Of a stretch of 64,000 nt of DNA, positions 1 to 64,000 are shown piece by piece. The translations under genes were made by a program, and so were the position numbers. The notes under the pieces were generated by a model that was given only the letters and a program-made list of their open reading frames with translations, was not told the origin of the DNA and did no database searches. How positions within the stretch are numbered: the stretch's first letter is position 1; the number at the start of each line of letters is the position of its first letter. The DNA lies in the NCBI GenBank assembly GCA_977862235.1, contig OZ374559.1:2418001-2482000 (forward strand), read 5' to 3'. This stretch comes from Dudresnaya verticillata (Eukaryota).

Positions 1-29
1 CACCATGATCGATGCGAGCGAATCCCTGT

Positions 30-713
30 TTAGGATTCCTTGGATTTCGCGGAACTCCCTTTTGTCTCCGCGTTACCAACCTCCTGTTTAGCCAGTGATT
101 TGGCTGTCTCGATAGTATACTTCGCAGATAATTCCTTAAACACAGAAGAATAGATTTCAGACGGAATCTGTTCCCGTTGTGCCACCACTTTTGTCTCGAC
201 CAAGTCAGCCAGCTGTCGAGCAATTGCAGGGCCCTTCTCCAAAACAGTCTTGAAATGCGTCGTGCGCATCGCCAGCACCTCTTTGGCACCTTCCAAAGAC
301 AGGAAAACAAGTTTAAAGAGACGTCCCTGTTTTGCAGCATCAGCCTCGACCTCAGCGAGGACAAACGCTTCGAGAGCCTGCTCGACCCAGGCGCCTGCTG
401 CGTGGATGTACTCCAGCTCTTTGCCGTTGCGGCGGTCTTTGCGGTAGGTCTCGCGGTACAAGACTGTCTCTGGTTTAAAATAGCCTGTCTGATTAGGTTG
501 TACGATCCCCGATCGGGGCCAAAGTGGTGCTCTTCCGGCGAGTTGAAGATCACTAAGGCGATTAATAACGTCAGTGTAATCAGTCGCCTCGGGACTGAGG
601 AAGTGATCTGTTGGTAGAGCATTACTCATATTCTGAAGGTTCACACTGTAAATGACCAGCGTCTCCTTTCGACTCAGAGAACAACTCTGAAGAGAAAGGA
701 CGGAACTTACCAC
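30..713 (-). CDS. Orphan ORF, possibly ORF1/gag of a retroelement continuing off the left edge
   Basis: 227-codon open frame with natural-looking helical composition (true ATG probably MSNALP at ~629). No motif recognised. Confidence 0.3.
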   Translation of the reverse strand: MVSSVLSLQSCSLSRKETLVIYSVNLQNMSNALPTDHFLSPEATDYTDVINRLSDLQLAGRAPLWPRSGIVQPNQTGYFKPETVLYRETYRKDRRNGKELEYIHAAGAWVEQALEAFVLAEVEADAAKQGRLFKLVFLSLEGAKEVLAMRTTHFKTVLEKGPAIARQLADLVETKVVAQREQIPSEIYSSVFKELSAKYTIETAKSLAKQEVGNAETKGSSAKSKES

Positions 714-2109
714 GGTAGATTGGTGGCTCTAGGACTGTTAATGTCCTTATATGGTGGCCTCGAACATTCTGCGTTGGTCCTGTTCTCGTTGGCTTGAGCG
801 CATTCATCCTGATGGCATATCGGGATTGCTCATACGATATATATAACAGAGTATCGACGAAAGTATCGTTGATAGCTTATGATCGATAAACCGTAGAACG
901 ATCGGCATTGCTCTCTATCCTTAGTAGTACCTTTTCTTTTCCGTACAGGCTTTACAGCACACGAAAAACTGAGCGTGCGAAGCTTGGTGCGTTTGAAAAG
1001 TGTTGAAACGCATTCTACTGAGGTTGATGGGTCGTATATATACAGGTTTTGGTTTGGGGACTACTCAGAATAGGGACATTGGGATAGCGATAGAATATTG
1101 ATAGCGGTTGCGATGCTGTTTCCTTATGGCACGGTTGGTATGCTATGAAGCGTTTGTAAGGCTTACAATGCGTATAATGCGTTCCCACGCGTGGCTCGAC
1201 GTCTTGAGGTGATTTGGTGCTGGGCACTGGAGCTGCCTCATTACCAGCTCTGTAAACTAAACACAACAGCGAATGTGAGGTGTTGTTGAAGATGTAATAA
1301 TAGACCACGTCCACCTCCAGAGTCAGTTGTTGTGAATATCATACCCCGCACGCAACATACACTCCTTGAATCGCCACAATGAACGCAATCGACCAAGTTG
1401 GACGGAAATGAAGCTTGGCTGCAGGACTGGCCGCAAATTGCAACACTGGGTGTGCCTCGAAATGGGCCTTAGTTGCCCGCACAGGACCACGTTAAACAAA
1501 ATAAACAATACAACCTGACAACGGTGACGAAGATCGAGAGTGCCGGTCAGGCAGTCCGGCACACCAGCAATGGCCTGGGCACTTGTTGTCGCGTTTTCCC
1601 ATAAGTCACAGCTCTCTGAATTTGTTGTCATTGCATAGGCCTCTGCACCTATTGCTTTCGGTAGGTACATTGCCGAGGCCGGAGGTTGGTTGGTCGTCGT
1701 CTACTAACACACGAGTTTGCCAGTAGATGGCCGCTAAAATACCCATTAGCTGAAGCCACCGCGGTACAGTAATTGGACAACGGGAGTTGTCTCTCCCATG
1801 AACCGCGTGGGAAACGATCATCGCGAAGGTGAAGAAGACGAAGAGAGCTTATTAGCCGAGGCAGCGAGGATGGGAAAAGTTGAGATACATACGTGCAGAT
1901 ATGTTTACATCGTCAAGTGAGTGAAGCGTTCAAGGAAATTATACATAGTAGGGCTCTCCAATCTGTGCGCACTCCTCGCCGCTGCCCTCGAGGCACGAAC
2001 ACACACCTTCCGATTGACAATGACTCGTGATGCACGCGCAGCATTGTGGGCAATGTAGAGCGACGATTTTGACTCTCTTGACCTGAAAGTGCATGAGCTT
2101 CTCCTCAGT

Positions 2110-2175
2110 CATTCCAACAGTTAGCCCCCTTAAGGGGCTTCTCTCTTGTTCTTTAATAAAGGTCTCCTCTCTCTT
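2110..2175 (+). mobile_element. Very short 3' end of RLE (CRE-like) non-LTR retrotransposon
   Basis: AGCCCCCTTAAGGGGCTTCTCTCTTGTTCTTTAATAAAGGTCTC, nearly identical to the 3' UTR at 9960-10005. Confidence 0.75.
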
Positions 2176-2189
2176 TTGTTTAGAGTGGT

Positions 2190-3558
2190 CCTGCGCGGGC
2201 GGCTATGGCCCATTTGAAGGCACACTTTCGGGCTGTGGTCTATTCAGGCGATGTGGAGTGCTCCTGCGGGAGGGGGAGAGGGAATTCTTCTTGGCAGGCC
2301 GCTCGGATCAGGTAGATGGCTTCCGTTATTTCTTGGAGATCTTGAGGGGTGGGTTCCCGTAGTGCGAGCTTGTGTAGAGTGGTAGCGGGTTGGCGGAGGG
2401 CAGCGCGCTAGGATGGGAGTGGAGGACTCTGGGCTGCGCTACGGAGCGAGACGCTCGGGAACTTTGTGAGGGCCTGTGGCGTATGGCCTGCGTGCCACGA
2501 TGCGGTTGTGTCTTTTGATTGTTCGGTCCTTCGGAGGCTTTGGATGAGCTGATGTTGTAGGTATGTATGGCGGACCTTCAGGGGCTCTATGCGGTAGAGG
2601 GCGCGTAGTTTCCGCAGCCGGGGAGCAGACACGCGTTGCGATTTCTGCCTTATGCAGATACGGAAGAAATGGGAGTCCAGGGAGTCGAGAGCGGTTTCCA
2701 ATTCACTCGTTATGTTGACCAGGACTAGGCCATATTCGTAGATCGGTCTGACAAACGCGTTGTACAAATATATCGCGGAGGCGGCGGGCATTGTAGAGGA
2801 GAGTGAGCCCAAGAATTGCAGTGCGCCGATGGCCCTTTTGGCAGCAGAGATGCGCGCGAGTACTGTAGCGGCCCCGGCCCCGTTGATGTTAATTTCAACA
2901 CCAAGGTACACAAAGTTGCTCCGGACAGGGATTGGTGCACCCGCGATACTGAACGCTGCTGTGCTGGGTCTTGTTCTGTGACGTGTTGGGAGTATTGCCG
3001 TGCACTTGGCGGGGGACCAGGTCATCCCGTGCTTGGCAGCCAATTGATCGCAAACCTGTAGGGCTAAGCGTAGGGAGTGGGGGCACGAGGTCTGTATCAG
3101 CCAGTCATCTTTAAACAACCGGCCAGGTGGGTCTTTTTGTCACTGCGGTGGAGAGCTTCACAAAGTTCGTACGCTAGCAAGTCGATGAAGATATTAAAAA
3201 GGATTGGGCTGAGGGGGGAACCTTGCACCACACCGCGTTGTATTGCAGCCTAGCACGGTGTTGCATCGCCTGCAGTCCGCACATTGAGAGTTACAAAGGT
3301 GCTGCGGATCATTCCAGTAAGGTGTGGGGGGGGGGGGGCCTTTCTTCACAAATGTTGATGAGTTTGTGTCTGTCCACTGGGTCGTAGGCCCGTTTTAGGT
3401 CCAGTACTGCTCTGTAATCTTCCCCTTGGCTACTTGCAGATAGCGTGTGTACGACTGCCATCTCCGCACGGAGACACCTCTGAAAGCCTAGTTGCATCTT
3501 GTGCGGCTTAAAGATTGCCTCCAACTGGAACGCGAGCGCTCGTTCGATTGTTTTTCGT
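2190..3558 (-). pseudogene. Degraded non-LTR (LINE) reverse transcriptase
   Basis: QLGFQR..., VLDLKRAYDPVD, GVVQGSPLSPILFNIFID (3180-3235 rc), FKDD at the YADD position, WSPAKC, YLGV, YNAFVRPIYEYG. Split by frameshifts and stops; 5' part ends at the inverted-duplication boundary. Confidence 0.85.
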
Positions 3559-4097
3559 AGTTGTGCAGCTGCAATACGGCTTAGCCTCACTCTCCACCTG
3601 ACATCATAAAGGTTCCAACTTCTGTACATATTCTCCCATTTGAAAGAATTTCAGAAACCGGTAACCCCTTGTCGAAAACCTTAACTTGATTTCTCAGACA
3701 AGAAGGGGCTAAACGAGAAAGGGAATGGGAATCAGCTAATTACTTACATGTCGATGTTAATGGATTTTTTTACGTGGGTATCCTCACAAAAGTCGTTCTC
3801 TCGAGCAAAACAGATCCCGTGAATGACTCTCCTTAAGCTCCCTTACGGAGCTTCCTGATATTTCTCCAAGTTCTGCATAAAGTTATTCTCTCTCGATCCC
3901 AAGTTTGGGAAGATCGGCAGAAGTACCAATAGCAAAATTAAATATCGAGTCATGTAATAGTGTAACCCATTTATCAGAAGTCCTTCATTCACAAACTCAA
4001 TGTGTGAGCTATCAAATTTATGAAGCTTAGGAAGCTTCGTCTTGCGCGGTTTCAGAGGTGGAGAACAATAGCAAGCATCCCTTTAATCGCAAGATTT

Positions 4098-4218
4098 AGA
4101 GTAAGTCCCTTAAGGGGACTTAATACACACTCTTACTAACGCGGCGGTCAACAAGCTTGCGCCTGTTAACAGAAACCGCGACACACTGTAATAGTAAAGA
4201 GGTAAGGCGGGAGAGCAT
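4098..4218 (-). mobile_element. 3' fragment of RLE non-LTR element (mirror copy at ~17311-17431)
   Basis: Encodes LSRLTSLLLQCVAVSVNRRKLVDRRVSKSVY*, followed by hairpin AAGTCCCCTTAAGGGACTT. Confidence 0.8.
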
Positions 4219-4355
4219 TATAGGTGCTATAATGGACGTATTGTGGGCAGAAGTACACCCTGTATTAGATCCTCCTGATCCTACTTTTTTAGGAGGACCC
4301 ATACATGTGCCGCCCAGACAGCCCCACTGCTGAAATGCTGAACCTGATACTTGAA

Positions 4356-5108
4356 CTAATGGCCTGTGCCGAGATCGTTCAGGTCCTTTGCAAGCTCCTC
4401 CGGAAAGTCCTCCATCTTTTTGATTTCCTCCATGTCAATATCGATTTCACCCTCTTCGGAGATCACTCCATCGCCATGGGCATCGTGCTTCTCGTCCTCC
4501 ACTTTCTTGTTCGATGCCTCCAAATCAGCCTGAGCAGTAGCCTGCCTGGCAGATTCTTTTGTAGCCGCGCACTTCAACGACGGAGAAACAGGAATTGGCA
4601 ATTTCTGACAATAACTGCCACACTTTCCAGCGTAGACGCCCCTCCAGAGTAAGCTTGTAGTAGCCTTCAGTGGACATTTCGCCCCGCTCAAACAGGCTGC
4701 GGTGCACTTGCGATAAGCAATGTAGCAATACCTGTTGCAACTGGCCACAATTGATCCGCGTGTTACCCGAGGATCCCTCTTGCACTTGCAGAGACTCCCA
4801 CTTCGAACCTCATCTGTGCGGGCAACACACGAACACGTGCGGATGCACTTGGAATAGTGCTGCCTACATTCGCTGTAACAATTGTAGCTTGCGCTTGCAG
4901 TGTCCCTTTCGGTAAACCAATTGCCACGGGCGTAGTACCCGATTTGACAGGGAGGTGAAGCTGCGCAACATGCCGGGTGCGATGTAGGACTGCACTTCTT
5001 GGCTAAGTAGGTGGTATAGTATGAATAACCATAGTCGCGAAGGGCGAGAGTACTAGAAACGAGAACCAGTACGGTCAGCAGGATCATTGACGTTCGGCAA
5101 CTCGTCAT
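4356..5108 (-). CDS. Secreted cysteine-rich protein with acidic C-terminal tail, copy 1
   Basis: Intact intronless 250-aa ORF. Hydrophobic signal peptide (ILLTVLVLVSSTLA), 20 Cys, basic core, D/E-rich tail. Frame preserved in the second copy. Confidence 0.85.
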   Translation of the reverse strand: MTSCRTSMILLTVLVLVSSTLALRDYGYSYYTTYLAKKCSPTSHPACCAASPPCQIGYYARGNWFTERDTASASYNCYSECRQHYSKCIRTCSCVARTDEVRSGSLCKCKRDPRVTRGSIVASCNRYCYIAYRKCTAACLSGAKCPLKATTSLLWRGVYAGKCGSYCQKLPIPVSPSLKCAATKESARQATAQADLEASNKKVEDEKHDAHGDGVISEEGEIDIDMEEIKKMEDFPEELAKDLNDLGTGH

Positions 5109-6837
5109 TTTTGAAAATCCTTTGCAGTGAAGCTGGTGGTGCCGATTTCTGCTCGAGTTCGGATTGAGTCGGTCTTGTCAGGGAAGAAGGCGTTGCTTTT
5201 CTCACTGGCCTTGTTCTGCGTTCCTTCCAGAGAATCTTCTCCTCTTATAACATTTTCTTGAACACTTTTTGCCGGCAATGTCTTCTCTGAAACTCTATTC
5301 CGGTGTGACTCAGTGCCATTGCTGCTCTACGAGGTAAGCAACTACACTCCCTCAAAGAACAAGTAGCGAATTCGGGCTGTAAAACGAGATAGAGCGAGTG
5401 TCAAGGCGAAAATCTGTTGCCATCAGCGAGGATATCCGATTCTCCCGCACTTTATCATTTCAGACTGACCCTTCCCCAGGTTGTGGCCGACAGCCCTAAT
5501 ATGATTAGGGCTATTGTATTTGCTTTTCTAGTCGTTTGTAAGGCCTTTCTATGGGTCTTTTCCAGTTGCACAATGACGAAGTTCTCTCGCAGCTTCACAA
5601 GAGAAGTGTATTGTTCACTGTGAATCGCCATCCTAGGGACGGGAAATAGATATTATTGCAAGACTATGTACACCCGGTGTATTTGAGACCACAGAAGTAG
5701 TCACCGCAAAAGGAAATGCGACAAGGCAAAGAAACAAGGCAAAAGAAATAAGACAGAAAACGTCAAAGTATGCACTGTGTGGTCCGATTTTTCGAAGTAG
5801 TAACGCGCCCAAGAAACTGCTGAGTGCAACAAGGGTATCAGGCAATTCTCTTGGGTTTTTTTCTATGAGGTCCATGTCCGGTCTTGTGAGAGAGGAGGCA
5901 GTGCAGCCAAGAGTCCCACACTCTGCGATAATTTTTCCATTTTTGTCTAGGACAAGTGATTCCAAGCAAGCTGCAAATAGGTCACAGTCTGTGGCCACAA
6001 GTCCCAGTTAAGTTTGGCACTCTCCGGGCTCAGAGGGGATATCTTGCGCAACTCACGGTAGACAGTCGCGCAGGCAACAAAAATTGTTGTAGTTTGCAAT
6101 CATCTTCAAGACGGGGACGAGGACATCATAAGAGTACTCTTGGCAGCAAGTAGTACAGTACTGGCGCTTGCAATAAGATTACAGCTATTGAGACTAAAAG
6201 GTACAAGACTAGATGACGGATTGTAATGGGCTCCACAAGCGATGTAATAGCGCTTGAGATAATTGAGACGGTTACGTCTTTAGCTCGAACCGTTTGTTTC
6301 AATTGGGCTTGGTACCGACTGAGCTTTGAAGCCACATTGAAGAACTCTGATGAACAGAAGAACAGTGCTTCTAACACCACCTCAAGCCTTTCAAATGAAT
6401 TCCTACAGAACTGCAGAGAGCGCACTGCTAATGCCGTCATCATTTCCATGTACATAGCGCTGAGTTCCGTATACATGTATAAAAAGTTTGCATTATGTGT
6501 GGTCTCACTTCCGAGAAAGAGAAGAATGCGTAGATGTGAGAATGAGAAGATCTCGTGTCATCGGTGGGACTGGTTTCGAGACTCTTAAGAGACGATTAAT
6601 TGTGATCCAGCAACAGAGCACCAACCTGTGACTGTCCCTATCGCGTTGCAACAAGAGGCACCATTGGCTACAACTCGTCCTATAAATATTGACAAGGACC
6701 ATTACGCAGCCTCACTAGGCACACCTTTGAGTGACAACTTGTGTCACTGACTGACAAGAACAACAGGGCGGAATACAAACTCGAATTTGTGTTGGTTATT
6801 GATGTATAGGCCGTATTGGTGTCGGTTTTGACACCGG

Positions 6838-6970
6838 TATTGAGCGTATCGCTGATTACATTGCTGTTAAGAAAGGGACTTCCCCCATCGCTGAGAAGCT
6901 TGCTCTATTAACGTCTCTTACTATACTTGTTCTTCACTGTGTTGCAGTTACGGTGAATCACCGCAACCTA
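6838..6970 (+). mobile_element. Fragment of RLE non-LTR C-terminus
   Basis: Translates IERIADYIAVKKGTSPIAEKLALLTSLTILVLHCVAVTVNHRN, homologous to the end of the 9388-9960 ORF. Confidence 0.7.
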
Positions 6971-9191
6971 TCCTCTACTGCCGCAATATGTCCAGGTACT
7001 TGGACCCTTTCCCAGGGTTGCTCTTTTCAGATTAAAATAAAGGTTGTGCTGATATTTCTGTTGGAATCTGCCCTCAAAAGGATTATTTTGCTGTTTGTTG
7101 AATTGAATACATTGCTGTATTGCTGTGTTTGCATTTCAAAGTGGTCGTCAATAGTGGAGCAGAAGCACAACACAGCACCAGCGCTGCTTGCTGAGCCTCT
7201 CCCACCCCAGACTAAGGGAGGGCAGCAATCCATGTCTTCTACTGTACCTACATTCACCGTATGTATGCGTGTATGTATGTATCAAACGTGTGGCATCTCT
7301 GTTATCATTATCTTGACAGTGCCAAGTTACACTCGCGTCTCTGATACACGCTGCAGTCTATTCGACACCCTGTGTGGCTCAACAAGTCCAGAGGTATTGA
7401 TACTGTCCGTACAGAGTGCAGTAGATGTTCGTATTGCTGTACACCGGGCCGCGGACTGCTCGTCGCCCGGAACCAAACCGCAATAACAATTCCTTAACGC
7501 CGATGTGCCGCTCCCGATGTCGCAAGCGTCTCTCTGTAGTTTAAGTACCTTTCGCGTCAAGTTCCAAAGTACTCGTCTAAAGTACTCGTCTAGCTGGTCT
7601 GATCATCCCAGTATTGCATCTGCTCAAGGGCTGTCTGTCTCTGAATTGTCTACACCTTAGCTTACTGCTGAGAGAGGCTATATCCCTGAGCGGCTAGTTC
7701 CACAACAGAGGGGTTTCGAAGGGCTTAGCATCAATATTTCGGGCATCTATCCAGCGCACAAGCACACAAACCCGCAGGGCTCGAACACACAAGCTCCATG
7801 GTGGACGAAGAAAAACGAAACCACTGAGCTATTGCCACCGTCCTGTAGATTTCTTCAATATAGTTGTTCCGTTATGCCCCCACTTAATATCCTACGCTGT
7901 AGGTATCTACAAAATTCATTGAATCTTTATTGTTGCTCTCCTACTGAGGCTGTGTAGAGTGTGTCTGCGTCGTCAGAGCCTTGTAGGATGTCTGTATAAG
8001 GGTACCTGGCCATTCGAGCGGCGATTTTCTAGTGGTGGTACTTTAATAAGAATGCCGTTGGAAACGATGTAAAGCAGAAATATCTAGATCTTCCACGAGT
8101 ATCTCATTAGCGTGCAGATGGCTCCATCACCAATGTCTCTCAATGGCACTGGATATGGAACTTTAGAAAATATTGGACCTTTCAGGAACTCTGGCCAACT
8201 TATTCTTTTTCTCCTTTCTCGGGGTGATCTACTGCCCCTATTGTTGTCCTGAATAAAGTTGTCCCTCTCTGTATTCTTCGAGAATGGCAGGCAGCAGACA
8301 AGGATTCTAGAAAACAGTGCACAGTTTCTTACAATCCAGTACGGTAGTTTATGCATAGGTGTCGGTCCGTTCACATATTTACATCCATTTCCATTTGGAG
8401 CTTTGAAGGCTCTTACCCTTTCTGATGACTTCCTTATCAGCGAGATACCTTCACATAACCATGTGCCTAAGCAAATTATTATGTTATGGTAACGATGTGC
8501 CTAAGCACAGAATTTTGAGAGGGTGTCTTGCGGGGAGCCATGCGCAAGACGAAAAACGCTTTGACACTGTCGTGGGTGAATAGCTCAACTAAGTTTGGAA
8601 TAATATCTGGATATGATCATATTGGAAGCAGCACTTAGCAGGTAGCTGCTGTTGTTCCGAGCAACTCATGCAAAATATTTCCATGTGGAACAACATTTTC
8701 TGCATAACGCGCAGCGAGTTACTAAGTTTGCATGGAAATCTGTCGTGACTATCGTGAAAACAATGTGGTCGATACGCTGGCGGCAACGAGTTGGACTCTA
8801 CACTTATATTTATAATCTAAGGTACGAATTCTGAAGTCCCTGGTTGTTGTCAAGAGAAAGAAATGCGTGTCACGCAAACCCCAATAAGTTCTAACATTCA
8901 CCATTTGCTGATCTTTGTTGAATAGAATGAGGGCTGCAGTTTGCAAAAAGCGATCAACGGGGGTTTCCTCAATCAAACATTTACTACCAATGCCTGCTGG
9001 TTTTCTTCCATGAATCTTCAACGATTCCTCCGGGCTTCATAGCTGAACCTCATGGCAATGCAACAGAAGACCGTGTGTCTAGTTCTGCCAGAACAAAAAA
9101 GTTGGCCAAAAAACAATTGGCAAAAACGAATGCAATGACGAATTATGTTCTTCATGACTGCGATTCATGTGCTGTGCAACCCTTCTAGTGA

Positions 9192-10018
9192 CTTGGACTT
9201 CCCATCTTCAGTGGTAGATGGAGATGATCCGTGACCCCGTTGTGTTGATGGTACCGCTTCTGCCCCCCTCTTCTTGATGTTTATGGGAATCACGCTACGG
9301 TCTGCTCTTCTCGCGAGGGCACGATACGCCATCATGATCATCTTCGGGATCGCCTAAGCGTTTTATTGCAGACTATCGCTCGCCCACATGGCGTGCGCAT
9401 CGAAGCTGAACATCGTTTCGATTATTCGGCTGAGCATGGTACTCGTGGCTCTGCTCCCAACACTGCCCGAACACGTGCAAAACGCGCACATGACGAGCGT
9501 CATGCTGCTTCTGGGTGGTATCCAACATCCTGTTGATCCACGTGACCAGCTGCGTATGGATCTTTTCGTTGATGATTGTGGCTTTGCCCCAAACCGCCAT
9601 GGATTCGATGTCTTGGTCGTCAGTCCCCATTCTATTCATGGCTCCACTGGTCGCGTTGCTGGCCAAGCAATTGCAGCCCGCGAACGTGTCAAACGCTCTC
9701 ATTACCGCCACGTATGCGCTAGTTTGGATATGGTTCTCCATCCTATGGTTGTAGATGTCTATGGCCGTGTTGGATTCGGCTTTGAAATTGGTGCCCAACG
9801 TATTGCTAATTTCATTGCCAGCAAGCGCGGGAACTCTCCGTCTAGGGAGAAACTTCGCCTCACTACTCGTTTACTCTCTTTAGTTCTCCAATGCGTCGCG
9901 GTGAGTGTCAACCGCCGCAAGCTCGCTCCTCCGCCTCTTTACGGTTGCACTGATTCATAAGCCCCCTTAAGAGGCTTCTCTCTTGTTCTTTAATAAAGGT
10001 CTCTCTCTCTATCTCTCT
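9192..10018 (+). mobile_element. 5'-truncated RLE-type (CRE-like) non-LTR retrotransposon with 10-bp TSD
   Basis: Zn-knuckle remnant LDVYGNHATVC..RHHDHLRD (~9270-9350). RLE motifs RMD..FDV.VVSP..RE..KRSHY..C..PMVVDVYG..RLLSLVLQ. 3' hairpin, AATAAA and (TC)n tail. TSD CTTCTAGTGA at 9182-9191 and 10019-10028. Confidence 0.85.
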
Positions 10019-10160
10019 CTTCTAGTGAGAAGGTTTCCCTTCTCACACGTCTTACCTCGTTATTGTTACAGTGCGTCGCTGTCTCAGTTAATAGGCGTAA
10101 GCTTCTTGACCGCCGTGTTGGAAACAGTGCAGATTAAGTCCCTTAATGGGCTTACTCTAT
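10019..10160 (+). mobile_element. Older RLE non-LTR 3' fragment into which the 9192-10018 copy inserted
   Basis: Rejoined with 9181 it reads PSSEKVSLLTRLTSLLLQCVAVSVNRRKLLDRRVGNSAD*, followed by AAGTCCCTTAATGGGCTT. Confidence 0.8.
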
Positions 10161-13100
10161 TTGAGAATATTTGTTTGCTCCATATATCCCGGCAAAGGAT
10201 TTAATGCCTTTGCCATTACACTATATTGATTTCGCAATTTCCAAATTGCCCGACATGGACACTCTCTTTCGCCTCTTCGTTCTCTCGGCATATGGAAAGG
10301 GCAATGGTTCTAGTAAAGTAATTCCATCGGCGTCCACACGGAGTAAAATGACAATGATGGACTACAATGAGTGATGCATGGTACGGCGAACTTGAATACA
10401 CTAAAGTCGTAGAGCAGATAAATCTGGAGAAACCGCGAGACAAAAGAGAACACCAACACACAGAGTTACAAGTTCACTATTCTGGCTGTGCATGACGGAG
10501 TGCCATGAAGTAGTCGATATTTATGGGATGATTCGCAGCCAATGGCGCCTCCCGTTGATATGCGCTGGCTCGAGTGCTCTGTTGCCTTATCACAAATAAT
10601 CGTCTCTCTAGAGTCTCTAGACCCATTCAACCGATGTCACAGGGTCTTCTCATTCTTGCTCCCTACAAACCCCCCTCTCTCTCTCTCGCCAATGCCATGA
10701 CACATAATGCAAATATATAGATACGGATTCAGCGCTAGGTACAACAACCTGTCCATGGTGGCCCTTTTGACACCAAGTATCTGACGTAGACATGAGGAAG
10801 GGGCTAAGGGGGTTCCACGAGTCCACCTCCTGTGCCATGGCTTCTTTTATCCAGCAAGTGGTGGTCAAGGCCGTGGAAATGTCGGTTTTTGTGTGTGTGT
10901 CGTTACCGCCAGCCTGCAAGCTCTGACTTGAGACTTGTCCTTTTCCGGGGACATGCCCTTTCAGGCCATCCGACCTACTGGGCCTATTCTAGAAGGATGT
11001 ACAAGCTTTTCCGGCAATTAATTGTCCTGGCTTTGTAATTTGGCCCACTACTGCAACGTGCCAGCACCCTCCCTAAACTTGTCAGAAGCCCATTAGTTGC
11101 CGGAGAGATCCTAGACATCACCTTCTCTCTCAGCAAATAGAAATATCTGATTTTCGACACCTTCCAATACATAACTGACAGCTGCGCCAATTGAAATGCT
11201 TCGCTATCAGCTACAGATCCGTACTTTCTGGGACAACCACACGGAAAAGTCAGTATTCAGATTGTCCAGAGCTCGCCTCACTTCATCAGTAAAATTCACG
11301 AGTGCGTAGCCATGTTCATAGAGTGAGCGGATGTAGGTCTTGTACTCATATTGGACAGCGTGTGGCGGCATCCTTGGAGATGAAAATCTCAGGGGATGTG
11401 TCTTCTTTTGCCTCCAGATCTGTTCATCTGGTTTACGACTTCGGTGTATTGACGTTGGCTGTACAACTCACCACATCATTCATTGTGGTCCATTATTGCC
11501 ATTAATTCGTAATAGCAAAGGCATTAAATCCTTTGCCGAGATATATCGAGACGGGATGGACAGCATATGAATCGCACTCATCAAGAACACAATTCGCCAT
11601 TGCATTCGTTTCTGGCAAGTGTATTTTGGCCAACTTTTTGCTCTTGCAGAACCAGACATACGGTCTTCTACTGCATTGCCATGAGGTTCAGCTATGAAGC
11701 CCAGAAGAATCGTTGAAGAGCCAAGGAAGAAATCCAGCTGCCATTCATAATAGATCTTTGATTGAGGAAAAACTCGTTGACCGCCTTTTTGCAAACTGCA
11801 TGCAGCTCTCATTCTGTTCAACAAGGACCAGCAAAAGTGGATGTTAGAACTTATTAGGGTTTGCGTGACACGCATTTCTTTCTCTTGACATCAACCAGGG
11901 GCAGCAGGATTGGAACCTTAGATTACAAATATAACTGCAGAGTCTAACTTGTTGCCTCCAGTGTATCGACCACACTGTTTTCACGATAGTCACGACAGAT
12001 TTTCCACGCAATCTTAGTAAGTCGATGCGCGCTGTGCAGAAAAAGTTGCTCCACATGGAAACATTTGCAGGAGTTGCTCGGAACAACAGCAACTTTCTGC
12101 TAAGCGCTGCTTCCAGATATTGTTTCAAACCTGGTTGAGCTATTCACCCACGACAGTGTCAAAGTGTTTTTCGTCTTGCGCATGGCTGCCCCCAAGATAC
12201 CCTCTCAAAATACTGTGCTTAGGCCACATCGTTATGTGAGGGTGTCTCGCTGCTAAGGAGGTCATTACAAAGGGCAAGAGCCTTCAAAGCTCCATATGCG
12301 AATGGATGTAGCTGAAATATGTGAACAGAGGGACGCCTACGCATAAACTACCGTACTGGATTATAGAAAGCTGTTCACTGTTTTCTAGAATCCTTGTGCA
12401 ATTCTCAAGAATACAGAGAGGGGCAATTTATTCAGGCACCAATAGGGGCAATAGATCACCCCGAGAAAGGAGAAAAGGAAGTTGACCAGAGTTCCTGAAA
12501 GGCCTAATCTTTTCTCAAGTTCCACATCCAGTGCCATTGAGAGACATTGGTGATGGAGCCATCTGCTCGCTGAGATACTCGCGAAAAAGATCTCGATATT
12601 CCTGCTTTTCCTGCTTTACATCGTTTCCGACGGCATTCTTAATAAAGTGCCGCAGCTAGGAAATTGCCGCTCGAATGGCCAGGTACGCGTATACACACAT
12701 CTTACAAAACTCTGACGATGCAGACATACTCTACACAGTCTCAAAGAGAGAACAACAATAAAGATTTACCACATCTTGTAGATACCTACAGCGTAGGTTA
12801 TTAAGTAGGGGCATATCGGAGCAACTGCACTACGGAAATCTACAGGAGGAGTGGCAATAGCTCAGAGGTTTCGTTTGGATTCATCCGCCTTCGAGCTTGT
12901 GGGTTCGAGTTTGCCGGATTTTGTGCTGTGCAATGGAGAGTAATCCACATGCTAAGCCCTTCGAAACTTCTCTGTTGTGGAACTTACCGCTCAGGGCAAT
13001 ACCGTCTCTCAGCAGTAAACGAAGGAGTAAGCCATTCAGAGACGGGCAGCCCTTGAGAAGACGCAATCCTAGGATGATCAGACCAGCTAGACAAGTTCTT

Positions 13101-13959
13101 TGGACCTTAACGCGAAAGGTACTTAAACTACAGAGAGACGCTTGTAACATCGGGAGCGACACATGGACGTCAAACAATTGCTATTACGGTTTGGTTGCGG
13201 GCGACGAGCAGTCTGCGGCCCGATGTGCAGCAATACGAACATCTACTGCACTCTGTACGGACAGTGTTAGACCTCTGAAATTCTGGAGCCACGCAGGGTG
13301 TCGAATAGACTGCAGTGTGTATCAGAGACGCGAGTGTAACTTGGCATCGTCAAGATCTGCCCTTCCCAGAATCCTACGCATTGACAGCAGGGAGAGATTA
13401 TGATAACAGAGATGCGACACGCTTGGTACATACATACGGTGTATGTAGGTATAGAAGATTACATGAATTGCCGTGCTCCCCTAGCCTGGGGATGGGTAAG
13501 GCTCAGCAAGTAGCGCTGACGCCGTCTTGCGCTTGTGCTTCTGCTTCACTATTGACGAATACTGTGAAAATGCTAACACAGCAATGCAGCAATGCAGTCG
13601 ATTCAACAAACAGTACAATAAACCTTTAGCGTATCGATTCGCGTGTCGCTGCAAGGAATAAGTGGAAGCTCGTCACGGTACTTCCCTCTGGTGTAATCGG
13701 GCGATCCGGGCCATCGATTCTTCGAGATAATCCCCTGAATTCGAGTTTGGTTCGTGTCAATGGTATTCGCTTGCAGTGCCCCTGGAGGAACCCTCCGATC
13801 GGATCACGAACACAAGCTCAAACCTTAGTGCTTTCCATTCTTTGCAATTACCTTGCCTCTAGGCAAGCCTAGAGCCTGGTTCATGCTAAGACCCTCGTGG
13901 AGCTTCTAGGCTGCTGGTGAATGAAGTGAATACTCGCCTTACCAACAAGGGAGAGAGAA

Positions 13960-14120
13960 CCTTTACTGAGAACGGGACATCTCCAGGATCGGAAAAACTC
14001 TCCTTCAATACCCGCCTGCTATCTCTGGTTCTGCAAGATGTAGCGGTCAGTGTTAACCGTTGAAAACGTTCCCCTCTCCTATGCTTCCTAGTCCTTAAGT
14101 CTATTTGAAGGGGCTTACTG
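13960..14120 (+). mobile_element. RLE non-LTR 3' fragment
   Basis: GTSPGSEKLSFNTRLLSLVLQDVAVSVNR, followed by degenerate hairpin AAGTCTATTTGAAGGGGCTT. Confidence 0.7.
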
Positions 14121-14361
14121 CTTAGAGTTTTCTTAGAGGTATTTCCCTCTAACTGCATGTGCATCGTGAATAGAACTATGTAGACTACCACTTTCTTTTA
14201 CTACCACCAGTGAAAAAGGCTTGTGGGGGCTTGTATCACACATGACCGTGAAGGAAAGTTTGCTAGAGTATATTTTTGGACGGGTACTCTTCATAGCATG
14301 GCTCATGGCGAGCTACGCAATCTAGAAAAGGGATGGAGACCTTTATGCATAGGAAAGACTA

Positions 14362-14598
14362 TAGCCCCGTAAGGGGGCTTAACTAAAACTCATCTGAAAG
14401 GCGACGGTCGAAGAATGAACGGTGGTTAGCAGCCACCGCGACAGATTGAAGTACAAGAGAGGTGAGGTGGGTGAGAAGAGATAGTTTCTCAGCTATCGGC
14501 GAAGTACCCTTCATAGTAGCTAGGAAATTCGCCACGCGCTGAGCCCCCCGATCGAACCCAGAACCAATGACAATTGAAAGAAAAGGGCACCATTTCAT
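14362..14598 (-). mobile_element. RLE non-LTR 3' fragment
   Basis: GAQRVANFLATMKGTSPIAEKLSLLTHLTSLVLQSVAVAANHR...*, followed by hairpin AAGCCCCCTTACGGGGCT. Confidence 0.8.
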
Positions 14599-16000
14599 CT
14601 AATGTACTGAAGGTGTACTGAAGATCGAAAACCACTTCTTCTCACTAAGAAGTTCTCAGCAGCAGGTGCTTTACCCTTTCGCAAGAATAAAAATATTGTC
14701 AGAGTGCATATTCCAACACAAATGCCAGTTTGTATTCCGTCCTGTTGTTCTTGTCTCTCAAAGATTTGCCTAGTGAGACTGCGTAATAGTCCTCGTCGAT
14801 ATTTATGCGACGAGTCGTAGCCAATGGCACCTCTTGTTGCAACGCGATGGCGTAGGTGCTCTGTTGCTCGATCATAATTGATCGCCTCTTAAGAGTCTCG
14901 AAACCCATCCCGTCGATCACACGCGATCTTCTCATTCTCACGTCCTCAAATTCTTCTCTTTCTCGGCTGTGAGATCACACATAATGAAATCTTTTGCATA
15001 CGGAATTCAGCGCTATGTACATGGAAACGATGACGGCGTTAGCAGCACTCTCCGCAGTTCTGCAGGAATGCATTTGAACGGCTTGTGGCGGTGTTAGAAG
15101 AACTGCTCTTCTGTTCAGAGTTCTTCAATGTGGCTTCAAATCTCGGTCCGTACCCAGTCCAAATCAAACAAAGGGTCCCACCTAAAGACATACCCATCGC
15201 AATTGTCTCAAACCCTATTACATCGCTTGTGGAGCCCTTCACAATCCGTCATCTAGTTTTGTACCTTTTAGTCTCAATAGCTGTAGTTGGGTTGCAAGCG
15301 CCAGTACTACTTGCTGCCAAGAGTACTCTTGTGATGTCCACGTCCCCGTCTTGAAGATGATTGCAAACTACAACAGTTTTGTTGCCTGCGCGCCTGTCTA
15401 CCGCTAGTTGCACAAGATATCCCCTCCAGAGATTGCCGAACTTAACGGGGACTTGTGGCCAAAGACTGTGACCTATTTGCAGCTTGCTTGGAATTGCTTG
15501 TCCTAGACAAGAACAGAAACATTATCGCAGAGTATGGGACTCTTGGCTGCACTACGTCCACTCTCGCAAGACCGGACACGGACCTCATAGAGAGAGAAAA
15601 CCAAGAGAATTGCCTGATACCCTTGTTGCACTCAGCAGTTTCTTGGACGCGATACTCTTTCGAAAAATCGGATCACACAGTGCATACTTTGACGTTTTCT
15701 GTCTTATTTCTTTTGCCTTGTTTCTTTGCCTTGTCGCATTTCCTTTTGTGGTGATTACTTCAGTGGTGTCAAATACACTGGGTGTCTTGCAATAATACCT
15801 ATTTCAACGTCCCTAGGATGGCGATTCACAGTGAACTATACACTTCTCTTGAGAAGCTACCAAAGAATGTTGCCATTGTACAACTGGAAAAGAACTCATA
15901 ACAAGGCCTTACAAACGACACGAAAAGCAAATATAATAGCCCTAATCATATTAGGGTTGTCGGCCACAACTTGGGGAAGGGTCAGACTGAAAAGATAAAG

Positions 16001-16066
16001 AGAGAGACCTATATTGAAGAACAAGAGAGAAGCCCCTTAAGGGGGCTTAGGAATCAGAGCTACCGT
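16001..16066 (-). mobile_element. 66-bp RLE non-LTR 3'-end insertion with ~11-bp TSD
   Basis: Absent from the mirrored site in the left arm (~5450-5465). Flanked by AAAAGATAAAG (15990-16000) and AAATGATAAAG (16067-16077). Contains the hairpin and (TC)n tail. Confidence 0.85.
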
Positions 16067-16276
16067 AAATGATAAAGTGCAGGGAGAATCAGATATCCTC
16101 GCTGATAGCAACAGATTTTCGCCTTGACACTCGCTTTATCTCGTTTTACAGCCCGAATTCGCTACTTGTTCACCAAGGGAGTGTAGTTGCTTACCTCGTA
16201 GAGCAGCAATGGCACTGAGTCACACCTGAATAGAGTTTCAGAGAAGACATTTGCCGGCAAAAAGTGTTCAAGAAAA

Positions 16277-16286
16277 TGTTATAAGA
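16277..16286 (+). promoter_or_regulatory. Possible TATA box of the Cys-rich gene (mirrored at ~5244-5252)
   Basis: TTATAAGA about 140 nt upstream of the ATG, conserved in both arms. Confidence 0.3.
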
Positions 16287-16420
16287 GGAGAAGATTCTCT
16301 GGAAGGAACGCCAAACAAGGTCAGTGAGAAAAGCAACGCCTTCTTCCCCGACAAGACCGACTCAATCCGAACTCGAGCAGAAATCGGCACCACCAGCTTC
16401 TCTGCAGAGGATTTTCGAAA

Positions 16421-17173
16421 ATGACGAGTTGCCGAACGTCAATGATCCTACTGACCGTACTGGTTCTCGTTTCTAGTACTCTCGCCCTTCGCGACTATGG
16501 TTATTCATACTATACCACCTACTTAGCCAAGAAGTGCAGTCCTGCATCGCACCCGGCATGTTGCGCAGCTTCACCTCCCTGTCAAATCGGGTACTACGCC
16601 CGTGGCTATTGGATTACCGAAAGGGACACTGCAAGCGCAAGCTACAATTGCTACAGCGAATGTAGGCAGCACTATTCCAAGTGCATCCGCACGTGTTCGT
16701 GTGTTGCCCGCACAGATGAGGTTCGAAGTGGGAGTCTCTGCAAGTGCAAGAGGGATCCTCGGGTAACACGCGGATCAATTGTGGCCAGTTGCAACAGGTA
16801 TTGCTACATTGCTTACCGCAAGTGCACCGCAGCCTGTTTGAGCGGGGCGAAATGTCCACTGAAGGCTACTACAAGCTTACTCTGGAGGGGCGTCTACGCT
16901 GGAAAGTGTGGCAGTTATTGTCAGAAATTGCCAATTCCTGTTTCTCCGTCGTTGAAGTGCGCGGCTACAAAAGAATCTGCCAGGCAGGCTACTGCTCAGG
17001 ATGATTTGGAGGCATCGAACAAGAAAGTGGAGGACGAGAAGCACGATGCCCATGGCGATGGAGTGATCTCCGAAGAGGGTGAAATCGATATTGACATGGA
17101 GGAAATCAAAAAGATGGAGGACTTTCCGGAGGAGCTTGCAAAGGACCTGAACGATCTCGGCACAGGCCATTAG
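16421..17173 (+). CDS. Secreted cysteine-rich protein with acidic C-terminal tail, copy 2
   Basis: Intact 250-aa ORF; 4 amino-acid differences from copy 1 (T/A, N/Y, F/I, A/D). Confidence 0.85.
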   Translation: MTSCRTSMILLTVLVLVSSTLALRDYGYSYYTTYLAKKCSPASHPACCAASPPCQIGYYARGYWITERDTASASYNCYSECRQHYSKCIRTCSCVARTDEVRSGSLCKCKRDPRVTRGSIVASCNRYCYIAYRKCTAACLSGAKCPLKATTSLLWRGVYAGKCGSYCQKLPIPVSPSLKCAATKESARQATAQDDLEASNKKVEDEKHDAHGDGVISEEGEIDIDMEEIKKMEDFPEELAKDLNDLGTGH

Positions 17174-18233
17174 TTCAAGTATCAGGTTCAGCATTTCAGC
17201 AGTGGGACTGTCTGGGCGGCACATGTATGGGTCCTCCTAAAAAGCAGGATCAGGAGGATCTAATACAGGGTGTACTTCTGCCCACAATACGTCCATTATA
17301 GCACCTATAATGCTCTCCCGCCTTACCTCTTTAGTATTACAGTATGTCGCGGTTTCTGTTAACAGGCGCAAGCTTGTTGACCACCGCGTTAGTAAGAGTG
17401 TGTATTAAGTCCCCTTAAGGGACTTACTCTAAATCTTGCGATTAAAGGGATGCTTTCTATTGTTCTCCACCTCTGAAACCGCGCAAGACGAAGCTTCCTA
17501 AGCTTCATAAATTTGATAGCTCACACATTGAATTTGTGAATGAAGGACTTCTGATAAATGGGTTTTCACTATTACATGACTCGATATTTAATTTTGCTAT
17601 TGCTACTTCTGCCGATCTTCACAAACTTGGGATCGAGAGAGAATAACTGTATGCAGAACTTGGAGAAATATCAGGAAGCTCCGTAAGGGAGCTTAAGGAG
17701 AGTCATTCACGGGATCTCTTTTGCTCGAGAGAACGACTTTTGTGAGGATACCCACATAAAAAATCCATTAACGCCAACATGTATAGCTCTTTTTAGTGCT
17801 GCAGGCGAGTATCTATTAAAGGCACTATTTCAGATCAAACTGAACAATCGAAAATGAATTGCAGTTTCAGCATTATCTAAGTATTATTTCTCATCGCTTA
17901 GCCCCATTTTTTGAGTAATTAGCAGATTCCCTTTCCCTTTCTCGTTTAGCCCCTTCTTGTCTGAGAAATCAAGTTCAAGGTTTTCGACAAGGGGGTACCG
18001 GTTTCTGAAATTCTTTCAAATGGGAGAATATGTACAGAAGTTGGAACCTTTATGATGTCAGGTGGAGAGTGAGGCTAAGCCGTATTGCAGCTGCACAACT
18101 GGACACGACACCCGGAAATATCCTCGAATGTATGTTATTTTGCTTTGAAGAAATCATCGTAAACCGCGATATTAGAACTGGTATGTTTATGCTCGGAAAT
18201 TTCGGGTTGAATAATTCTCATTCTTTCTCATTC

Positions 18234-18790
18234 TCATTGCGGAGCTCTCACAGGGGAACTGGTTCTGCAAAATGTCACACGGCGCATGTCATTGCGGAGC
18301 TCTCACAGGGGAACTGGTTCTGCAAAATGTCACACGGCGCATGTCACACGGCGCATGTAGTAATTCGCTAATAAAGAAAAGAACGCCGTTTTATTTTAGT
18401 ACTATTATCATTAAATTTGGGAGGGTCGGTTTTGCAAATTGCGGTACAGCTCGGTATCTTCCGTGCTTGGTTCGATGCAGAGCTGAAATTAATCTAATCC
18501 ATTGTATTGTAAAGGGTACAAAAGAAATGGAAGCCACAGCAACTGCTCAAATTACTGTCGGCCGGAGAGAATAGCAACGGTTTATTAGAACGTCGGCTTA
18601 TTGGAACGTCGGCTTATTGGAACGTCGGCTTATTCGAACATCGGCCATTAGCATGATGGCGAATAGCCCCGAGTTGCCCAAGCTGATGCGTGCCCTGAAA
18701 ATCAGGTTCCCTTGGAACGTCGGCCATTAGCATGATGGCGAATAGGCCCGAGCTTCCCAAACTGATAGGCGCCTTGAACATCAGGTTCCA
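18234..18790. repeat. Cluster of short tandem duplications
   Basis: ~55-bp unit x2 (18234-18345); 16-bp TATTGGAACGTCGGCT x~4 (18583-18645); ~78-bp unit x2 (18636-18790). Confidence 0.8.
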
Positions 18791-19119
18791 TAATGTGTAA
18801 CAACATCTGAGCATCAATACACATATCGTCGAAGACACGGTTCACATTTTCAGTGTACTCACTTCACGAATAGTTCATAAGACCACCGGAATTTTCCAAC
18901 ATAATAGTCTCCATCTTTCCCTATTTTCGGCCACTATCGGGAACAAATCCATGACCCAAATTAGCTGATTGTGCCAAACTCATGGGCCCCTTCCATGACC
19001 CAGATACTCATGCCGACTCACCCGCTGCTATCAAAACGGTTACCTTTCACCTTCGATAACTCCCGACTGTGGTTCATCAAAAACAATGATGGTGTTATCC
19101 TCAAAAGCATAGACAGTAA

Positions 19120-22100
19120 TTATCTCTCCGACTCAGTGATTAAACATTCACTTCTCATGTACTCAGACTCGACGAATGTGGAAATATTGAGAGCAGGCTG
19201 TGGTATAACGGGCGTTGACGCCCTGTAAGGAGCCACGGGGACACGAGTCCTCTGTAAGGAATGACAGGCAAAACCGGGTGATATGGCTGGTGCTCCGATT
19301 GATTTCATTGCTGGAACGCTCCTTCGCTGTAAAGCAACACGTGTACAGAGTAGATCTGTAAGGCACACTGCTCCAGATGATATGGCACTGTGCCATTTGG
19401 GGATTAACTATGGCCGCACCATCGCGCCATGCATTGCTGTTGGATGTTTGCCCCGCGGCGCCTGACAGTGGGGCCGCGCTCGCCTTTTGGCCTGACCACT
19501 CATTCCTACCTAAGGACATATCCTACCTGTATTGTACAGTATTAGCTAACTATTAGCCATAGGGCTCTAACTGAGCGAGTCGCACCTTTTCGGCTCTCGC
19601 CGTATTTATGGGGCCCCTGAGTAGCAGGGGCCCGGCACTAAACCGGCAGCGGTCTTTGCCTTGGGTTTTCCCCTTTTTGGACGCTTACGGTGCTACCGCT
19701 ACACCTTCCCTTTGGGCGTCTACAAGCCCTGTCGTCTACGACGAATTTCTCTATTCAGCAGGGTTCGCCTTTCCCTTTTTTGCTTTGTTAGGGCTTTAAG
19801 CCCTTTCAAGTCTCTACCACCCCTTTACCGAGCTACCAACCACGCGAGTGGGATCGCTCTTTGAGGACAAATGTCGTGCCGTGTCGCCGTCTCTGTTGGC
19901 TTCAAAGCCATTCTACTACACAGGCTGCAATATAGCGGCCGTTATTTCATTCCCCTGCGCGGAATTGTTGTCATCCGGGACACGTGAGAGTGCTATACTT
20001 GCCATTCCTTACTGCCGAAAGTCTTTTGAAATACATGCCAGCGCCTTTGGAAAAGTCGCACCTTGCGCCTGGTGACAAGTAATTGCATTCGAAGGCACAC
20101 AATGAGGTCCTGAAAGTATCATACGAACTCCAAAAATTCGTTTCCGCACTGAAGACTATGGAACTATTTGTGTTCCAAATAGCACCAGGCAGTTCCTCAA
20201 TAGCATAAATACCATAAAAAGGTTATAAATTTTGCACTTCTGAAATGGCGTGTAAGGGATATAAAAGCTGCCCATTTGAAAAGCTTATGCCAGCAACACG
20301 GGCTTTTGCGTTATTGTACAGACCCCAAACTGGATTTCAAATACGTTTCAGGCTTATTATTTGGCCTGGAAAATAATCAACAGATGGTAAATGGGTTCTC
20401 CATGCAGACGTAATTTTATGCGGAGACGTGTAGAATTGATACAATACCTCTCGTGCCAGATCTTTATTCGGGATATTTTCCATCTTAAGATTACACCACA
20501 TTCGAAAAATGCCTTTGCTGCCATATGTCTCGAAACCTGTTCTCAGTGAGCGTTTACTTGCTTCCTTGTCGCGAAAATCCAAATTGCTGCAGGTTCACTG
20601 TACAAAACATCACTCGATTTGCAGTACAAATTGGTATTCGTTACATTGTCCTGTTCTAGTTGATATTTTGAAACTCGCAACGTCAGATCCGCAAACGATT
20701 TCTTTTCATTCTTATCGACTGAGTCAGAGGTATATGTACTCTTGCACTATTGTAGATATGAAGCCCGCATTCGTCAGGTTGAGAAGTTTCAAATGTACAA
20801 TGACGTTGTTTCTGCTGTTTGACTTCTTCTGTATCGTAATGCACAGGAAAATATTTAGACACTAGATATAACGGAGTGCCGGAAACCGGTATTATTTTGC
20901 CGTGGGTCGCCGACCAGTAGAACTGGAAGCCCTCCAAATGGAGTATTATTGTTGAAAATTTCTTGCAATCGCTCGATTATCAAATCGAGCCAATATGCAG
21001 ACGCGGTAAAGCATTCATCGATTACTAATTGTTTTACTCCAGTCCAAGAGTTCATAAGCTTTAATTGGGCCTTTTCGGACAAGGGAGGCAGAGACTCAAG
21101 TCCTAGCATTATATTTCGCTTCAGATGCATTGAAAGCTTAGTGCGGAGTGTATTGTCATTCCTTTCACGTTTCCGGCCACTGATCCACTCATTGCCAGTA
21201 TCGCTACTTTCTGAAATGTGTTTTGATGTCTTTCGTGGGTAAGATCAGACAGAATCGGTGATATTGCATCACTGTTTGTTAAAAGCCTTTCTGGCGATGT
21301 GATTCGAAAGGCATTAACTGTCATCCAAATAGAACACCACGTCTGTATTTTTGCTATTATCCACGATTTTCCGGCACCAGGTACCTCAATCATAACTAGT
21401 ATTGGCGGTAGCGGTTTTTCAATATTTCAACGCGGTTGCCTACTATAGTAGAACGACTCCATGAAGTCCGTTATAGCTTTAAATGCTGTAGAACATGTTT
21501 TACGCTTTGTGTTTGAGTTTTGCATTCTGACATTGCGACCATTAAAACTCTTTTTTGCAGCCAGTTTCCGATCATCTTTTGCATTTTGCAGACCTTGATT
21601 GATATCATATTAAGAGGAGCAGTATGTTCTTTTGGATTGTCATTTTGCAGTAAGCGTTCCATAAATTCGAGATGTTGTCTGATTATATCCATTTTATCCT
21701 TGTTTTCCGGCATGACATGGAGAATGTGATGTTCTCTCTCTCTGTCTTTTAGATTCAAACCAAGATTTCCAGACCAGGGCTTCATATCGCTCTCATTATT
21801 CAAGTTTATTCTTGAATTTATAGTGCATCTGAAAATAATTCAGCATTTTCAAACTCTTCAAAGTTAACTGTTCATTCCATCCTGTTCAATAAGTTTTCAA
21901 TGTCACTTTCTTCGTCTATGTCATAATCGTTTGTCTTTTCATTAGGAAATGATGTGCAAATCCATGGATTTTGAGGTACATCCATGGGACTTGGCGTATA
22001 TGTAGGAATCACGTACTGTTGATTCGTACGCATAAATGCAAACGACTACACTCAAACATTTTCATTTCTGGGTATTTTAAATAACTTCCAGCGACTTTCA

Positions 22101-22900
22101 GAGTTGAAGAGCGTTTATAGAGGTCAACAGGATTGGAAAAGTCCTTTGGCTCTCTGTGAGGTAAAGTCAAAACTAATGCACCGCAATACCATATTGGATT
22201 GCCGGGGTCAGGAGGAGAGATAGTAGGATATTATAAATCTAGTACCACTGTATCATCTGCATTTATCCCAATTACGACAAATCCCTTCGAATTAATAAGT
22301 TCATGTGGTGGTTTGCACGTTTTTCTTCTCCGTTTGTGGTATTTTTGTACGTATTCAGTCATTGAAAAGTTTTCCAATTCTTTCAGACGAAGTTAATAAT
22401 CCAATGTACTTACATTTTGGATTTCGTATGTCGTTCCGACGCACATAAAGTGATGAACTTGAACTCAAAACTGAGAACTAAAACTTATCATTACCTCAAG
22501 TGAACTGTTTTAGAACGCCAGAAATAGTACTTGGTACTCATCGCGGTTCAATTACTCTTGTTGTAATTTATCAAGTGAAATATATGGCCTTGTGTCTACT
22601 CTAATAGCTTTCCACGACATAAACCGATGAGGATTTCCTAAAAGATTTGATGACGCCTCAGGTGCTCAGAATGTGATTCTACGGCAAGGAGTATTTTTCT
22701 CAGTTTGGCTTAACAATTGCTACTCGGAGCAACCCTACGCATACACGCACTTTTCGAAACTTATCATGAACATTCCCCCATTTGTCTGTGCTGGACATGT
22801 AGTACGCCACATAGATCATTGCTCCAAAAGAGTTCCCACATAACGGTTGAATATCCATATTCGCTGTCCATAAGTTTAGAATGGGTATTGAATAGTTGCT
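19120..22900 (-). pseudogene. Degraded Helitron-type RepHel (PIF1-family helicase plus part of upstream region)
   Basis: PGAGKS (Walker A), AMSGSVAGNVKGMTIHS, LVIDE, PFGGLPVLLVGDPRQ, AITCHQAQGATF, IALSRV. Upstream WYCGALVLTLPHRE resembles the Helitron pre-helicase region. Many stops and frameshifts. Confidence 0.8.
19199..19920 (+). mobile_element. Solo LTR (722 bp), related to the Gypsy LTRs at 50945/63154
   Basis: TGTGG...CTACA termini, TSD CAGGC on both sides. Shares GGCCCCTGAGTAGCAGGGG and AGTCTCTACCA..CCGAGCTACC with the Gypsy LTR. Removal restores the helicase C-terminal frame. Confidence 0.9.
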
Positions 22901-22929
22901 TATAAGTTCTCACCGTAAGCTTATTCATA

Positions 22930-23103
22930 TCTCACTTATCATAACAAGCCACATTGTTCCTTATCACTTATGATAACAAGCCAATTTGGCTGCGTTGGTC
23001 GCCTGTGTGCGTGTTATGAGAATCACTTATCATAACAAGCCAATTTAGCTTGTTATGATCATATCATATCATATCACAACAAGCCAATTTGGCTTGTTAT
23101 GAC
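22930..23103. repeat. Direct and inverted TCACTTATCATAACAAGCC repeats, followed by (CA)n-like and GC-rich tracts
   Basis: Three direct copies (22932, 22964, 23023), inverted copies, and a hairpin ACAAGCCAATTTGGCTTGT. Confidence 0.75.
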
Positions 23104-23929
23104 CACGCTCATGGTGCACCACGCTCACACGCAGACACACACACGCACACACATACATACATACACACACAGCGTTCGGGAGGCGGGGCGGCGGGGCGCG
23201 CGGGCGGGGCGGCGGGCGCGCGGGGCGAGTGTGAGGAGGAGCGGGGCGCCGGGCGCGCGGGGCGAGGGGGAGGGGGGTGGGGCGGCCCAGACCTTGGCCG
23301 CTCCAACGCTATATCTACTGCTCTACTCGATACGTCTCTAGAAGTTTCTCTTAATCTACCAATAAAATCACTCCAAAAAAATCATAAAGAGCTCCGCAAA
23401 TTAGTACGACCTTCCCCGTTGGGCTTCTTCATCACCTGCTTCAGCCCTTGCGATCACCGTTCTCGCACCACTGTTCCGAGAAAGCACACTACACTTCTGC
23501 GTTTGCTTTCATTGCGACCACCCCAGGCCATTGATCCTCACATTTCACCGCACTCTCCCCGACGGCGACATCTCTGCCCATTGTGCGTTGTCATCCGGAA
23601 AAAACTCTCGCCTCTACTCCTTCTCCTTCTTTCTCGCCGTTCTCTTCATTCTTTGCCCCCTGCTTTTCGTTCCTGTCTCTGCTTCTAGCGTGCACTCCTG
23701 CGCGTTTCGCTCGTGCTTTGCACCGCTTCCCTTTGCCGCTGTGCTTCGCACCGCTGCTAGGGGCCTCGGCTCTTTTCGCATGTCCTTCCTTCCGTTCTCG
23801 TCTTTTTCGATGTCGCTCGCCGTCGCTTCCACTTCCCTTCTGTATCTGGGTACGCCCTTGCTACGTCCTATCATGCCGACACCCAATGCGACGAAGCGTG
23901 CTGACAAACCGTCTCCGGAGTCTGCCTTT

Positions 23930-24560
23930 AACACAGATTTCCGGGTTTTCAGAATCTCTGTCGCGAAGCAGTCTGAAAAATGCTCATGGAATGGCGATTT
24001 ATATATCGCGTTGGACTGGGAAGAGAGAGCTGAGAAGAATGGTGGAATCGGTTCTGGGATAGCATGTACGGTTGCGGAGTTATGGCGTGCTGCATACAGG
24101 GGTGAAATGTCCCGAAACTTTCGCGAAAGTTGGAAAGTTTCGGAATTTCTGGATTAAAATTTAGCCAGAAATTGCGCTGCCCCCTGCTGCCCTTCGGGGG
24201 GCCCCGCCATCGCACCGGCGCCCGTGCTCCAGCATGTCTGGCCCCGCTCGCCTCACCCCCCGGCCTGCCCTGGGCTGGGACCAAGGGCGCAGTGTCGCCC
24301 CGCACGACTGGTACTGCTTGGCCGCCAGGGTAAATCTGGAGGGTAAACCAGTCATGCGAGGCGCTCAAATACTCACGTGCTGGTACCAGTACCACCGGTT
24401 CCCGCACGTGCGCATTATTCCACTCCGGATCCTGGACCAGTGCGGCTCACCTCGCGCAGCAGCTCCACCTCCATCGCGCGTGCCCCGCACCTCCTCTACC
24501 GCCATCGCGCGCGCGCCACACCATCTCTACAGTCATCGCGCATCTCACATCAAACTGCGC
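23930..24560 (+). repeat. Left terminal inverted repeat
   Basis: About 85-90% match (by eye) to rc of 43920-44317 over ~390 bp, with patchier similarity to ~24560/43800. Confidence 0.9.
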
Positions 24561-24699
24561 AGGAGGTTCGCCACGCCTCGCCCCTGCCGCCCTCCCCATC
24601 ACCCCGCACCCGTAAGAACAGGCGACTCTTGCATCCACAACACGCCCTGCACTGCGCCCCCAGCCGCGGAGTCTCGCGCTGCACATACCGTCGCGGATG

Positions 24700-25566
24700 A
24701 GCCCAACAGCGAGGGAGACCTGTCCCCACCGCCGGGTAGCGCGTCCTCAGCGGATGAGGCCCCCGAAACACAAGAAGAAGAAGACGACCAGCCAGATGAC
24801 GATGGCGATGGACTGCAGAGATTTGTTTCCAATTTTGTCGCGTGGCGCAACTCCATGGTCCAGGTCTGTTCAGACCGGCACGGAAAGTCCTTAGAAGAGC
24901 TGCAGAGTGACTTCTATGCTGCCACTGAATCCACGTCCGCGTCATATACCTTCTTTGCCAACGATGCTCGCTCGTGCGAACCCCTCCCGCGCGACCTCGC
25001 AGACTACGCCATCATTTCCACCCTTAAAGTGTAGGATTCCCTGGCAATACAGAACGCTGCATCTTGGCTGTTTAACATGATGGACCGCACTGGTGCTGGC
25101 CACGTCATACGGGATGATTTTGTGCGTTACGCCGCGTTTATCTGACCAGTTGCGGATGCCGCGGTTGCAGGGCTTGTGTTTGACGAGCTTGTGCGCTATC
25201 TGACCGAGCGTGCCGCAGAAGAAGAGGCGTCAGCAGCCTTGCAGGACTCCAAACAGAACGGCCCTCACTTTTGGAGGGATAGGTAACTGGAACTCGGGAG
25301 AAGAAACGAGGAAGCGCAGCCAAGCCGTTGCTGATGGCTTACATCGACGAGGACCTTTTATGGGCATGGTCAGTGCCAATAGTAATGCTGCATCCCTTGT
25401 ATCTACACATGCGGGCTATGCCATCGACTTCTTCCCCGCTGCTACCAATAGAGACTTCTGGGTCAGCAGCCTGGCAGGCGACAGGGCTCCCCTGCACGAC
25501 CTTTATCCACCAGCTGTTGCGTTGCGGTATGCGATCTGGTGCCCATTCTTTCTCTCTATTCAGTAG
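24700..25566 (+). pseudogene. Degraded EF-hand-like gene fragment (possible captured host sequence)
   Basis: Reading through the TAG at 25032 gives SWLFNMMDRTGAGHVIRDDFVRY, which resembles an EF-hand loop. Further stops and frameshifts follow. Confidence 0.4.
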
Positions 25567-25789
25567 AAGTATCTTTATCATGACTACAAGTCGCACCGCC
25601 TTCGGCGGGGGCGGCGCTGCGCGCCGGTAGACCGCGCCTTCGGCGCGGGACGGCACTGAGTGCTGGTATGATAGTCCCCGCGCCGAAGGCAGGCGCGGGG
25701 TGTAACGACGGTCGCGCGCGCACAAAAGTAAATAACCAAATTAAGAAATCACGCGCACCGCAAAGGTGTCGGCTGTAAGGAGCACCATC

Positions 25790-25809
25790 CAGCCAATCAA
25801 TGGTGAGCT

Positions 25810-25845
<36 letters not shown>

Positions 25846-26755
25846 ATTTTTTCATTGGCGCTGCGGCCGTGTATTTTAGATATAATTTCGGATGCGTAGA
25901 AACTATTGTGGCGCCAAGTGGATTTGTTGGCGCATCGATATACAAATTTGTTTATTTTTCGAGACCTTGCCGGGCTAATACTACCCTTTGGGCGGTCATA
26001 CCCCTACAAATTCTTACTATAAGGTAAACAAGGGCAACGACGCGGCGCTGCGCGCCGCTATGCGCCGTGCAACCGCGCCGAAGGCGCGACTGACTCCTGT
26101 AACCTCTGTGGCACGAAGGGATACTGTGGGATACACGCGGCGCTGCGCGCCGCTATGCGACGTGCAGGCGCGCCGAAGGCGCGACGGACTCCTGTACTCT
26201 CTGTGGCATGATACGATACTGTGGGATACCGGCAACGACGCGGCGTTGCGCGCCGCTATGCGCCGTGCAGCCGCGCCGAAGGCGCGACTGACTCCTGTAA
26301 CCTCTGCGGCACGATGGGATCCTGTGGGATACCGGGGTAGGTTCGGGTCGCTTGATAACGACAGGTGTCTTACAATTTCTTTGTAATGATATTTGTTTCC
26401 AAGCCGTCAGACCGGTGCGGTTTTAATCACATAAATTAGGAATGGAGGCGCACGGCGGGACTGTAAGATCGGTCACTGTAGCGCGGCGGCGCGTGTGTCA
26501 ATTTACTGTCAGAAAATCGGAGCGCACCAATGGGCGCGCGTTGCGGCAAAATGCAGCCAATCGGGTGGCGCGGCTTGGCGGTCAGCCAATGGGGTTGTAG
26601 CTTTGCTGCTGCTGCTGCTGCTGCTGCTGCTGATGCTGCTGCTGCTGATGCTGCTGATGCTGCTGATGCTGCTGCTGCAGCTGCTGCTGCTGCTGAATTT
26701 TTCTATTGGGCGTAAAAGGGTGAACTGGTGATATTTTTAGGCGTGCGTAGAAATA
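25790..26755. repeat. Two (GCT)n blocks with shared flanks, plus ~100-bp GC-rich tandem repeat x3
   Basis: CAGCCAAT..AGCTTT(GCT)n..TTTTT..ATTGG..GCGTAGAAA at ~25790-25905 and ~26583-26755. Units containing GCGCCGAAGGCGCG at 26032-26333. Confidence 0.85.
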
Positions 26756-29134
26756 GGTTTGGCGGCAAGGGATGGTAATGGCGGGCGGATGTTTTTTTTT
26801 ACAAATGTTTTACGTGTACGAAGCCCTCGAGGGGCCTCGTACACTGACAAATCATTACTATGGGGAGAATTACTGGCTGGCTCAATGTCAAACAACAGCT
26901 GTGTAACAACCCGGGCGAAATTCGGATCAAGTCGCAAGGTGCGTTGGATCGCAGTAATGTGTTTCCTACCATGGGAAAGCTTTACCTTAGCCAGAGGTAT
27001 CATATTTTCTTTGCAGCGGTTGGCAGGAATCGTTGTGTCGTAAGTTCAGCGGTTGTTGCAGATGTGTCCACGACAGAGATACCTGTCATGATGCGTGACT
27101 GTTTGCAAATACGTCTACAGCCTGAGAAAAAGGCAGCCATTGATGTGGTATCTGCTCTTTGTAGGGAAGAGAACGCGGAAGCAGGCTGAACATACCGAAA
27201 TGGTCGGCAAGGGCGTGCAGAGTATATCCAGCAAGACCCAGCGCTATCCCAATATTTGTGTAAGCTCATGTGGCAATTCACAGCGAGGAAGAGCCCCTTT
27301 TTTCATCCGTGTCCAAGTCAGAGAGCAATAGAAGCGCAACAATTGGGTTCATCTTACGGGGTAAATCGTAGCAGCCCAAAAACTCCACGTGCAGTTGGGC
27401 TTTGGTAGCTCGCGTCAAGTAATACCCTCGTTACATCCACAGCAGACTCAAGTGTCTGAGCTTAGCGCCAGTTCGGATACTGGAGCCGAAACAGACAAGG
27501 TTGGTCGAGAAACATCAGATATTCGCTTGCTTAACTACGCGCGTGACACGGACCCATTTCGGAACGAACCATCTCCGCCAGTTCTGGCAGTCGCGGCACA
27601 TGCTAATATTTCCCGCTGCCCATCTTTGAGGAGGGTAACAAGGAAACGGGTATTAACTTGCTGCTCTTCTCGCATGCCGAGCGGAATACCCAACTAGTCA
27701 ACTGGTACGCAGACACAGCTGTGTTGGAAATTTTATTGTGCGTCACTATTGCAGCGAACGGCCTAGTACACTACGTCCCAGCGTCCCTCTTCTTCGTGCA
27801 GGAAGCATGGATTAGGGAGACTAAATTCAAACGGCTTGGACTCGCGATGGGACACACGGAGTCGGATGATGCGAAGCGACGCCGAGCCAATCTTCTCGCA
27901 TTTGTTGCGCAAGCTCATGATACAATCGCCGCAGCCCAGAATGTTCTTGGGAGGTTGAACAGAGAGCTTAGGAAAATGCAGTTCTTATTCCTTTTGGGTT
28001 CTGGAGAATGGCAAAGCCGGGTTGCAGTCGGGGTGCTATGATGTGCAGGCCTCATTTTGCTTGCAATTCCATCGCAGACGCTGTTTTGTTGTTCTTATTC
28101 TTCATGTTCTTTAAGCACTTCCTGTCCCCTACCAGTCGGGAATTGCAATATTGGCAGGCTTTCCATCCCTTCATGGATAGAATCGCGACTGAAGACAAGC
28201 GAGAAAGGGGTTCATTAAAGACATAAGGTTGACTTCCCATTCTGTCTCAGTAGATTTACTCAACCCCCTTTTCTACTCTATCTTTTCATTGCTCTCATTT
28301 GACATTCTCACTACACGATTAACTCCTCTTCTTCTTCTTCGCTGCTTAAGGGGTTCGTGCAGCTCCACAGTTCCGCGCACACCGAACGGACAGCTCTGGC
28401 GACAGCTGTCCTAACCGCCGTCGGTTCCCGCCTGAAGTGGCGGTAGCAGTGCATGAGGAATTCGAATTCCTCCATGCACTCGCGAGCCTCCCTTAAACAG
28501 CGCTTGGCGATGTCGTGCTGGGCGCGAACATCGATGCGAAGTAGTACCAGTTGTTCGTAGGCTTGTCGGATTGAATTGCGGTTCATGGTCGATGTTGGCT
28601 GTGCACGGGGAGGGAGGTCGACTTCCATCTTTAATACTGTGGACTGTGGACTGCCGCAGACAAAGCCGGTCGCCTGGTGCAGTGGGAACCAGTACCTGAG
28701 CAGGGGTTGGGGGCGTCAAGTCAGCAGATAAGTGCTAACAGTAATGGAATGCCTTTGCTGCTCATCTACACGAGACGTCCAAGTCCTGCCATTCGCTTTG
28801 CCCTTCGCTAAAGGCAATGTTTCATTGCGCCAATGCCTCGGTCTGTGCACCTTGCACCAGAATATGCATGCGTTGGACCTCCTCGTGAAGGAATTGGGCA
28901 TGCTCGTATGTCACCGTGATGTCGTCACAGTTCATTTCTGGGGATGCAGATACCTGATACTAGGTAAAAGTTGGACAATGCAGTGGAAGGGGATTTCTGG
29001 GAGCCTTTAATATCTGGGAAGAGGAAAAGAACCCCTGATCTCTCAAAGCAAGGAAACGACAGACTACCCAATCGTTACTACCTTTTTTCTTGGTGGTAGT
29101 AGTAGTACTGCTGCTAATACCTTCACGGAGCGCC

Positions 29135-29675
29135 TCATTCGTACATTCGAGTCAAATTGTTGACCTGAACTGTGAGATGCCTGACATGCAGCAACCGCAT
29201 CTCCCTTGCGGTGTTTTCATTCATCTCTACATATCTGGTCTTGAGTAATAGACGGCAGAACCGGTCCAAATGAAAAACCTCTTCTCCAGCCCCGTGGACT
29301 GTCTCAGATATATAAGATTCCAGCAACAGAGCATTTTCCCCTGCATAGCTTCCCTCCTTCACCATTCGGACTTTTCGGCGTAGTAGGCGATACAATTCTC
29401 TAAGACTCCTTGTCTCGTTTCTGTGGTTTCGCGCTTCAGCGTGCGACAGATTCAGGCAGAAACTTTGAAAAGCTTCACTGTCCCTGCCCTAGACCAGTTC
29501 GATGCCTGATTCCCTCAAAGCTTCGTGAGCCCACTGCCTCGACTTTCGGGCCATCTTCATGGACAAACTCCCGTCAAGTGTTTTGAACATGGCATCAAGG
29601 GGATCTTCAATTGACTCGTCCTGGCATTTTCCATCGAATGGTGCCCCGTCGCGATCCACGCTAACAATAGACATG
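29135..29675 (-). pseudogene. Orphan cargo ORF with one internal stop
   Basis: ORFs 29489-29995 and 29135-29395 are in the same frame, separated by one TAG. About 180 aa from MSIVSVD; helical, no motif recognised. Confidence 0.4.
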
Positions 29676-30388
29676 GTTGGTGAACTGTTTGGTTGAATAG
29701 ACGAGGAGCGCTTTGTGCAACATGCAACAGTATCCTTGCTGCAGCAACTATGTTTTATATGACCCGTAAATCCATGTCCACGATTCTTCTGCACAAGAAT
29801 GTTACAGTTATAACGAGGAGCAAACTGACCGCAACAGTTGCGATGTTGTATTGGCGGGAAGTGCTCTGTGTCTGACGCACACTTTATTATAGTGTTACGG
29901 ATGTTGTTGGATGACGAACACGGGTTAGAACATGGAATACTATGCGCAGTTACGCTACTGTACTGTTTTAACGGAGCGGGGTCTCTTAGGGACAAATAGG
30001 GGTCGAAACGCTTGACCGTATTAACGTTATGCCTGTACGGTTCCTATTGAACACCATGGCCATGGATGGCGCTAAGGCCCTCGCGAATTATTGTTATAGC
30101 AGGGAGTGTCTGCTGAATCATCAGGGGTCGTTCCCGGTCTATCTGCACAGCTCAATACCACGCGTAAATTATGATGTCACCTGACTAATGACGTAATATA
30201 CTAATCAAACTGTTACGAAGACGACGGAAATTGATCCACAATACGACGATGCTAGTACAGAAACTGATCCCGTCACCCTGCTGTAATCCGTCAGAGGATC
30301 CAGAGACTGTCATCCGAGTAGTAGACGTACTCGTCCCCATGAAACAAAATTGTCCTATACTGTTCCGTCTGATGAACGCAGTTGTTCT

Positions 30389-30563
30389 ATTACAGGAGCA
30401 GTAAAATAATGAATGTGATAGTAGTCACAAATTGTTAGGTTGTACACTCCCACTATTAGGACACAGGAAACATACAGGAGCATTACAGGAGCAGTAAAAT
30501 AATGAATGTGATAGTAGTCACAAATTGTTAGGTTGTACACTCCCACTATTAGGACACAGGAAA
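30389..30563. repeat. 93-bp-period tandem duplication
   Basis: ATTACAGGAGCAGTAAAATAATG...GGACACAGGAAA occurs at 30389 and 30482. Confidence 0.95.
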
Positions 30564-30594
30564 TAGAACTTTATCAAACTGTTGGCTAACGCCA

Positions 30595-31467
30595 TCACTC
30601 CAATGCTTCTTTCAGATCTTGTAGCCTTTTCTTCAAGAATGGCACATGAACGCAGCACCCGGTGCTACGTCTAATCAGGTTCGCTAGGCGCCGCGGATTT
30701 TCCTCGGACTTATCTCCATCACCATCCATACATCCGCAGTGAGGGCCCTTCCCTAGGTCCAGCAGAGTCAGCCTTTCTATCCTCCGCCGCTCATAAAATT
30801 TCTTTCCTCTGTAATTGAACTTATAGTTTCCGTCGAAGTATTGCTGAGAGACGGAGAAGTCTGCACTTTCAATTCCGCTGACGGCGTACACCCTTTCATG
30901 AAACGCTTTGAAAATAGACGTGTCATAGAGACGTATTCCTAGCTCTTCCAACCCGACGATACGTATCTGACGCTGTCTTGCCCGACTGACTATACCCACA
31001 AACCTCTCCTCTCCCATACGCTCGACTGCATCCTTTAAGCTCTCTCCTTCCGAGTTCTTAAAATCGTGTAGGTTCAGGGTCTCGCCTTGTGAGTTGTCGA
31101 CTTCTTCTCTCCCTCCAGAAGCGTTGTGCGTGGACATTTTTAACAGTAGTGCTCCACGGAATAGGTGCAACCTCTGGGCATTCGCTGGAATGAGTGCGGG
31201 TGGCTGTGAAACGCCTGGTTTCGAGATTCCAGCGCTCATGATTTGTGCACAAAAGGGTGGAGAGTCCGACTTTAAGGGTGCAGGCATTTCTGCACAAATG
31301 TACAGAGAGGCATGAAGATACGCAGTGTCACCATAGTCACCCGAGACAGTTTCGGTTGGTGCCGAGTTGGCGCCAACGCGTGGTCTAACTTTGAGTGTGG
31401 ATAGCAGCTCAATACAAATTACTATACCCATACAATCGTATGACCTGCGACTCGCAACCATGCGCAT
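30595..31467 (-). CDS. Orphan cargo protein, divergent from the MTase gene
   Basis: 290-codon open frame (likely start MSTHNA at ~31137). C-terminal HCGC...GCCVH cluster could bind metal. Confidence 0.45.
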   Translation of the reverse strand: MRMVASRRSYDCMGIVICIELLSTLKVRPRVGANSAPTETVSGDYGDTAYLHASLYICAEMPAPLKSDSPPFCAQIMSAGISKPGVSQPPALIPANAQRLHLFRGALLLKMSTHNASGGREEVDNSQGETLNLHDFKNSEGESLKDAVERMGEERFVGIVSRARQRQIRIVGLEELGIRLYDTSIFKAFHERVYAVSGIESADFSVSQQYFDGNYKFNYRGKKFYERRRIERLTLLDLGKGPHCGCMDGDGDKSEENPRRLANLIRRSTGCCVHVPFLKKRLQDLKEALE

Positions 31468-31872
31468 GATTTGGTCGTGAATATCTCGCAGCCTGTTTTT
31501 CGGGTAGCATAGGACTACTGTACGGACTGCAGCCCAGATCTCTCTTGTACTGTAGACCCCCTCATAGTAGTCACACCCTGGTCGGGTTTCGCAGTCCTGA
31601 GACTGGAGAGTTTAGTACCGAGACTGTAGCATGTATCTGTCCACGATTGGTATGAGCAAAATCCATGCACAAGCGGATGAGGTCAATGACAGCGGCTGAG
31701 TCACATGGTTTTAATTTAATGCACATTCTTTCTCTCAAGCAGTGGGAAACGTGGTACATGGATGTATGGGACAAGGGCGGAAAGCTGTGTCCGACAGAGG
31801 CAGTAGTCAGAATTCATTCAGACATCTCATCCAGAACTTCGGCTTACCGGTGCACACGATAGCCTGAGAAAT

Positions 31873-34806
31873 ATGCCACCGAAAAAGAAGAAGGGAGTGG
31901 CGGTGAGATCTGTATCCAACCAAGGACAGACCTCATCAGACATAAGAGCGCCTGTATCATCTGGGAATGATAGAGTTCTGTTCGCAGATGTCGTTAATGG
32001 AGCTACGCACAAGCGAGTCGACCCTCGTCAATGTGTCCCGTTGACCTACGTCCGCCCGATCTGCAGATCGGGCGTCGAGCGATTGAAACGCATTTTCCGG
32101 GGGACCGACCGGTACAGTTCAGCGACATTGAAGTCTCCCGTGGAAGGAGCTCCGGACTCTATTGGTTACGTGGCTGGTAGTGATATGCCTGTCGTTGTGC
32201 CATTGACAGGGGCATTGAGAAGCCGTGTGTCCGATTATTTCAGGTCACAAACAAGGAAGGACTGTACGCGTCGTTCCGAGAAAGAAGTTCAGGACATTGT
32301 GAAATCGAGGGGGGAATGGTACGGAGTAGTTGATGGCATGCATAGATTGGCAGCTATTCGTGAGCTGCTTGAAGAAAACTACAACCAGTGGAAAACCTTT
32401 GACTGGCCTGTGCTGGAGCTGAACCCGCGGACCGAGCTGGTGGTCCTGAAGCAATTCGCTAGACATCAGAATCGTAAGCACGAGGCAAACTGCTTCGTGG
32501 AAACTACCCTGTATAACACATTGAAGGGTCTGAAAGATGAGGCTGATCGCCTTCAAGCGGAGGGAAATGGTATCAAGCCGACAGCAAAAGCGGTTGCGTC
32601 CGCTTACGATGGGGGTGTTCATATGCACGAGAACACAGTGAGGCAGACAGCGCAAGTAGCTTTCCGACTAAGTTATCGTGTCATCGATGCGATAGGGGAG
32701 ATAATGGGGGAAGAAATACCGCAGCTTGCATTGGCTTCACGAAATGGAAGAACTGCTAAATCAGTAGCAGACGATGCCCTGATGCCGTCGATGGACTGCC
32801 GGGTTTTCCGGAAGTTTATTACTCTGAACTCACTGAAGGCTGCCGCAGAGTTCATGCGCGCGGGCCAAATGAGTGGCGTGGTACATGATGAGAGTGTGGA
32901 AGTCCAGGTCTCGACACTCTACCGCATTCGAGAAGTATGCAGGAGGAACGGGTTCAGGCCCGTTCTTTACGGGGTCACCAAATCAGAGTTCGGGAAGGCT
33001 AAAGATGCGCTAGCAGATGTTCGCAAATTCGGAGGCCTTCGTGAATCTGAGGACTGGCCGGGTCCCATGGACACGATGCGGACAAATCTTCTGCGATCCC
33101 AAAAGTTTGATGGCGATATCATGCTTAACAGGGGCAACGACACATTGATTTTGCAATGCATTCTGGATATGTACAAGGACTGTTGCCCGGAAGAGGCCCC
33201 CCTGAAGATCCACAAGTACAATTCTGTTAGAGAAAAGAATAGAAAGGAGGGCGACGAGGAGATGGCTTTGGATCAGGAGGATTTGAATGGAATTGCCACG
33301 CGAGTGCAAGATTCGGGGTGTGTGAATTCCGATCAGGTAACGACCGTTCGAAACAAGGACCATCCCCGAGATGGACAGGAAGAACATGAACACGCATCCT
33401 CTCCTTCTGCCAATCTAGAGCCGTTACCTTGCAGTGGGGACCTTGGTTCGACCGGAGACCGTCTCTGTGACGATGCGGAAGATGTGCAGGGGTCCGCTGT
33501 AAAATCTGCAGCGACAGTGAACACGGAAAAGTCAGAGAGGCTGGCTGTACGTGGGGACAAGAATACATCTCACCACAATTTGGAAGCCGACATCCTGAAG
33601 TCGTTCAGAATAACCTGCCATCAGATGCGGTGGCAGATATTCGACAAGAATGTTCGCGAGGGTGTTGGGGACCTATACGACGCAGTTCTTACCGACACAC
33701 CGTATGGAACGCCTGCATCACAGTCCGGTGCAGGGAAGCAGTACGGCAACTATATGAGTGATTCTGAAATATCTGAGCTTGCAGAAATGTGCAGGCAATC
33801 CGTTGTGCCGGGAGGGTGGGTGTTCATGTTCGTGTCCTACCAGACATTCGAACCTATAAGGCAGGCTCTTCTCAAGGCCGGATTCATTTGCCCAACTTAC
33901 GCCTTTTCGATTGCAAAGGATACACACACGGTGCAGGAGAGGCGAGGAAATGACTGTCCCCAAAATGGCCACGAAATTGCTGTCATGGGAAGAGCCCCAG
34001 GACAACACCCCAACGGATTTAAAGTGGATCTTCGAAGCCCGTACCAATTTGTGAAGGCCTCCGAAAAGAGAAAGTTTGCATGCATGTCCCAAATTCCTGT
34101 TTCTAAGAAGAAGCTTCTTAAACCGGGTACCAAATCTCCGGTGCTTACGGAGGAGAAGAATGTTCAGCTGTTAGTGGAATTGTTGACGACCTTCTGCCCT
34201 GAGGGAGGTGCCATTCTGGACATGTATGCCTGAACGATGACAACTGCAATTGCAGCTATGCAGACTGGGAGGAAGTGCACCTGCATAGAGCAGAGTCTAC
34301 AGACGTACAGGCTTGCAGTTGCAGGCTTGAAAAGGATAGCAGGTGATCATGGAAAATTGTCGGATGGGAGGGAAGGAACACCACTGTGTGGTAGAGAGGA
34401 ACAGGCCCTGGGAGAAGACCAGGGAGCAGCTGTGGAAATTCCGCAACAGAAACGGCTGGGGAATGAGGCGGAGAAGGACTCGGATTGTATTGCAGGAGGC
34501 GATGCTGTTGTTCTGTACGTCGGGTAGAACGTTGTTGGGAAGGCAAAAGTCCAATTCGGGGCAACTTCTGAAGAAAAGGTTCGCAAGCATATTCATCTGA
34601 AGCCCCTGTCGGAATACGAAAAGGCAGGACAGGAACTCATTGCGGTTTATGCCTTCGAATGTGATTCATCCTTTACCACGTTTGCGTATCCGTATAACTT
34701 TCATGTTCCGAACGGCCGCCCTGCCACGAGCCTAGGTGGGCTAGACGGATTCTTTGCCTGGGATCTCCATGCGATGGAAGCCCACGCGCGATGCGAGCAG
34801 AAATGA
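31873..34806 (+). pseudogene. ParB-like domain + beta-class N6/N4 DNA methyltransferase fusion (~977 aa, two in-frame stops)
   Basis: N-terminal PPKKKK (NLS-like). ParB/Srx-like YGVVDGMHRLAA. Motif IV DAVLTDTPYG (DPPY-like, 33691). Motif X-I EKNVQLLVELLTTFCPEGGAILDMYA*TMTTAIAAMQTGRKCTCIE. Stops at 34231 and 34525; the frame continues to TGA at 34804-34806. Confidence 0.85.
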
Positions 34807-36029
34807 GATTAAAGCAATGTTGAGCATAAGAATCGTTCGCTTGAACAGTATGCTACGCCAGTGCGTGGTATCACAAGCCATAAGCACATGCTGCTCTTCC
34901 AAGGAGGCCATATACTGCCGCCGACAGCACCATCCCTGTACAAGTCCACAGCGCAAAAGGTGCATCCTCGCTCGGTCGCAATTACGCAGCAAGGTTTCCT
35001 TCACAAGGATCTGCAGAGTCCGACCGACGCTCTTTCAGCGCATGTGATGAATGTGGAGCGACACGGAAGATCTGCCAACAAGCCCGAGTGAGACTGCTGC
35101 ATTCACAGCCCCTATACCGTAGTACAGGTAGTAACGTATCAGCAGTACTGTAGCAGCGAGGCGGGTCACAGCACTCGAGTTCTGTGACCCGCACAGATAT
35201 GTGAAACCAGAGCTATAATTTGTAGGTGATTGTACTCGCGCAAGACACTTGCGCTTCGCTGCGGGACGAGTGTCGGTCGTTCCCAAATTACTCCAATCGT
35301 GTGAAAACCTATCACAAATTATGGAGAATGACCAACAGCTTTTCGGAAAGCCGCACGTAAATTTCTATTAAACAGGTCATGCGCATCCCGAGATCTCAAA
35401 AGCTATGATAGGTTTTACGAAAATCGAGGCCTCATGTGCTGTTCAATAGCTTTCTGAATCTCACTGGTCGAAAAGCTATCATAGGTTTTGCGATTACCTC
35501 GGGCCAAACACCTGTTTACTAGAAACTACGGTTGCTCGAGCCCAGGACCTATTCCGTATTATGGAGAATGCAAGATAGGTTTTCGGCTCGCGCGGCATAA
35601 ATCGCTCCGGATTTGTGCTACGAGATTTGTCTCGGAATACCTCTCGTAATTTACCGTCGGCGCACGAGAAGCGTTTGGCGCCCGTGCCAACCAAGCGCTT
35701 GTGGCATTCACAGTTAATGCTGAACCGACTTTCTGCGCGTGACGTTGCAAAGCGTGCAGCTTCAGCGGCAGCTTCATCGGCCTTTTCGGCGGCCCGTGGG
35801 TTTCTTCTACCGCGCATCACATCGCTAGCAGAACTTGATGGGGTGGGAGGTTGCGGCCGCGGTGGGGTGGCAGAAGGGTGGGCGGAAGGGCGGGTGCAGT
35901 CTGCCAAACGGCAGTGGGTGGGTGTGCCAGGCGGCTGCAATAGGCTGTGGTATCAGTGCAGTGCCAGGGTGGCTTTCCCTCTCCCTCTCCCGGTCGCCCT
36001 GGCATTCGCGCTTCGGTGATTTCGACACG

Positions 36030-37450
36030 TGCCCTGCTGCATGCCGCGCTTCAGCGAGTGGGTGGTATCGACAATGTTAGTGCGGCGAAGTAGGCCGGCA
36101 ATACTGCGGAGAGGTAGTTGCGGGCGGAGGGGGATGACCTGCGTGGCCTGGATGAGGTGCTTTCCGCGGAAAAGTTCGCGTCACATGATTCAGATCACGT
36201 CAGGGTGCCTGCTGCGTGCGCACGGGCTGCGATTGCGCGTATTAGAGCCCCAGACCCGCCGAGCTCTCCGCATAAGATCAACCAAGTCTGCTAGCTGTTT
36301 ATCGAGCAGCTTACTCTTATCGTCTCGCCAAAAGATGACATGGAGGTCTATCGCTTTTTGTCATTGGAGCATATGGCAACCGTCAAGACTTTTGCAATCT
36401 TCTGCGACGATGACGGCATCTTGTGTGAATTTTCTCTCTGCGCACAGTAAGGCGACAACATCACCCATGAAAGCTTGCGCGGTTGTTCCTTAACATTCTT
36501 GCGTCTCTTGACGACGAGTGCGAGGATCTGAGCGATACATTTCTGGATGCTTCGTTGGCGCCGTTGGTACCCGTTGGAATAATCATCTTCAACTGTCTAA
36601 TGAGCGGAGCGCGTTGTCAACGCGAGTGCGAAGGACCTTCAAGTCCCTCTCTGCAACATGCTGAACGCCTCTGTACAACAAATGAGAAGTTAGAGACGCA
36701 ATGGTTGTGGCAATTGGCGCGGCAGTTGAGGTCGCGAGCGACGGATTGCTAAATCATCTTGCAATACAATTGCGAGACCGGGACTATTTGCTACGAAATG
36801 CCGCTCTAAGGCAGGTCATTGGTTTCTATAATAGAAAGCTGTTTCTATAATAGAAAGCTGGGCGTGACATCCAAGCAGCGCAAAAGCCAGGAGGGTGGTA
36901 GTGTTGGTGACTCGCATACTCGAGAAGACGAAGACTTCGGCCTTGCTTTGCCAAAATCTCGTGACGAATCCGCGTCTAGCATCGATGACAGAATGGAGCG
37001 AAGAATCACAAAGAACAGAAACCCGGGTAATGCGACTTAAGTGGTTGCTTGATGTGCCTGTTCAAGCAAATACAGCACTGAGGAATGCTGGTGACAATGC
37101 CACCGCTACGGGTATTGAACACGTCATCTACGAAAAGATTCCAGGTTACAAAAGCAATGATGAGCATGTTTCCAGGGTAAGACATGTGCTGCTATGTTCC
37201 TTTCAAACCCAGAGGACAGCTGCTTCGCACACGTTATATCATTATCTCATGAACGGCAAAAGGTACGTGAAGCATTGGCGGCAATAGGCAACTACTGTCT
37301 TGCCTCTAGAAGGACCAAATATCAAGCTGCTAAGAATAGCCTATTCTTTCTCACTAAGTGGGGATGATATTTCCAACGAAACTAGCGACGTTGCCCCGGC
37401 TAAGTGTTCTAAAGGAAAAGCTCCTCCAAATAAGCCTGGTTCTTTAAAGA
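36030..37450 (+). pseudogene. Degraded unknown ORF (cargo)
   Basis: Successive protein-like frame segments (~36080-36460, 36483-36752, 36819-37287) broken by stops and frameshifts. No motif recognised. Confidence 0.25.
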
Positions 37451-38100
37451 TGGACATTTATGACGCCCATGAAGTATGAGAGAAGAATGCTACAGCTGTT
37501 GACGGCTGTTCCACAGGTGCGGAAAGGAAATCCGCGCTTCGAGACGCAGTTTCGAGGATTGGTCCCAAGTGACCTATGGACACCTGCTTGCAAGAGCAGG
37601 TAATTCCAATATGTCTGCCTGGATTATTTACGTCTCTCCACTTTATCGCTGCATGTGAGTTGGCTGTAGGAGATAGCAAGCCGTCTTGCCTCTTTGAACA
37701 ATCAGAAGCTGGTACTGGTGTTGGTGGGGGTGAGGCAGATTTTCCGACTGCCTTACGCGGCGTCTTTCGATCGTGTTTCGATAGTATGGCAAGGTATTAT
37801 ACCTTTAAATCACTCTCAGACACTCCTCTGGGCTCGTTCAACGCAATGTGAAAGAGATTTGCGCTATGGTCACAACCTCATTGCACTCTTGTAACTCCTG
37901 TGGCGCGTCGGGAAAGCTCCGAGTATGCAAATCTACAGTTACATGAACGGAGCACCGGCTTTGGCGAGCAGAGCGAGGCGGACGCGTTGTGGTAGAGTGG
38001 CACGGCGGAAAGGCGCGCACAACGGCCCGGGCGGTGATGTGCGCGCAGAGAGATTTACTAATGGCGGTTATCGTGCCATAACGGTTTCGGAGCAGGTCTT

Positions 38101-38642
38101 TTAGGATTCGGAGCGGGAGGATCGTGGGCTGGCTTGGGCCTCAACGGATGTGATCACAGTTTCCAGGGCAAACATTGCCTGCGATAAGGCCAATGTGACA
38201 CTGCGATGAACTCGGCGAAAGAAACTGCCAACCATGCGCAGAGCCGCTCGCTGCAGACGGGCAACCAGCTGACTCAGCTCATCCTGAGCGCTCCTAAGTT
38301 GCTGCAATTCTTCTTCAAGCTCAACGAGTTGCGCTTCGACATCTTCGAGACTTATGTCATCCGTTTGCATCAGGCTTGTTCCGTGACTTCAGACTCCTCG
38401 TTTCTGCGGGCAAGGTGGCGCTGCAAACCCGCGATATGTACTCTTGATTCTGTAAGTTTCTCCTGGATGAAGACAAGCAGACAGTTGATTTGACACACAA
38501 CTGGCCACCCTAGTCGTTGAAGCTCACGCGACAAGTACGATACTGTCTCCCGAATGGCCCTGATCTCCCCCTGTAGTGTAGCTATCTTCTCCTGAGCGGA
38601 ATGCAGCCTCCCTTCTCTTGTCTCTTGATACATGTTGTGCAT
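38101..38642 (-). CDS. Coiled-coil ORF pair (TGATG overlap or frameshifted single gene)
   Basis: Heptad-rich segments LHSAQEKIATLQGEIRAIRE and LEDVEAQLVELEEELQQLR; stop and start overlap at 38370. Confidence 0.4.
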
Positions 38643-39406
38643 AAGGTAGAGTCTGGAACGTTTGTCTCACGGCGAACTTCAAATTTGCAGACTGGTACTT
38701 GATGCACAGGTTGGTGCATGTTCGCAAACTGGTGAAAAGCCAGCTGTAGCCCACGGCAGCTCATTGGATTGACTTGTCCTTCTTCTGCAAGAAAAATCAC
38801 GGGGTATCGAGACGCAAACATCAACGCTGCCGGCAGCCGGGGTCTTACTTCTCAGCCACTCTCGATGCTATTTCTTATCCTTGACGCCCATCAATACTAC
38901 CCGCTTGTGGTCGCATGGCGGAATAGAGCAGTCTGCAGGGCGTACACTTGCGATACCGAGTACTGCTTCTTGATTGACGGGGACTCGAGATTCGCGACTT
39001 GTCCGTTCTGATTGGTAACATGGCACGCTCGTCTCTCGAATCAGACTGTTTTGTTCGCACTGGCGCTATAGTGTATGGCGGAATGGAGTGGTGCATACAG
39101 AGCGAGAGGCAAGCCCTTCCAATACCAGTCGTTTTAACTGGGATCCGTAGCAACTGTGGGCATGCGCAAGCCTGTCATGCAGAACGCCCCACCGCCTCTG
39201 GAACAGTATTATATCGGTGTCGTTTCAGAAGCGCCCTCGGCCCTCCCGAGTATTTCAGCTCTTCAGAACAAGTAGCGCACAGCTATCGCGCCCTAGCGGG
39301 AACATCGATTTTGCTCCTTCACTTCGCCCGCCCTGAGTGCAAGGAGCATCTTGCACTAGTGCATTGCAAAAGGGTCAGACTCCCCTGCCGAAAGGGGTAG
39401 TAGGAC

Positions 39407-40468
39407 ATGGCCCAAGCCTCATCTGGGCAGGTTTCGAAAGCAGCAAGCGTTCCAGTTCAGAACGACGACGACTTCGGCGATGAGCTGCTTCCCGGAACAA
39501 AGCCCGGCGCACGAGTCATGCTAACTCTCAACGGGGAACACGTTGCTCCAGCAACCCTGCTACGACCTCATGATTTTATTGAGGGTGCCGTTGATCCCAG
39601 TGGGCGATTCAGCACATACCTGCACGGGCGCAACCTTGGGCCTCAACAACGTGATGGAGAAGTATGGGTTGTAGTTCACCTCGTGCGATGCCTCCACAAC
39701 TTCAATTCCTACGAAAGCCCGTTCCAGTACAAACCAGGCAGTACGCCTTGTCCGGAGACACTGAGTCGAATGCAGACTGGAAAACACGCCTGGGACCTAT
39801 TCCAGATTGAGGAGCTCGTAACCATCTACAATACAGAGCGCAGAAAAAGCTCAGGTGCAACTGTTTCCGGAGTGGAAAAACGTGCGGTGGCTGACGCTAA
39901 CCCACCAACACCCCCTCTGCTCAGGGGTCGCAAAACCGCTCCTCACCCAAAACAGCAGCATGGTGCGGAAGAAATGGCAGCGGTGAACAGCCCTTCAACA
40001 CCACCGCCAGAGAAGGGCAATGAAGAGGAAGAAGTCACAAAACTTCTGCAGTACACACCTGTACGCCGGCCACCTATGCGTGAACGACCCCGGAAACCAT
40101 CCAAGAATAACGTCCCGGACGCCTTACCAGTCTCTTCGGCCCCAGTGTCTCTTGAAACCACGACTACACCCGTGGAAGAGAGAGATCCTCGTGTAGGCGT
40201 GACAGACAGAGGCGATCCAGATCTGAAACAAAACTCTGCTAGGGCTGTCGGATCTATTCCTTCTCGAGGAAAAGGAGCATGCGACGAAGAGAACTGTATC
40301 ACGTCCGAGCCATGCCCTGCACACAATGTCAGACATACGCCTGAAAGCAGTTCGGGTTTTAGTAGTGGCGCACCAGAACCGGACCCTGATGCTACCCGGC
40401 GTTGGCCGCGAGTACTAACACAAAGGGTGACGTGGAACGAACGCCAGGTGCTGATGGCTCGGAAATAG
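39407..40468 (+). CDS. Transposon accessory ORF / N-terminal part of the transposase gene
   Basis: 353-aa ORF. The N-terminal globular domain (VMLTLNGEHVA..LHGRNL..PFQY..TL..HAWDL) resembles the MTase C-terminus; the rest is low-complexity. It overlaps the next frame. Confidence 0.6.
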   Translation: MAQASSGQVSKAASVPVQNDDDFGDELLPGTKPGARVMLTLNGEHVAPATLLRPHDFIEGAVDPSGRFSTYLHGRNLGPQQRDGEVWVVVHLVRCLHNFNSYESPFQYKPGSTPCPETLSRMQTGKHAWDLFQIEELVTIYNTERRKSSGATVSGVEKRAVADANPPTPPLLRGRKTAPHPKQQHGAEEMAAVNSPSTPPPEKGNEEEEVTKLLQYTPVRRPPMRERPRKPSKNNVPDALPVSSAPVSLETTTTPVEERDPRVGVTDRGDPDLKQNSARAVGSIPSRGKGACDEENCITSEPCPAHNVRHTPESSSGFSSGAPEPDPDATRRWPRVLTQRVTWNERQVLMARK

Positions 40469-42908
40469 AGAACGGTGAGGAGCAATCAGATGCGCCGACG
40501 TTGGATCTGGTGAGCGACGCAGAGGTGGAAGGTGGAAGTGATGGAATATTAGAAGACGAAGATACTGGAAGCGACCAGGAAATTGAGGACCTCACCACCA
40601 AGGACGCGGATTACGTGCCAAGTGCGACAATTTCACGAAGACGCACGGCAGCATGTGAGGCTGAACGGGTCCCGCAAACTCCCAGAGTTGCTGAGGATGA
40701 GACCAATGGCTCCCGAAAGAGAAGTTACCGCTTCTACGCAATACAAAGAAAGAAGTTGAGGGTTGGTGATACTGCATTGCAAAAGCGTCGCAATGCTGCT
40801 CTGGGAAGGCTTGATGAAGAAGACTGGGGCTCCAAGGAGTGCTGAATGCGGAAGCAATGCTTCAAGAGGGTATCGATTGTGTACATGAAAGCCTAGATTC
40901 GCAAACTGTTGCGTATGGACGCCCATGATCGACGAAACTATTTGCACGGGTTGTTGCAGCGACCGGGATGGAATTATTACTTCGACGGTAAGCCAGTATG
41001 CTACACGTTCCTGTAGACGGCGTTTGGGTTTTCCAGGGACCTGCAATATTCAGTCAAACAGTTTGGTGGAAGCCGACCTATGGAGGTGACAATGCCGTGC
41101 CGTATCATCCTCCGAGTGAGGGCAGGGATAAGATACTAAGTTACCTCAACCGGCTTGCTGAGATAACAGCAAGCTGCATGCCCGACGCAGATGAGAAGCA
41201 TCTGCCGTACTTTGATAAGGCTGCGGTCTACGAGAACTTCCTTCTGGACCAGGATAGACCGTATCCTGTAAAAGACCCGCCTCGACTAAACTACTTCTAC
41301 CACGTCTGGAAGCAGCACCGCAGTGACATAAAAGTCCGCAAAATCCAACGCTTCACAAAGTTTTTGGAGTGTGAAGAATTTCGTGCTGGACTTGCCAGGG
41401 CCGGTACAAACCGCAGGCTTGCGGAGCCGTTCCTGCTCCGTAGAAAGGAACACTACAAGCTGGTTACAAAGGAGAGGGTGTACTACATGGAGAATACGGA
41501 AAAAGCTACTTTGTATCCCTCCGAGTACTGTTCACTGCTAATTGATGGCGCGGAACAGAAATTGTTCGGAGTACCAAAGTTCGTGGTCAGCACAAAGGCT
41601 ACGCGTGGACATGCCATAGCAAACAAATTTGTGGGCGCATTGGAACACGGTTCATTGAAGCACCTATCCCTGTTCGTCATGACAGGAGATTTTGAGACCG
41701 GTGCAAATCACATGATCGAAACAGTCCATCGCCTTCTCACAGTCAAGCATAACCATGGCACTCTGCAGCCTACGCTGTTACTGCAGCTAGACAACTGCAC
41801 CCGGGAGAACAAAAATAAGTACATGCTTTCTTACCTGGAGTGCTTAGTCGCGTGGGGTGTTCTGCATGAAGTGCAGGTTTCCTTTCTCCCAATCGGCCAC
41901 ACCCATTCCGATATCGACCAGGCCTTCAGTTGCACAAGCAAGAGGGTCCGATCAAAAGACATGCCGACCATGTCTTGCCTTCTCCGCGAACTAAGCATGT
42001 CATACACGCCGCGTCCATCGGTGGCAAGGTTGCTGCAGGTAGCCAGCTTTTCCGGGCTGTGTGACAAGTATGCATGTATTGGCAAGACTGAAGCATTCTC
42101 ACACTACATATTCTTTCGAATTACTCGCCAACGTGGAAAGGGCATGGGCAGAAAAGCGAGATTCCGCACGCGATGCCTCGTCAAGATTCAGTGTGGAAAT
42201 GAGTGGAAACCACTTGTAACAGAAGCACGTGGCAGCTCTCTCAAACAGGAAGGCTTCATACTATTCACCCCTGACCGCGTTAGGACGCCAGAGACCATAG
42301 CGCGATGCCCACTTGATATGAAGGAGGTCAATGATCGCATACGTTGCACCGAAGTCCGAGCGCTCAAGGCGTCGCAGATCACCGAACTGGAAAATCTTAG
42401 GGATCACGTCTATAGAGATCGAAACGAACCATTTCACTGGGACTTGGATCACGCCCCGGAGACGAATGGGAAGCTGCGAAGCGATAGTAGACAGGATAGA
42501 GACTCCGAAATGCTTCCGAAGATACCAGAAGAGGAGCAACTACCCGCACAGGACCTAATCTACAGCCACAACAGAATGGTGGCCGTCAATTATGTTCAGG
42601 CGACCGAGCAATGTCCTTTTTACGTGGCAAAAGTGATGGAAGTTGTGAAGGGGGACGATGGAAGGTTTCGAAATTGTTGTTGCGGTGGTATGAAGCCAAG
42701 CACACCGGTAATGTTTTCAGTGCAGCTTACAAACCTTAGTTCTACAAAACCAGGCGCGGGGTCGCAAAGGAATGGGAAGAAGACGTCACCGTCGATTGCG
42801 TACTTGTGGAGTTTGAGTCGCTCACTCGAAATAACCGTCTGCCGGTTGCAGTACAGAAGAAGTTGCGCGAGTGCCTTCACAAACAGTAGCGCCCGCAGCC
42901 ATCTGTAG
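40402..42908 (+). pseudogene. Sola-like DDD transposase, degraded
   Basis: Reading through stops at 40843, 40894 and 41014 gives EC*MRKQCF and YYFDGKPVCYTFL*TAFGFS. Core motifs: LLIDG, LQLDNCTRENKNKY, FLPIGHTHSDIDQAFS. A frameshift at ~42661 extends the C-terminal domain to 42889. Confidence 0.8.
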
Positions 42909-43059
42909 AGCAAGGAATAGATGTAAGTTTACTGAGTCAGAATGGGAAGTATAGAGTGAAGGTGATTAGGGTAATGTGTTTGGGAGCTGCTATGAAACTG
43001 GTTTGTTTTCCTGTTCGTCCAGGACTACCACTTTCTATACTTGAGCAGTAGTGCTAGGA

Positions 43060-43610
43060 CGCGAAATTGGTACTGTGCGAGTACTCGCAATTTGCATTGC
43101 AAGGCAAGGAACGCACACCACGTGGTGTGCGTTCCTTGCCTTGCAATGTAAATAGCGGGGTTTGTTTGTGGTCAGCGTTGCAAAAGCGTTTGAGGCAATG
43201 CACACCGGAAGCCATTTGAAGTTAGAGCGGTTGATGTAGTGGTCCAGCACGTGATGAAGTTTCAGCACTTCAGCAGTTGGCGTCGACGGAAATGAAAACA
43301 CGCGAAATTGTTGTTGTGGAAGTGATTGTTATTTGCCTTCCCATGGCAATACGAGGGCAATGATAACACGCGAAATTGTTGTTGTGCGAGTGATTCCTAT
43401 TTGCCTTGCAATGGCAATACGGGGGTAATGACAACTCGCGAAATTGTTTTCGTGCGAGTGGATTGCGTTGTTTGGCTTGCAATGGCAATAGCGGGGGCTG
43501 TTTGCGCAGCGATGTAGAAGCGATTGAGGCAAGGCGCATCGGCAGCCATGCGCAGGTAGAGCGGTTGGTGTCACTCTGCAGTACCTGATGCAGTTTCAAC
43601 ACTTGAGCAG
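43060..43610. repeat. Subterminal degenerate repeats
   Basis: ACGCGAAATTG(TTGTTGTG)-like units at ~43068, 43300, 43368, 43436. Block ~43135-43275 is repeated at ~43475-43610. Confidence 0.7.
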
Positions 43611-43799
43611 GACCTGCTCAATTTTCCCCCAGTCGCACAACACTTACCGCCGCGGCGGGGCATGTCGTAGACGTGAAGTGTACAACTTCACGCGCACTTT
43701 GACATACCCTGCGCGGTGCGGTACAGTTGGGTCGCGAGGTGCGCGGCTTGATGGAGAGGGCGGCAGGGGCGGGTGTAGACAGCGGGGTGTGGTGAGTTT

Positions 43800-44317
43800 G
43801 CAGTCTGATATGACAAGCGAGATGGCGGTAGAGGTGGTGCGGCACAGGCGCCGCACTGGACCCGGAGTGGAATGATGGCCACGAGACGGAGGGGTGATAC
43901 TGGTGAGCCAGGGTAAATCTGGACCAAGCAGTACCAGTCGTGCGGGGCGACACTGCGCCCTTGGTCCCAGCCCACGGCAGGCCGGAGGGTGAGGCGAGCG
44001 GGGCCAGGCATGCTAGAGCACTGGCGCCGGTTCGCTGCCAGGCGCGCCCGGGAGGGCAGCAGGTGGCAGTGCAATTTCTGGCTAAATTTTAATCCAGAAA
44101 TTCCGAAACTTTCCAACCGTTCGCGAAAGTTTCGGAACATTTCACCCCTATATGCAGCACGCCATAACTCCGCAACCATACCTGCTATCCCAAAACCGAT
44201 TCCACCATTATTCTCAGCTCTCTCTTCCCAGTCCAAAGCGATATAGACATCGTCATTCCATGAGAATTTTTCAGACTGATTCGCGACACAGATTCTGAAA
44301 ACCCGGAAATCTGTGTT
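43800..44317 (-). repeat. Right terminal inverted repeat
   Basis: Reverse complement of 23930-24560. Confidence 0.9.
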
Positions 44318-46300
44318 CTTGGGCGGTGGTCAGGAGCGTTATAACGTTTGGGAGGCATGAATGTAGGCCCGCGACGTTTCAAGTCCCTACTAGCATGTTT
44401 CTCCTGTGTTTTGAGGACCCGTTTTTGCGGGGGGTGTGGTGTTGGAAATACACGAGTCTTGGTTTTGATGTCTAGCAGGCATTGGGTCGGCGTTGGCCAC
44501 GGCCCTGTTTTCCAATGAGGTAAGCTTCGTGAAGCCGCGCGCGGTGAGGGACGGGTACTGTCGTATGGTGGGGCTTCTTTGGGGGTCAGTTCTGGCTTGC
44601 GAGTATGGGTGGGTGTCCATCGGGTCTGCATTTGGAAGAAGAGAGTGATCGCGGGATCCAGAGTTTTGTTTTTGGGTTGCGTCCGGTATTGTTGGGTTGA
44701 GCCCAGTCCCCGCAGGTACTGTCTTGTCTTGAGGGGCGGTCTCATTTTGTGCGCGTCCCTCGTCTGCAAGGGGACAATCCCAAGGGAAGCAATGTACGAT
44801 ACGGGGTTGGGAGGCGCGCTGTCGAAGGCCGAGTGATTGATCTTGGCCATTAGTAGCGATCCGTGTTTTTAAACGACGGCGAACAAACGGGTGGGTGACA
44901 GAAAGCGTTCGGAGCTGTATTTGGTACCATTGTGCAGTGGGAAGGTGAGGCGTTAATTTTCCATTGCGCCACGAGCGCATGGCGACGTTCACGACGTGAT
45001 TCCATTGTTGTTCTGTTCCCGCCATGATTAGGGGGTTTGATGGGATCTAAATCGTCTTGTATCGGGCGCATGAAGCGGGACAATCGCCTCACGACCATGT
45101 CTCGGAGATCCTCTTCGAATATCACCTCGACAGTATATGGAGCGGTGGTAATATGGTACGAGATGTTGCGTAGTGCACGTCTGTCGCCGTTCATTACATC
45201 ATGGAGTATGCATCTCTGTAGGTCACTCAGCCTGACTCACTTTTCATACCTGAAATAGGTGACGGTCAGGGGGCTGCAAACGTCCCACGTATTGGGTGAG
45301 GGGTGCCGGTCGTTACGGTACATTTGGTTAAGCGCGTCCATCGTCATTGGGGGATCTGGGGTGACGGTGTGGCCTGCAAGTGCTGCTTCTAGGAACGTTG
45401 GTGAGGCTGAAGCTACAGCGGGGCGCACTTGAACCTACGGTTGTCGTTGCGGGGGCAGTAGAGTTTCATTGGAGGTGATTTTGCAGCCAGGCGTATTCCT
45501 GTGCGATGAGGGGTTCCGTAGGGTTCCTGGACTGGTCGAAAGGACGGGTTCTGCGTTCGGTGCGGTCCATTCTTGCGCGGTCGGTGGGTTTAAACGGCTG
45601 TTGATCAGGGCTGCCGACGAGCTTGTCCGCTGTTGCGCGAGCTGTGTTGCATCTTCTCGGGCGCTTTGGGCACTTTCCGTGACCTAGTTTGACAGTTTGT
45701 TGGTCTGGGTTTCCAGATTCGATTGGAATCACACTGCCGTGTCATGGATACGTGCAGATAGCACTGCTTTCGCCTCCACTAGGTTCTTCTCAATAGTCGT
45801 CATTCGAGCGCGCTGCTCAAGGAGTTCTTCTCTAGTTTCTTGGAGGCCTGTCTCCTGTCGTTGAGGGGAGGTCTCCAGTGCGGCGAAAGCTGATCCCGTT
45901 GCACGTGCTCGGAGGTCTTGCCGATGCCCCGTTTTGTTTTTGTCGATGAGTCTCAACATGGAACTGGCGGCGTGGCGTAAAGCGTCACCGGTTCAGAGCA
46001 CGGTAAGAAGCGACGATCCTTGATATGTCGAGTGGCAGACTTTGCAGCGGTAATCAATGCCCTCGCTCGTCGTGTTTTCGGTTGAGATGGGGATGAGGGT
46101 GGCGGGGCGAGGGGTAGGGCATCTGAAGCAGACGTACAAGAGGGGCGTTTCGGGGCTGAGGAGGTGTGGCCCGGCTCGGGCTGCGAGTTTGGGTAGGCAG
46201 AGCTCCCTGGGTTGCAGTCTTACATTACACCGTGAAAGCACGTCAGCATTCTGACCGTTGCGGGTACTTGATTGGCCATCTCGAGAGATCAGTTTTTCAT
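44318..46300 (-). pseudogene. Degraded ORF1-like region, probably of a non-LTR retrotransposon
   Basis: N-terminal CFRC...CKVC, a coiled-coil (RARMTTIEKNLVE), then TVEVIFEE..DLDPIKPP..QWK and a Pro/Thr-rich tail. Many stops. Confidence 0.45.
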
Positions 46301-46635
46301 GATCTGGATGTTGGGTAGGTGACGTCGGGTGGCCCGTTTGTCCGGGTGATGGGCCACACATTGGTAATGACGGTGAGCTGGCGCTTACGGGCTTTCGTTT
46401 GCGGGGCGCCGACTCCTCGAGTGACGTTGGTGGAATGTCAGATGGGAGGTGTTGCAGCGTAGCGTGGCCCTGTGCTGTACTATTCTTTGAGTGTTGTGGC
46501 CATCTCTCCTTGTGTTGCAATTTGCGGCCAGTCCTACGGCCAAGCTTCATTTCCGTCAAACGTGGTCGATTCCGTTTATTTTTATCCCAATGAGGTATCT
46601 GAGCGTCTTGAATCCTGCTTCGAGAAGTCACACGG

Positions 46636-49600
46636 TTACATGCCTTGGAACATCAGCAGTTGTAGGCTTTCTGAAACAGAACTCTCTATTTTTGTAAGCG
46701 GGTCGGCAAGATTGATTGTGCCGGGGATCCGTGAAACTCTGTTGAGAGAATGCGTCTCGAAATTATAACGAAGTAGAGCAACATCTGCAGCGATGGACTT
46801 ATCATCTGGAACCCGGAAAGTAGACATGGATGAAAATAAGTCTTTCGAATCAAAGACAATCCATAGATGAACAGGTCCTCTAAGTAAAAAGGAGTATATT
46901 GAAGCAAGTATCTTTCCGTCATCCAATGCCTCACCAGCTGCCATAACCTCTGCCGATGCACTGGACTTTGCAGGACGTCTGATAAGGTGTGAACGCCAAG
47001 TCAGCACATGGAATATTAAGTCCTTCTTCATATCATCAAGCAGTAAACCAGCCAGGTATCCTAATTGACCATGGTTATTGGGTCTAGCTGCATCAGAAAA
47101 GACCACTATAGATGCATCGTAGGAACCATTATGCGGTCCCTTAAAAAGTGTTGTAGACCCAAATTGTTTCAGTTTGCGTACAAGTCCACCTTGTCGCATG
47201 AGTTCGTGTACCGTGGCATTCAACAAGTCAGTTCCTTACTTGCGCCTAAAACGTGTGAGCAAGTGTGGTGAAAGAGACTCAACTTTGTCATCAGCACAGA
47301 TTCGAATCGTTCCTTCCTTCTCTTGAGGTATTGTTAAGCCGAAGAAGGAAAACTCACCAGGTAAATGAACAATGGTTCCACGATTGTATATTTTTCCAAG
47401 TGCTTCGATAAACTGTTGTTTCACGGATTCTTTGCCAGTGCTCAGAAGATCATCAACAACCTTCGCAGCTAGTAATACCAACTCTTATCCGTGCATTAGA
47501 ACAAACAACTGCGGTATGTGAACAACAGAATTCAATCCAAGTTCTAGCAGTGTGGAGTCAGAATGCTTTTGCCATTTGGCATTTGCATTCACTAGACCAT
47601 GGCTAGCTGCCAACAGTAGCCAATAAAAATACCTATGTATACACTCTTGCGGTGGTATCACTATGTATACACTCTTGCAGTGGTATCACATAAAAATCCC
47701 TCTGAGCAGGACCAGATTGCAGAAACGCACTCTTCACATCAATTTTCCTCACGAACCAATTGAAGAGGACCGCAATTGATAGCAGTACACGAAAACCAAC
47801 AGGCGGGCAGGCAGATGAGTCCGTTTTTAGCGATACGCGATCCCGATCCTTGTTCCCATGAGGTGCAATGCGCGCCTTGCATCGTAAAGTTCCACCGTCA
47901 AGTCGTTTCATTTTGTATAAAACATGACAAAACATGACTTGTAATCACATTTGGGGAGCAAGGGACTTTAGATACATGAACCTTCTCACATGTGGCCAAA
48001 ACGTTTGTCTGTTCTTCGATATATGCATTATGCAGAACTGAAGGGGTTGACCTTGAGCAGCACTTAGTAGAAATTCTTTGGATCCAAAGCGTTTGTGGTA
48101 GCATTCCAAATTCCGTTGTTCAGAGTGCAGTAACTCTTGACCAGGTTGAATAACAATATCTGCTGCGCTAGCGTTTCTTGTTTGCGAGCGAGTAATCATT
48201 TGACGTTCATCGTTATTACCATTGTCCATCTCATTGAGCTTTCTGACACCAACACGTCCAGAAGGAGGGTGATACGTAACCATTTCGTCACAGATAAAAG
48301 CTTCGCCAGGGTTAGTTGCGGCTTCTGCATCAACAGCACTTCCATTTTCTTCATCATTGTTCATCCCACTATGTCCATCATCATCAGCATCAGAAGTCAT
48401 CAACTCATCATCATCCATTACATCAACGAGGTTCATCATGCTATTTCGGTCATCATCGCTAGATTCTTCCAAGTGTTCTGCGTCAGTAATACCATCAATA
48501 GCTGAATGTAAAGAATTATCGCAATCATCTATGGCCGTCTGGACCAAATGCGAGAAATCTGCTGAGCTAGGTGGTGCGAAGCGAACATCTTCTACGGCGG
48601 CCTTAATAATTCTTCCAACCTTACCGGGGACGGTAACCGTTTTCGAAGAGGAATCGAAATCTAGAACAGGTTTGGGCAGTGTCCATTTTCCACGTTTTTC
48701 GTGGGGTTGCTTAATAAAGATCTCTACGAGATCACCAACATGTACGGGGATATCTTTCGTAGCCTTTGAACGTAAAATGGAGGTCAATTAGCGGCAAGCA
48801 GAAAGTTCTTCTTGCGCCGTGAGAATATCAGCAGGAAGCTTGACAGGATAATATGTTGGTTGAATAGGACGCGTATAGCCTTTAGCCATCTCATGAGCAG
48901 ATGCAAGGTCATTGCCATAGAGGTCATTCGATTGTGCATCGCTTGTATAACAAGCAAACAACTACTGGCTTCCGGGTTTGCGTGTCGAAGACGTGTAAAG
49001 ATAGATTTGATTTTTCTGTGCTTAGATTCCAGAGAATTATTGCTAGGATGCCTGGGAGGTACTGGACGGAAGGAGGTCCCAATAGTGGAAAGGTGTGATT
49101 TAAACTCTTCAACGTTGAAAGCAGGATCACCTTGAATGGCATTAGGATTCCAAAACTGCGAAACCCACCAGGATTCCAGCACATTGATTGCTTCTCTCAT
49201 TGTCATAGATGATACGCAATCACCAGCAGAGTAACGAGAACTAGAGTCCATAATGTGGTCCACGAACACGAGATCATTAATACCTCTAGACATGGTATTT
49301 AGTGAAACAGCCCGTGACTTGGTCGGTACGTCAGTCTCATGGCAGCTTCGACAAGTTTCCAGTACCTTGGACAGGTATGAAGAGCAATCCTCATTCCAAA
49401 GTTTATTACGTTGTAGCAATGTCTTGATGTCTTGATAATTGGAATGGCCACAGACATGCCGGTGAACCTTGTCGATTACTGCTTTCAACTCAGACCAGGA
49501 GAGAGCAGAACGACTTCCAGATGCAATTTGCAAGCTAGAACATATGAGTGAGCTCCTTGCAGTAAGGAATCTGGAGAAGGGAAGGCAATCTAAAAGATCA

Positions 49601-50939
49601 TGCTGTTTGAGAGAGACACGATCGCAGCTGCCATTTTGAGAAACAGGAGGCAACTGTAGATATAGCCCGTCAATATGGTTGATATTGCAGTGGTCTGTTA
49701 CATTCTTCCCAATGACAAATTTTGAAGAGCCTTGAATCACGACATGACGAACGTTAACCATAAGTCCAGAGTCAGATAAGAAACTGAGCACAACTGAGCC
49801 AACTATCTTCAGAGCAGGGCTTGCATGAGAATCTTGCCCATACTGCCAGTACGCCCTGTCTGCAATAGATTCAAGGATTGCATCCAAGCTGCCATTCCAT
49901 GACTATATATAGTCATATGTTTCGAAATAGATTTAAGTTCAATGTGGTATAGATGCTGTCCTCGACCTCGGCCCCCGGACCTCGGAGTCTTCGGTAAACG
50001 CCTGTTTCTTCGAGTTCGGTGTCTTCGTCTTCGTGACCGCGGATACGGTCGAGCCTCGCTTTCGATAGCCCTGCGCGCCCGGAGTCATCCCCGGTGATCG
50101 ATCGCTCGAGTTCTCCCTTCCGCACACGAATACGTTGACACCGTGGTCCTTCGTGTTGGTAGCTCCGCTCTACCACGCTACCACCCCTTTTCGTTTCTCC
50201 GTTAGGCTATGAGGTCATTTGTTAGGCTCCGAGGCCATTCCTTACAGTGGGAGACTTCCCCGCGTCACCGTGGACTTCGTTATACCACATTCAACAAAAC
50301 CGATGTCGGAGTGTGGTGCACCGTCATCGCCCAATGGACCAGGAGCACCCAAGTGATTATTTGAATCTTTTTGCAGGTACACCATTCTGAAATTTAAAGT
50401 CTTCATCTTGACTTGATCGCCACCAGCACTAGACTTAGTAGTCAAATCACATGCATCGTATCCTGCGCAGTACCCTTTCTTGTGACATGCCTTGCATCTC
50501 GCACCCTTCTTAAATTCTGCCAGCTCTGTAGAATTCATCTCCTTAAAGGGCTTATGGGAACGACGAGGCCCAGGAGGACGCGTAAAAGTAGAAGCACTGT
50601 TATCAGACAGCACACTTGTGTTCTTGACTGTTACAGAAGTAGGCTTGTCACATGCTCTGAGGATTGATGCGACTTCTTCATATTTGATTTGATTCAACAT
50701 ATCAATGCGTCCAGGATATCTTTCTGCAGAAGAGTCATCCGATTTCGGATGGAGGTCTCAAATACGTGGATAAGAAGCAGCCAGAATCCAAATACGTTGA
50801 TGAGATTCCAGTCTTGAATTATTGAGCAGGAGAAATGAGCACAAAGACTCGGGAAGAGCTGCATCACCAGCAGCAGAATTAAAGCGACATATGTTCGCAT
50901 TAAACCGTTGCTCACAGTTTTGAAAGCCTTTTGAACCAC
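46636..50939 (-). mobile_element. Ty1/Copia gag-pol, degraded (continues at 63804-64000)
   Basis: Zn knuckle CKACHKKGY; protease DDGAP; integrase HRHVCGH..CRSC and VFVDH; RT KARIAPHG, IDVKSAFLQ, KVVDDLL; RNase H FSDAA, DSKDL, NLADPLTK. Integrase precedes RT, the Copia order. Confidence 0.9.
49943..50289. mobile_element. Solo LTR (347 bp) inside the Copia protease region
   Basis: TGTGGTATA...TATACCACA termini; TSD TTCAA at 49938-49942 and 50290-50294. Confidence 0.9.
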
Positions 50940-50944
50940 CGCGG

Positions 50945-51588
50945 TGTGGAAGAATGAGCCGCAGCAGAAGTGCTGGCGCACTGTAAGTCATTTGTGCGCA
51001 TTAAGGTGTAAGACGCCCACGCACATCAAGCTGTAAGGCGCGCACAAGCACCGTGCGCTGTAAGGGCGATGCGACTCGCTGGCGTCCCTGCTGGCACCAA
51101 AATTGATGGCAAATTGCCATTGGGTAATTTATTGTGGCCGCTCACGCGTCCCGACGCGGTACTACCACTAATCCGTATTTATAACTGACAACAGTACGAT
51201 TAGATTAATAAGTACAGCTAGAATAGCTTAGAATAGCTCCTAGGAGGTAAGAGCATTTTCGGCTCTGTATACTTAATAGGCCCCTGAGTAGCAGGGGCCT
51301 CCTGAATAGAACCCACGGTGGGTTTCGGGTCTTTACCCTTTTTCTGGAATTTACGGACTCATCGTAACCTCCCTTTCAGGTGCTTTACGAGCCTTGCCTC
51401 CACACGACGGTTGCTCTGTGCGAGCTGGGTGGCGCCGCCCCTTTTCCCCCTTTTCCCATAGGCTCTGTGCCTTTCAAAGTCTCTACCAAACCCTTTTCCC
51501 GAGCTACCTAAGCTAGTGTGTTGTGCACCGTCAGGACAGCTGTCCTTGCCGGTTGGCCGGTTTCTGCCTTGACGGGCCATACTATACA
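50945..51588 (+). repeat. 5' LTR
   Basis: TGTGGAAGAATG...ACTATACA; roughly 95-96% identical by eye to 63154-63798. Confidence 0.95.
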
Positions 51589-51589
51589 G

Positions 51590-51610
51590 TGGTCTCCCGA
51601 CCTAGAATCG
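51590..51610 (+). promoter_or_regulatory. Primer binding site
   Basis: TGGTCTCCCGACCTAGAATCG, one base after the 5' LTR; complementary to a tRNA-like 3' end (...GGGAGACCA). Confidence 0.7.
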
Positions 51611-52095
51611 TTTTCAGGGTCGGCCCCTTTTTACTACCTCATCCGCAAGTCATCGTTCGGACCTTCCCACGGGACGAGAATTCCCCGTGCAAGAATCCAA
51701 GGAACCACTTCCTGAGGGTGAAATCCTAGTCGGCCAAGTGTCGACGGTTTCTCAGCTTCATATCAAGCTTCGAAGTTGCGTCAAATTCGAGGCAAGCAAC
51801 TGCCACCGCTTCTGCGGTTTTTAATCGTGTAAAAGGAAGAAGATCCTGGTCGTGGATTGACGCCCCTTCAAGGAACTCTTCCTGCACGTTATCGTGACAC
51901 CTGTCATCAAAAACACGTCTGTATACGGGCTGTGCGGGCGCGCGCGCTGGGAGTCCCACGCGGACAGAATCGACCGTAACCCCGAGAACTACGGTTCTGA
52001 GAATTTTGCCATCCTAGGGAGAAGTTCCCCGGTTAGTGCAACCACAGGACCGAATCCTACGTTTTAAGGTTGTCGATAACAACCTCGTGTAGAAG

Positions 52096-55000
52096 ATGCC
52101 GACATCTAACGGTGAAACCACCCGCCCAGGCTTAACAAGCCGGGGTGGTAGGCGTACCGGCAGCTTATCCTCCGTGAGGACCACGGGAGCAAGAACCCGT
52201 GCTGTAATAGCCGCTTTGGCTCGAGATTCTACAGTAGGAGAAGTGGAACGCCCGCCCCGAATGGCGGGCGCACCAGGAGACGAAGACCCGTCTGCCCATG
52301 GAAAGGGACAGATCCCTGGAGGAGAAAATACGGCCCGGACTGCAGCCGCAAGCACCGCCAACATCGGTGCGAATGAGGGTCCGGACCCTAGTATGCCGCC
52401 GCCGCCGATGTTTCAAGCTGGTTACAGCCAACACGACACAGGCGGACTGGCCTTAGAAGAAGAAACGACTTCATCGCTTCCACCCGATATCGGAATGCCG
52501 ATGAGAACGAAGGCAAACTCAAGCGACCAACGGTGCTTTAAGGAGCGTGAAATTGGTCACTTGGTTGAGACCGGCATCGAGAATGCTCTCGGAACTAGCG
52601 TATTGGCGCTGCTCGAAAGCCAGGCGGATGAAACCCTCACACGGGTGAAACGCTATTTCGACGACGCCACCGCTCGTCGAGACGACCAGCTACTGGCTAA
52701 GTGCCAAGAAATGGTCACATCTCGTTGCCAACAACGCCCCCTGAGGGGTTTAGAATAGGAAAGGGTCGAGACCCTACCAGCCCAAGTGGACTCATTGGGG
52801 GGCCAATTGGAATCGGTTCACCTTGAATTAGATGAAGCCACGAAGGCTGCCGAGCTTTCCAGGACAGAAGCCGCAATGGCTATTGCGGACGTTCAATTTA
52901 ACGTAGACAACGCACTGTGCGTTGAACAGGACAGAGCCATCGAGGTCCTAAGGAAAGAACTCGATGAGGAGAAGCGTCGTGTCGCTTTTCTGGAATTGCA
53001 GATGCGGCGCGTAATCCGCGAGAGGGATAATATCCCTGAAGTCATGAGACGGCGCTCACCAGTGCCTCGCGGCACGTGCGACAGGCGTAGGAGGCTACCC
53101 CATAGGGGTCGGACAGTGGGTCCCAAGGTGAAGGAGATGGAGGCCGTTGCCAACAGGGTTGCAAGTGCACCAGACCAATTGGTTCTTCTGCACACCGCGA
53201 CCAAGTTGATTCTCATCGTGACAGATATTCAAGCCATCGTCACGAGGAGAATCCTCGGTCAGGGTCTCACCCTAATCCGGGTCCCTCGGATGAGGAAGGA
53301 CCGGGTTCCCGTTCGCATTCTAGACCGTCATGGTCTTCCTGGAGGGGTCCCCGACGTTCCGGTGTTAAGGAGCTGACTCCTAGGAATCCCGCTTTCATAC
53401 AGGTGCTATCCTATAGAAGGTATAGGTTATTGAACCTGGATGATTACCGCGGGCCCGAGGTGACCGAGGCGACCACGAAGAACATCAAACGTGTCAAGTC
53501 CGTTATGCGGAGTCGCCGTTTTGACGGGAGTGACCCGGTGTCAATTATCGGCTTCTTAGCCACGCTTAAGAGGCAGCTCGATCAAGCCCATATCAGCAAA
53601 GGTGCTGCTATCCTCGTCAGCCCCGAGTTCCTCGAGAAGGATGCGAAGGATATGTTTGAAGCGAATTTTGACGCTGCGGGTGACGACAATGGTGGTTTCA
53701 CCGAATGGCCCGAAGCCGTGAACTACCTGTAGTATAGACGTCGGGTCGATCCGACGTCTGATACATGCTGGTCCGAAGCCGCCACACAGACCCGTCGATG
53801 GGTAGCTGCTGGGGTTGGTAGAGCGGTGTCGGCCGCGTGCGCCCTGCAAGTGCGGATCGACGGCGCCGATGCCGGAGCGCGCACGGGGCGTACCGTACGC
53901 GGGTAGGCAGCGGCCGGATCCCAGCGTCCCTGTCGAAGGGCGGCACGAAGCCGACGGAAATGAGAAGGAAAGGGGAAAGCCTAGCGAGGCAAGGGGAAAA
54001 GAGGGAAACCGCCCGCTGGCGTAAGGCAAAGGGATCGAACCCGAAAAGGCTGGGGGCAAGCTTCAGCGCGAGCTGTTGCTTGCCCGGTTTACTGAGCCGT
54101 CGATGGCCGACGGTCTTAAATACCCTACACTATGTGCACTACGACTACTTCTACAGTAGGTGCGCCCCACAACACCAACGCGGGAGGCGTGCGAGCGCGC
54201 GCCCATACACGTGTCGACACGTCCGGGTAACGGTTACCCGTGGGCGCGCGCGGGGCGTAACGGGCAGCGGCCCTCTCAACGGCTCGATGCCGGAGAGCGT
54301 CACAGGGGCGCGCCGTGTGCGGCACGGCGCGCGGCCGCTGCCGGCAGCAATGCGGTCGACCGCTACTAATTCAACGAAAAAACTAAGGGCACGCTGCCCA
54401 ACCACGACTCGCCAGCGGGCGTCATCGTGTGCACCATTACAGTGCGGCGCTGCCAGCATACCTTACAGCCGCTGCTGATAGTGTGCTGACAGCTATACTA
54501 CACTACCTTCCCCGGACCTACGCCAAGGATGTCTATATTGAGAGGATTGCCTCTGAGATGGACAGGATGGCGCAGGAGCCAGATGAGGACGAGGTTACTT
54601 TCTCGAGAAGGTTGCAGAACAAAGCGCGTCTAGTCTCTGGGGTGTACACCGAACAAGACTTGATAACCAGGTTTATTCGGGGGTTGTTACCAGCGGTGAA
54701 GCCGCTTTTAAGTACGTCGTCCTTGGACCCAAGAACTGCCAGACTGGCGGATTACGTCGAGCTTGCGACTGCACAGGGAGATTCCTATCGGGCGCTAGTG
54801 GGTGGCGGACGAACGCCAAAAGCGAATAGGACGCTACCAAGGAAGACCGTAAAGAAGGTTCGTACCCACAAGTCAGGCCGGCGCTCCTAATTCGCCAGGG
54901 GAAGGATGCATCCACCTCCGATTCGGATACTTCAAAGAGCAGCGGCTCTGACGCGGAAAGCGAAGACGCAGTCGTGGCCGCCATCGCTAACGAAGCGCCA

Positions 55001-55417
55001 CCATCCACCGCGACCCAATCGGATTCGTGGTCGACACAGTATTACTACGACCAACCGTATCACGGTGAAGTTGACATGGTACTGCAGATCTACAATAATA
55101 GGCTCCCAGCCTGGGCACAGCCAACCAGGACTCAACGCCCTGGGTGGGTGACGGTTGAAGACCAACCCAACGATATCTGCTTCGAATGCTACGGCATTGT
55201 CCATAAAAAGCCCAACTGTCCACATTTGGCTCGAACCGATGAGCAGTCTTTTGAGACTTTAATAAGAAGACAGTTTCATCAACTATCACACGAGCAAAAA
55301 GCGTGGCTGGCGACCGTTGGCCGACTGCTGGAGTTCGCTAACGAGCGAGTGCCCGCCGGGCCGCCCATAGGGCAACGGATGGATCCTCGTCAAAATTTGG
55401 GTGCAAGTCAAGGGTGA
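52096..55417 (+). pseudogene. Gypsy gag, degraded and interrupted by a solo LTR
   Basis: FDGSDPVSIIGFL..WPEAVNYL|PRTYA..QEPDEDE..FIRGL; Zn knuckle CFECYGIVHKKPNC. Confidence 0.8.
53728..54502. mobile_element. Solo LTR (775 bp) inside Gypsy gag
   Basis: TGTAGTATAG...CTATACTACA termini; TSD CTACC at 53723-53727 and 54503-54507. Removal rejoins the gag frame. Confidence 0.9.
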
Positions 55418-58400
55418 AATCGACAGGTTCAATTTCAACCTCGACTGAACCACCCCATCGACGCTCCGAGGCAAACGCCCAGGTCACCACGCCAAGGGCC
55501 TCTTCTCTTTCCACCGCCTCCACCGCTACCACAGTCACCCGCAATGAAGGCCAAAAAGTAGCGAGGGGGGAACCGGTTTCGGTACACCACATATCCCAGG
55601 TGACATCGGAACCCCCCGATCGGTGCGTTGAATCCAGCTCCTCGAGCTACAGCTTCGAAAGCTTCTCATCAAAGAATCGATCAGCTGGCAGTGAATCTGT
55701 CACTTCTCTTCCCAAGAAGATCTTAGGGCGTCCCGTGGGCTTACCCCCTGGACGGAAATATCATGAGTATTGTAAGGATCCCGTTTGCTCCTTGTCGCGC
55801 TACAATTATAAAGTAGCTGCGTCCATCGGGATTTCTGTTGACGATCTTACTCGTGTGCTCTCCGTACTGGATACAGGGGCAGGCCCTAATCTCATCCGCG
55901 CGGATGTTCTATCACCGAAAGACAAGAAACGGATTTCTACAACACGGTCAATTGTGAACTTGACCTCCGCCTCAAGTCACCGACTAACTACACTGGAAAC
56001 AGTCTCCCTGATAATCAGGCTCGGGTCCTACACGGTTCGGCAACCCTTTGTTGTCGTAAGGGCATTGGCAGTAGATGCCATATTGGGTTGCACGTTTATC
56101 GATACCCACGTGGAAGGGTTACGCGTCCGCCAACAGAACATGGTTCTTCGCTACGGGTCCATTCACCCAATTCTACGCCGCCGATGCGGTATAACTCGTG
56201 AGGGCAGGTCTGACGAACCAATGGACGTTCCCCCGTTACCTACCTCGCGACTCATTCGCATCGCACAACCTACTACTTTACTGCCCGGCAGTGAGTCATG
56301 GGTTCCTGTTACCTGTTCCGCCAAAGGAACACATTTCCTGGAATCCCTACCCCGCTTATACGAGCGCCGACAAGTCGTGTTGACGAATGGAATCGTCAAC
56401 ATTCAAGAGAACCGGCTCTTTCACGTCAAGGTCGCGAACTTTTCTTCGCGTCCTCAACGGCTTTCCAAGAATCAAAGCCTTGGAAAGGCTGTACCGGCAC
56501 CCACGCAGACGCCGGTCTACACTGTCTCCATCGAGGATAATTTTCCTAACAGTGACTTGCTTCCCTCGTCCGAAACATTCTCCGATGTAGGGGGCGGGGC
56601 TTGCCGCTGCTCTGAAGATGGATATAGACTCTAAGCATGGAATCAAAATCGCGACATCAGCGACAACCGCTAGTACCGTTGATGACCTCGCGCTGGAACA
56701 CCTGTCCACTTCGGATCGGCGCCGCGTGCTCAAAATGCTGAAACCGTTCGCCGGTATGTGAGACGGACAACTCGGCACTATTAAGATGGCCGAACACCGT
56801 ATTGAGCTTCAAGAAGGTTCGAAACCTGTGTTTACGCAACCTTATCGGTCGGACCCTAAAGCCCGTCAAGCAGAACAGGATGAGGCCGACAAAATGCTCA
56901 AAGAAGGCGTTATAGAGCCTGCACGCTCTGAGTTTGCCAGCCCTGTCGTTTTGGTTAAGAAGCCCGACGGGTCACTCCGCTTTTGCGTTGACTATCGCAA
57001 GCTGAACGCGATTACAGTGAAGGATACTTATCCTCTGCCGCGCATGGACGAGTGTTTGGACTCCCTGGGCGAAGCCCAATATTTCACAACCTTAGATTGC
57101 AACTCAGGCTACTTGCAGATTCCGGTTTCCCCGGAGGATAAGCATAAGACTGCTTTTACTTGTCATGCGGGCTGCTTCCAATTTTGCAGGATGCCCTTTG
57201 GGCTATGCAACGCCCCGGTGACCTTTCAGCGAACGGTTGACATCCTCTTGTCAGGATTTCGACGGAAATCGTGCCTCGTATACCTCGACGATATTATCTT
57301 ATGCTCCGCGACTGTCGACGAGCATGTCACGCATGTAAGAGAGATTCTCTCTGTATTACAAGAAGCAGGGGTCTCCTTGAAACTTAAGAATTGTAACTTC
57401 TTCACAAAGAGTGTCGACTACTTAGGGCACGTCATTCGTCCGGGTTCATTAGAAGTGGCGACTAAGAATACGCAAGCCATCGAAGGCTTCAAGGAACCGA
57501 CCACCCAGACCCAGCTAAGGTCTTCCATCGGTCTATGCAACGTCTACAGGCGATTCGTACCTAACTTCGCTCGCGTGGCGGCCCCGCTCAATGCCCTCCT
57601 ACAGAAGGAAGTGGGATTTGAACTACCGCAGTTCAATGAACGTCAATGCGAGGCGTTCGGATTGTTGAAGACAGCGCTAATAGCGCCTCCTATTCTTAGG
57701 TTGCCACAAGAGGGTAAGGCCCTATCGGTGGATACCGACGCGTGCGACTACCAAATTGGCTGCGCGCTAATGCAAGCCGAAGAAGACGGGACTCGACACC
57801 CCATAGGGTCTGGAGCTGAGGACAGACGAAGGCAGGGAAGAATTATTCTGTAGGCGTAAAGGAGTGCCTCGCAGTGGTCTGGGCGGCACAATTGCTCAGA
57901 CCATATCTAGAAAGGTCCCACTTTGACCTGTATACAGACCATCAAGCGCTGAAATGGATGATGAGCATGACAGATGCTTCTGGACGGTTGACCCGTAGGA
58001 GATTACGCCTCCTGGAATACGACTTCACGGTCCCGTACCGAAAAGGCAAAAAGAATCAGATTGCTGATGCCGTATCTCGGTTGCCCACGTATGGCTTCAC
58101 GCCATGGGAACCGGACCTGGAGATCCCGTGTTTAGCCCTCGAGACTGATCCGAGGGACGAACCCTGCGAATGGTCGCGACCGGAGCCCAACACGCGACCG
58201 TTGGAAGCGTGGGAAATCGAACCCGTCGATGAGTCCGATACGGATGACGAAATGGTCATCGCCCAAGTGGCTGAGAAGGAATCTGGACAAAAGGGACTAT
58301 CCCTCATCACCACAGAAGAGTTGCTCCGTGAACAGAAAACAGATGAATTCTGTATCTGGGTCCAAAGAAACTTCGAGGCCGGGAAGCCTGGTTGTTATCT

Positions 58401-58855
58401 CGAGGACGAACGAGGAATCCTAATCCGGAAGTCGTATGTCGACAACGCGATACAGGTTCTCATACCTCGTTCTCTTAAGGAAAGGGCGTTACACCTAGCC
58501 CACTATCCCGAAATGGCGGGACACCCGGGTGGCACCCGGATGTACCATAACCTGCGAAGACAGGTATATTGGCCAGAGATGGCTGGATGTGTACGCCACA
58601 GTGCGTAATTGTGTCAAGTGCGTGCAAGAGCGGGTGAAGTTGCGGAAACATGCTTCGCACATGAAACTCTTCCCGGCGACCATGCCGTTGGAGTTTGTAG
58701 GAATCGATATCCTGGGTCCGTTACCTCGCTCTGGGAAAGGAAACGAGTTCCTGTTGGTTATGACGGACCGCTTCTCAAAGCTGACGCGAGCAATACCGAT
58801 GAAAACGGTAACCGCCTATACAGTGGCGAAGGCGTTTTGCGACCATTGGGTCTGA
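55414..58855 (+). pseudogene. Gypsy pol (protease, RT, RNase H, N-terminal integrase), frameshifted and truncated
   Basis: LDTGAGPNLI; RFCVDYRKLN, MPFGL, YLDDII; TDACD, TDHQAL, ADAVSR; H..GHPG..YWP..CVKC; IDILGPLP..DRFSK. Ends at FCDHWV, before the rest of the catalytic core. Confidence 0.95.
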
Positions 58856-59154
58856 TAATTAGCAAGGCGAACACGCGCATTGAGTAAGGCACCGGGCCTA
58901 TGAGTGGTCTCAAGCGGGAGCACCCAACCAAAACAGCAGTTGGACTGTATGGAATCGGATCTCCCGACTGTTAGACTCACCTCATATGAGTTGAAGTAGA
59001 ACTTGGTTCTGGATTCCGAAGCCGACGTCCTCGCGCAAATACGAACGCAGCCTATGAGCTAAGGACGGCATTCGCCGATTACCGAACCCGGAAGTAGGGG
59101 TTAGCCTCTCAAGAAGATGAACCAATGTCGATGGCTACAGAAGAGTCAAGACTC

Positions 59155-59246
59155 TGGATAGATGCATGGAAATGGATAGATGTATGACATGGATAGATGT
59201 TAGAAGGATTGGATCCTGGATAGATGCATGGAAATGGATAGATGTA
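59155..59246. repeat. Short direct repeat in Gypsy 3' region
   Basis: CTGGATAGATGCATGGAAATGGATAGATGTA twice, plus partial copies. Confidence 0.85.
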
Positions 59247-60257
59247 ATCAAGAGGTGAACTCTATAAGAAGGTGTTGCTAAGGCGAGCGCACGCCCTGGA
59301 CTTAGGAGTCGATCCTTTATCTGAGGAGCAACGCTGCGTAAGGCTAATACCTTGAAAGGTAGAGTTGCCAAAACCTGGCTACCTCAAGGAAACCCTCCTG
59401 AAAGGCACAAGCTAAGGAGGCCGCTTCCCCCTCTATGTGGGTGGTTCCCAGCCCCGATGACTAACTTGTAATTTATTATAACAATAATTACCAGCACGAT
59501 GGCGCTTAAGGGCAGCTGGGCTGCCAAAAGCGATGCCGACGCTGCAAACTGGACGGGGCATGGAGCCCGGAGGTTTGCTAACTACCTCCCACCAAAAGGG
59601 CGCTAGCGTCGAACCCCGTGAGGGCGCAAAGCCAAAAAGACGCCAAAACTAGACTCATGAGTCTTGATACCACGACTCCCACCCCGGTTGGGACAACCAT
59701 GGGAAAGCGTACCCCATTTGATATGGGAGGAGTAAGCGCGAAGCGTATTGACACTGAAACTTCTGGAGGCCGTGAGGGCTTGAAGCCGATGCCGCTGACC
59801 TCTACCCCGTGGTAGTGGCGATGGGAAAAGCCCTGGCACTGGCACCCAAATTTTGCTTTCAACGAGAGACCAGAGCCCACGGAGGGGCTACAGCAAGGCG
59901 GCGGGACGGCATGGCCAATTGACAGCCCTAATGGCTTTCGCGCCAAAATACGCTACAGTGCGTCGCTTTGTACTGTAGATCAACTGCTGACATTTCTGTC
60001 ACGCTCTCAAGCCGCGACAGATGCTGTGGAGGCGTATTGGTCGACCAATAATAGATTGCCCCTCGATGCCTGAACAGGCAAAGGCACCACTGTCCCACTA
60101 GGGAGGAAAGTGGCATCGGACGTGAAGGCTCGAAGCCTACAAGGGGCGTTGGGTTAAGCATACAAGACGAGGTTTATTGTTAAGCTGTTAAGTTGCTGGG
60201 ATAGACTTCTAACCCATATTAGGCTCCATTCCTCAAGCCATTAAGAACTTAGCTCAG

Positions 60258-62612
60258 CTAATCTGAGAGAAGGTCAATGACTTCTTCGCCGTCAAGCGGC
60301 GGATTCGTACCCGCGGGAGCTCGTGCCGTCACGATGCGACGAACCTCGCGAACAATTCGCCCACCTTGACCACGACGCGGACCACGGCCTCGGCGCATGC
60401 CCTCCATTGCGGCACCACGAGCCTCACTGGCTGGAAGTTCAACATCTATCGGCGTTGCTTCAGGTGTAGCACCTCCGCCCTCGTTGACCTCCAACTCCTC
60501 CTCCTCTTTGAGGATCAGCTCCTTCTTGATGAGCACGTCGTCAGTAGGCTTCGACGCCTCATGTAGCGGCTCCGTGGTAACCTCCTTGGCTCCGGCGGAA
60601 GGCAACTCAGCCTGCGCCGGCATAGGCGACGGCGTCACTATAGGGCCTGGCCCGGACGTCACCTCCACTGCCTCGCCGGTGGCAGAAAGATTCGGCTGTA
60701 AAGGCCCGAGTCACGCCTCGCTAGGCGTAGGCAAGTTGCCTGGAAGCACTGAGCGTAGAGGGACGCCAACTCGAGAAGCCGATGGCTGAGCCGGACCGCC
60801 GGTCTTGGACGATATAGTTGCCGCAGCCACCGGTTGCCGCAGCCACCGGCCCGGCAGTTACACCCTCACTAGTGGCCCCAGCCGACGGCTCTTCACGCGG
60901 AATCTGAGACGCGTCAGCCGCATTGGCTTCATGAGCGTCAGGCGCCAGAATGGCTCCAGATGAGCCTTGGGCTGAAGAACCCGGCTTACCATATCCGACT
61001 CCGCGACGCACCTTAGAACCAGGCTCTCTCGTAGACTGGATACCAGTCTCGTCCTTAACCTGGACCCTCGGCTCCGCATTAGCGCCGGTCCCCCCAAGCG
61101 GGGGCATCTTATCCATATGAGCCAGAAGGTGCTCAACGTTGCCCGGGGTTCCAATCCAGTGAGCCTCATATTCAGCTGATACATCCTCAACCCAGTCAGA
61201 AAGACTACGAAGGTTGAGGGAAAAGATGCCCCAATGGGCAGCCAAGCGGATGGCCAACCCACGACGGCCAAATAGATCACGGATCTCGGCATCAGCCCGG
61301 TAGTGGTGTGTCAGCACTGGAGCGTACGGACCTTGCGGCTCCCCATAGACAGTTTCGACGAAGGGGGCGCCTCATCAGGGTACTTAGGCCCTTCATCGCG
61401 CCAACGCACGCTCACCCAACCTTTGGTGTACCCGGTGCGACGTTCGCCTTCATCTAATTGGATCGATTCACCTTCGGAGGGTAGAGGCGCCATTAAGTAG
61501 TCGGGAAGGACTGGGTGCCACTTGACGGCATCAAACTCGACCCAGTCGCCGCGATCGAATACCGGTGTAATATGGCCGGTATTCTCAGGCAAGTGCCTGT
61601 TGTGCTTTGAGACGCCACTCCAACGGATCCGTTCCACAAATACCAGGAGTTGGTCCAAATTGTCGGCATCAGCCGAAGTCGCGGTAAAGGCGGCGGAGCC
61701 TATGGAGCGGATGGACGCACGAAGTGGGGAATTGATGAAATACAACAAGCCCCGACGGGCTTCGTACACGAATACTTGAGTCACCAAGACTATCCACTCG
61801 TGGCGGAAAATGGATCACAAAACGCTATCGTCTGTATTGGTGCCGACCATCTCCAAGCCAAGATAGGCTATGATCGTCGGAGTGCCCACGGGCATGGAGT
61901 AAGATACGTCGAGCTCCGCATGGTCTCCTGTAACTTGAGGGTACTTCACCCTGTACAACTCGGGACGGATAGAGGTAACCTCTTGGCAATGTGCCGGGAC
62001 GTAGGACCCAGTGCGATGTCGATTACGACGCTCGAACCGCACCAAGTCTGACGGCATGGCCGTTTGGGGATTATCCATCGCGAATTTGAAGTTGGATGTC
62101 TCGTCCCAGCGGACCACGCGCGCCATGGTGTAAGGGTAATTGTCCCTACCACTGCGAATAAGTGGGCGCTCGTGCGCAACCATCCCGAGATCGTACTGCC
62201 CAGCGTCGTGCACGCTCTGCATCTGCTCCAGCTCGAAGTTGAGCTTGTCGCACAATGTGGCGGTGTAGCGCACTTCATGGCGAAAGCGCGGGTGCGCTAA
62301 GTCCCATTGCCATGGACCCGCGAGGGCGGGCAGACGACGGTTAAGACCCGTCAGCAGGGATAGACGCGCCCGGGCGTGAGTATTCCAAGTACGACGTTGG
62401 GCTTGGCGCGCTCCGCGACGGCGGATGTCGGTGCGATCAGCGCCAGTACGCGCTTTGAGATGCGCGACGTCGGTGCGCACTCTCCAGTCGCGGCTCTCCT
62501 TGACAATGAGGGGCACTCCCATCTCATCGACCTCGAGTCCTAGCACGCCGTTGCTAGAACCGGCGGCTCCATAAGCCATATGGCTGTTGTTCATCCCGCT
62601 CCGATAGGGCAC
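60258..62612 (-). pseudogene. Large antisense ORF of the Gypsy element
   Basis: 61815-62612 and 61311-61787 share a frame (one TGA between). The ORF continues via two frameshifts into 60721-61317 and 60258-60668, ending EEVIDLLSD. Confidence 0.65.
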
Positions 62613-63140
62613 ACAAGTCTCCCGACAGAGTCACAATAACCACTTCTCCTCGAAGATCTTGAACGGCAAGGCCGCAGGGTAGTGGAAATCAGGCGAAGGC
62701 GCCGTTGATCACGACCGAAGGCTGGCACTCGACCGTGAGCACAGCCACCGCGGCTCGTCGAAATGAAAACGGCACCGCGGGGCGGTAGGTTGGAGCTGGT
62801 AGGAAAGCGCAGGGCGCGGAGATGGTTGGAGATGGTGGTGAGCAGGGTGGGTGTGCACACGACACTGTAGCGGAAGCCGCTGTCATGCCGCTGAAGTATG
62901 CAGCCGCTTGGGGCTTTCCGCGCGAAGGCACAAAAGGTTCGTCACAATAATAAGACGGTCGCCGTCGAGACTGGGACGCCGAAGCAAGTGATTTCTCACT
63001 AATGTGAACGGTTCCACAACGGCCACCAGTGGCGGCGGTTACAAGTGAGCCGTTGGCCCAATACCCCACTGGGATTTCAAGCTCGCCCAAGACGGGGCCA
63101 ATAGAAACAGCCTTGCTGGCTTCGCGGGCCTCTCAGCCTT

Positions 63141-63150
63141 AAAAAGGGGG
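63141..63150 (+). promoter_or_regulatory. Polypurine tract
   Basis: AAAAAGGGGG three bases before the 3' LTR. Confidence 0.85.
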
Positions 63151-63153
63151 CCG

Positions 63154-63798
63154 TGTGGAAGAATGAGCCGCAGCAGAAGTGCTGGCGCACTGTAAGGCGT
63201 TTGTGCGCATTAAGGTGTAAGACGCCCGCGCGCATCAAGCTGTATAGCGCGCACAAGCACCGTGCGCTGTAAGGTCGATGCGCCTCTCTGGCGTCCCTGC
63301 TGGCACCAAAAGTGATGGCAAATTGCCATTGGGTAATTTATTGTGGCCGCTCACGCGTCCCAACGCGGTACTACCACTAATCCGTATTTATAACTGACAA
63401 CAGTACGATTAGATTAATAAGTACAGCTAGAATAGCTTAGAATAGCTCCTATAAGGTAAGAGCATTTTCGGCGCTGTATACTTAATAGGCCCCTGAGTAC
63501 CAGGGGCCTCCTGAATAGAACCCACGGTGGGTTTCGGGTCTTTACCCTTTTTCTGGAATTTACGGACTCACCGTAACCTCCCTTTCAGGTGCTTTACGAG
63601 CCTTCACTCCACAAGACGGTTGCTCTGTGCGAGCTGGGTGGCGCCACCCCTTTTCCCCCCTTTTCCCATAGGCTCTGTGCGTTTCAAAGTCTCACCAAAC
63701 CCTTTTCCCGAGCTACCTAAGCTAGTGTGTTGTGCACCGTCAGGACAGCTGTCCTTGCCGGTTGGCGGGTTTCTGCCTTGACGGGCTGTACTACTACA
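63154..63798 (+). repeat. 3' LTR
   Basis: TGTGGAAGAATG...CTACTACA. Confidence 0.95.
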
Positions 63799-63803
63799 CG
63801 GGG

Positions 63804-64000
63804 CTAGTTGCCAGCACGGCGAGAAACTTCTGAAAAACATAATTCGCAACAGTAAGAGGATATTCTTTGTGTAACGCTTTAGCCAAACAATAGGCACCAC
63901 CTGCAGCTTGAATCTTTTCATTTCTGCAGGAATGGTCTTGATTAGATCCAACGCTCGTCCATAGAGTTGCGACTGCAGTACAATACCTTGAAGGTCAGCC
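63804..64000 (-). pseudogene. Upstream part of the Copia gag interrupted by the Gypsy
   Basis: Minus-strand frame ...FSPCWQLAP joins RGGSKGFQNCEQRF...LPESLCSFLLLNNSRL at 50944 once the Gypsy is removed. Confidence 0.65.

What the first reader, a model, noticed from the sequence alone, without database searches (positions are those of the whole stretch)
23930..44317. Giant long-TIR DNA transposon carrying its own DNA methyltransferase
Seen: ~400-600 bp inverted repeats 20.4 kb apart enclose a DDD-type transposase (QLDNC..ENKN, FL..GHTH.DIDQ.FS), a ParB-like/amino-MTase fusion and several orphan ORFs. Known: these core motifs resemble Sola-type eukaryotic transposases, and beta-class N6/N4 MTases are mostly prokaryotic or phage enzymes, only sporadically found in eukaryotes. 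Inference: a family of large cut-and-paste elements that deposits a non-5mC mark (6mA or 4mC) on itself or on host DNA, for self-recognition, transposition control or anti-silencing. Caveat: no clean TSD (left CCTTT|AACACAG, right CTGTGTT|CTTGG) and the flanks are unrelated, so the two ends may derive from different copies.
Basis: partly seen in the sequence, partly recalled or inferred. Interest (0 to 1): 0.92.

Follow-up and report, generated by a model that had tools for sequence, protein, structure and literature searches.

The report
Dead giant transposon carrying methylase gene
A 20-kb stretch between two long inverted repeats holds a broken cut-and-paste transposase gene and a broken bacterial-type DNA methylase gene; the two genes are neighbours in related elements too, a design already reported in seaweeds, and working relatives likely bind, and possibly methylate, their own DNA.

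Summary
Observation confirmed; interpretation mostly right but not new. 394-bp inverted repeats (92%) at 23,930/44,317 enclose a DUF7869 DDD transposase and a ParB-like + beta-class amino-methyltransferase (MTase). Both genes are dead here (stops, frameshifts, DPPY to DTPY). The pairing is a family trait: both genes lie on loci L003 and L008; 15 of 24 long MTase contigs match a transposase contig in length and source (0.08 expected); the two gene trees agree over 12 pairs (rho 0.85). The design is published: Ectocarpus Sola1-1_Ec32 (21.5 kb, AACCG ends, 282-bp TIR, 4-bp TSD, ParB+MTase gene). Added here: the nearest intact relatives keep DPPY and resemble N6-adenine enzymes, so 6mA is likelier than 4mC; 34 of 51 long family members have lost that motif, so DNA binding, not methylation, is probably the conserved job; and an unnamed ~95-aa domain is shared by MTase C-termini and transposase N-termini. 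No genome, reads or methylation data were available.

The parts
23926..23929 (.). Left 4-bp flank CTTT, candidate target-site duplication
   Evidence: matches the right flank at 3 of 4; chance 0.052
23930..24321 (+). Left terminal inverted repeat core, starts AACAC; weak extension to about 24,610
25597..26335 (.). Array of a GC-rich motif (GCGCCGAAGGC core, 5 copies of each best 11-mer, both orientations) within 95-103-bp tandem units; candidate protein-binding array (inferred)
   Evidence: 0 copies outside the element in this window
30598..31611 (-). Orphan open frame, 338 aa, divergent from the MTase; no family, no homolog
31873..34806 (+). Pseudogene of the ParB-like + beta-class amino-MTase + domain X protein (977 codons; DGMHR 32,332; DTPY 33,694; motif I 34,219 with stop at 34,231; second stop 34,525)
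34497..34785 (+). Domain X copy 1 (MTase C-terminus), unnamed ~95-aa domain
   Evidence: E 2e-28 with a profile that includes this copy, transposase P0119 hits it at E 4e-9
35302..35585 (.). 284-bp imperfect palindrome; nested foldback element or binding array
   Evidence: E 5e-12
38104..38666 (-). Two short coiled-coil-like open frames; only sub-threshold coiled-coil Pfam hits
39407..42889 (+). Transposase pseudogene: domain X, acidic linker, Cys motif, winged-helix-like part, RNase H core with D 41,544 / D 41,790 / D 41,916, C-terminal BAH/SH3-like barrel (folds from relative P0010). The join of the first frame to the rest is inferred
39504..39813 (+). Domain X copy 2 (transposase N-terminus)
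   Evidence: (MTase P0189 hits it at E 6e-11)
43047..43610 (.). Subterminal 68-bp tandem array and a 72-bp hairpin (43,086-43,157)
43924..44317 (-). Right terminal inverted repeat core, ends GTGTT
44318..44321 (.). Right 4-bp flank CTTG, candidate target-site duplication

Best explanation
This is a decayed 20.4-kb stretch with 394-bp inverted ends, a broken DDD transposase and a broken ParB-methyltransferase gene, likely one old insertion of a Sola1-type cut-and-paste transposon whose second gene is a long-standing helper that likely binds the element's own DNA. In live relatives the transposase would bind the inverted ends, cut, and insert with a 4-bp duplication (inferred from fold, triad and Sola precedent). 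The helper would load on repeated motifs inside the element through its ParB-like half (inferred). In the branch to which this copy belongs, whose intact members keep DPPY, it would also methylate adenine N6 there (predicted; I put this step at about 0.4). Since most branches have lost the catalytic motif but kept the ParB-like and SAM-binding parts, DNA binding or end-organising is likely the conserved job and methylation an option. The shared domain X likely ties helper and transposase to the same sites or to each other (untested).
For: Ends and 3-of-4 flank match; only this offset and length gave a 4-bp near-match. Ages agree: at the 3.6% per-copy divergence of the repeats, 4.0 and 4.7 new stops are expected, 2 and 4 seen. 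RNase H/integrase fold for residues 325-506 of relative P0010, Z 7.5, rmsd 3.3, 138 aligned; three Asp on strand 1, strand 4 and the helix after strand 5, no insertion domain; D2-D3 spacing 42 in 102 of 103 homologs with all three motifs; motif spacing equals the published Sola2 alignment, by eye. Linkage: DNA-level in L003 and L008, the only 2 of 11 close loci with more than 2.2 kb upstream; 15 of 24 MTase contigs of 5.9 kb or more share source and exact length with a transposase contig, shifted-length control mean 0.08, max 2; tree distances agree, rho 0.85, p 0.0001, 12 pairs, and the window's two genes sit in matching places. Five nearest relatives all have DPPY; best folds are N6-adenine beta enzymes M.BceJIV, M1.HpyAVI, CcrM ahead of 4mC enzymes. 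Domain X in 37 MTase and 7 transposase proteins. Precedent: Sola1-1_Ec32.
Against: One copy only; no genome, no reads. The flank match is imperfect and worth only about 5:1. Here the two genes are on the same strand 4.6 kb apart; in L003, L008 and Sola1-1_Ec32 they are on opposite strands, so this copy may be rearranged. About 13 kb of the interior has no assigned homolog, and contigs holding both genes in close relatives are mostly 6-13 kb, so 20 kb may be this copy's baggage. The SAM motif has L/M/F where FxGxG has its last G in 49 of 51 members. The MTase model is poor overall (mean pLDDT 43). Fold Z under 8 is middling. No Sola1 reference sequence could be compared.
Confidence: 0.75

Rival explanations
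1. The helper is an active self-marking enzyme first: the family spreads because 6mA (or 4mC) on its own ends or promoter controls transposition or blocks host silencing.
For: DPPY kept in the whole local clade; DPP[YF] in 17 of 51 long members spread over several branches; co-inheritance with the transposase; same proposal in PMC12477816 (a proposal, not a test).
Against: 34 of 51 long members lack the motif, in large well-supported clades that stay linked to transposases, such as L008 and P0191. No methylation data. Unusual SAM motif.
Confidence: 0.3
2. The 20 kb is a mosaic: a smaller transposase+MTase element (or two fragments) with foreign DNA, and the two inverted repeats come from separate insertions or from an inversion.
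For: Same-strand gene order differs from the 3 other cases with known order; internal 284-bp palindrome and repeat blocks; 13 kb unassigned; the window holds another large inverted duplication at 3,559-18,100.
Against: Sharp common end with 28 identical bp, AAC start as in Sola1-1_Ec32, 3-of-4 flanks at the expected length, matching decay of ends and genes, matching tree positions of the two genes. Giant Ectocarpus elements also carry nested inserts.
Confidence: 0.2
3. An EnSpm/CACTA (Plavaka-like) element, reading the ends as CACAG...CTGTG with a 2-3-bp duplication.
For: CACAG lies 2 bp inside the left end; Ectocarpus EnSpm elements have CACAG ends; red-algal Plavaka elements carry ParB and MTase genes.
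Against: The bases outside CACAG/CTGTG are AA and TT, part of the inverted repeat, not a direct duplication. The only Pfam family shared by the 17 aligned transposases is DUF7869. Third Asp 42 residues after the second, with no insertion domain.
Confidence: 0.04

Closest known systems
Sola1-1_Ec32 of Ectocarpus (PMC12477816; passages, section 5 part 1 and supplementary annotation table seen; its FASTA could not be read)
   Same: Giant size (21,549 vs 20,388 bp), long imperfect TIR (282 vs 394 bp), AAC...GTT ends, 4-bp TSD, ParB-like + N4/N6 MTase accessory gene of about 1,000 aa, same proposed self-modifying role.
   Different: There the accessory gene is transcribed and on the strand opposite to the transposase; here both genes are dead, intronless and on the same strand. 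Sequence relationship not tested. A domain shared between helper and transposase is not mentioned in the passages I read.
Plavaka (EnSpm) elements of Bostrychia with PAG2 and PAG3 (bioRxiv 10.1101/2025.02.11.637652; passages and section 8 seen; supplements not seen)
   Same: 17-19-kb DNA transposons with a PF01555 methylase and a ParB-like domain as cargo, plus arrays of inverted repeats proposed as binding sites.
   Different: Different transposase superfamily; methylase fused to SET, ParB fused to a 2OG oxygenase, in two genes. Here ParB and MTase are one protein. Their Supplemental Table 6 lists other carriers and may include Sola-type ones.
Beta-class N6-adenine MTases M.BceJIV, M1.HpyAVI, CcrM, M.MboIIA; phage MTases phrog_67
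   Same: Motif IV before motif I, DPPY, same fold.
   Different: About 17-25% identity, MTase domain only; no phage record covers the ParB-like half.
Bdelloid N4CMT (PMC8885841; passages seen)
   Same: Bacterial-type PF01555 enzyme in a eukaryote, concerned with transposons.
   Different: Host gene with SPPY and a chromodomain that writes 4mC to silence transposons; here the gene is on the transposon and has DPPY.

Membership tests
Sola superfamily | DDD transposase (definition from PMC10741241) | tested here: met
   Three conserved Asp in 110, 116 and 117 of 120 homologs and in the window; RNase H topology
Sola superfamily | Motif layout D2-x6-KN and H-x5-D3 | tested here: met
   By eye against the published Sola2 alignment: same spacing; no score computed
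Sola superfamily | 4-bp target-site duplication | tested here: inconclusive
   CTTT / CTTG, 3 of 4; probability 0.24 if a decayed TSD, about 0.05 by chance; one copy
Sola superfamily | Terminal inverted repeats (11-1,124 bp reported) | tested here: met
   394 bp, 92%
Sola1 subgroup | Transposase groups with Repbase Sola1 references | not testable with these tools
   No reference sequences; defining papers not held. Leads only: AAC ends like Sola1-1_Ec32; first motif DGADQ differs from Sola2 DFxENY
EnSpm/CACTA (Plavaka) | CAC ends with a 2-3-bp direct duplication | tested here: not met
   AA / TT outside CACAG / CTGTG
Beta-class amino-MTase | Motif IV before motif I; PF01555 fold | tested here: met
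   Relatives pass the Pfam cut-off; fold E 7e-10
Beta-class amino-MTase | Intact [DNS]PP[YFW] and SAM motif in this copy | tested here: not met
   DTPY and a stop in motif I; met for motif IV in the five nearest relatives
Beta-class amino-MTase | Methyl transfer to A-N6 or C-N4 of DNA | not testable with these tools
   Needs an assay or modified-base calls
ParB/Srx-like domain | DGxHR-type motif and fold | tested here: inconclusive
   DG in 45 and 49 of 51, H in 32, R in 23; only weak DndB (E 0.1) and GmrSD_N (E 0.7) hits; that part of the model is low-confidence
BAH domain (transposase C-terminus) | BAH fold and histone-binding pocket | tested here: inconclusive
   BAH structures lead for residues 679-779 (Z 6.9, rmsd 3.4, 84 aligned), with chromo, Tudor and Spt5 barrels within 1 Z; Pfam BAH E 0.04-0.14 in two proteins; pocket not tested

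The most novel reading that the evidence does not exclude
A DPPY-keeping branch of Sola-type transposons encodes a working 6mA writer that is brought to the element's own repeats together with the transposase through a shared, unnamed domain, while the transposase reads chromatin through a BAH-like barrel: a self-marking system inherited with the transposase and repeatedly reduced to a binding-only helper.
Probability: 0.25. Interest if true: 0.8.

Novelty: new member of a known kind. Interest (0 to 1): 0.42.

Why it matters
Transposon-borne ParB-methyltransferases have been described but, in the passages I read, only proposed to modify their own DNA. This work points to intact, intronless, DPPY-keeping members (P0001, P0003, P0004, P0128, P0136) with probable partner transposases for four of them, which makes the proposal testable, and shows that most of the family has lost the catalytic motif. 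If active, they would be a source of 6mA in eukaryotic genomes independent of host enzymes. The copy in the window is itself dead.

Tried and rejected
No host genome. No sequencing run was listed, so no reads were laid. MTase scans of metagenome and viral contigs and a transposase scan of viral contigs found no relative. Orphan ORF 30,598-31,611: no homolog among 1,709 candidates of 185-592 aa. Pfam on 17 + 65 frames gave nothing for the orphans or the flanks beyond weak coiled-coil hits. Domain X: no Pfam family, no Atlas hit, not related to the transposase C-terminal barrel; its likeness to CACTA TnpA-type domains is from recall and was not confirmed. Complex prediction of domain X of P0128 with transposase P0010: no verdict. 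The repeat looked protein-coding in one frame, but differences between the arms are mostly non-synonymous by my reading, so I treat it as non-coding. The TIR profile found no further copy in the window or in loci L001-L054. No clear TIR pair in 8 close loci, which are short contigs. Distant WLWD/WLWI loci were too fragmented to define ends. 4-mer palindrome counts showed no clear target signature. Flank continuity across the insertion could not be tested. Foldseek alone gave no match at E 0.001 for the transposase. Look-ups of earlier findings by sequence and place were empty.

Full report
1. What is there. A self-search of the window finds an inverted repeat at 23,930-24,321 / 43,924-44,317, 364 of 394 columns identical, with the first 28 bp identical and a patchy extension to about 24,610 / 43,740. 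Ends read AACAC...GTGTT. Scanning end offsets -3 to +5 and lengths 3-10 for a direct repeat with at most one mismatch gave only CTTT/CTTG (4 bp, offset 0) and its 3-bp subset; such a match has probability 0.052 between random flank 4-mers and 0.24 for a TSD decayed as far as the repeats. No host genome is held and no run was listed, so everything about this copy rests on one sequence. The host was not determined; Gypsy and Copia neighbours make it a eukaryote, and 'red seaweed' is my guess from recall only.

2. Transposase. The core frame matches DUF7869 at E 3e-43 and 144 proteins, best 48% identical. Homologs extend the gene from about 39,407 to 42,889 across frameshifts near 41,060 and 42,660 and probably 40,400, with four internal stops. 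A model of intact relative P0010 (mean pLDDT 68) has an RNase H core closest to retroviral integrases and mariner transposases (best Z 7.5, rmsd 3.3, 138 aligned), a winged-helix-like part and a C-terminal barrel that ties between BAH, chromo and Tudor folds (Foldseek alone had no match at E 0.001). Three Asp are conserved in 110, 116 and 117 of 120 homologs, D2-D3 spacing 42 in 102 of 103. By eye the spacing of D2-x6-KN and H-x5-D3 equals the Sola2 alignment in the supplement of PMC3627910, while the first motif differs. Sola is defined by DDD, 4-bp TSD and TIRs of 11-1,124 bp (PMC10741241, passages). Sola1 is likely but untested.

3. MTase. One frame from 31,873 to a probable natural stop at 34,804 encodes a ParB-like part (DGMHR), a beta-order amino-MTase and a C-terminal domain; it has two internal stops and DTPY. 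Six close proteins (39-48%) open a family of 221 representatives at E 1e-30 or better. Of 51 members of 750 aa or more (48 of the 150 listed, plus 3 close relatives) 17 keep DPP[YF] and 34 do not, while the SAM motif Asp stays in 50. The window's copy nests among five DPPY proteins (support 0.985). Best solved relatives are N6-adenine enzymes; SPPY marks most 4mC enzymes (PMC8885841, PMC4738411, passages). So 6mA is likelier than 4mC, though the motif does not prove it. Phage matches cover the MTase domain only, about 25% identity, 18 records.

4. Do the genes travel together? Among 80 transposase loci, 11 are close; the two with more than 2.2 kb upstream, L003 and L008, both hold the MTase, head to head. 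For 26 MTase clusters that I looked up, 15 of 24 contigs of 5.9 kb or more, in 9 of 14 clusters, have the same source and exact length as a transposase contig; shifting lengths gives mean 0.08, max 2. This is indirect; one further match at 4,334 bp is chance. Over 12 pairs (9 by length, L003, L008, window) tree distances correlate, rho 0.85, p 0.0001, and the window's two genes branch next to the same group. Linked transposases are scattered over the 118-sequence tree. Two distant loci carry a related cargo with a SET-like part tail to tail with the transposase (L015, L021; SET by my reading of motifs).

5. A shared domain. A ~95-aa domain with no Pfam match ends 37 MTase proteins and starts 7 transposases; an MTase-only profile finds the transposases at E 2e-20 to 1e-11. 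In 9 linked pairs it is on the MTase in 6, on the transposase in 1, absent in 2; the window has it on both. This suggests a common job at the element, but binding is untested.

6. One insertion? Expected new stops at the repeats' divergence are 4.0 and 4.7; seen 2 and 4, so ends and genes are of similar age. Against: same-strand gene order, 13 kb without homologs, and an inner 284-bp palindrome. I put single insertion at about 0.8.

7. Mechanism. Shown: ends, two dead genes, family linkage, motif loss. Inferred: cut-and-paste with 4-bp duplication; helper binds repeated motifs such as those at 25.6-26.3 kb and 43.0-43.6 kb; 6mA writing only in DPPY branches (about 0.4).

8. Prior art. [quoted passage not shown] The Bostrychia preprint describes Plavaka elements with MTase-SET and ParB-oxygenase cargo. 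Methyltransferases in virus-borne Mariner elements were noted in PMC3627910. I did not meet the shared domain, the motif survey or the tree agreement in the passages read; none of my nine paper searches was aimed at them, and unseen supplements of both algal papers may hold them. Earlier scan notes report the same design in other eukaryotes; one of them led me to the Ectocarpus paper; their own claims were not checked.

9. Verdict. Real, dead, a new member of a known kind; interest 0.42, for the testable intact relatives and the shared domain.

Noticed in passing
window 3,559-9,186 / 11,549-18,100: Large inverted duplication (80-98%) with two copies of a Cys-rich, signal-peptide-like ORF (4,359-5,177 minus; 16,328-17,170 plus); no Pfam family for the plus-strand copy.
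   Followed up: partly
window 50,941-63,798: Gypsy-like LTR retrotransposon, 650-bp LTRs 96% identical, RT and RNase H frames; related LTR-like bits near 19,600-19,830.
   Followed up: partly
window 46,600-50,800, minus strand: Copia-like remnant by motif reading; no Pfam hit at E 0.01.
   Followed up: no
window 22,991-23,147: About 150-bp palindrome with TATCATAACAAGCCAATTT repeats just outside the left end; GC rises from 0.38 to 0.55 here.
   Followed up: partly
window 35,302-35,585: 284-bp palindrome downstream of the MTase, MITE-like or a binding array.
   Followed up: partly
L015:1,321-8,790 and L021:1,133-6,101: Distant DUF7869 transposases tail to tail with a probably spliced gene; in L015 it has a ParB-like motif, DPPW, a SAM motif and a SET-like part.
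   Followed up: partly
P0095: A member of this eukaryotic transposase family is labelled as a Bacteroidota MAG protein, probably a binning contaminant.
   Followed up: no
L008:335-3,319 minus: Intact-looking helper gene with TAIPS in place of DPPY beside an intact transposase.
   Followed up: partly

What the first reader, a model, noticed from the sequence alone, without database searches (positions are those of the whole stretch)
31873..34806. ParB-like + beta-class amino-MTase fusion with NLS, hidden by two nonsense codons
Seen: the ORF track splits this gene, but one frame runs 31873-34806. The TGA at 34231 falls exactly on the Gly of the SAM-binding motif (LDMYA*TMTT; GGA>TGA would restore DMYAGT). 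Motif IV (TDTPY, one base from DPPY) precedes motif X/I. Known: this order defines beta-class N6_N4_Mtase, and DPPY usually goes with 6mA. ParB-nuclease-fold + MTase fusions are familiar from phages. Inference: a eukaryote-adapted version (PPKKKK NLS, long acidic linker, extra C-terminal domain) in which the ParB-like DGxHR domain may load on or slide along DNA. This copy is probably dead.
Basis: partly seen in the sequence, partly recalled or inferred. Interest (0 to 1): 0.85.

Follow-up and report, generated by a model that had tools for sequence, protein, structure and literature searches.

The report
Dead transposon ParB-methyltransferase gene copy
This is a broken copy of a roughly 1,000-residue gene that joins a ParB-like DNA-binding fold to a bacterial-type DNA methyltransferase and sits beside an equally broken transposase-like gene; it is likely a jumping-gene accessory gene of a kind recently described in algae, so the copy itself is ordinary but its large family is little studied.

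Summary
One frame runs 31873-34806, interrupted only by TGA (34231) and TAG (34525). Read through with X, it passes Pfam N6_N4_Mtase (39.7 bits, cut-off 26.7) across the TGA and is colinear with intact ~40%-identical relatives that carry DPPY and a Gly where the TGA lies.

AlphaFold models with two fold searches each give a ParB/Srx fold (PadC Z 10.4) and a beta-class amino-methyltransferase fold (CcrM Z 23.6).

New here:
- The gene belongs to a large unnamed family (219 representatives at E<=1e-30).
- Its relatives share exact contig length and source with relatives of the DUF7869 gene 4.6 kb downstream in 9 of 32 records, which points to a conserved two-gene unit.
- That DUF7869 gene is also broken, and a 92%-identical inverted repeat brackets both genes (23930-44317).
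- A ~100-residue domain of unknown fold is shared between the methyltransferase C-terminus and the DUF7869 N-terminus.
- Only 14 of 45 full-length relatives keep a canonical catalytic motif.

ParB-methyltransferase accessory genes in eukaryotic DNA transposons are already in print (Ectocarpus Sola1-1_Ec32, 2025). This is therefore a dead new member of a known kind. Mechanism, target base and host taxon remain inferred or unknown.

The parts
31873..34806 (+). ParB-like / beta-class DNA methyltransferase pseudogene, 977 codons, intronless, two in-frame stops
31876..31893 (+). N-terminal basic patch PPKKKK (res 2-7), possible NLS (inferred only)
   Evidence: relatives printed also start with basic stretches; no test run
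31984..32484 (+). ParB/Srx-fold domain (res 38-204) with DGMHR at res 154-158
   Evidence: model pLDDT 88.5; VIA-wide PadC Z 10.4, KorB 8.6, sulfiredoxin 8.3; Foldseek ParB/Noc prob 0.93-0.96
32485..33282 (+). Helical region (res 205-470) after the ParB/Srx core, possibly HTH-like
   Evidence: pNOB8 ParB-N aligns over 213 residues, model 37-381, Z 8.9; HTH proteins Z 4.2-4.5 on 211-279
33283..33594 (+). Acidic, poorly conserved linker (res about 471-574)
   Evidence: unaligned and variable among relatives
33595..34353 (+). Beta-class amino-methyltransferase domain (res about 575-827)
   Evidence: PF01555 39.7 bits; PDB profile 5hek 1.9e-18; Foldseek CcrM 4.8e-14; VIA CcrM Z 23.6, M.BceJIV 22.3
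33694..33705 (+). Motif IV, DTPY in place of DPPY (Thr codon ACA)
34231..34233 (+). In-frame TGA at the motif I glycine position
   Evidence: Gly in 40 of 45 relatives
34525..34527 (+). In-frame TAG in the first strand of the C-terminal domain
34486..34800 (+). C-terminal ~105-residue beta-rich domain of unknown fold (res 872-976), shared with DUF7869 proteins
   Evidence: no PDB or Pfam match
39404..42908 (+). DUF7869 transposase-like gene, broken: pieces in three frames with in-frame stops
   Evidence: PF25273 3.3e-43; tblastn pieces 39509-39817, 40687-41106, 41109-42883; 3 stops in the middle piece, 1 in the tail
39476..39832 (+). Second copy of the shared ~100-residue domain, at the N-terminus of the DUF7869 gene
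43047..43610 (.). Array of 68-bp units with a 36+36-nt palindrome, just downstream of the DUF7869 gene; candidate protein-binding sites (inferred)
   Evidence: 18-mer 5 copies vs 0.12 expected; 19-mer 4 copies vs 0.04 expected
23930..24510 (.). Left arm of the inverted repeat that brackets both genes (candidate terminal inverted repeat)
   Evidence: 394 bp at 92.4%
43817..44317 (.). Right arm of the inverted repeat

Best explanation
The stretch 31873-34806 is a pseudogene of a ~1,000-residue protein that has a predicted ParB/Srx fold at its N-terminus and a predicted beta-class DNA amino-methyltransferase fold in its C-terminal half; it is likely the accessory gene of a decayed cut-and-paste DNA transposon whose predicted transposase is the DUF7869 gene downstream.

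Shown:
- the two stops and the DTPY substitution;
- the two predicted folds;
- intact relatives with DPPY and Gly;
- decay of the neighbouring DUF7869 gene;
- an inverted repeat around both genes;
- a ~100-residue domain shared by the two gene families.

Inferred from matching contig lengths: the two genes travel together in many other records.

Inferred, for intact family members only:
- The ParB-like module with its helical region would bind repeated or palindromic sites in the element, possibly under nucleotide control.
- It would thereby bring the methyltransferase to the element's own DNA.
- The enzyme would write N6-methyladenine there, and this would tune transposase binding, expression or escape from host silencing.
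- The shared domain would aim either protein at the same target.

This copy would do none of this.
For: Identity:
- PF01555 passes its cut-off only when the TGA is read through.
- The family profile matches M1.HpyAVI at 1.9e-18, M.BceJIV at 1.5e-14 and CcrM at 2.8e-10.
- Fold searches of the C-terminal half give CcrM E 4.8e-14 and Z 23.6.
- The N-terminal model (pLDDT 88.5, pTM 0.86) has ParB/Srx-fold proteins as its top 8 of 48,161 chains: PadC 10.4, pNOB8 ParB-N 8.9, KorB 8.6, Srx 8.3 and 7.0, SerK 7.6, Atu1540 6.6, SbnI 6.5.
- Foldseek independently lists ParB, Noc, Srx and KorB on top.

Decay:
- Two stops and DTPY in the gene.
- The DUF7869 gene lies in three frames with 4 stops.
- The inverted-repeat arms are only 92% alike.

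Linkage:
- 9 of 32 methyltransferase-family records share exact contig length and source with DUF7869-family records: 7926, 8748, 8751, 4334, 5994 Logan; 9936, 7875, 8494 ENA; 7554 JGI.
- The best hits of each search pair with each other.

Shared domain:
- An HMM built only from methyltransferase C-termini finds the N-termini of 6 of 74 DUF7869 proteins, P0164 at 3.5e-25.
- BLASTP gives 31% identity, E 4e-8.

Precedent:
- Ectocarpus Sola1-1_Ec32 carries a 1,104-aa ParB-like plus N4C/N6A methyltransferase gene (PMC12477816, passages read).
- Red-algal Plavaka elements carry ParB and N6A-methylase accessory genes next to inverted-repeat arrays (preprint 10.1101/2025.02.11.637652, passage read).

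Eukaryotic setting:
- An LTR retrotransposon lies in the window.
- No relative was found in the prokaryote or viral collections.
Against: - No element copy other than this one could be read, so the element's ends are not proven. The flanking 4-mers match at only 3 of 4 positions (CTTT/CTTG), which chance gives about 1 time in 20.
- The repeat array lies at the right end only.
- The 8 kb left of the gene has no recognised gene.
- Co-residence on contigs is inferred from equal lengths, not read from the contigs.
- DUF7869 was not shown to be a transposase. It has conserved D183, D265 and D305/D307 but no fold test.
- Only 12 of 45 full-length relatives have DPPY and 14 of 45 a canonical [DNS]PP[YFW]. 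Methyl transfer may therefore not be the family's conserved role; alignment error may inflate this count in distant members.
- In the DGxHR motif only DG is conserved, so nucleotide binding or nuclease activity is uncertain.
- Pfam ParBc does not match: at E<=1 on the three uninterrupted pieces and at E<=1 on the read-through protein. The Foldseek E-values for ParB are weak (0.018 and above).
Confidence: 0.7

Rival explanations
1. The family works mainly without methyl transfer. The methyltransferase fold would serve as a DNA- or SAM-binding scaffold, as in catalytically inactive partners such as METTL14, and the protein would act as a ParB-like clamp or adaptor for the transposase.
For: 31 of 45 full-length, stop-free relatives lack a canonical [DNS]PP[YFW] (variants include EPPS, EPPP, DPPC, HPPS), while 40 of 45 keep the motif I glycine. 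All 46 sequences scanned still match PF01555.
Against: The window's nearest relatives (P0002, P0003, P0004, P0007, P0016, P0023, P0042, P0043) all keep DPPY. Motif calls in distant members depend on alignment quality. No activity data exist either way.
Confidence: 0.2
2. The ParB-like domain acts as a nicking or non-specific nuclease or NTPase that helps transposition or attacks rival DNA, rather than as a site-specific loader. The prokaryotic ParB-methylase Bce_0392 behaves this way.
For: PMC5512222 (passages read) reports nicking endonuclease activity for the Bacillus cereus ParB-methylase and NTPase/DNase activity for other ParB/Srx domains. The window has DGMHR. Fold matches include the nuclease-type member Atu1540 and sulfiredoxins.
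Against: The His and Arg of the motif vary widely among relatives. A 213-residue alignment to the pNOB8 ParB-N DNA-binding module suggests a ParB-type DNA binder with a helical DNA-binding part.
Confidence: 0.15
3. It was a host (domesticated) chromatin gene that has simply died, unrelated to the DUF7869 gene nearby.
For: The left 8 kb of the bracketed region holds nothing recognisable. The ends are unproven.
Against: There are nine matching contig records with DUF7869 relatives. A domain is shared between the two families. The gene is intronless. None of the 30 looked-up family proteins has a name from any source. Both genes are decayed to a similar degree.
Confidence: 0.07
4. The gene is alive: the two stops are sequencing errors, or are read through or recoded.
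For: Only two stops and no frameshift occur in 977 codons. No reads could be laid to check the assembly; no run was listed.
Against: The TGA replaces a Gly conserved in 40 of 45 relatives. The catalytic Pro is also lost. The partner gene has frameshifts and 4 stops. The repeat arms differ by 8%. The DUF7869 core ORF and other ORFs use ordinary stops.
Confidence: 0.05
5. It is a fragment of an integrated giant virus or virophage-like element.
For: Bacterial-type methyltransferases are common in large DNA viruses (general knowledge, recalled).
Against: No relative was found in 2.9 million viral contigs: 71 pattern matches, none confirmed. No capsid, polymerase or packaging domains were seen in the ORFs scanned.
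Confidence: 0.03

Closest known systems
ParB-like + DNA methyltransferase accessory protein of Sola1-1_Ec32, a 21.5-kb DNA transposon of Ectocarpus (Dinatale et al. 2025, PMC12477816; passages read)
   Same: A single ~1,000-1,100-residue protein with an N-terminal ParB-like domain and an N4C/N6A-type methyltransferase domain. It is carried as a non-transposase gene inside a large cut-and-paste transposon and is proposed to bind and mark its own element.
   Different: That gene lies on the strand opposite the transposase, whereas here both genes are on the + strand. I could not obtain its sequence, so direct homology is untested. Whether DUF7869 is the Sola1 transposase is untested. The window copy is dead and its host taxon is unknown.
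Plavaka accessory genes PAG2 (N6-adenine methylase + SET) and PAG3 (ParB + 2OG oxygenase) of the red alga Bostrychia (preprint 10.1101/2025.02.11.637652; one passage read)
   Same: ParB-type and adenine-methylase domains are used as transposon accessory functions, with arrays of inverted repeats next to the ParB gene.
   Different: There the ParB and methylase domains are on separate proteins with other partners, and the transposase is of the Plavaka (KDZ) type.
Prokaryotic and phage ParB-methylase fusions, e.g. Bacillus cereus Bce_0392 (as cited in PMC5512222; passages read)
   Same: Same domain order: ParB/Srx domain followed by an adenine methylase.
   Different: Those are short bacterial proteins without the ~270-residue helical extension, the acidic linkers, the basic N-terminus or the C-terminal shared domain. 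No relative of the window protein was confirmed in 185,579 prokaryote genomes.
Beta-class DNA N6-adenine methyltransferases M1.HpyAVI, M.BceJIV, CcrM, M.RsrI, M.MboIIA
   Same: Same fold and motif order: Z 19.7-23.6 and profile E down to 1.9e-18. Nearest relatives carry DPPY.
   Different: Sequence identity is only 13-18%. Motif I reads D-x-Y-A-G-T-x-T-T rather than the usual G-S-G-T-T form seen in the aligned chains. The domain is embedded in a multidomain eukaryote-style protein.
Bdelloid rotifer N4CMT (PDB 8s9m/8s9n)
   Same: A bacterial-type beta-class amino-methyltransferase working in a eukaryote: Foldseek E 5e-10, Z 19.1.
   Different: N4CMT is a single-copy host gene with a chromodomain (recalled). 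It has no ParB domain and no transposase partner.

Membership tests
Beta-class N6/N4 DNA amino-methyltransferases (Pfam PF01555 N6_N4_Mtase) | Profile score above the curated cut-off | tested here: met
   39.7 bits against 26.7 when both stops are read as X, but only 16 bits for the uninterrupted 786-residue ORF. All 46 of 46 sequences scanned (the window protein plus 45 relatives) match at E<=1, best 3.6e-16.
Beta-class N6/N4 DNA amino-methyltransferases (Pfam PF01555 N6_N4_Mtase) | Motif IV precedes motifs X and I (beta permutation) on a Rossmann-like fold | tested here: met
   Motif IV lies at res 608-611 and motif I at res 783-790. Fold matches: CcrM Z 23.6, M.BceJIV 22.3, M1.HpyAVI 21.6, MboIIA 21.6, RsrI 19.7, PvuII 19.0.
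Beta-class N6/N4 DNA amino-methyltransferases (Pfam PF01555 N6_N4_Mtase) | Catalytic tetrapeptide (D/N/S)PP(Y/F/W) | tested here: not met
   The window has DTPY. The motif is met in the nearest relatives but in only 14 of 45 full-length relatives.
Beta-class N6/N4 DNA amino-methyltransferases (Pfam PF01555 N6_N4_Mtase) | Intact SAM-binding motif I glycine | tested here: not met
   The window has TGA at this codon (34231). 40 of 45 relatives have Gly.
Beta-class N6/N4 DNA amino-methyltransferases (Pfam PF01555 N6_N4_Mtase) | SAM-dependent methylation of adenine N6 or cytosine N4 in DNA | not testable with these tools
6mA is predicted only from DPPY in relatives and from the nearest solved enzymes being adenine-specific.
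ParB/Srx superfamily | ParB/Srx alpha+beta fold | tested here: met
   The top 8 of 48,161 chains are all ParB/Srx-fold proteins, Z 10.4 to 6.5. Foldseek lists ParB, Noc, Srx and KorB on top, prob up to 0.96 but E 0.018 or weaker.
ParB/Srx superfamily | Sequence match to Pfam ParBc (PF02195) | tested here: not met
   There was no ParBc hit at E<=1 for the three uninterrupted pieces of the window protein or for the read-through protein, nor at E<=0.01. ParBc is not among the 25 families shown of the 39 matched across the 46 sequences. The only related hit is DndB, in 3 of 46 sequences, best E 5.2e-4, below its cut-off.
ParB/Srx superfamily | Conserved DGxHR / GxxR-type active-site loop | tested here: met
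   The window has DGMHR at 154-158. D154 and G155 are conserved in at least 90% of 72 sequences. The His and Arg vary.
ParB/Srx superfamily | Helix-turn-helix DNA-binding domain after the N-terminal domain, as in chromosomal ParB | tested here: inconclusive
   pNOB8 ParB-N aligns over 213 residues (Z 8.9). HTH proteins match res 211-279 at only Z 4.2-4.5.
ParB/Srx superfamily | CTP or ATP binding, parS-like site binding, sliding or spreading | not testable with these tools
Candidate sites at 43047-43610 are only repeats.
Transposon-borne ParB-methyltransferase accessory genes (Ectocarpus Sola1-1_Ec32 type) | ParB-like and N4C/N6A methyltransferase domains in one ~1,000-residue protein | tested here: met
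Transposon-borne ParB-methyltransferase accessory genes (Ectocarpus Sola1-1_Ec32 type) | Carried inside a DNA transposon together with a transposase gene | tested here: inconclusive
   A DUF7869 gene lies 4.6 kb downstream and an inverted repeat brackets both genes. 9 of 32 family records share contig length and source with DUF7869 records. No second copy or clear target-site duplication was seen, and DUF7869 is not proven to be a transposase.
Transposon-borne ParB-methyltransferase accessory genes (Ectocarpus Sola1-1_Ec32 type) | Sequence homology to the Ectocarpus protein; transposase of the Sola1 superfamily | not tested
   Neither the Ectocarpus protein nor a Sola profile was available in the tools. 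The paper's figures and supplements were not seen.

The most novel reading that the evidence does not exclude
The ParB-methyltransferase gene and the DUF7869 gene form an obligate two-gene module of a very large, unnamed group of eukaryotic DNA transposons. The ParB-like module clamps onto arrays in the element. The methyltransferase either writes 6mA on the element's own DNA or, in the many lineages without DPPY, has become a non-catalytic DNA clamp. A previously undescribed ~100-residue domain, which moves between the two proteins and was present on exactly one partner in the five inferred pairs checked, is the module that aims them at a common target.
Probability: 0.25. Interest if true: 0.7.

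Novelty: new member of a known kind. Interest (0 to 1): 0.4.

Why it matters
How eukaryotes acquire and use bacterial-type DNA adenine or N4-cytosine methyltransferases is an open question, and whether 6mA in eukaryotic DNA is real and who writes it is still disputed. A transposon that carries its own ParB-guided methyltransferase would be a self-marking mobile element and a natural source of programmable, site-loaded DNA methylation.

This window adds only a dead copy. The work around it shows four things:
- The family is large: 219 representatives at E<=1e-30.
- None of the 30 family proteins looked up carries a name in any source.
- The family is probably tied to one transposase-like family.
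- It shares a targeting-type domain with that family, and it often lacks the catalytic motif.

These points would shape any experimental study of intact members.

Tried and rejected
- Whole-genome search: no genome is held for this window, so copy number and other copies could not be examined.
- Relatives' DNA: scans found nothing confirmable in viral contigs (71 pattern matches), metagenome contigs (243 and 21 pattern matches) or prokaryote genome contigs (94).
- Sequencing runs: none was listed and there was no RNA holder, so expression and assembly errors could not be checked.
- Third homologue search, with a 46-sequence alignment: it returned the same 4 proteins as and gave no taxon names.
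- Names and taxa: none of the 30 methyltransferase-family proteins or the 34 DUF7869-family proteins looked up carries a name. The host taxon stays unknown. Rfam found nothing in the window. Fifteen further window ORFs had no Pfam hit.
- Protein Atlas: the N-terminal half scored nearest to fungal DUF3723 clusters (0.95, 167 shared features). DUF3723 did not appear in the Pfam scans at E<=1: for the pieces, and for the read-through protein and among the 25 of 39 families shown for the 46 sequences. I kept it as an untested lead only.
- Shared C-terminal domain: there was no PDB sequence match (best E 0.79) and no consistent Pfam match (12 different families, each hit by 1 of 19 members).
- DUF7869: no PDB sequence match and no paper holds the term.
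- Shorter inverted repeats closer to the two genes: none found.
- Complex prediction was not used. In the five inferred gene pairs only one partner carries the shared domain, which argues against domain-domain pairing as the general role, so a pass would not have changed my odds much.
- Literature: searches found the algal reports. They found no report of this gene pair with DUF7869, nor of the shared domain. Iyer et al. 2011 (cited in PMC12477816) is not in the library and was not read.
Full report
**1. The observation**

Frame 1 from the ATG at 31873 runs 786 codons to TGA (34231-34233), then 97 codons to TAG (34525-34527), then 91 codons to a terminal TGA at 34804-34806. The Thr of DTPY is ACA, one base from a Pro codon.

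The read-through is supported by homology, not only by an open frame:
- PF01555 (N6_N4_Mtase) scores 16 bits on the 786-residue ORF alone.
- It scores 39.7 bits (cut-off 26.7, E 6.7e-10) on residues 603-815 once both stops are read as X.
- tblastn with an intact relative gives a single 963-column alignment at 40% identity through both stops.

**2. Relatives**

A word-indexed search found 4 relatives at 39-46% identity. Three are full length (944-1010 aa) and colinear with the whole read-through protein, including the C-terminal ~100 residues. They have LTDPPYG/LIDPPYG where the window has LTDTPYG, and DMYAGT/DVYGGT/DIYAGT where the window has DMYA*T.

An exhaustive profile search of 1.84 billion representatives found 2,134 proteins at E<=0.001, 741 at <=1e-10 and 219 at <=1e-30. 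None of the 30 family proteins looked up carries a name from any source; all come from Logan, ENA, JGI or NCBI assemblies on contigs of 3.3-14.2 kb. No relative was confirmed in viral contigs, JGI metagenome contigs or one genome each of 185,579 prokaryote species.

**3. The methyltransferase half**

- A 72-sequence family profile matches solved beta-class enzymes by sequence: M1.HpyAVI 1.9e-18, M.BceJIV 1.5e-14, CcrM 2.8e-10, then RsrI, PvuII and MboIIA.
- The AlphaFold model of residues 560-977 (51-row alignment, pLDDT 85.5, pTM 0.74) matches CcrM at Foldseek E 4.8e-14, with 194 chains at E<=0.001.
- VIA-align, which does not depend on Foldseek, gives CcrM Z 23.6, M.BceJIV 22.3, M1.HpyAVI 21.6, MboIIA 21.6, RsrI 19.7, rotifer N4CMT 19.1 and PvuII 19.0.

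Motif IV (608-611) precedes motif I (783-790), which is the beta order. The nearest solved enzymes are adenine-specific and the nearest relatives have DPPY, so N6-adenine is the predicted target. This is inference.

**4. The N-terminal half**

Pfam ParBc does not match. The only sequence hint is DndB, a ParB/Srx-superfamily family, at E 0.19-0.24 on residues 152-170 of the window protein, and in 3 of 46 sequences scanned (best 5.2e-4).

The model of residues 1-476 (72-row alignment) is confident: pLDDT 88.5, pTM 0.86.
- Foldseek against the PDB lists ParB (6sdk, E 0.018, prob 0.96), Noc, Myxococcus ParB, sulfiredoxin, pNOB8 ParB-N and KorB on top, but nothing at E<=0.001.
- VIA-align against 48,161 representative chains puts eight ParB/Srx-fold proteins in ranks 1-8: PadC Z 10.4 (rmsd 2.7, 97 residues, model 38-204), pNOB8 ParB-N 8.9 (213 residues, model 37-381), KorB 8.6, plant sulfiredoxin 8.3, serine kinase SerK 7.6, human sulfiredoxin 7.0, Atu1540 6.6 and SbnI 6.5.

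Two searches that work differently agree, so I accept the ParB/Srx fold for residues ~38-204. The long match to pNOB8 ParB-N and weak HTH matches on 211-279 suggest a ParB-like DNA-binding extension, but this is inconclusive. Across 72 relatives, D154 and G155 are at least 90% conserved and R61 and R310 are invariant. The His and Arg of DGxHR vary widely.

**5. Linkers, basic N-terminus and C-terminal domain**

Residues ~471-574 and 833-865 are variable or low-confidence. Many relatives also begin with basic stretches. An NLS is plausible but untested.

The last ~105 residues form a confident beta-rich domain with invariant V, L, P and W and near-invariant H, Y, G and D. It has no PDB sequence match and no consistent Pfam match. 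Its fold was not tested on its own.

**6. Context: a second broken gene and an inverted repeat**

The window looks eukaryotic:
- It has few long ORFs.
- It holds an LTR retrotransposon with RVT_1, RNase H and Integrase_H2C2 domains and 95.7%-identical LTRs at 50941-51588 and 63150-63798.

On the same strand, 4.6 kb downstream of the finding, lies a DUF7869 gene (PF25273, E 3.3e-43).
- Its 74 relatives are 35-49% identical and mostly 700-1,000 aa.
- tblastn with them shows the window gene in three frames: 39509-39817, 40687-41106 and 41109-42883.
- There are 3 in-frame stops in the middle piece and 1 in the tail, so this gene is broken too.
- The family has invariant acidic residues in DGAxQ, DNCxRENKN and GHTHxDIDQ motifs. 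That is compatible with a DDE-type transposase, but it is not a fold test.

A 394-580-bp inverted repeat (23930-24510 against 44317-43817, 92% identity) brackets both genes. The flanking 4-mers are CTTT and CTTG, a weak 3-of-4 match. No shorter inverted repeat lies nearer the genes.

Just downstream of the DUF7869 gene is an array of 68-bp units with a 36+36-nt perfect-spacing palindrome (43047-43610). It includes 5 copies of an 18-mer (0.12 expected) and 4 copies of a 19-mer (0.04 expected). It occurs at this end only.

**7. Linkage of the two gene families elsewhere**

I could not read relatives' contigs. However, the tables give contig length and source for each protein. Of 32 methyltransferase-family records, 9 share exact contig length and source with a DUF7869-family record:

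| Contig length | Source | Methyltransferase-family protein | DUF7869-family protein |
|---|---|---|---|
| 7926 | Logan | P0002 | P0162 |
| 8748 | Logan | P0006 | P0164 |
| 8751 | Logan | P0007 | P0176 |
| 4334 | Logan | P0009 | P0186 |
| 9936 | ENA | P0158 | P0165 |
| 7875 | ENA | P0003 | P0254 |
| 8494 | ENA | P0155 | P0256 |
| 7554 | JGI | P0156 | P0253 |
| 5994 | Logan | P0159 | P0258 |

The best hit of one search pairs with the best hit of the other. Chance would give well under one match, so I infer that the two genes sit together on these contigs as a conserved two-gene unit of about 8-10 kb or more. The other 23 records had no match among the DUF7869 records I could see.

**8. A shared domain**

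An HMM built only from C-terminal domains of methyltransferase-family proteins finds the N-termini of 6 of 74 DUF7869 relatives: P0164 at 3.5e-25, then P0209, P0202, P0211, P0207 and P0227. BLASTP of P0164 residues 17-109 against window residues 879-970 gives 31% identity, E 4e-8. The window's DUF7869 gene has its own copy at 39476-39832.

In the five inferred gene pairs, exactly one partner carries the domain: the methyltransferase in four and the DUF7869 protein in one. The window has it on both. This suggests a targeting module needed once per element. That is inference.

**9. Catalytic motif across the family**

Among 45 full-length relatives, 12 have DPPY and 14 have a canonical [DNS]PP[YFW]. 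The rest show EPPS, EPPP, DPPC, HPPS, DIPY and others, while 40 of 45 keep the motif I glycine. All 46 sequences scanned still match PF01555. Alignment error may inflate the count in distant members. Even so, many stop-free members probably do not transfer methyl groups in the usual way. The window's own subclade keeps DPPY.

**10. What is known**

- Dinatale et al. 2025 (PMC12477816; passages and reference list read, figures and supplements not seen) describe a 1,104-aa ParB-like plus N4C/N6A methyltransferase gene in the 21.5-kb Sola1-1_Ec32 transposon of Ectocarpus. [quoted passage not shown]
- The Bostrychia preprint (one passage read) describes Plavaka accessory genes with ParB and N6-adenine methylase domains beside inverted-repeat arrays.
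- Iyer et al. 2015 (PMC4738411, section 8 and passages read) list six group-1 eukaryotic methylase clades. None has this architecture. A ParB-type HTH fused to a Dam-type enzyme is noted in chlorophytes and chytrids.
- Iyer et al. 2017 (PMC5512222, passages read) cite a bacterial ParB-methylase with nicking activity.
- Two earlier notes of this scan describe similar two-gene elements in other genomes. I treat them as leads. My linkage evidence was obtained before I saw them.
- No paper in the library holds 'DUF7869'.

**11. Verdict**

What it is: a decayed copy of a transposon-type ParB-methyltransferase gene, next to its decayed DUF7869 partner. The kind is already in print, so novelty is modest.

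The added points are the size of the family, the inferred conserved pairing with DUF7869, the shared domain and the frequent loss of DPPY.

Mechanism, target base, element ends, transposase class and host taxon remain inferred or unknown.

Noticed in passing
window 50941-63798: LTR retrotransposon. Direct repeats 50941-51588 and 63150-63798 are 95.7% identical. RVT_1, RT_RNaseH_2 and Integrase_H2C2 domains sit in ORFs 56786-57853 and 57874-58608. The coding part is split over several ORFs, so it is probably decayed.
   Followed up: partly
window 3559-9186 and 11549-18100: Large inverted duplication of about 5.6 kb per arm, 82-97.5% identical in blocks. Each arm holds a 250-aa ORF (4356-5108 minus strand, 16421-17173 plus strand) without a Pfam match.
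   Followed up: no
window 30595-31611 (-): A 338-codon stop-free frame (290 aa from its ATG), divergent from the methyltransferase gene, with its start about 260 bp upstream of 31873. It has no Pfam match. It could be a third element gene or noise.
   Followed up: partly
window 30389-30563: Two perfect 82-nt copies 93 nt apart (100% identity). This is a very recent tandem duplication in otherwise decayed sequence.
   Followed up: no
window 25611-26352: GC-rich 95-103-bp tandem units, each carrying a near-palindromic 19-mer (GCGGCGCTGCGCGCCGCTA-like, 4 copies), and flanked by TGC microsatellites at 25811 and 26604. They are unrelated in sequence to the right-hand array.
   Followed up: no
window 47945-49887 (-): Two adjacent ORFs of 280 and 367 aa on the minus strand, abutting at 48784-48787, without a Pfam match. 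They may be one gene split by a frameshift.
   Followed up: no
relatives P0013 and P0019 (C-termini): Some methyltransferase-family members end in Cys/His-rich, zinc-finger-like tails instead of the shared beta-rich domain. The C-terminal module therefore seems exchangeable.
   Followed up: no
Protein Atlas, residues 1-470 of the window protein: The nearest feature clusters are fungal DUF3723 proteins (score 0.95, 167 of 256 features). From memory, DUF3723 is an accessory gene of fungal Starship elements. Pfam scans gave no DUF3723 hit, so a possible distant link between ParB-like transposon accessory proteins is untested.
   Followed up: partly

Follow-up and report, generated by a model that had tools for sequence, protein, structure and literature searches.

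Among DNA methyltransferases with a reader barrel, DNMT3 carries a PWWP reader. In chlorophytes, Dam-type methyltransferases (MTases) with BMB/PWWP have been described (PMC4738411). ParB-methylase accessory genes in algal transposons were noticed only recently and are already in print: the Ectocarpus Sola1-1_Ec32, a 21.5-kb transposon, bears an accessory gene encoding a ParB-like domain and a DNA methyltransferase, and its product has been proposed to act on that element by binding and modifying it (PMC12477816). In red algae, the accessory genes of Plavaka transposons include PAG2, an N6-adenine methylase joined to SET, and PAG3, a ParB-like domain joined to a 2OG oxygenase (bioRxiv 10.1101/2025.02.11.637652). 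Chromodomains are found on chromovirus integrases and DAM/DNMT-carrying "EpiLTR" retrotransposons (bioRxiv 10.64898/2026.05.21.726589). How the ParB-methylases of algal transposons are aimed, and whether they cooperate with the transposase, is the question addressed here.

We analysed a 64,000-nt stretch of Dudresnaya verticillata DNA (the window), which bears the decayed relic of a DNA transposon; as this copy is dead, it says nothing on activity here. Its MTase and transposase carry homologous copies (A and B, respectively) of an undescribed beta-barrel domain of ~95 residues. According to our main reading, which we hold at a probability of about 0.45, the two copies are a common address tag that brings both enzymes to one chromatin mark or protein partner. 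The element resembles Sola1-1_Ec32 in that the transposase is accompanied by a ~1000-aa protein with ParB-like and N4C/N6A-type MTase domains, but the accessible account of the Ectocarpus protein, which was compared by description only, names two domains and none common with the transposase; moreover, the accessory gene lies on the opposite strand in Sola1-1_Ec32 and on the same strand in the window element (PMC12477816). With the Plavaka genes it shares transposon-borne ParB-like/adenine-methylase modules, long conserved and moving between transposon families, whereas the Plavaka transposase belongs to the EnSpm/Plavaka superfamily and no shared terminal domain is described in the accessible portion of that source (bioRxiv 10.1101/2025.02.11.637652). 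As in the chromovirus and EpiLTR elements, a small barrel ends a mobile-element enzyme, and methylation writers and readers occur in one element; however, those are retrotransposons with recognised chromodomains and one polyprotein, whereas the window element is of the cut-and-paste type, with an unrecognised domain on separate proteins (bioRxiv 10.64898/2026.05.21.726589). PWWP/Tudor-fused DNA MTases bear a barrel of the Royal-family kind that may set their site of action, but the window domain shows no Pfam PWWP/Tudor sequence match and its structural match is weak.

The MTase gene (31873-34806, + strand), delineated by tblastn of relatives and by in-frame stops, is a pseudogene for a protein with a ParB-like domain, a beta-class N6_N4 DNA methyltransferase and the tail domain. 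The relatives P0075, P0076 and P0077 align with it end to end in one frame (31837-34782, tblastn), and two nonsense codons, TGA 34231-34233 and TAG 34525-34527, interrupt this frame. The TGA replaces the glycine of "YAGT" (motif I), and motif IV reads DTPYG where DPPYG is expected; the window enzyme thus lacks both motif IV (D/S)PP(Y/F) and an intact AdoMet motif I FxGxG. DPPYG and YAGT are kept in P0075, P0076, P0077 and P0127, and motif IV is degenerate in the other 9 of the 13 aligned relatives, so the adenine-methylase "writer" may often be inactive, judging by these motifs. Because the TGA truncates the ORF 31873-34233 at motif I, it scores 16 bits for Pfam N6_N4_Mtase (PF01555), under the gathering cut-off of 26.7, when compared to 52.3, 45.9 and 45.7 bits for the intact P0075, P0076 and P0077. 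In the PDB, the MTase family profile matched DpnA (2e-14) and CcrM (4.5e-8). The ParB-like motif "WYGVVDGMHR" is conserved through the family; the sole Pfam signal in this ParB/Srx-like part was a weak match to DndB (E 0.19), with no match to a ParB model.

The transposase gene (39407-42889, + strand) is also a pseudogene, of a DUF7869-type DDE/D transposase. It is split into four frame pieces, 39407-40468, ~40522-41097, 41094-42662 and 42665-42889, onto which residues 15-110, 257-376, 396-905 and 887-977 of P0003 map when full-length relatives are used in tblastn. The ORF at 39407, originally taken for a separate transposase-linked ORF, was thereby misread: it encodes the N-terminus of the frameshifted transposase itself. 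Three in-frame stops lie in the piece ~40522-41097 and one, at 42737-42739, in the piece 42665-42889; in total, the decay amounts to at least three frame changes and four nonsense codons. The Pfam DUF7869 model (PF25273) matched with 148 bits (E 3.3e-43; gathering cut-off 26 bits), and DGAEQ, DNCTRENKN and GHTHSDIDQ, which fit the conserved acidic motifs of the family, are retained in the ORF 40998-42908. A separate conserved Cys-rich region is found upstream of the core. Searched by sequence against the PDB, the window transposase gave no match. At its C-terminus, a small domain (42605-42889, + strand) aligns, in a shifted reading frame, with the C-terminal ends of relatives and shows no match to the A/B profile; the equivalent part of P0041 gave a weak Pfam BAH match (E 0.043). 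This domain belongs to a family distinct from A/B, possibly BAH- or chromo-like.

A candidate left terminal inverted repeat (ACTTCCCATTCTGTCTCAGTAGATTTAC; 28232-28259, + strand) pairs over 28 nt, with 89% complementarity, with a candidate right one (42923-42950, - strand) located 34 nt past the transposase stop. Within the 64 kb, the 21-nt core of the repeat is restricted to these two sites, and shuffled sequence predicts 0 occurrences. The repeats are not flanked by a visible target-site duplication (TTG vs. ATA), and it is from the sequence that we infer them to be the element ends.

The results support the original view that the MTase is a genuine, and in this element family a conserved, component and no random cargo. 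The order of ParB-like, MTase and tail domains is maintained in intact homologues of 944-1010 aa, the tail domain is present on 36/36 of the MTase-core proteins examined, and ParB-MTase genes in algal transposons are described in PMC12477816. Furthermore, four MTase/transposase pairs of relatives probably lie together on long contigs, as judged from equal contig sizes alone. Matching by equal size yielded five pairs, but one of them (P0148/P0025, 4334 nt) is too short for both genes, so that equal size as a proxy for synteny can mislead. Scans of metagenome and viral sequence for DNA of the relatives found nothing, and a genome-contig scan turned up 9 loci for distant transposases, located on short MAG contigs and lacking both the domain and an MTase.

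Translation of 34237-34899 recovered the MTase-tail string quoted in the original prediction: past the end of the 786-aa ORF at the TGA, the frame continues to the TAG ("VVLYVG*NVVGKAKV"), beyond which it reads "GFFAWDLHAMEAHAR", with the last stop at 34804-34806. The translation of ORF 39407-40468 also agrees with the earlier quotation. Copy A occupies 34498-34791 (+ strand), its first hairpin being interrupted by the TAG, and copy B occupies 39497-39832 (+ strand), that is, residues 31-142 of ORF 39407. BLASTP aligned them with 26.9 bits (E 4e-5; identity 16/66), and their Smith-Waterman local alignment scored 62, a value reached by 0 of 2000 shuffles of A (mean 25.3, sd 4.4) and by 0 of 2000 shuffles of B (mean 25.5, sd 4.4). 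Cross-profiles, both built without the window sequences, gave the same result: a profile from 34 MTase tails of other sources recognised copy B at 53.2 bits (best of 2000 shuffled decoys, 5.4), and a profile from 14 transposase N-termini recognised copy A at 60.1 bits (best of 2000 decoys, 8.3). Copy A also matches the tails of the intact MTase relatives P0076 (E 1e-16) and P0075 (E 2.6e-16) and, in a 74-sequence set, residues ~5-110 of the transposases P0066, P0041, P0003, P0050, P0048 and P0046 (E from 1e-9 to 9e-4). The proposal of the same domain at the MTase C-terminus and in the transposase-side ORF thus holds, and its alignment stands far above the shuffled controls: A and B are homologous and represent one shared module. 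With an identity of just 21-24%, one might think of a chance resemblance, or of a local duplication limited to the window copy and without wider meaning, but the shuffles, the recognition of A and B at 53-60 bits by profiles of other organisms' copies and the conservation of the domain in 218 representative proteins rule this out, leaving it a practically negligible probability. The low identity rather indicates old paralogous domains and no recent duplication within the window copy.

An exhaustive profile search of 1.84 billion entries found 218 representatives of the domain at E <= 1e-3, 90 of them at <= 1e-10. Among the stored domain-bearing proteins, it is C-terminal in 36/36 ParB-like/N6_N4 MTases and N-terminal both in 15/15 transposases and in 11/11 proteins of a third, ParB-like family, counts that include near-identical cluster members. 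Hence, among the proteins examined, the domain is confined to three architectures and always terminal. Pfam assigned N6_N4_Mtase to 19, DUF7869 to 6 and a weak MazE to 1 of the 48 domain matches of at least 300 aa, the other 22 being without any family. The third family consists of the barrel, a ParB-like DGxHR part and an unknown C-terminal part, an arrangement that is reminiscent of PAG3 in layout (bioRxiv 10.1101/2025.02.11.637652). In hhalign, the domain alone aligns with the MTases (probability 99.3, E 7e-21, 104 columns), no relation to the transposases was found, and a sequence search of the PDB gave no meaningful match. Copies A and B had no Pfam match at E <= 1, and 11 copies of the domain showed no consistent family at E <= 10; against PDB sequences, the domain profile found nothing below E 0.5. 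A word-indexed search with residues 25-145 of ORF 39407 gave no match at near lengths, and an Atlas search with the domain reached a best score of 0.86, a lead only. No description of the domain was found in the full-text literature searched. The family is thus sizeable and unannotated, and was not found in print within this scope. One module of ~95 residues, common to both enzymes and to the third ParB-like family, offers a concrete and testable handle, and its 218 representative clusters mark the element family in environmental eukaryote data.

In a tree, the domain sequences group by architecture (6 label changes vs. 23.0 for the shuffles, none of which, out of 200, went down to 6), and copy B together with the P0003 transposase domain falls among the MTase tails. 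This placement, the terminal position of the domain on three different element proteins and the presence of ring-forming Sm/LSm folds among its equal-ranked structural neighbours (Z 4.1-4.2) would suit a homotypic or heterotypic association module, through which the MTase tail binds the transposase head, or the proteins co-oligomerise, so that methylation and transposition are coupled in one complex. We regard this explanation as rather unlikely, since the tree placement is not significant (one clade of the transposase domains is not rejected, AU p 0.23) and the domain is missing from the transposase ORFs (P0001, P0004, P0015, P0028) of the four pairs that probably share contigs. As the same AU value applies to a single clade of all 15 transposase domains, the idea of domain swapping between MTase and transposase was dropped. 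The domain is present in just 6 of the 74 transposase homologues; among those with a long stretch ahead of the core, it is present in 6/14 (at least 250 residues) and in 5/7 (at least 330). Hence, either it is frequently lost or gene calling frequently overlooks it, and it may be dispensable for transposition. This scarcity, and the lack of the domain in those four pairs, also weigh against our main reading.

The two AlphaFold models of the domain (pLDDT 83/pTM 0.76 and pLDDT 95/pTM 0.85) both show one SH3-like barrel with the same strand order, so that the predicted folds agree. Fold searches with the models returned nothing at Foldseek E <= 0.001 and nothing at Z >= 5. The best Foldseek matches were PWWP domains (E 0.24-0.67), and the two nearest PDB chains common to both models were 5ohq_A (KOW, Z 4.6) and 6wau_A (PHF19 Tudor, Z 4.4-4.5). 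With neighbours at Z <= 4.6, these weak likenesses of the models are generic for small barrels: KOW and Sm, folds that oligomerise or bind RNA, score as well as Tudor/PWWP. Among 138 copies, the conserved positions are H36 (89%), Y67 (78%), Y69 (89%), E/D75 (94%), W92 (98%) and D93 (92%). Royal-family readers (Tudor, PWWP, chromo, BAH) bind methyl-lysine or methyl-arginine through an aromatic cage in an SH3-like barrel; the domain conserves Y67, Y69, W92, D93 and E/D75 in its sequence, an aromatic/acidic cluster that might serve a structural purpose alone.

The mean net charge of the domain is negative in all three architectures (MTase tails, -3.8; transposases, -2.2), so direct DNA targeting, one of the two roles originally offered for it, is not favoured. 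The N-termini of transposases are usually DNA-binding, and binding of DNA or RNA is known from some PWWP, KOW and SH3-like barrels, e.g., 6kco_A, "PWWP in complex with ssDNA" (Z 4.0-4.2). The domain might accordingly be a nucleic-acid binder that recognises the subterminal repeats of the element or the DNA methylated by the MTase, such that the transposase finds marked copies, which would accord with the published proposal that ParB-MTase accessory proteins attach to the transposon that encodes them and modify it (PMC12477816). Against this stand the negative charge, the lack of an HTH or zinc motif in the domain and the existence of other candidate DNA binders, the ParB-like domain in the MTase and the Cys-rich region in the transposase; we therefore consider it unlikely.

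Under the common address tag that we prefer, the shared barrel would supply one location for both enzymes. Its ligand would be a peptide or protein, e.g., a host factor or a histone tail bearing a modification, as suggested by the acidic mean charge along with the His/Tyr/Tyr/Trp/Asp-Glu cluster, as in Tudor/PWWP/chromo readers. Element-specific sequence recognition would then be the task of two other parts, the ParB-like domain in the MTase and the Cys-rich region in the transposase. A further step, distinctly unlikely in our estimation, would make the barrel a private "address" domain of the transposase, the adenine-methylase writer and the third ParB-like protein in a write-read-move circuit, where the element would mark DNA or chromatin and the transposase would be directed there, or licensed, by the same reader.

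As for transposon families, the suggested kinship with the CACTA-associated Transposase_23 is not supported: up to E <= 10, none of the 11 domain copies resembles a transposase-associated family in Pfam, Transposase_23/24-type families are absent from the Pfam results for the 48 long domain-bearing proteins, the transposase belongs to DUF7869, and the candidate repeat begins with ACTTCCC, not CACTA. A link to Zator/ISAzo13 is likewise not supported, with 0 of 11 transposases matching DDE_Tnp_ISAZ013 at E <= 10 and with TTG vs. ATA at the ends; Zator makes a 3-bp target-site duplication (PMC10045372). The only hint of Zator/ISAzo13 came from an Atlas cluster with DDE_Tnp_ISAZ013 in 11% of its members.

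The tail of the ParB-like/N6_N4 methyltransferase (MTase) gene 31873-34806 and the start of ORF 39407-40468, both on the plus strand, encode the same domain, as the original prediction had proposed from the sequence alone; the amino acid strings it quoted for 34507-34767 and ORF 39407 are present in the window, every letter as given. BLASTP of the post-stop MTase tail against ORF 39407 gave 26.9 bits (E = 4e-5, identity 16/66). The score of their local alignment was 62, and shuffled sequences scored 25.3 ± 4.4 and 25.5 ± 4.4, with 62 or more reached in 0 of 2000 shuffles in both directions. The strongest test of homology employed cross-profiles built without any window sequence: the profile from 34 MTase tails matched the transposase segment with 53.2 bits (best of 2000 shuffled decoys, 5.4), and that from 14 transposase N-termini matched the MTase tail with 60.1 bits (best of 2000 decoys, 8.3). 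The results clearly show that the resemblance between the two segments (34498-34791 and 39497-39832) is real.

The MTase ORF itself (31873-34233, plus strand, 786 aa) is closed by a TGA at 34231-34233, beyond which the frame runs through a TAG at 34525-34527 to the final stop at 34804-34806. Relatives that are intact at 946, 1010 and 944 aa align end to end with 31837-34782 and share one order: a ParB-like region with WYGVVDGMHR comes first, followed by motif IV (DPPYG) and motif I (YAGT), then a linker that varies, and finally the shared domain at the extreme C-terminus. In the window gene the TGA replaces the glycine of motif I, the TAG falls inside the first hairpin of the domain, and motif IV reads DTPYG. 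The family profile matched adenine MTases in the PDB (DpnA, 2e-14; CcrM, 4.5e-8). Motif IV is degenerate in 9 of 13 aligned ParB-MTase relatives, where DPPY is lost (e.g., DPPCG, EPPSS, QAPVH), so that many family members may be catalytically dead.

ORF 40998-42908 matches Pfam DUF7869 (148 bits) and has 74 homologues at E ≤ 1e-5, six of which (894-1057 aa) begin with the shared domain (residues ~5-110). When full-length relatives were used as tblastn queries, the window transposase was recovered as four frame pieces on the plus strand: the shared domain (39509-39817), a Cys-rich region with three in-frame stops (about 40522-41097), the catalytic core (41094-42662), and a C-terminal small domain in a shifted frame (42605-42883) with one stop at 42737-42739. 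ORF 39407 is therefore not a separate transposase-linked ORF, as had been thought, and represents the N-terminus of the transposase itself, the gene being a frameshifted pseudogene. The C-terminal small domain (42605-42889 in all) is a second domain unrelated to the shared one; its counterpart in the homologous protein P0041 shows a weak match to Pfam BAH (E = 0.043).

A domain profile from 11 copies, searched against 1.84 billion representatives, retrieved 218 proteins with E ≤ 1e-3, of which 90 had E ≤ 1e-10. Among the 48 listed matches of at least 300 aa, Pfam assigned N6_N4_Mtase to 19 (17 above the curated cut-off), DUF7869 to 6 and a weak MazE to 1, leaving 22 with none. We then classed all 167 collected domain-matching proteins by their core, with cluster members counted. 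The domain was C-terminal in all MTases (36/36), and N-terminal both in the transposases that carry it (15/15) and in a third family (11/11); the remainder comprised 99 short fragments and 6 unclassed proteins, and no host-type architecture was found among the domain-bearing proteins classed. The domain copies also sort by architecture (6 label changes vs. 23.0 in shuffles), with 13 of the 15 transposase copies in one clade (SH-aLRT 93). The copies of the full-length relative P0003 and of the window transposase were placed among MTase tails; a single transposase clade would nevertheless be compatible with the sequences (AU p 0.23), and we make no claim of domain exchange between the two proteins.

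Members of the third family (P0136, P0146, P0158, P0175, P0179, P0185, P0191, P0210, P0213 and P0229), none of them in the window, are encoded on environmental contigs of 3-24 kb. Proteins of this family are 700-1377 aa long, with the shared domain at the start, an invariant ParB-like D-G-x-H-R and a conserved C-terminal part, and had no match in Pfam or the PDB. With hhalign, the domain alone matched the MTases (probability 99.3, E = 7e-21), and no relation to the transposases was found. Their layout is reminiscent of that of red-algal PAG3 (ParB-like plus oxygenase).

None of the 11 copies of the domain gave a consistent Pfam family at E ≤ 10, and a sequence search of the PDB gave no match. 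AlphaFold2 models were confident both for the window transposase copy (pLDDT 83, pTM 0.76) and for the tail of P0075, an intact MTase relative (pLDDT 95, pTM 0.85), and the two predicted folds agree, with strands in the same order. For either model, the two closest PDB chains are a KOW domain (5ohq_A, Z 4.6) and the PHF19 Tudor domain (6wau_A, Z 4.4-4.5), and the Foldseek lists are headed by PWWP domains (E 0.24 and 0.67). The models thus point to an SH3-like small barrel that no known family matches convincingly, and the proposed similarity to CACTA TnpA-associated proteins was not borne out.

Our preferred reading, with a probability of about 0.45, is that the barrel would serve as a common address tag with a peptide or protein ligand. 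We favor it because the domain is always terminal, because its structural neighbors are reader-like, and because an aromatic/acidic cluster is kept; H36, Y67-P68-Y69, E/D75, P78 and W92-D93 are the most conserved polar or aromatic positions across 138 copies. The domain is also acidic on average, and other candidate DNA binders are present in both host proteins, which likewise speaks for an address tag; binding of nucleic acid by the barrel seems improbable. Association of the MTase with the transposase via the domain they share is slightly less doubtful, yet still unlikely. That only 6 of the 74 transposase homologues have the domain counts against any essential role, even if it is present in 5 of the 7 whose N-terminal extensions are longest; the degenerate motif IV of so many MTase relatives counts against such a role as well.

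The MTase and the transposase lie on one strand between 28-nt inverted repeats (89%) at 28232-28259 and 42923-42950, whose 21-nt core has no other occurrence in the window. No target-site duplication was seen at these repeats, so they are candidate ends only. Four MTase/transposase pairs, each from the same source, occur on equal-sized contigs with room for both genes (7926, 9936, 8751 and 17291 nt); a fifth such pair (4334 nt) is too short for both, and equal contig size as a proxy for linkage can thus mislead. The view that the MTase is a genuine component of the element, and not random cargo, holds, as does the idea of a shared module. A ParB-like plus MTase accessory gene has already been reported in the Ectocarpus transposon Sola1-1_Ec32 (PMC12477816), and related accessory genes have been described from both red algae and green algae (PMC12477816; bioRxiv 10.1101/2025.02.11.637652); the parts of these two sources consulted make no mention of a domain common to accessory gene and transposase. 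This kind of element has been described only recently, and the copy in the window is dead.

Directly outside the candidate right repeat, at 43047-43610, lie a 36-nt near-perfect palindrome (43086-43157) and a 68-bp tandem array of 3.1 copies (43284-43498) composed of CGCGAAATTG and TTGCCTTGCAATGGCAATA motifs, which do not recur in the window. The arrays may be of the ParB-binding type, and the element might in fact extend past them. The spacer between the two genes (34807-39406, 4.6 kb) is far above what the contigs of probable relatives allow and may represent inserted DNA or one more gene in decay; it holds two coiled-coil-like minus-strand ORFs (38101-38370 and 38370-38642) with weak Prefoldin_2 and ZapB matches. 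Upstream of the MTase gene there is a 93-bp unit repeated 1.9 times with 100% identity (30389-30563), and that gene and the candidate left repeat flank a 290-aa minus-strand ORF without a Pfam match (30595-31467). The window has the appearance of repeat-rich eukaryotic DNA with few long ORFs, and the element sits in a transposon-rich region. A weak reverse-transcriptase match was found at 2408-3118 (RVT_1, 18.5 bits, below the 29.6-bit cut-off), and Ty3/gypsy-type reverse transcriptase, RNase H and integrase zinc-binding domains are encoded at 55414-58608 (ORFs 56786-57853 and 57874-58608).
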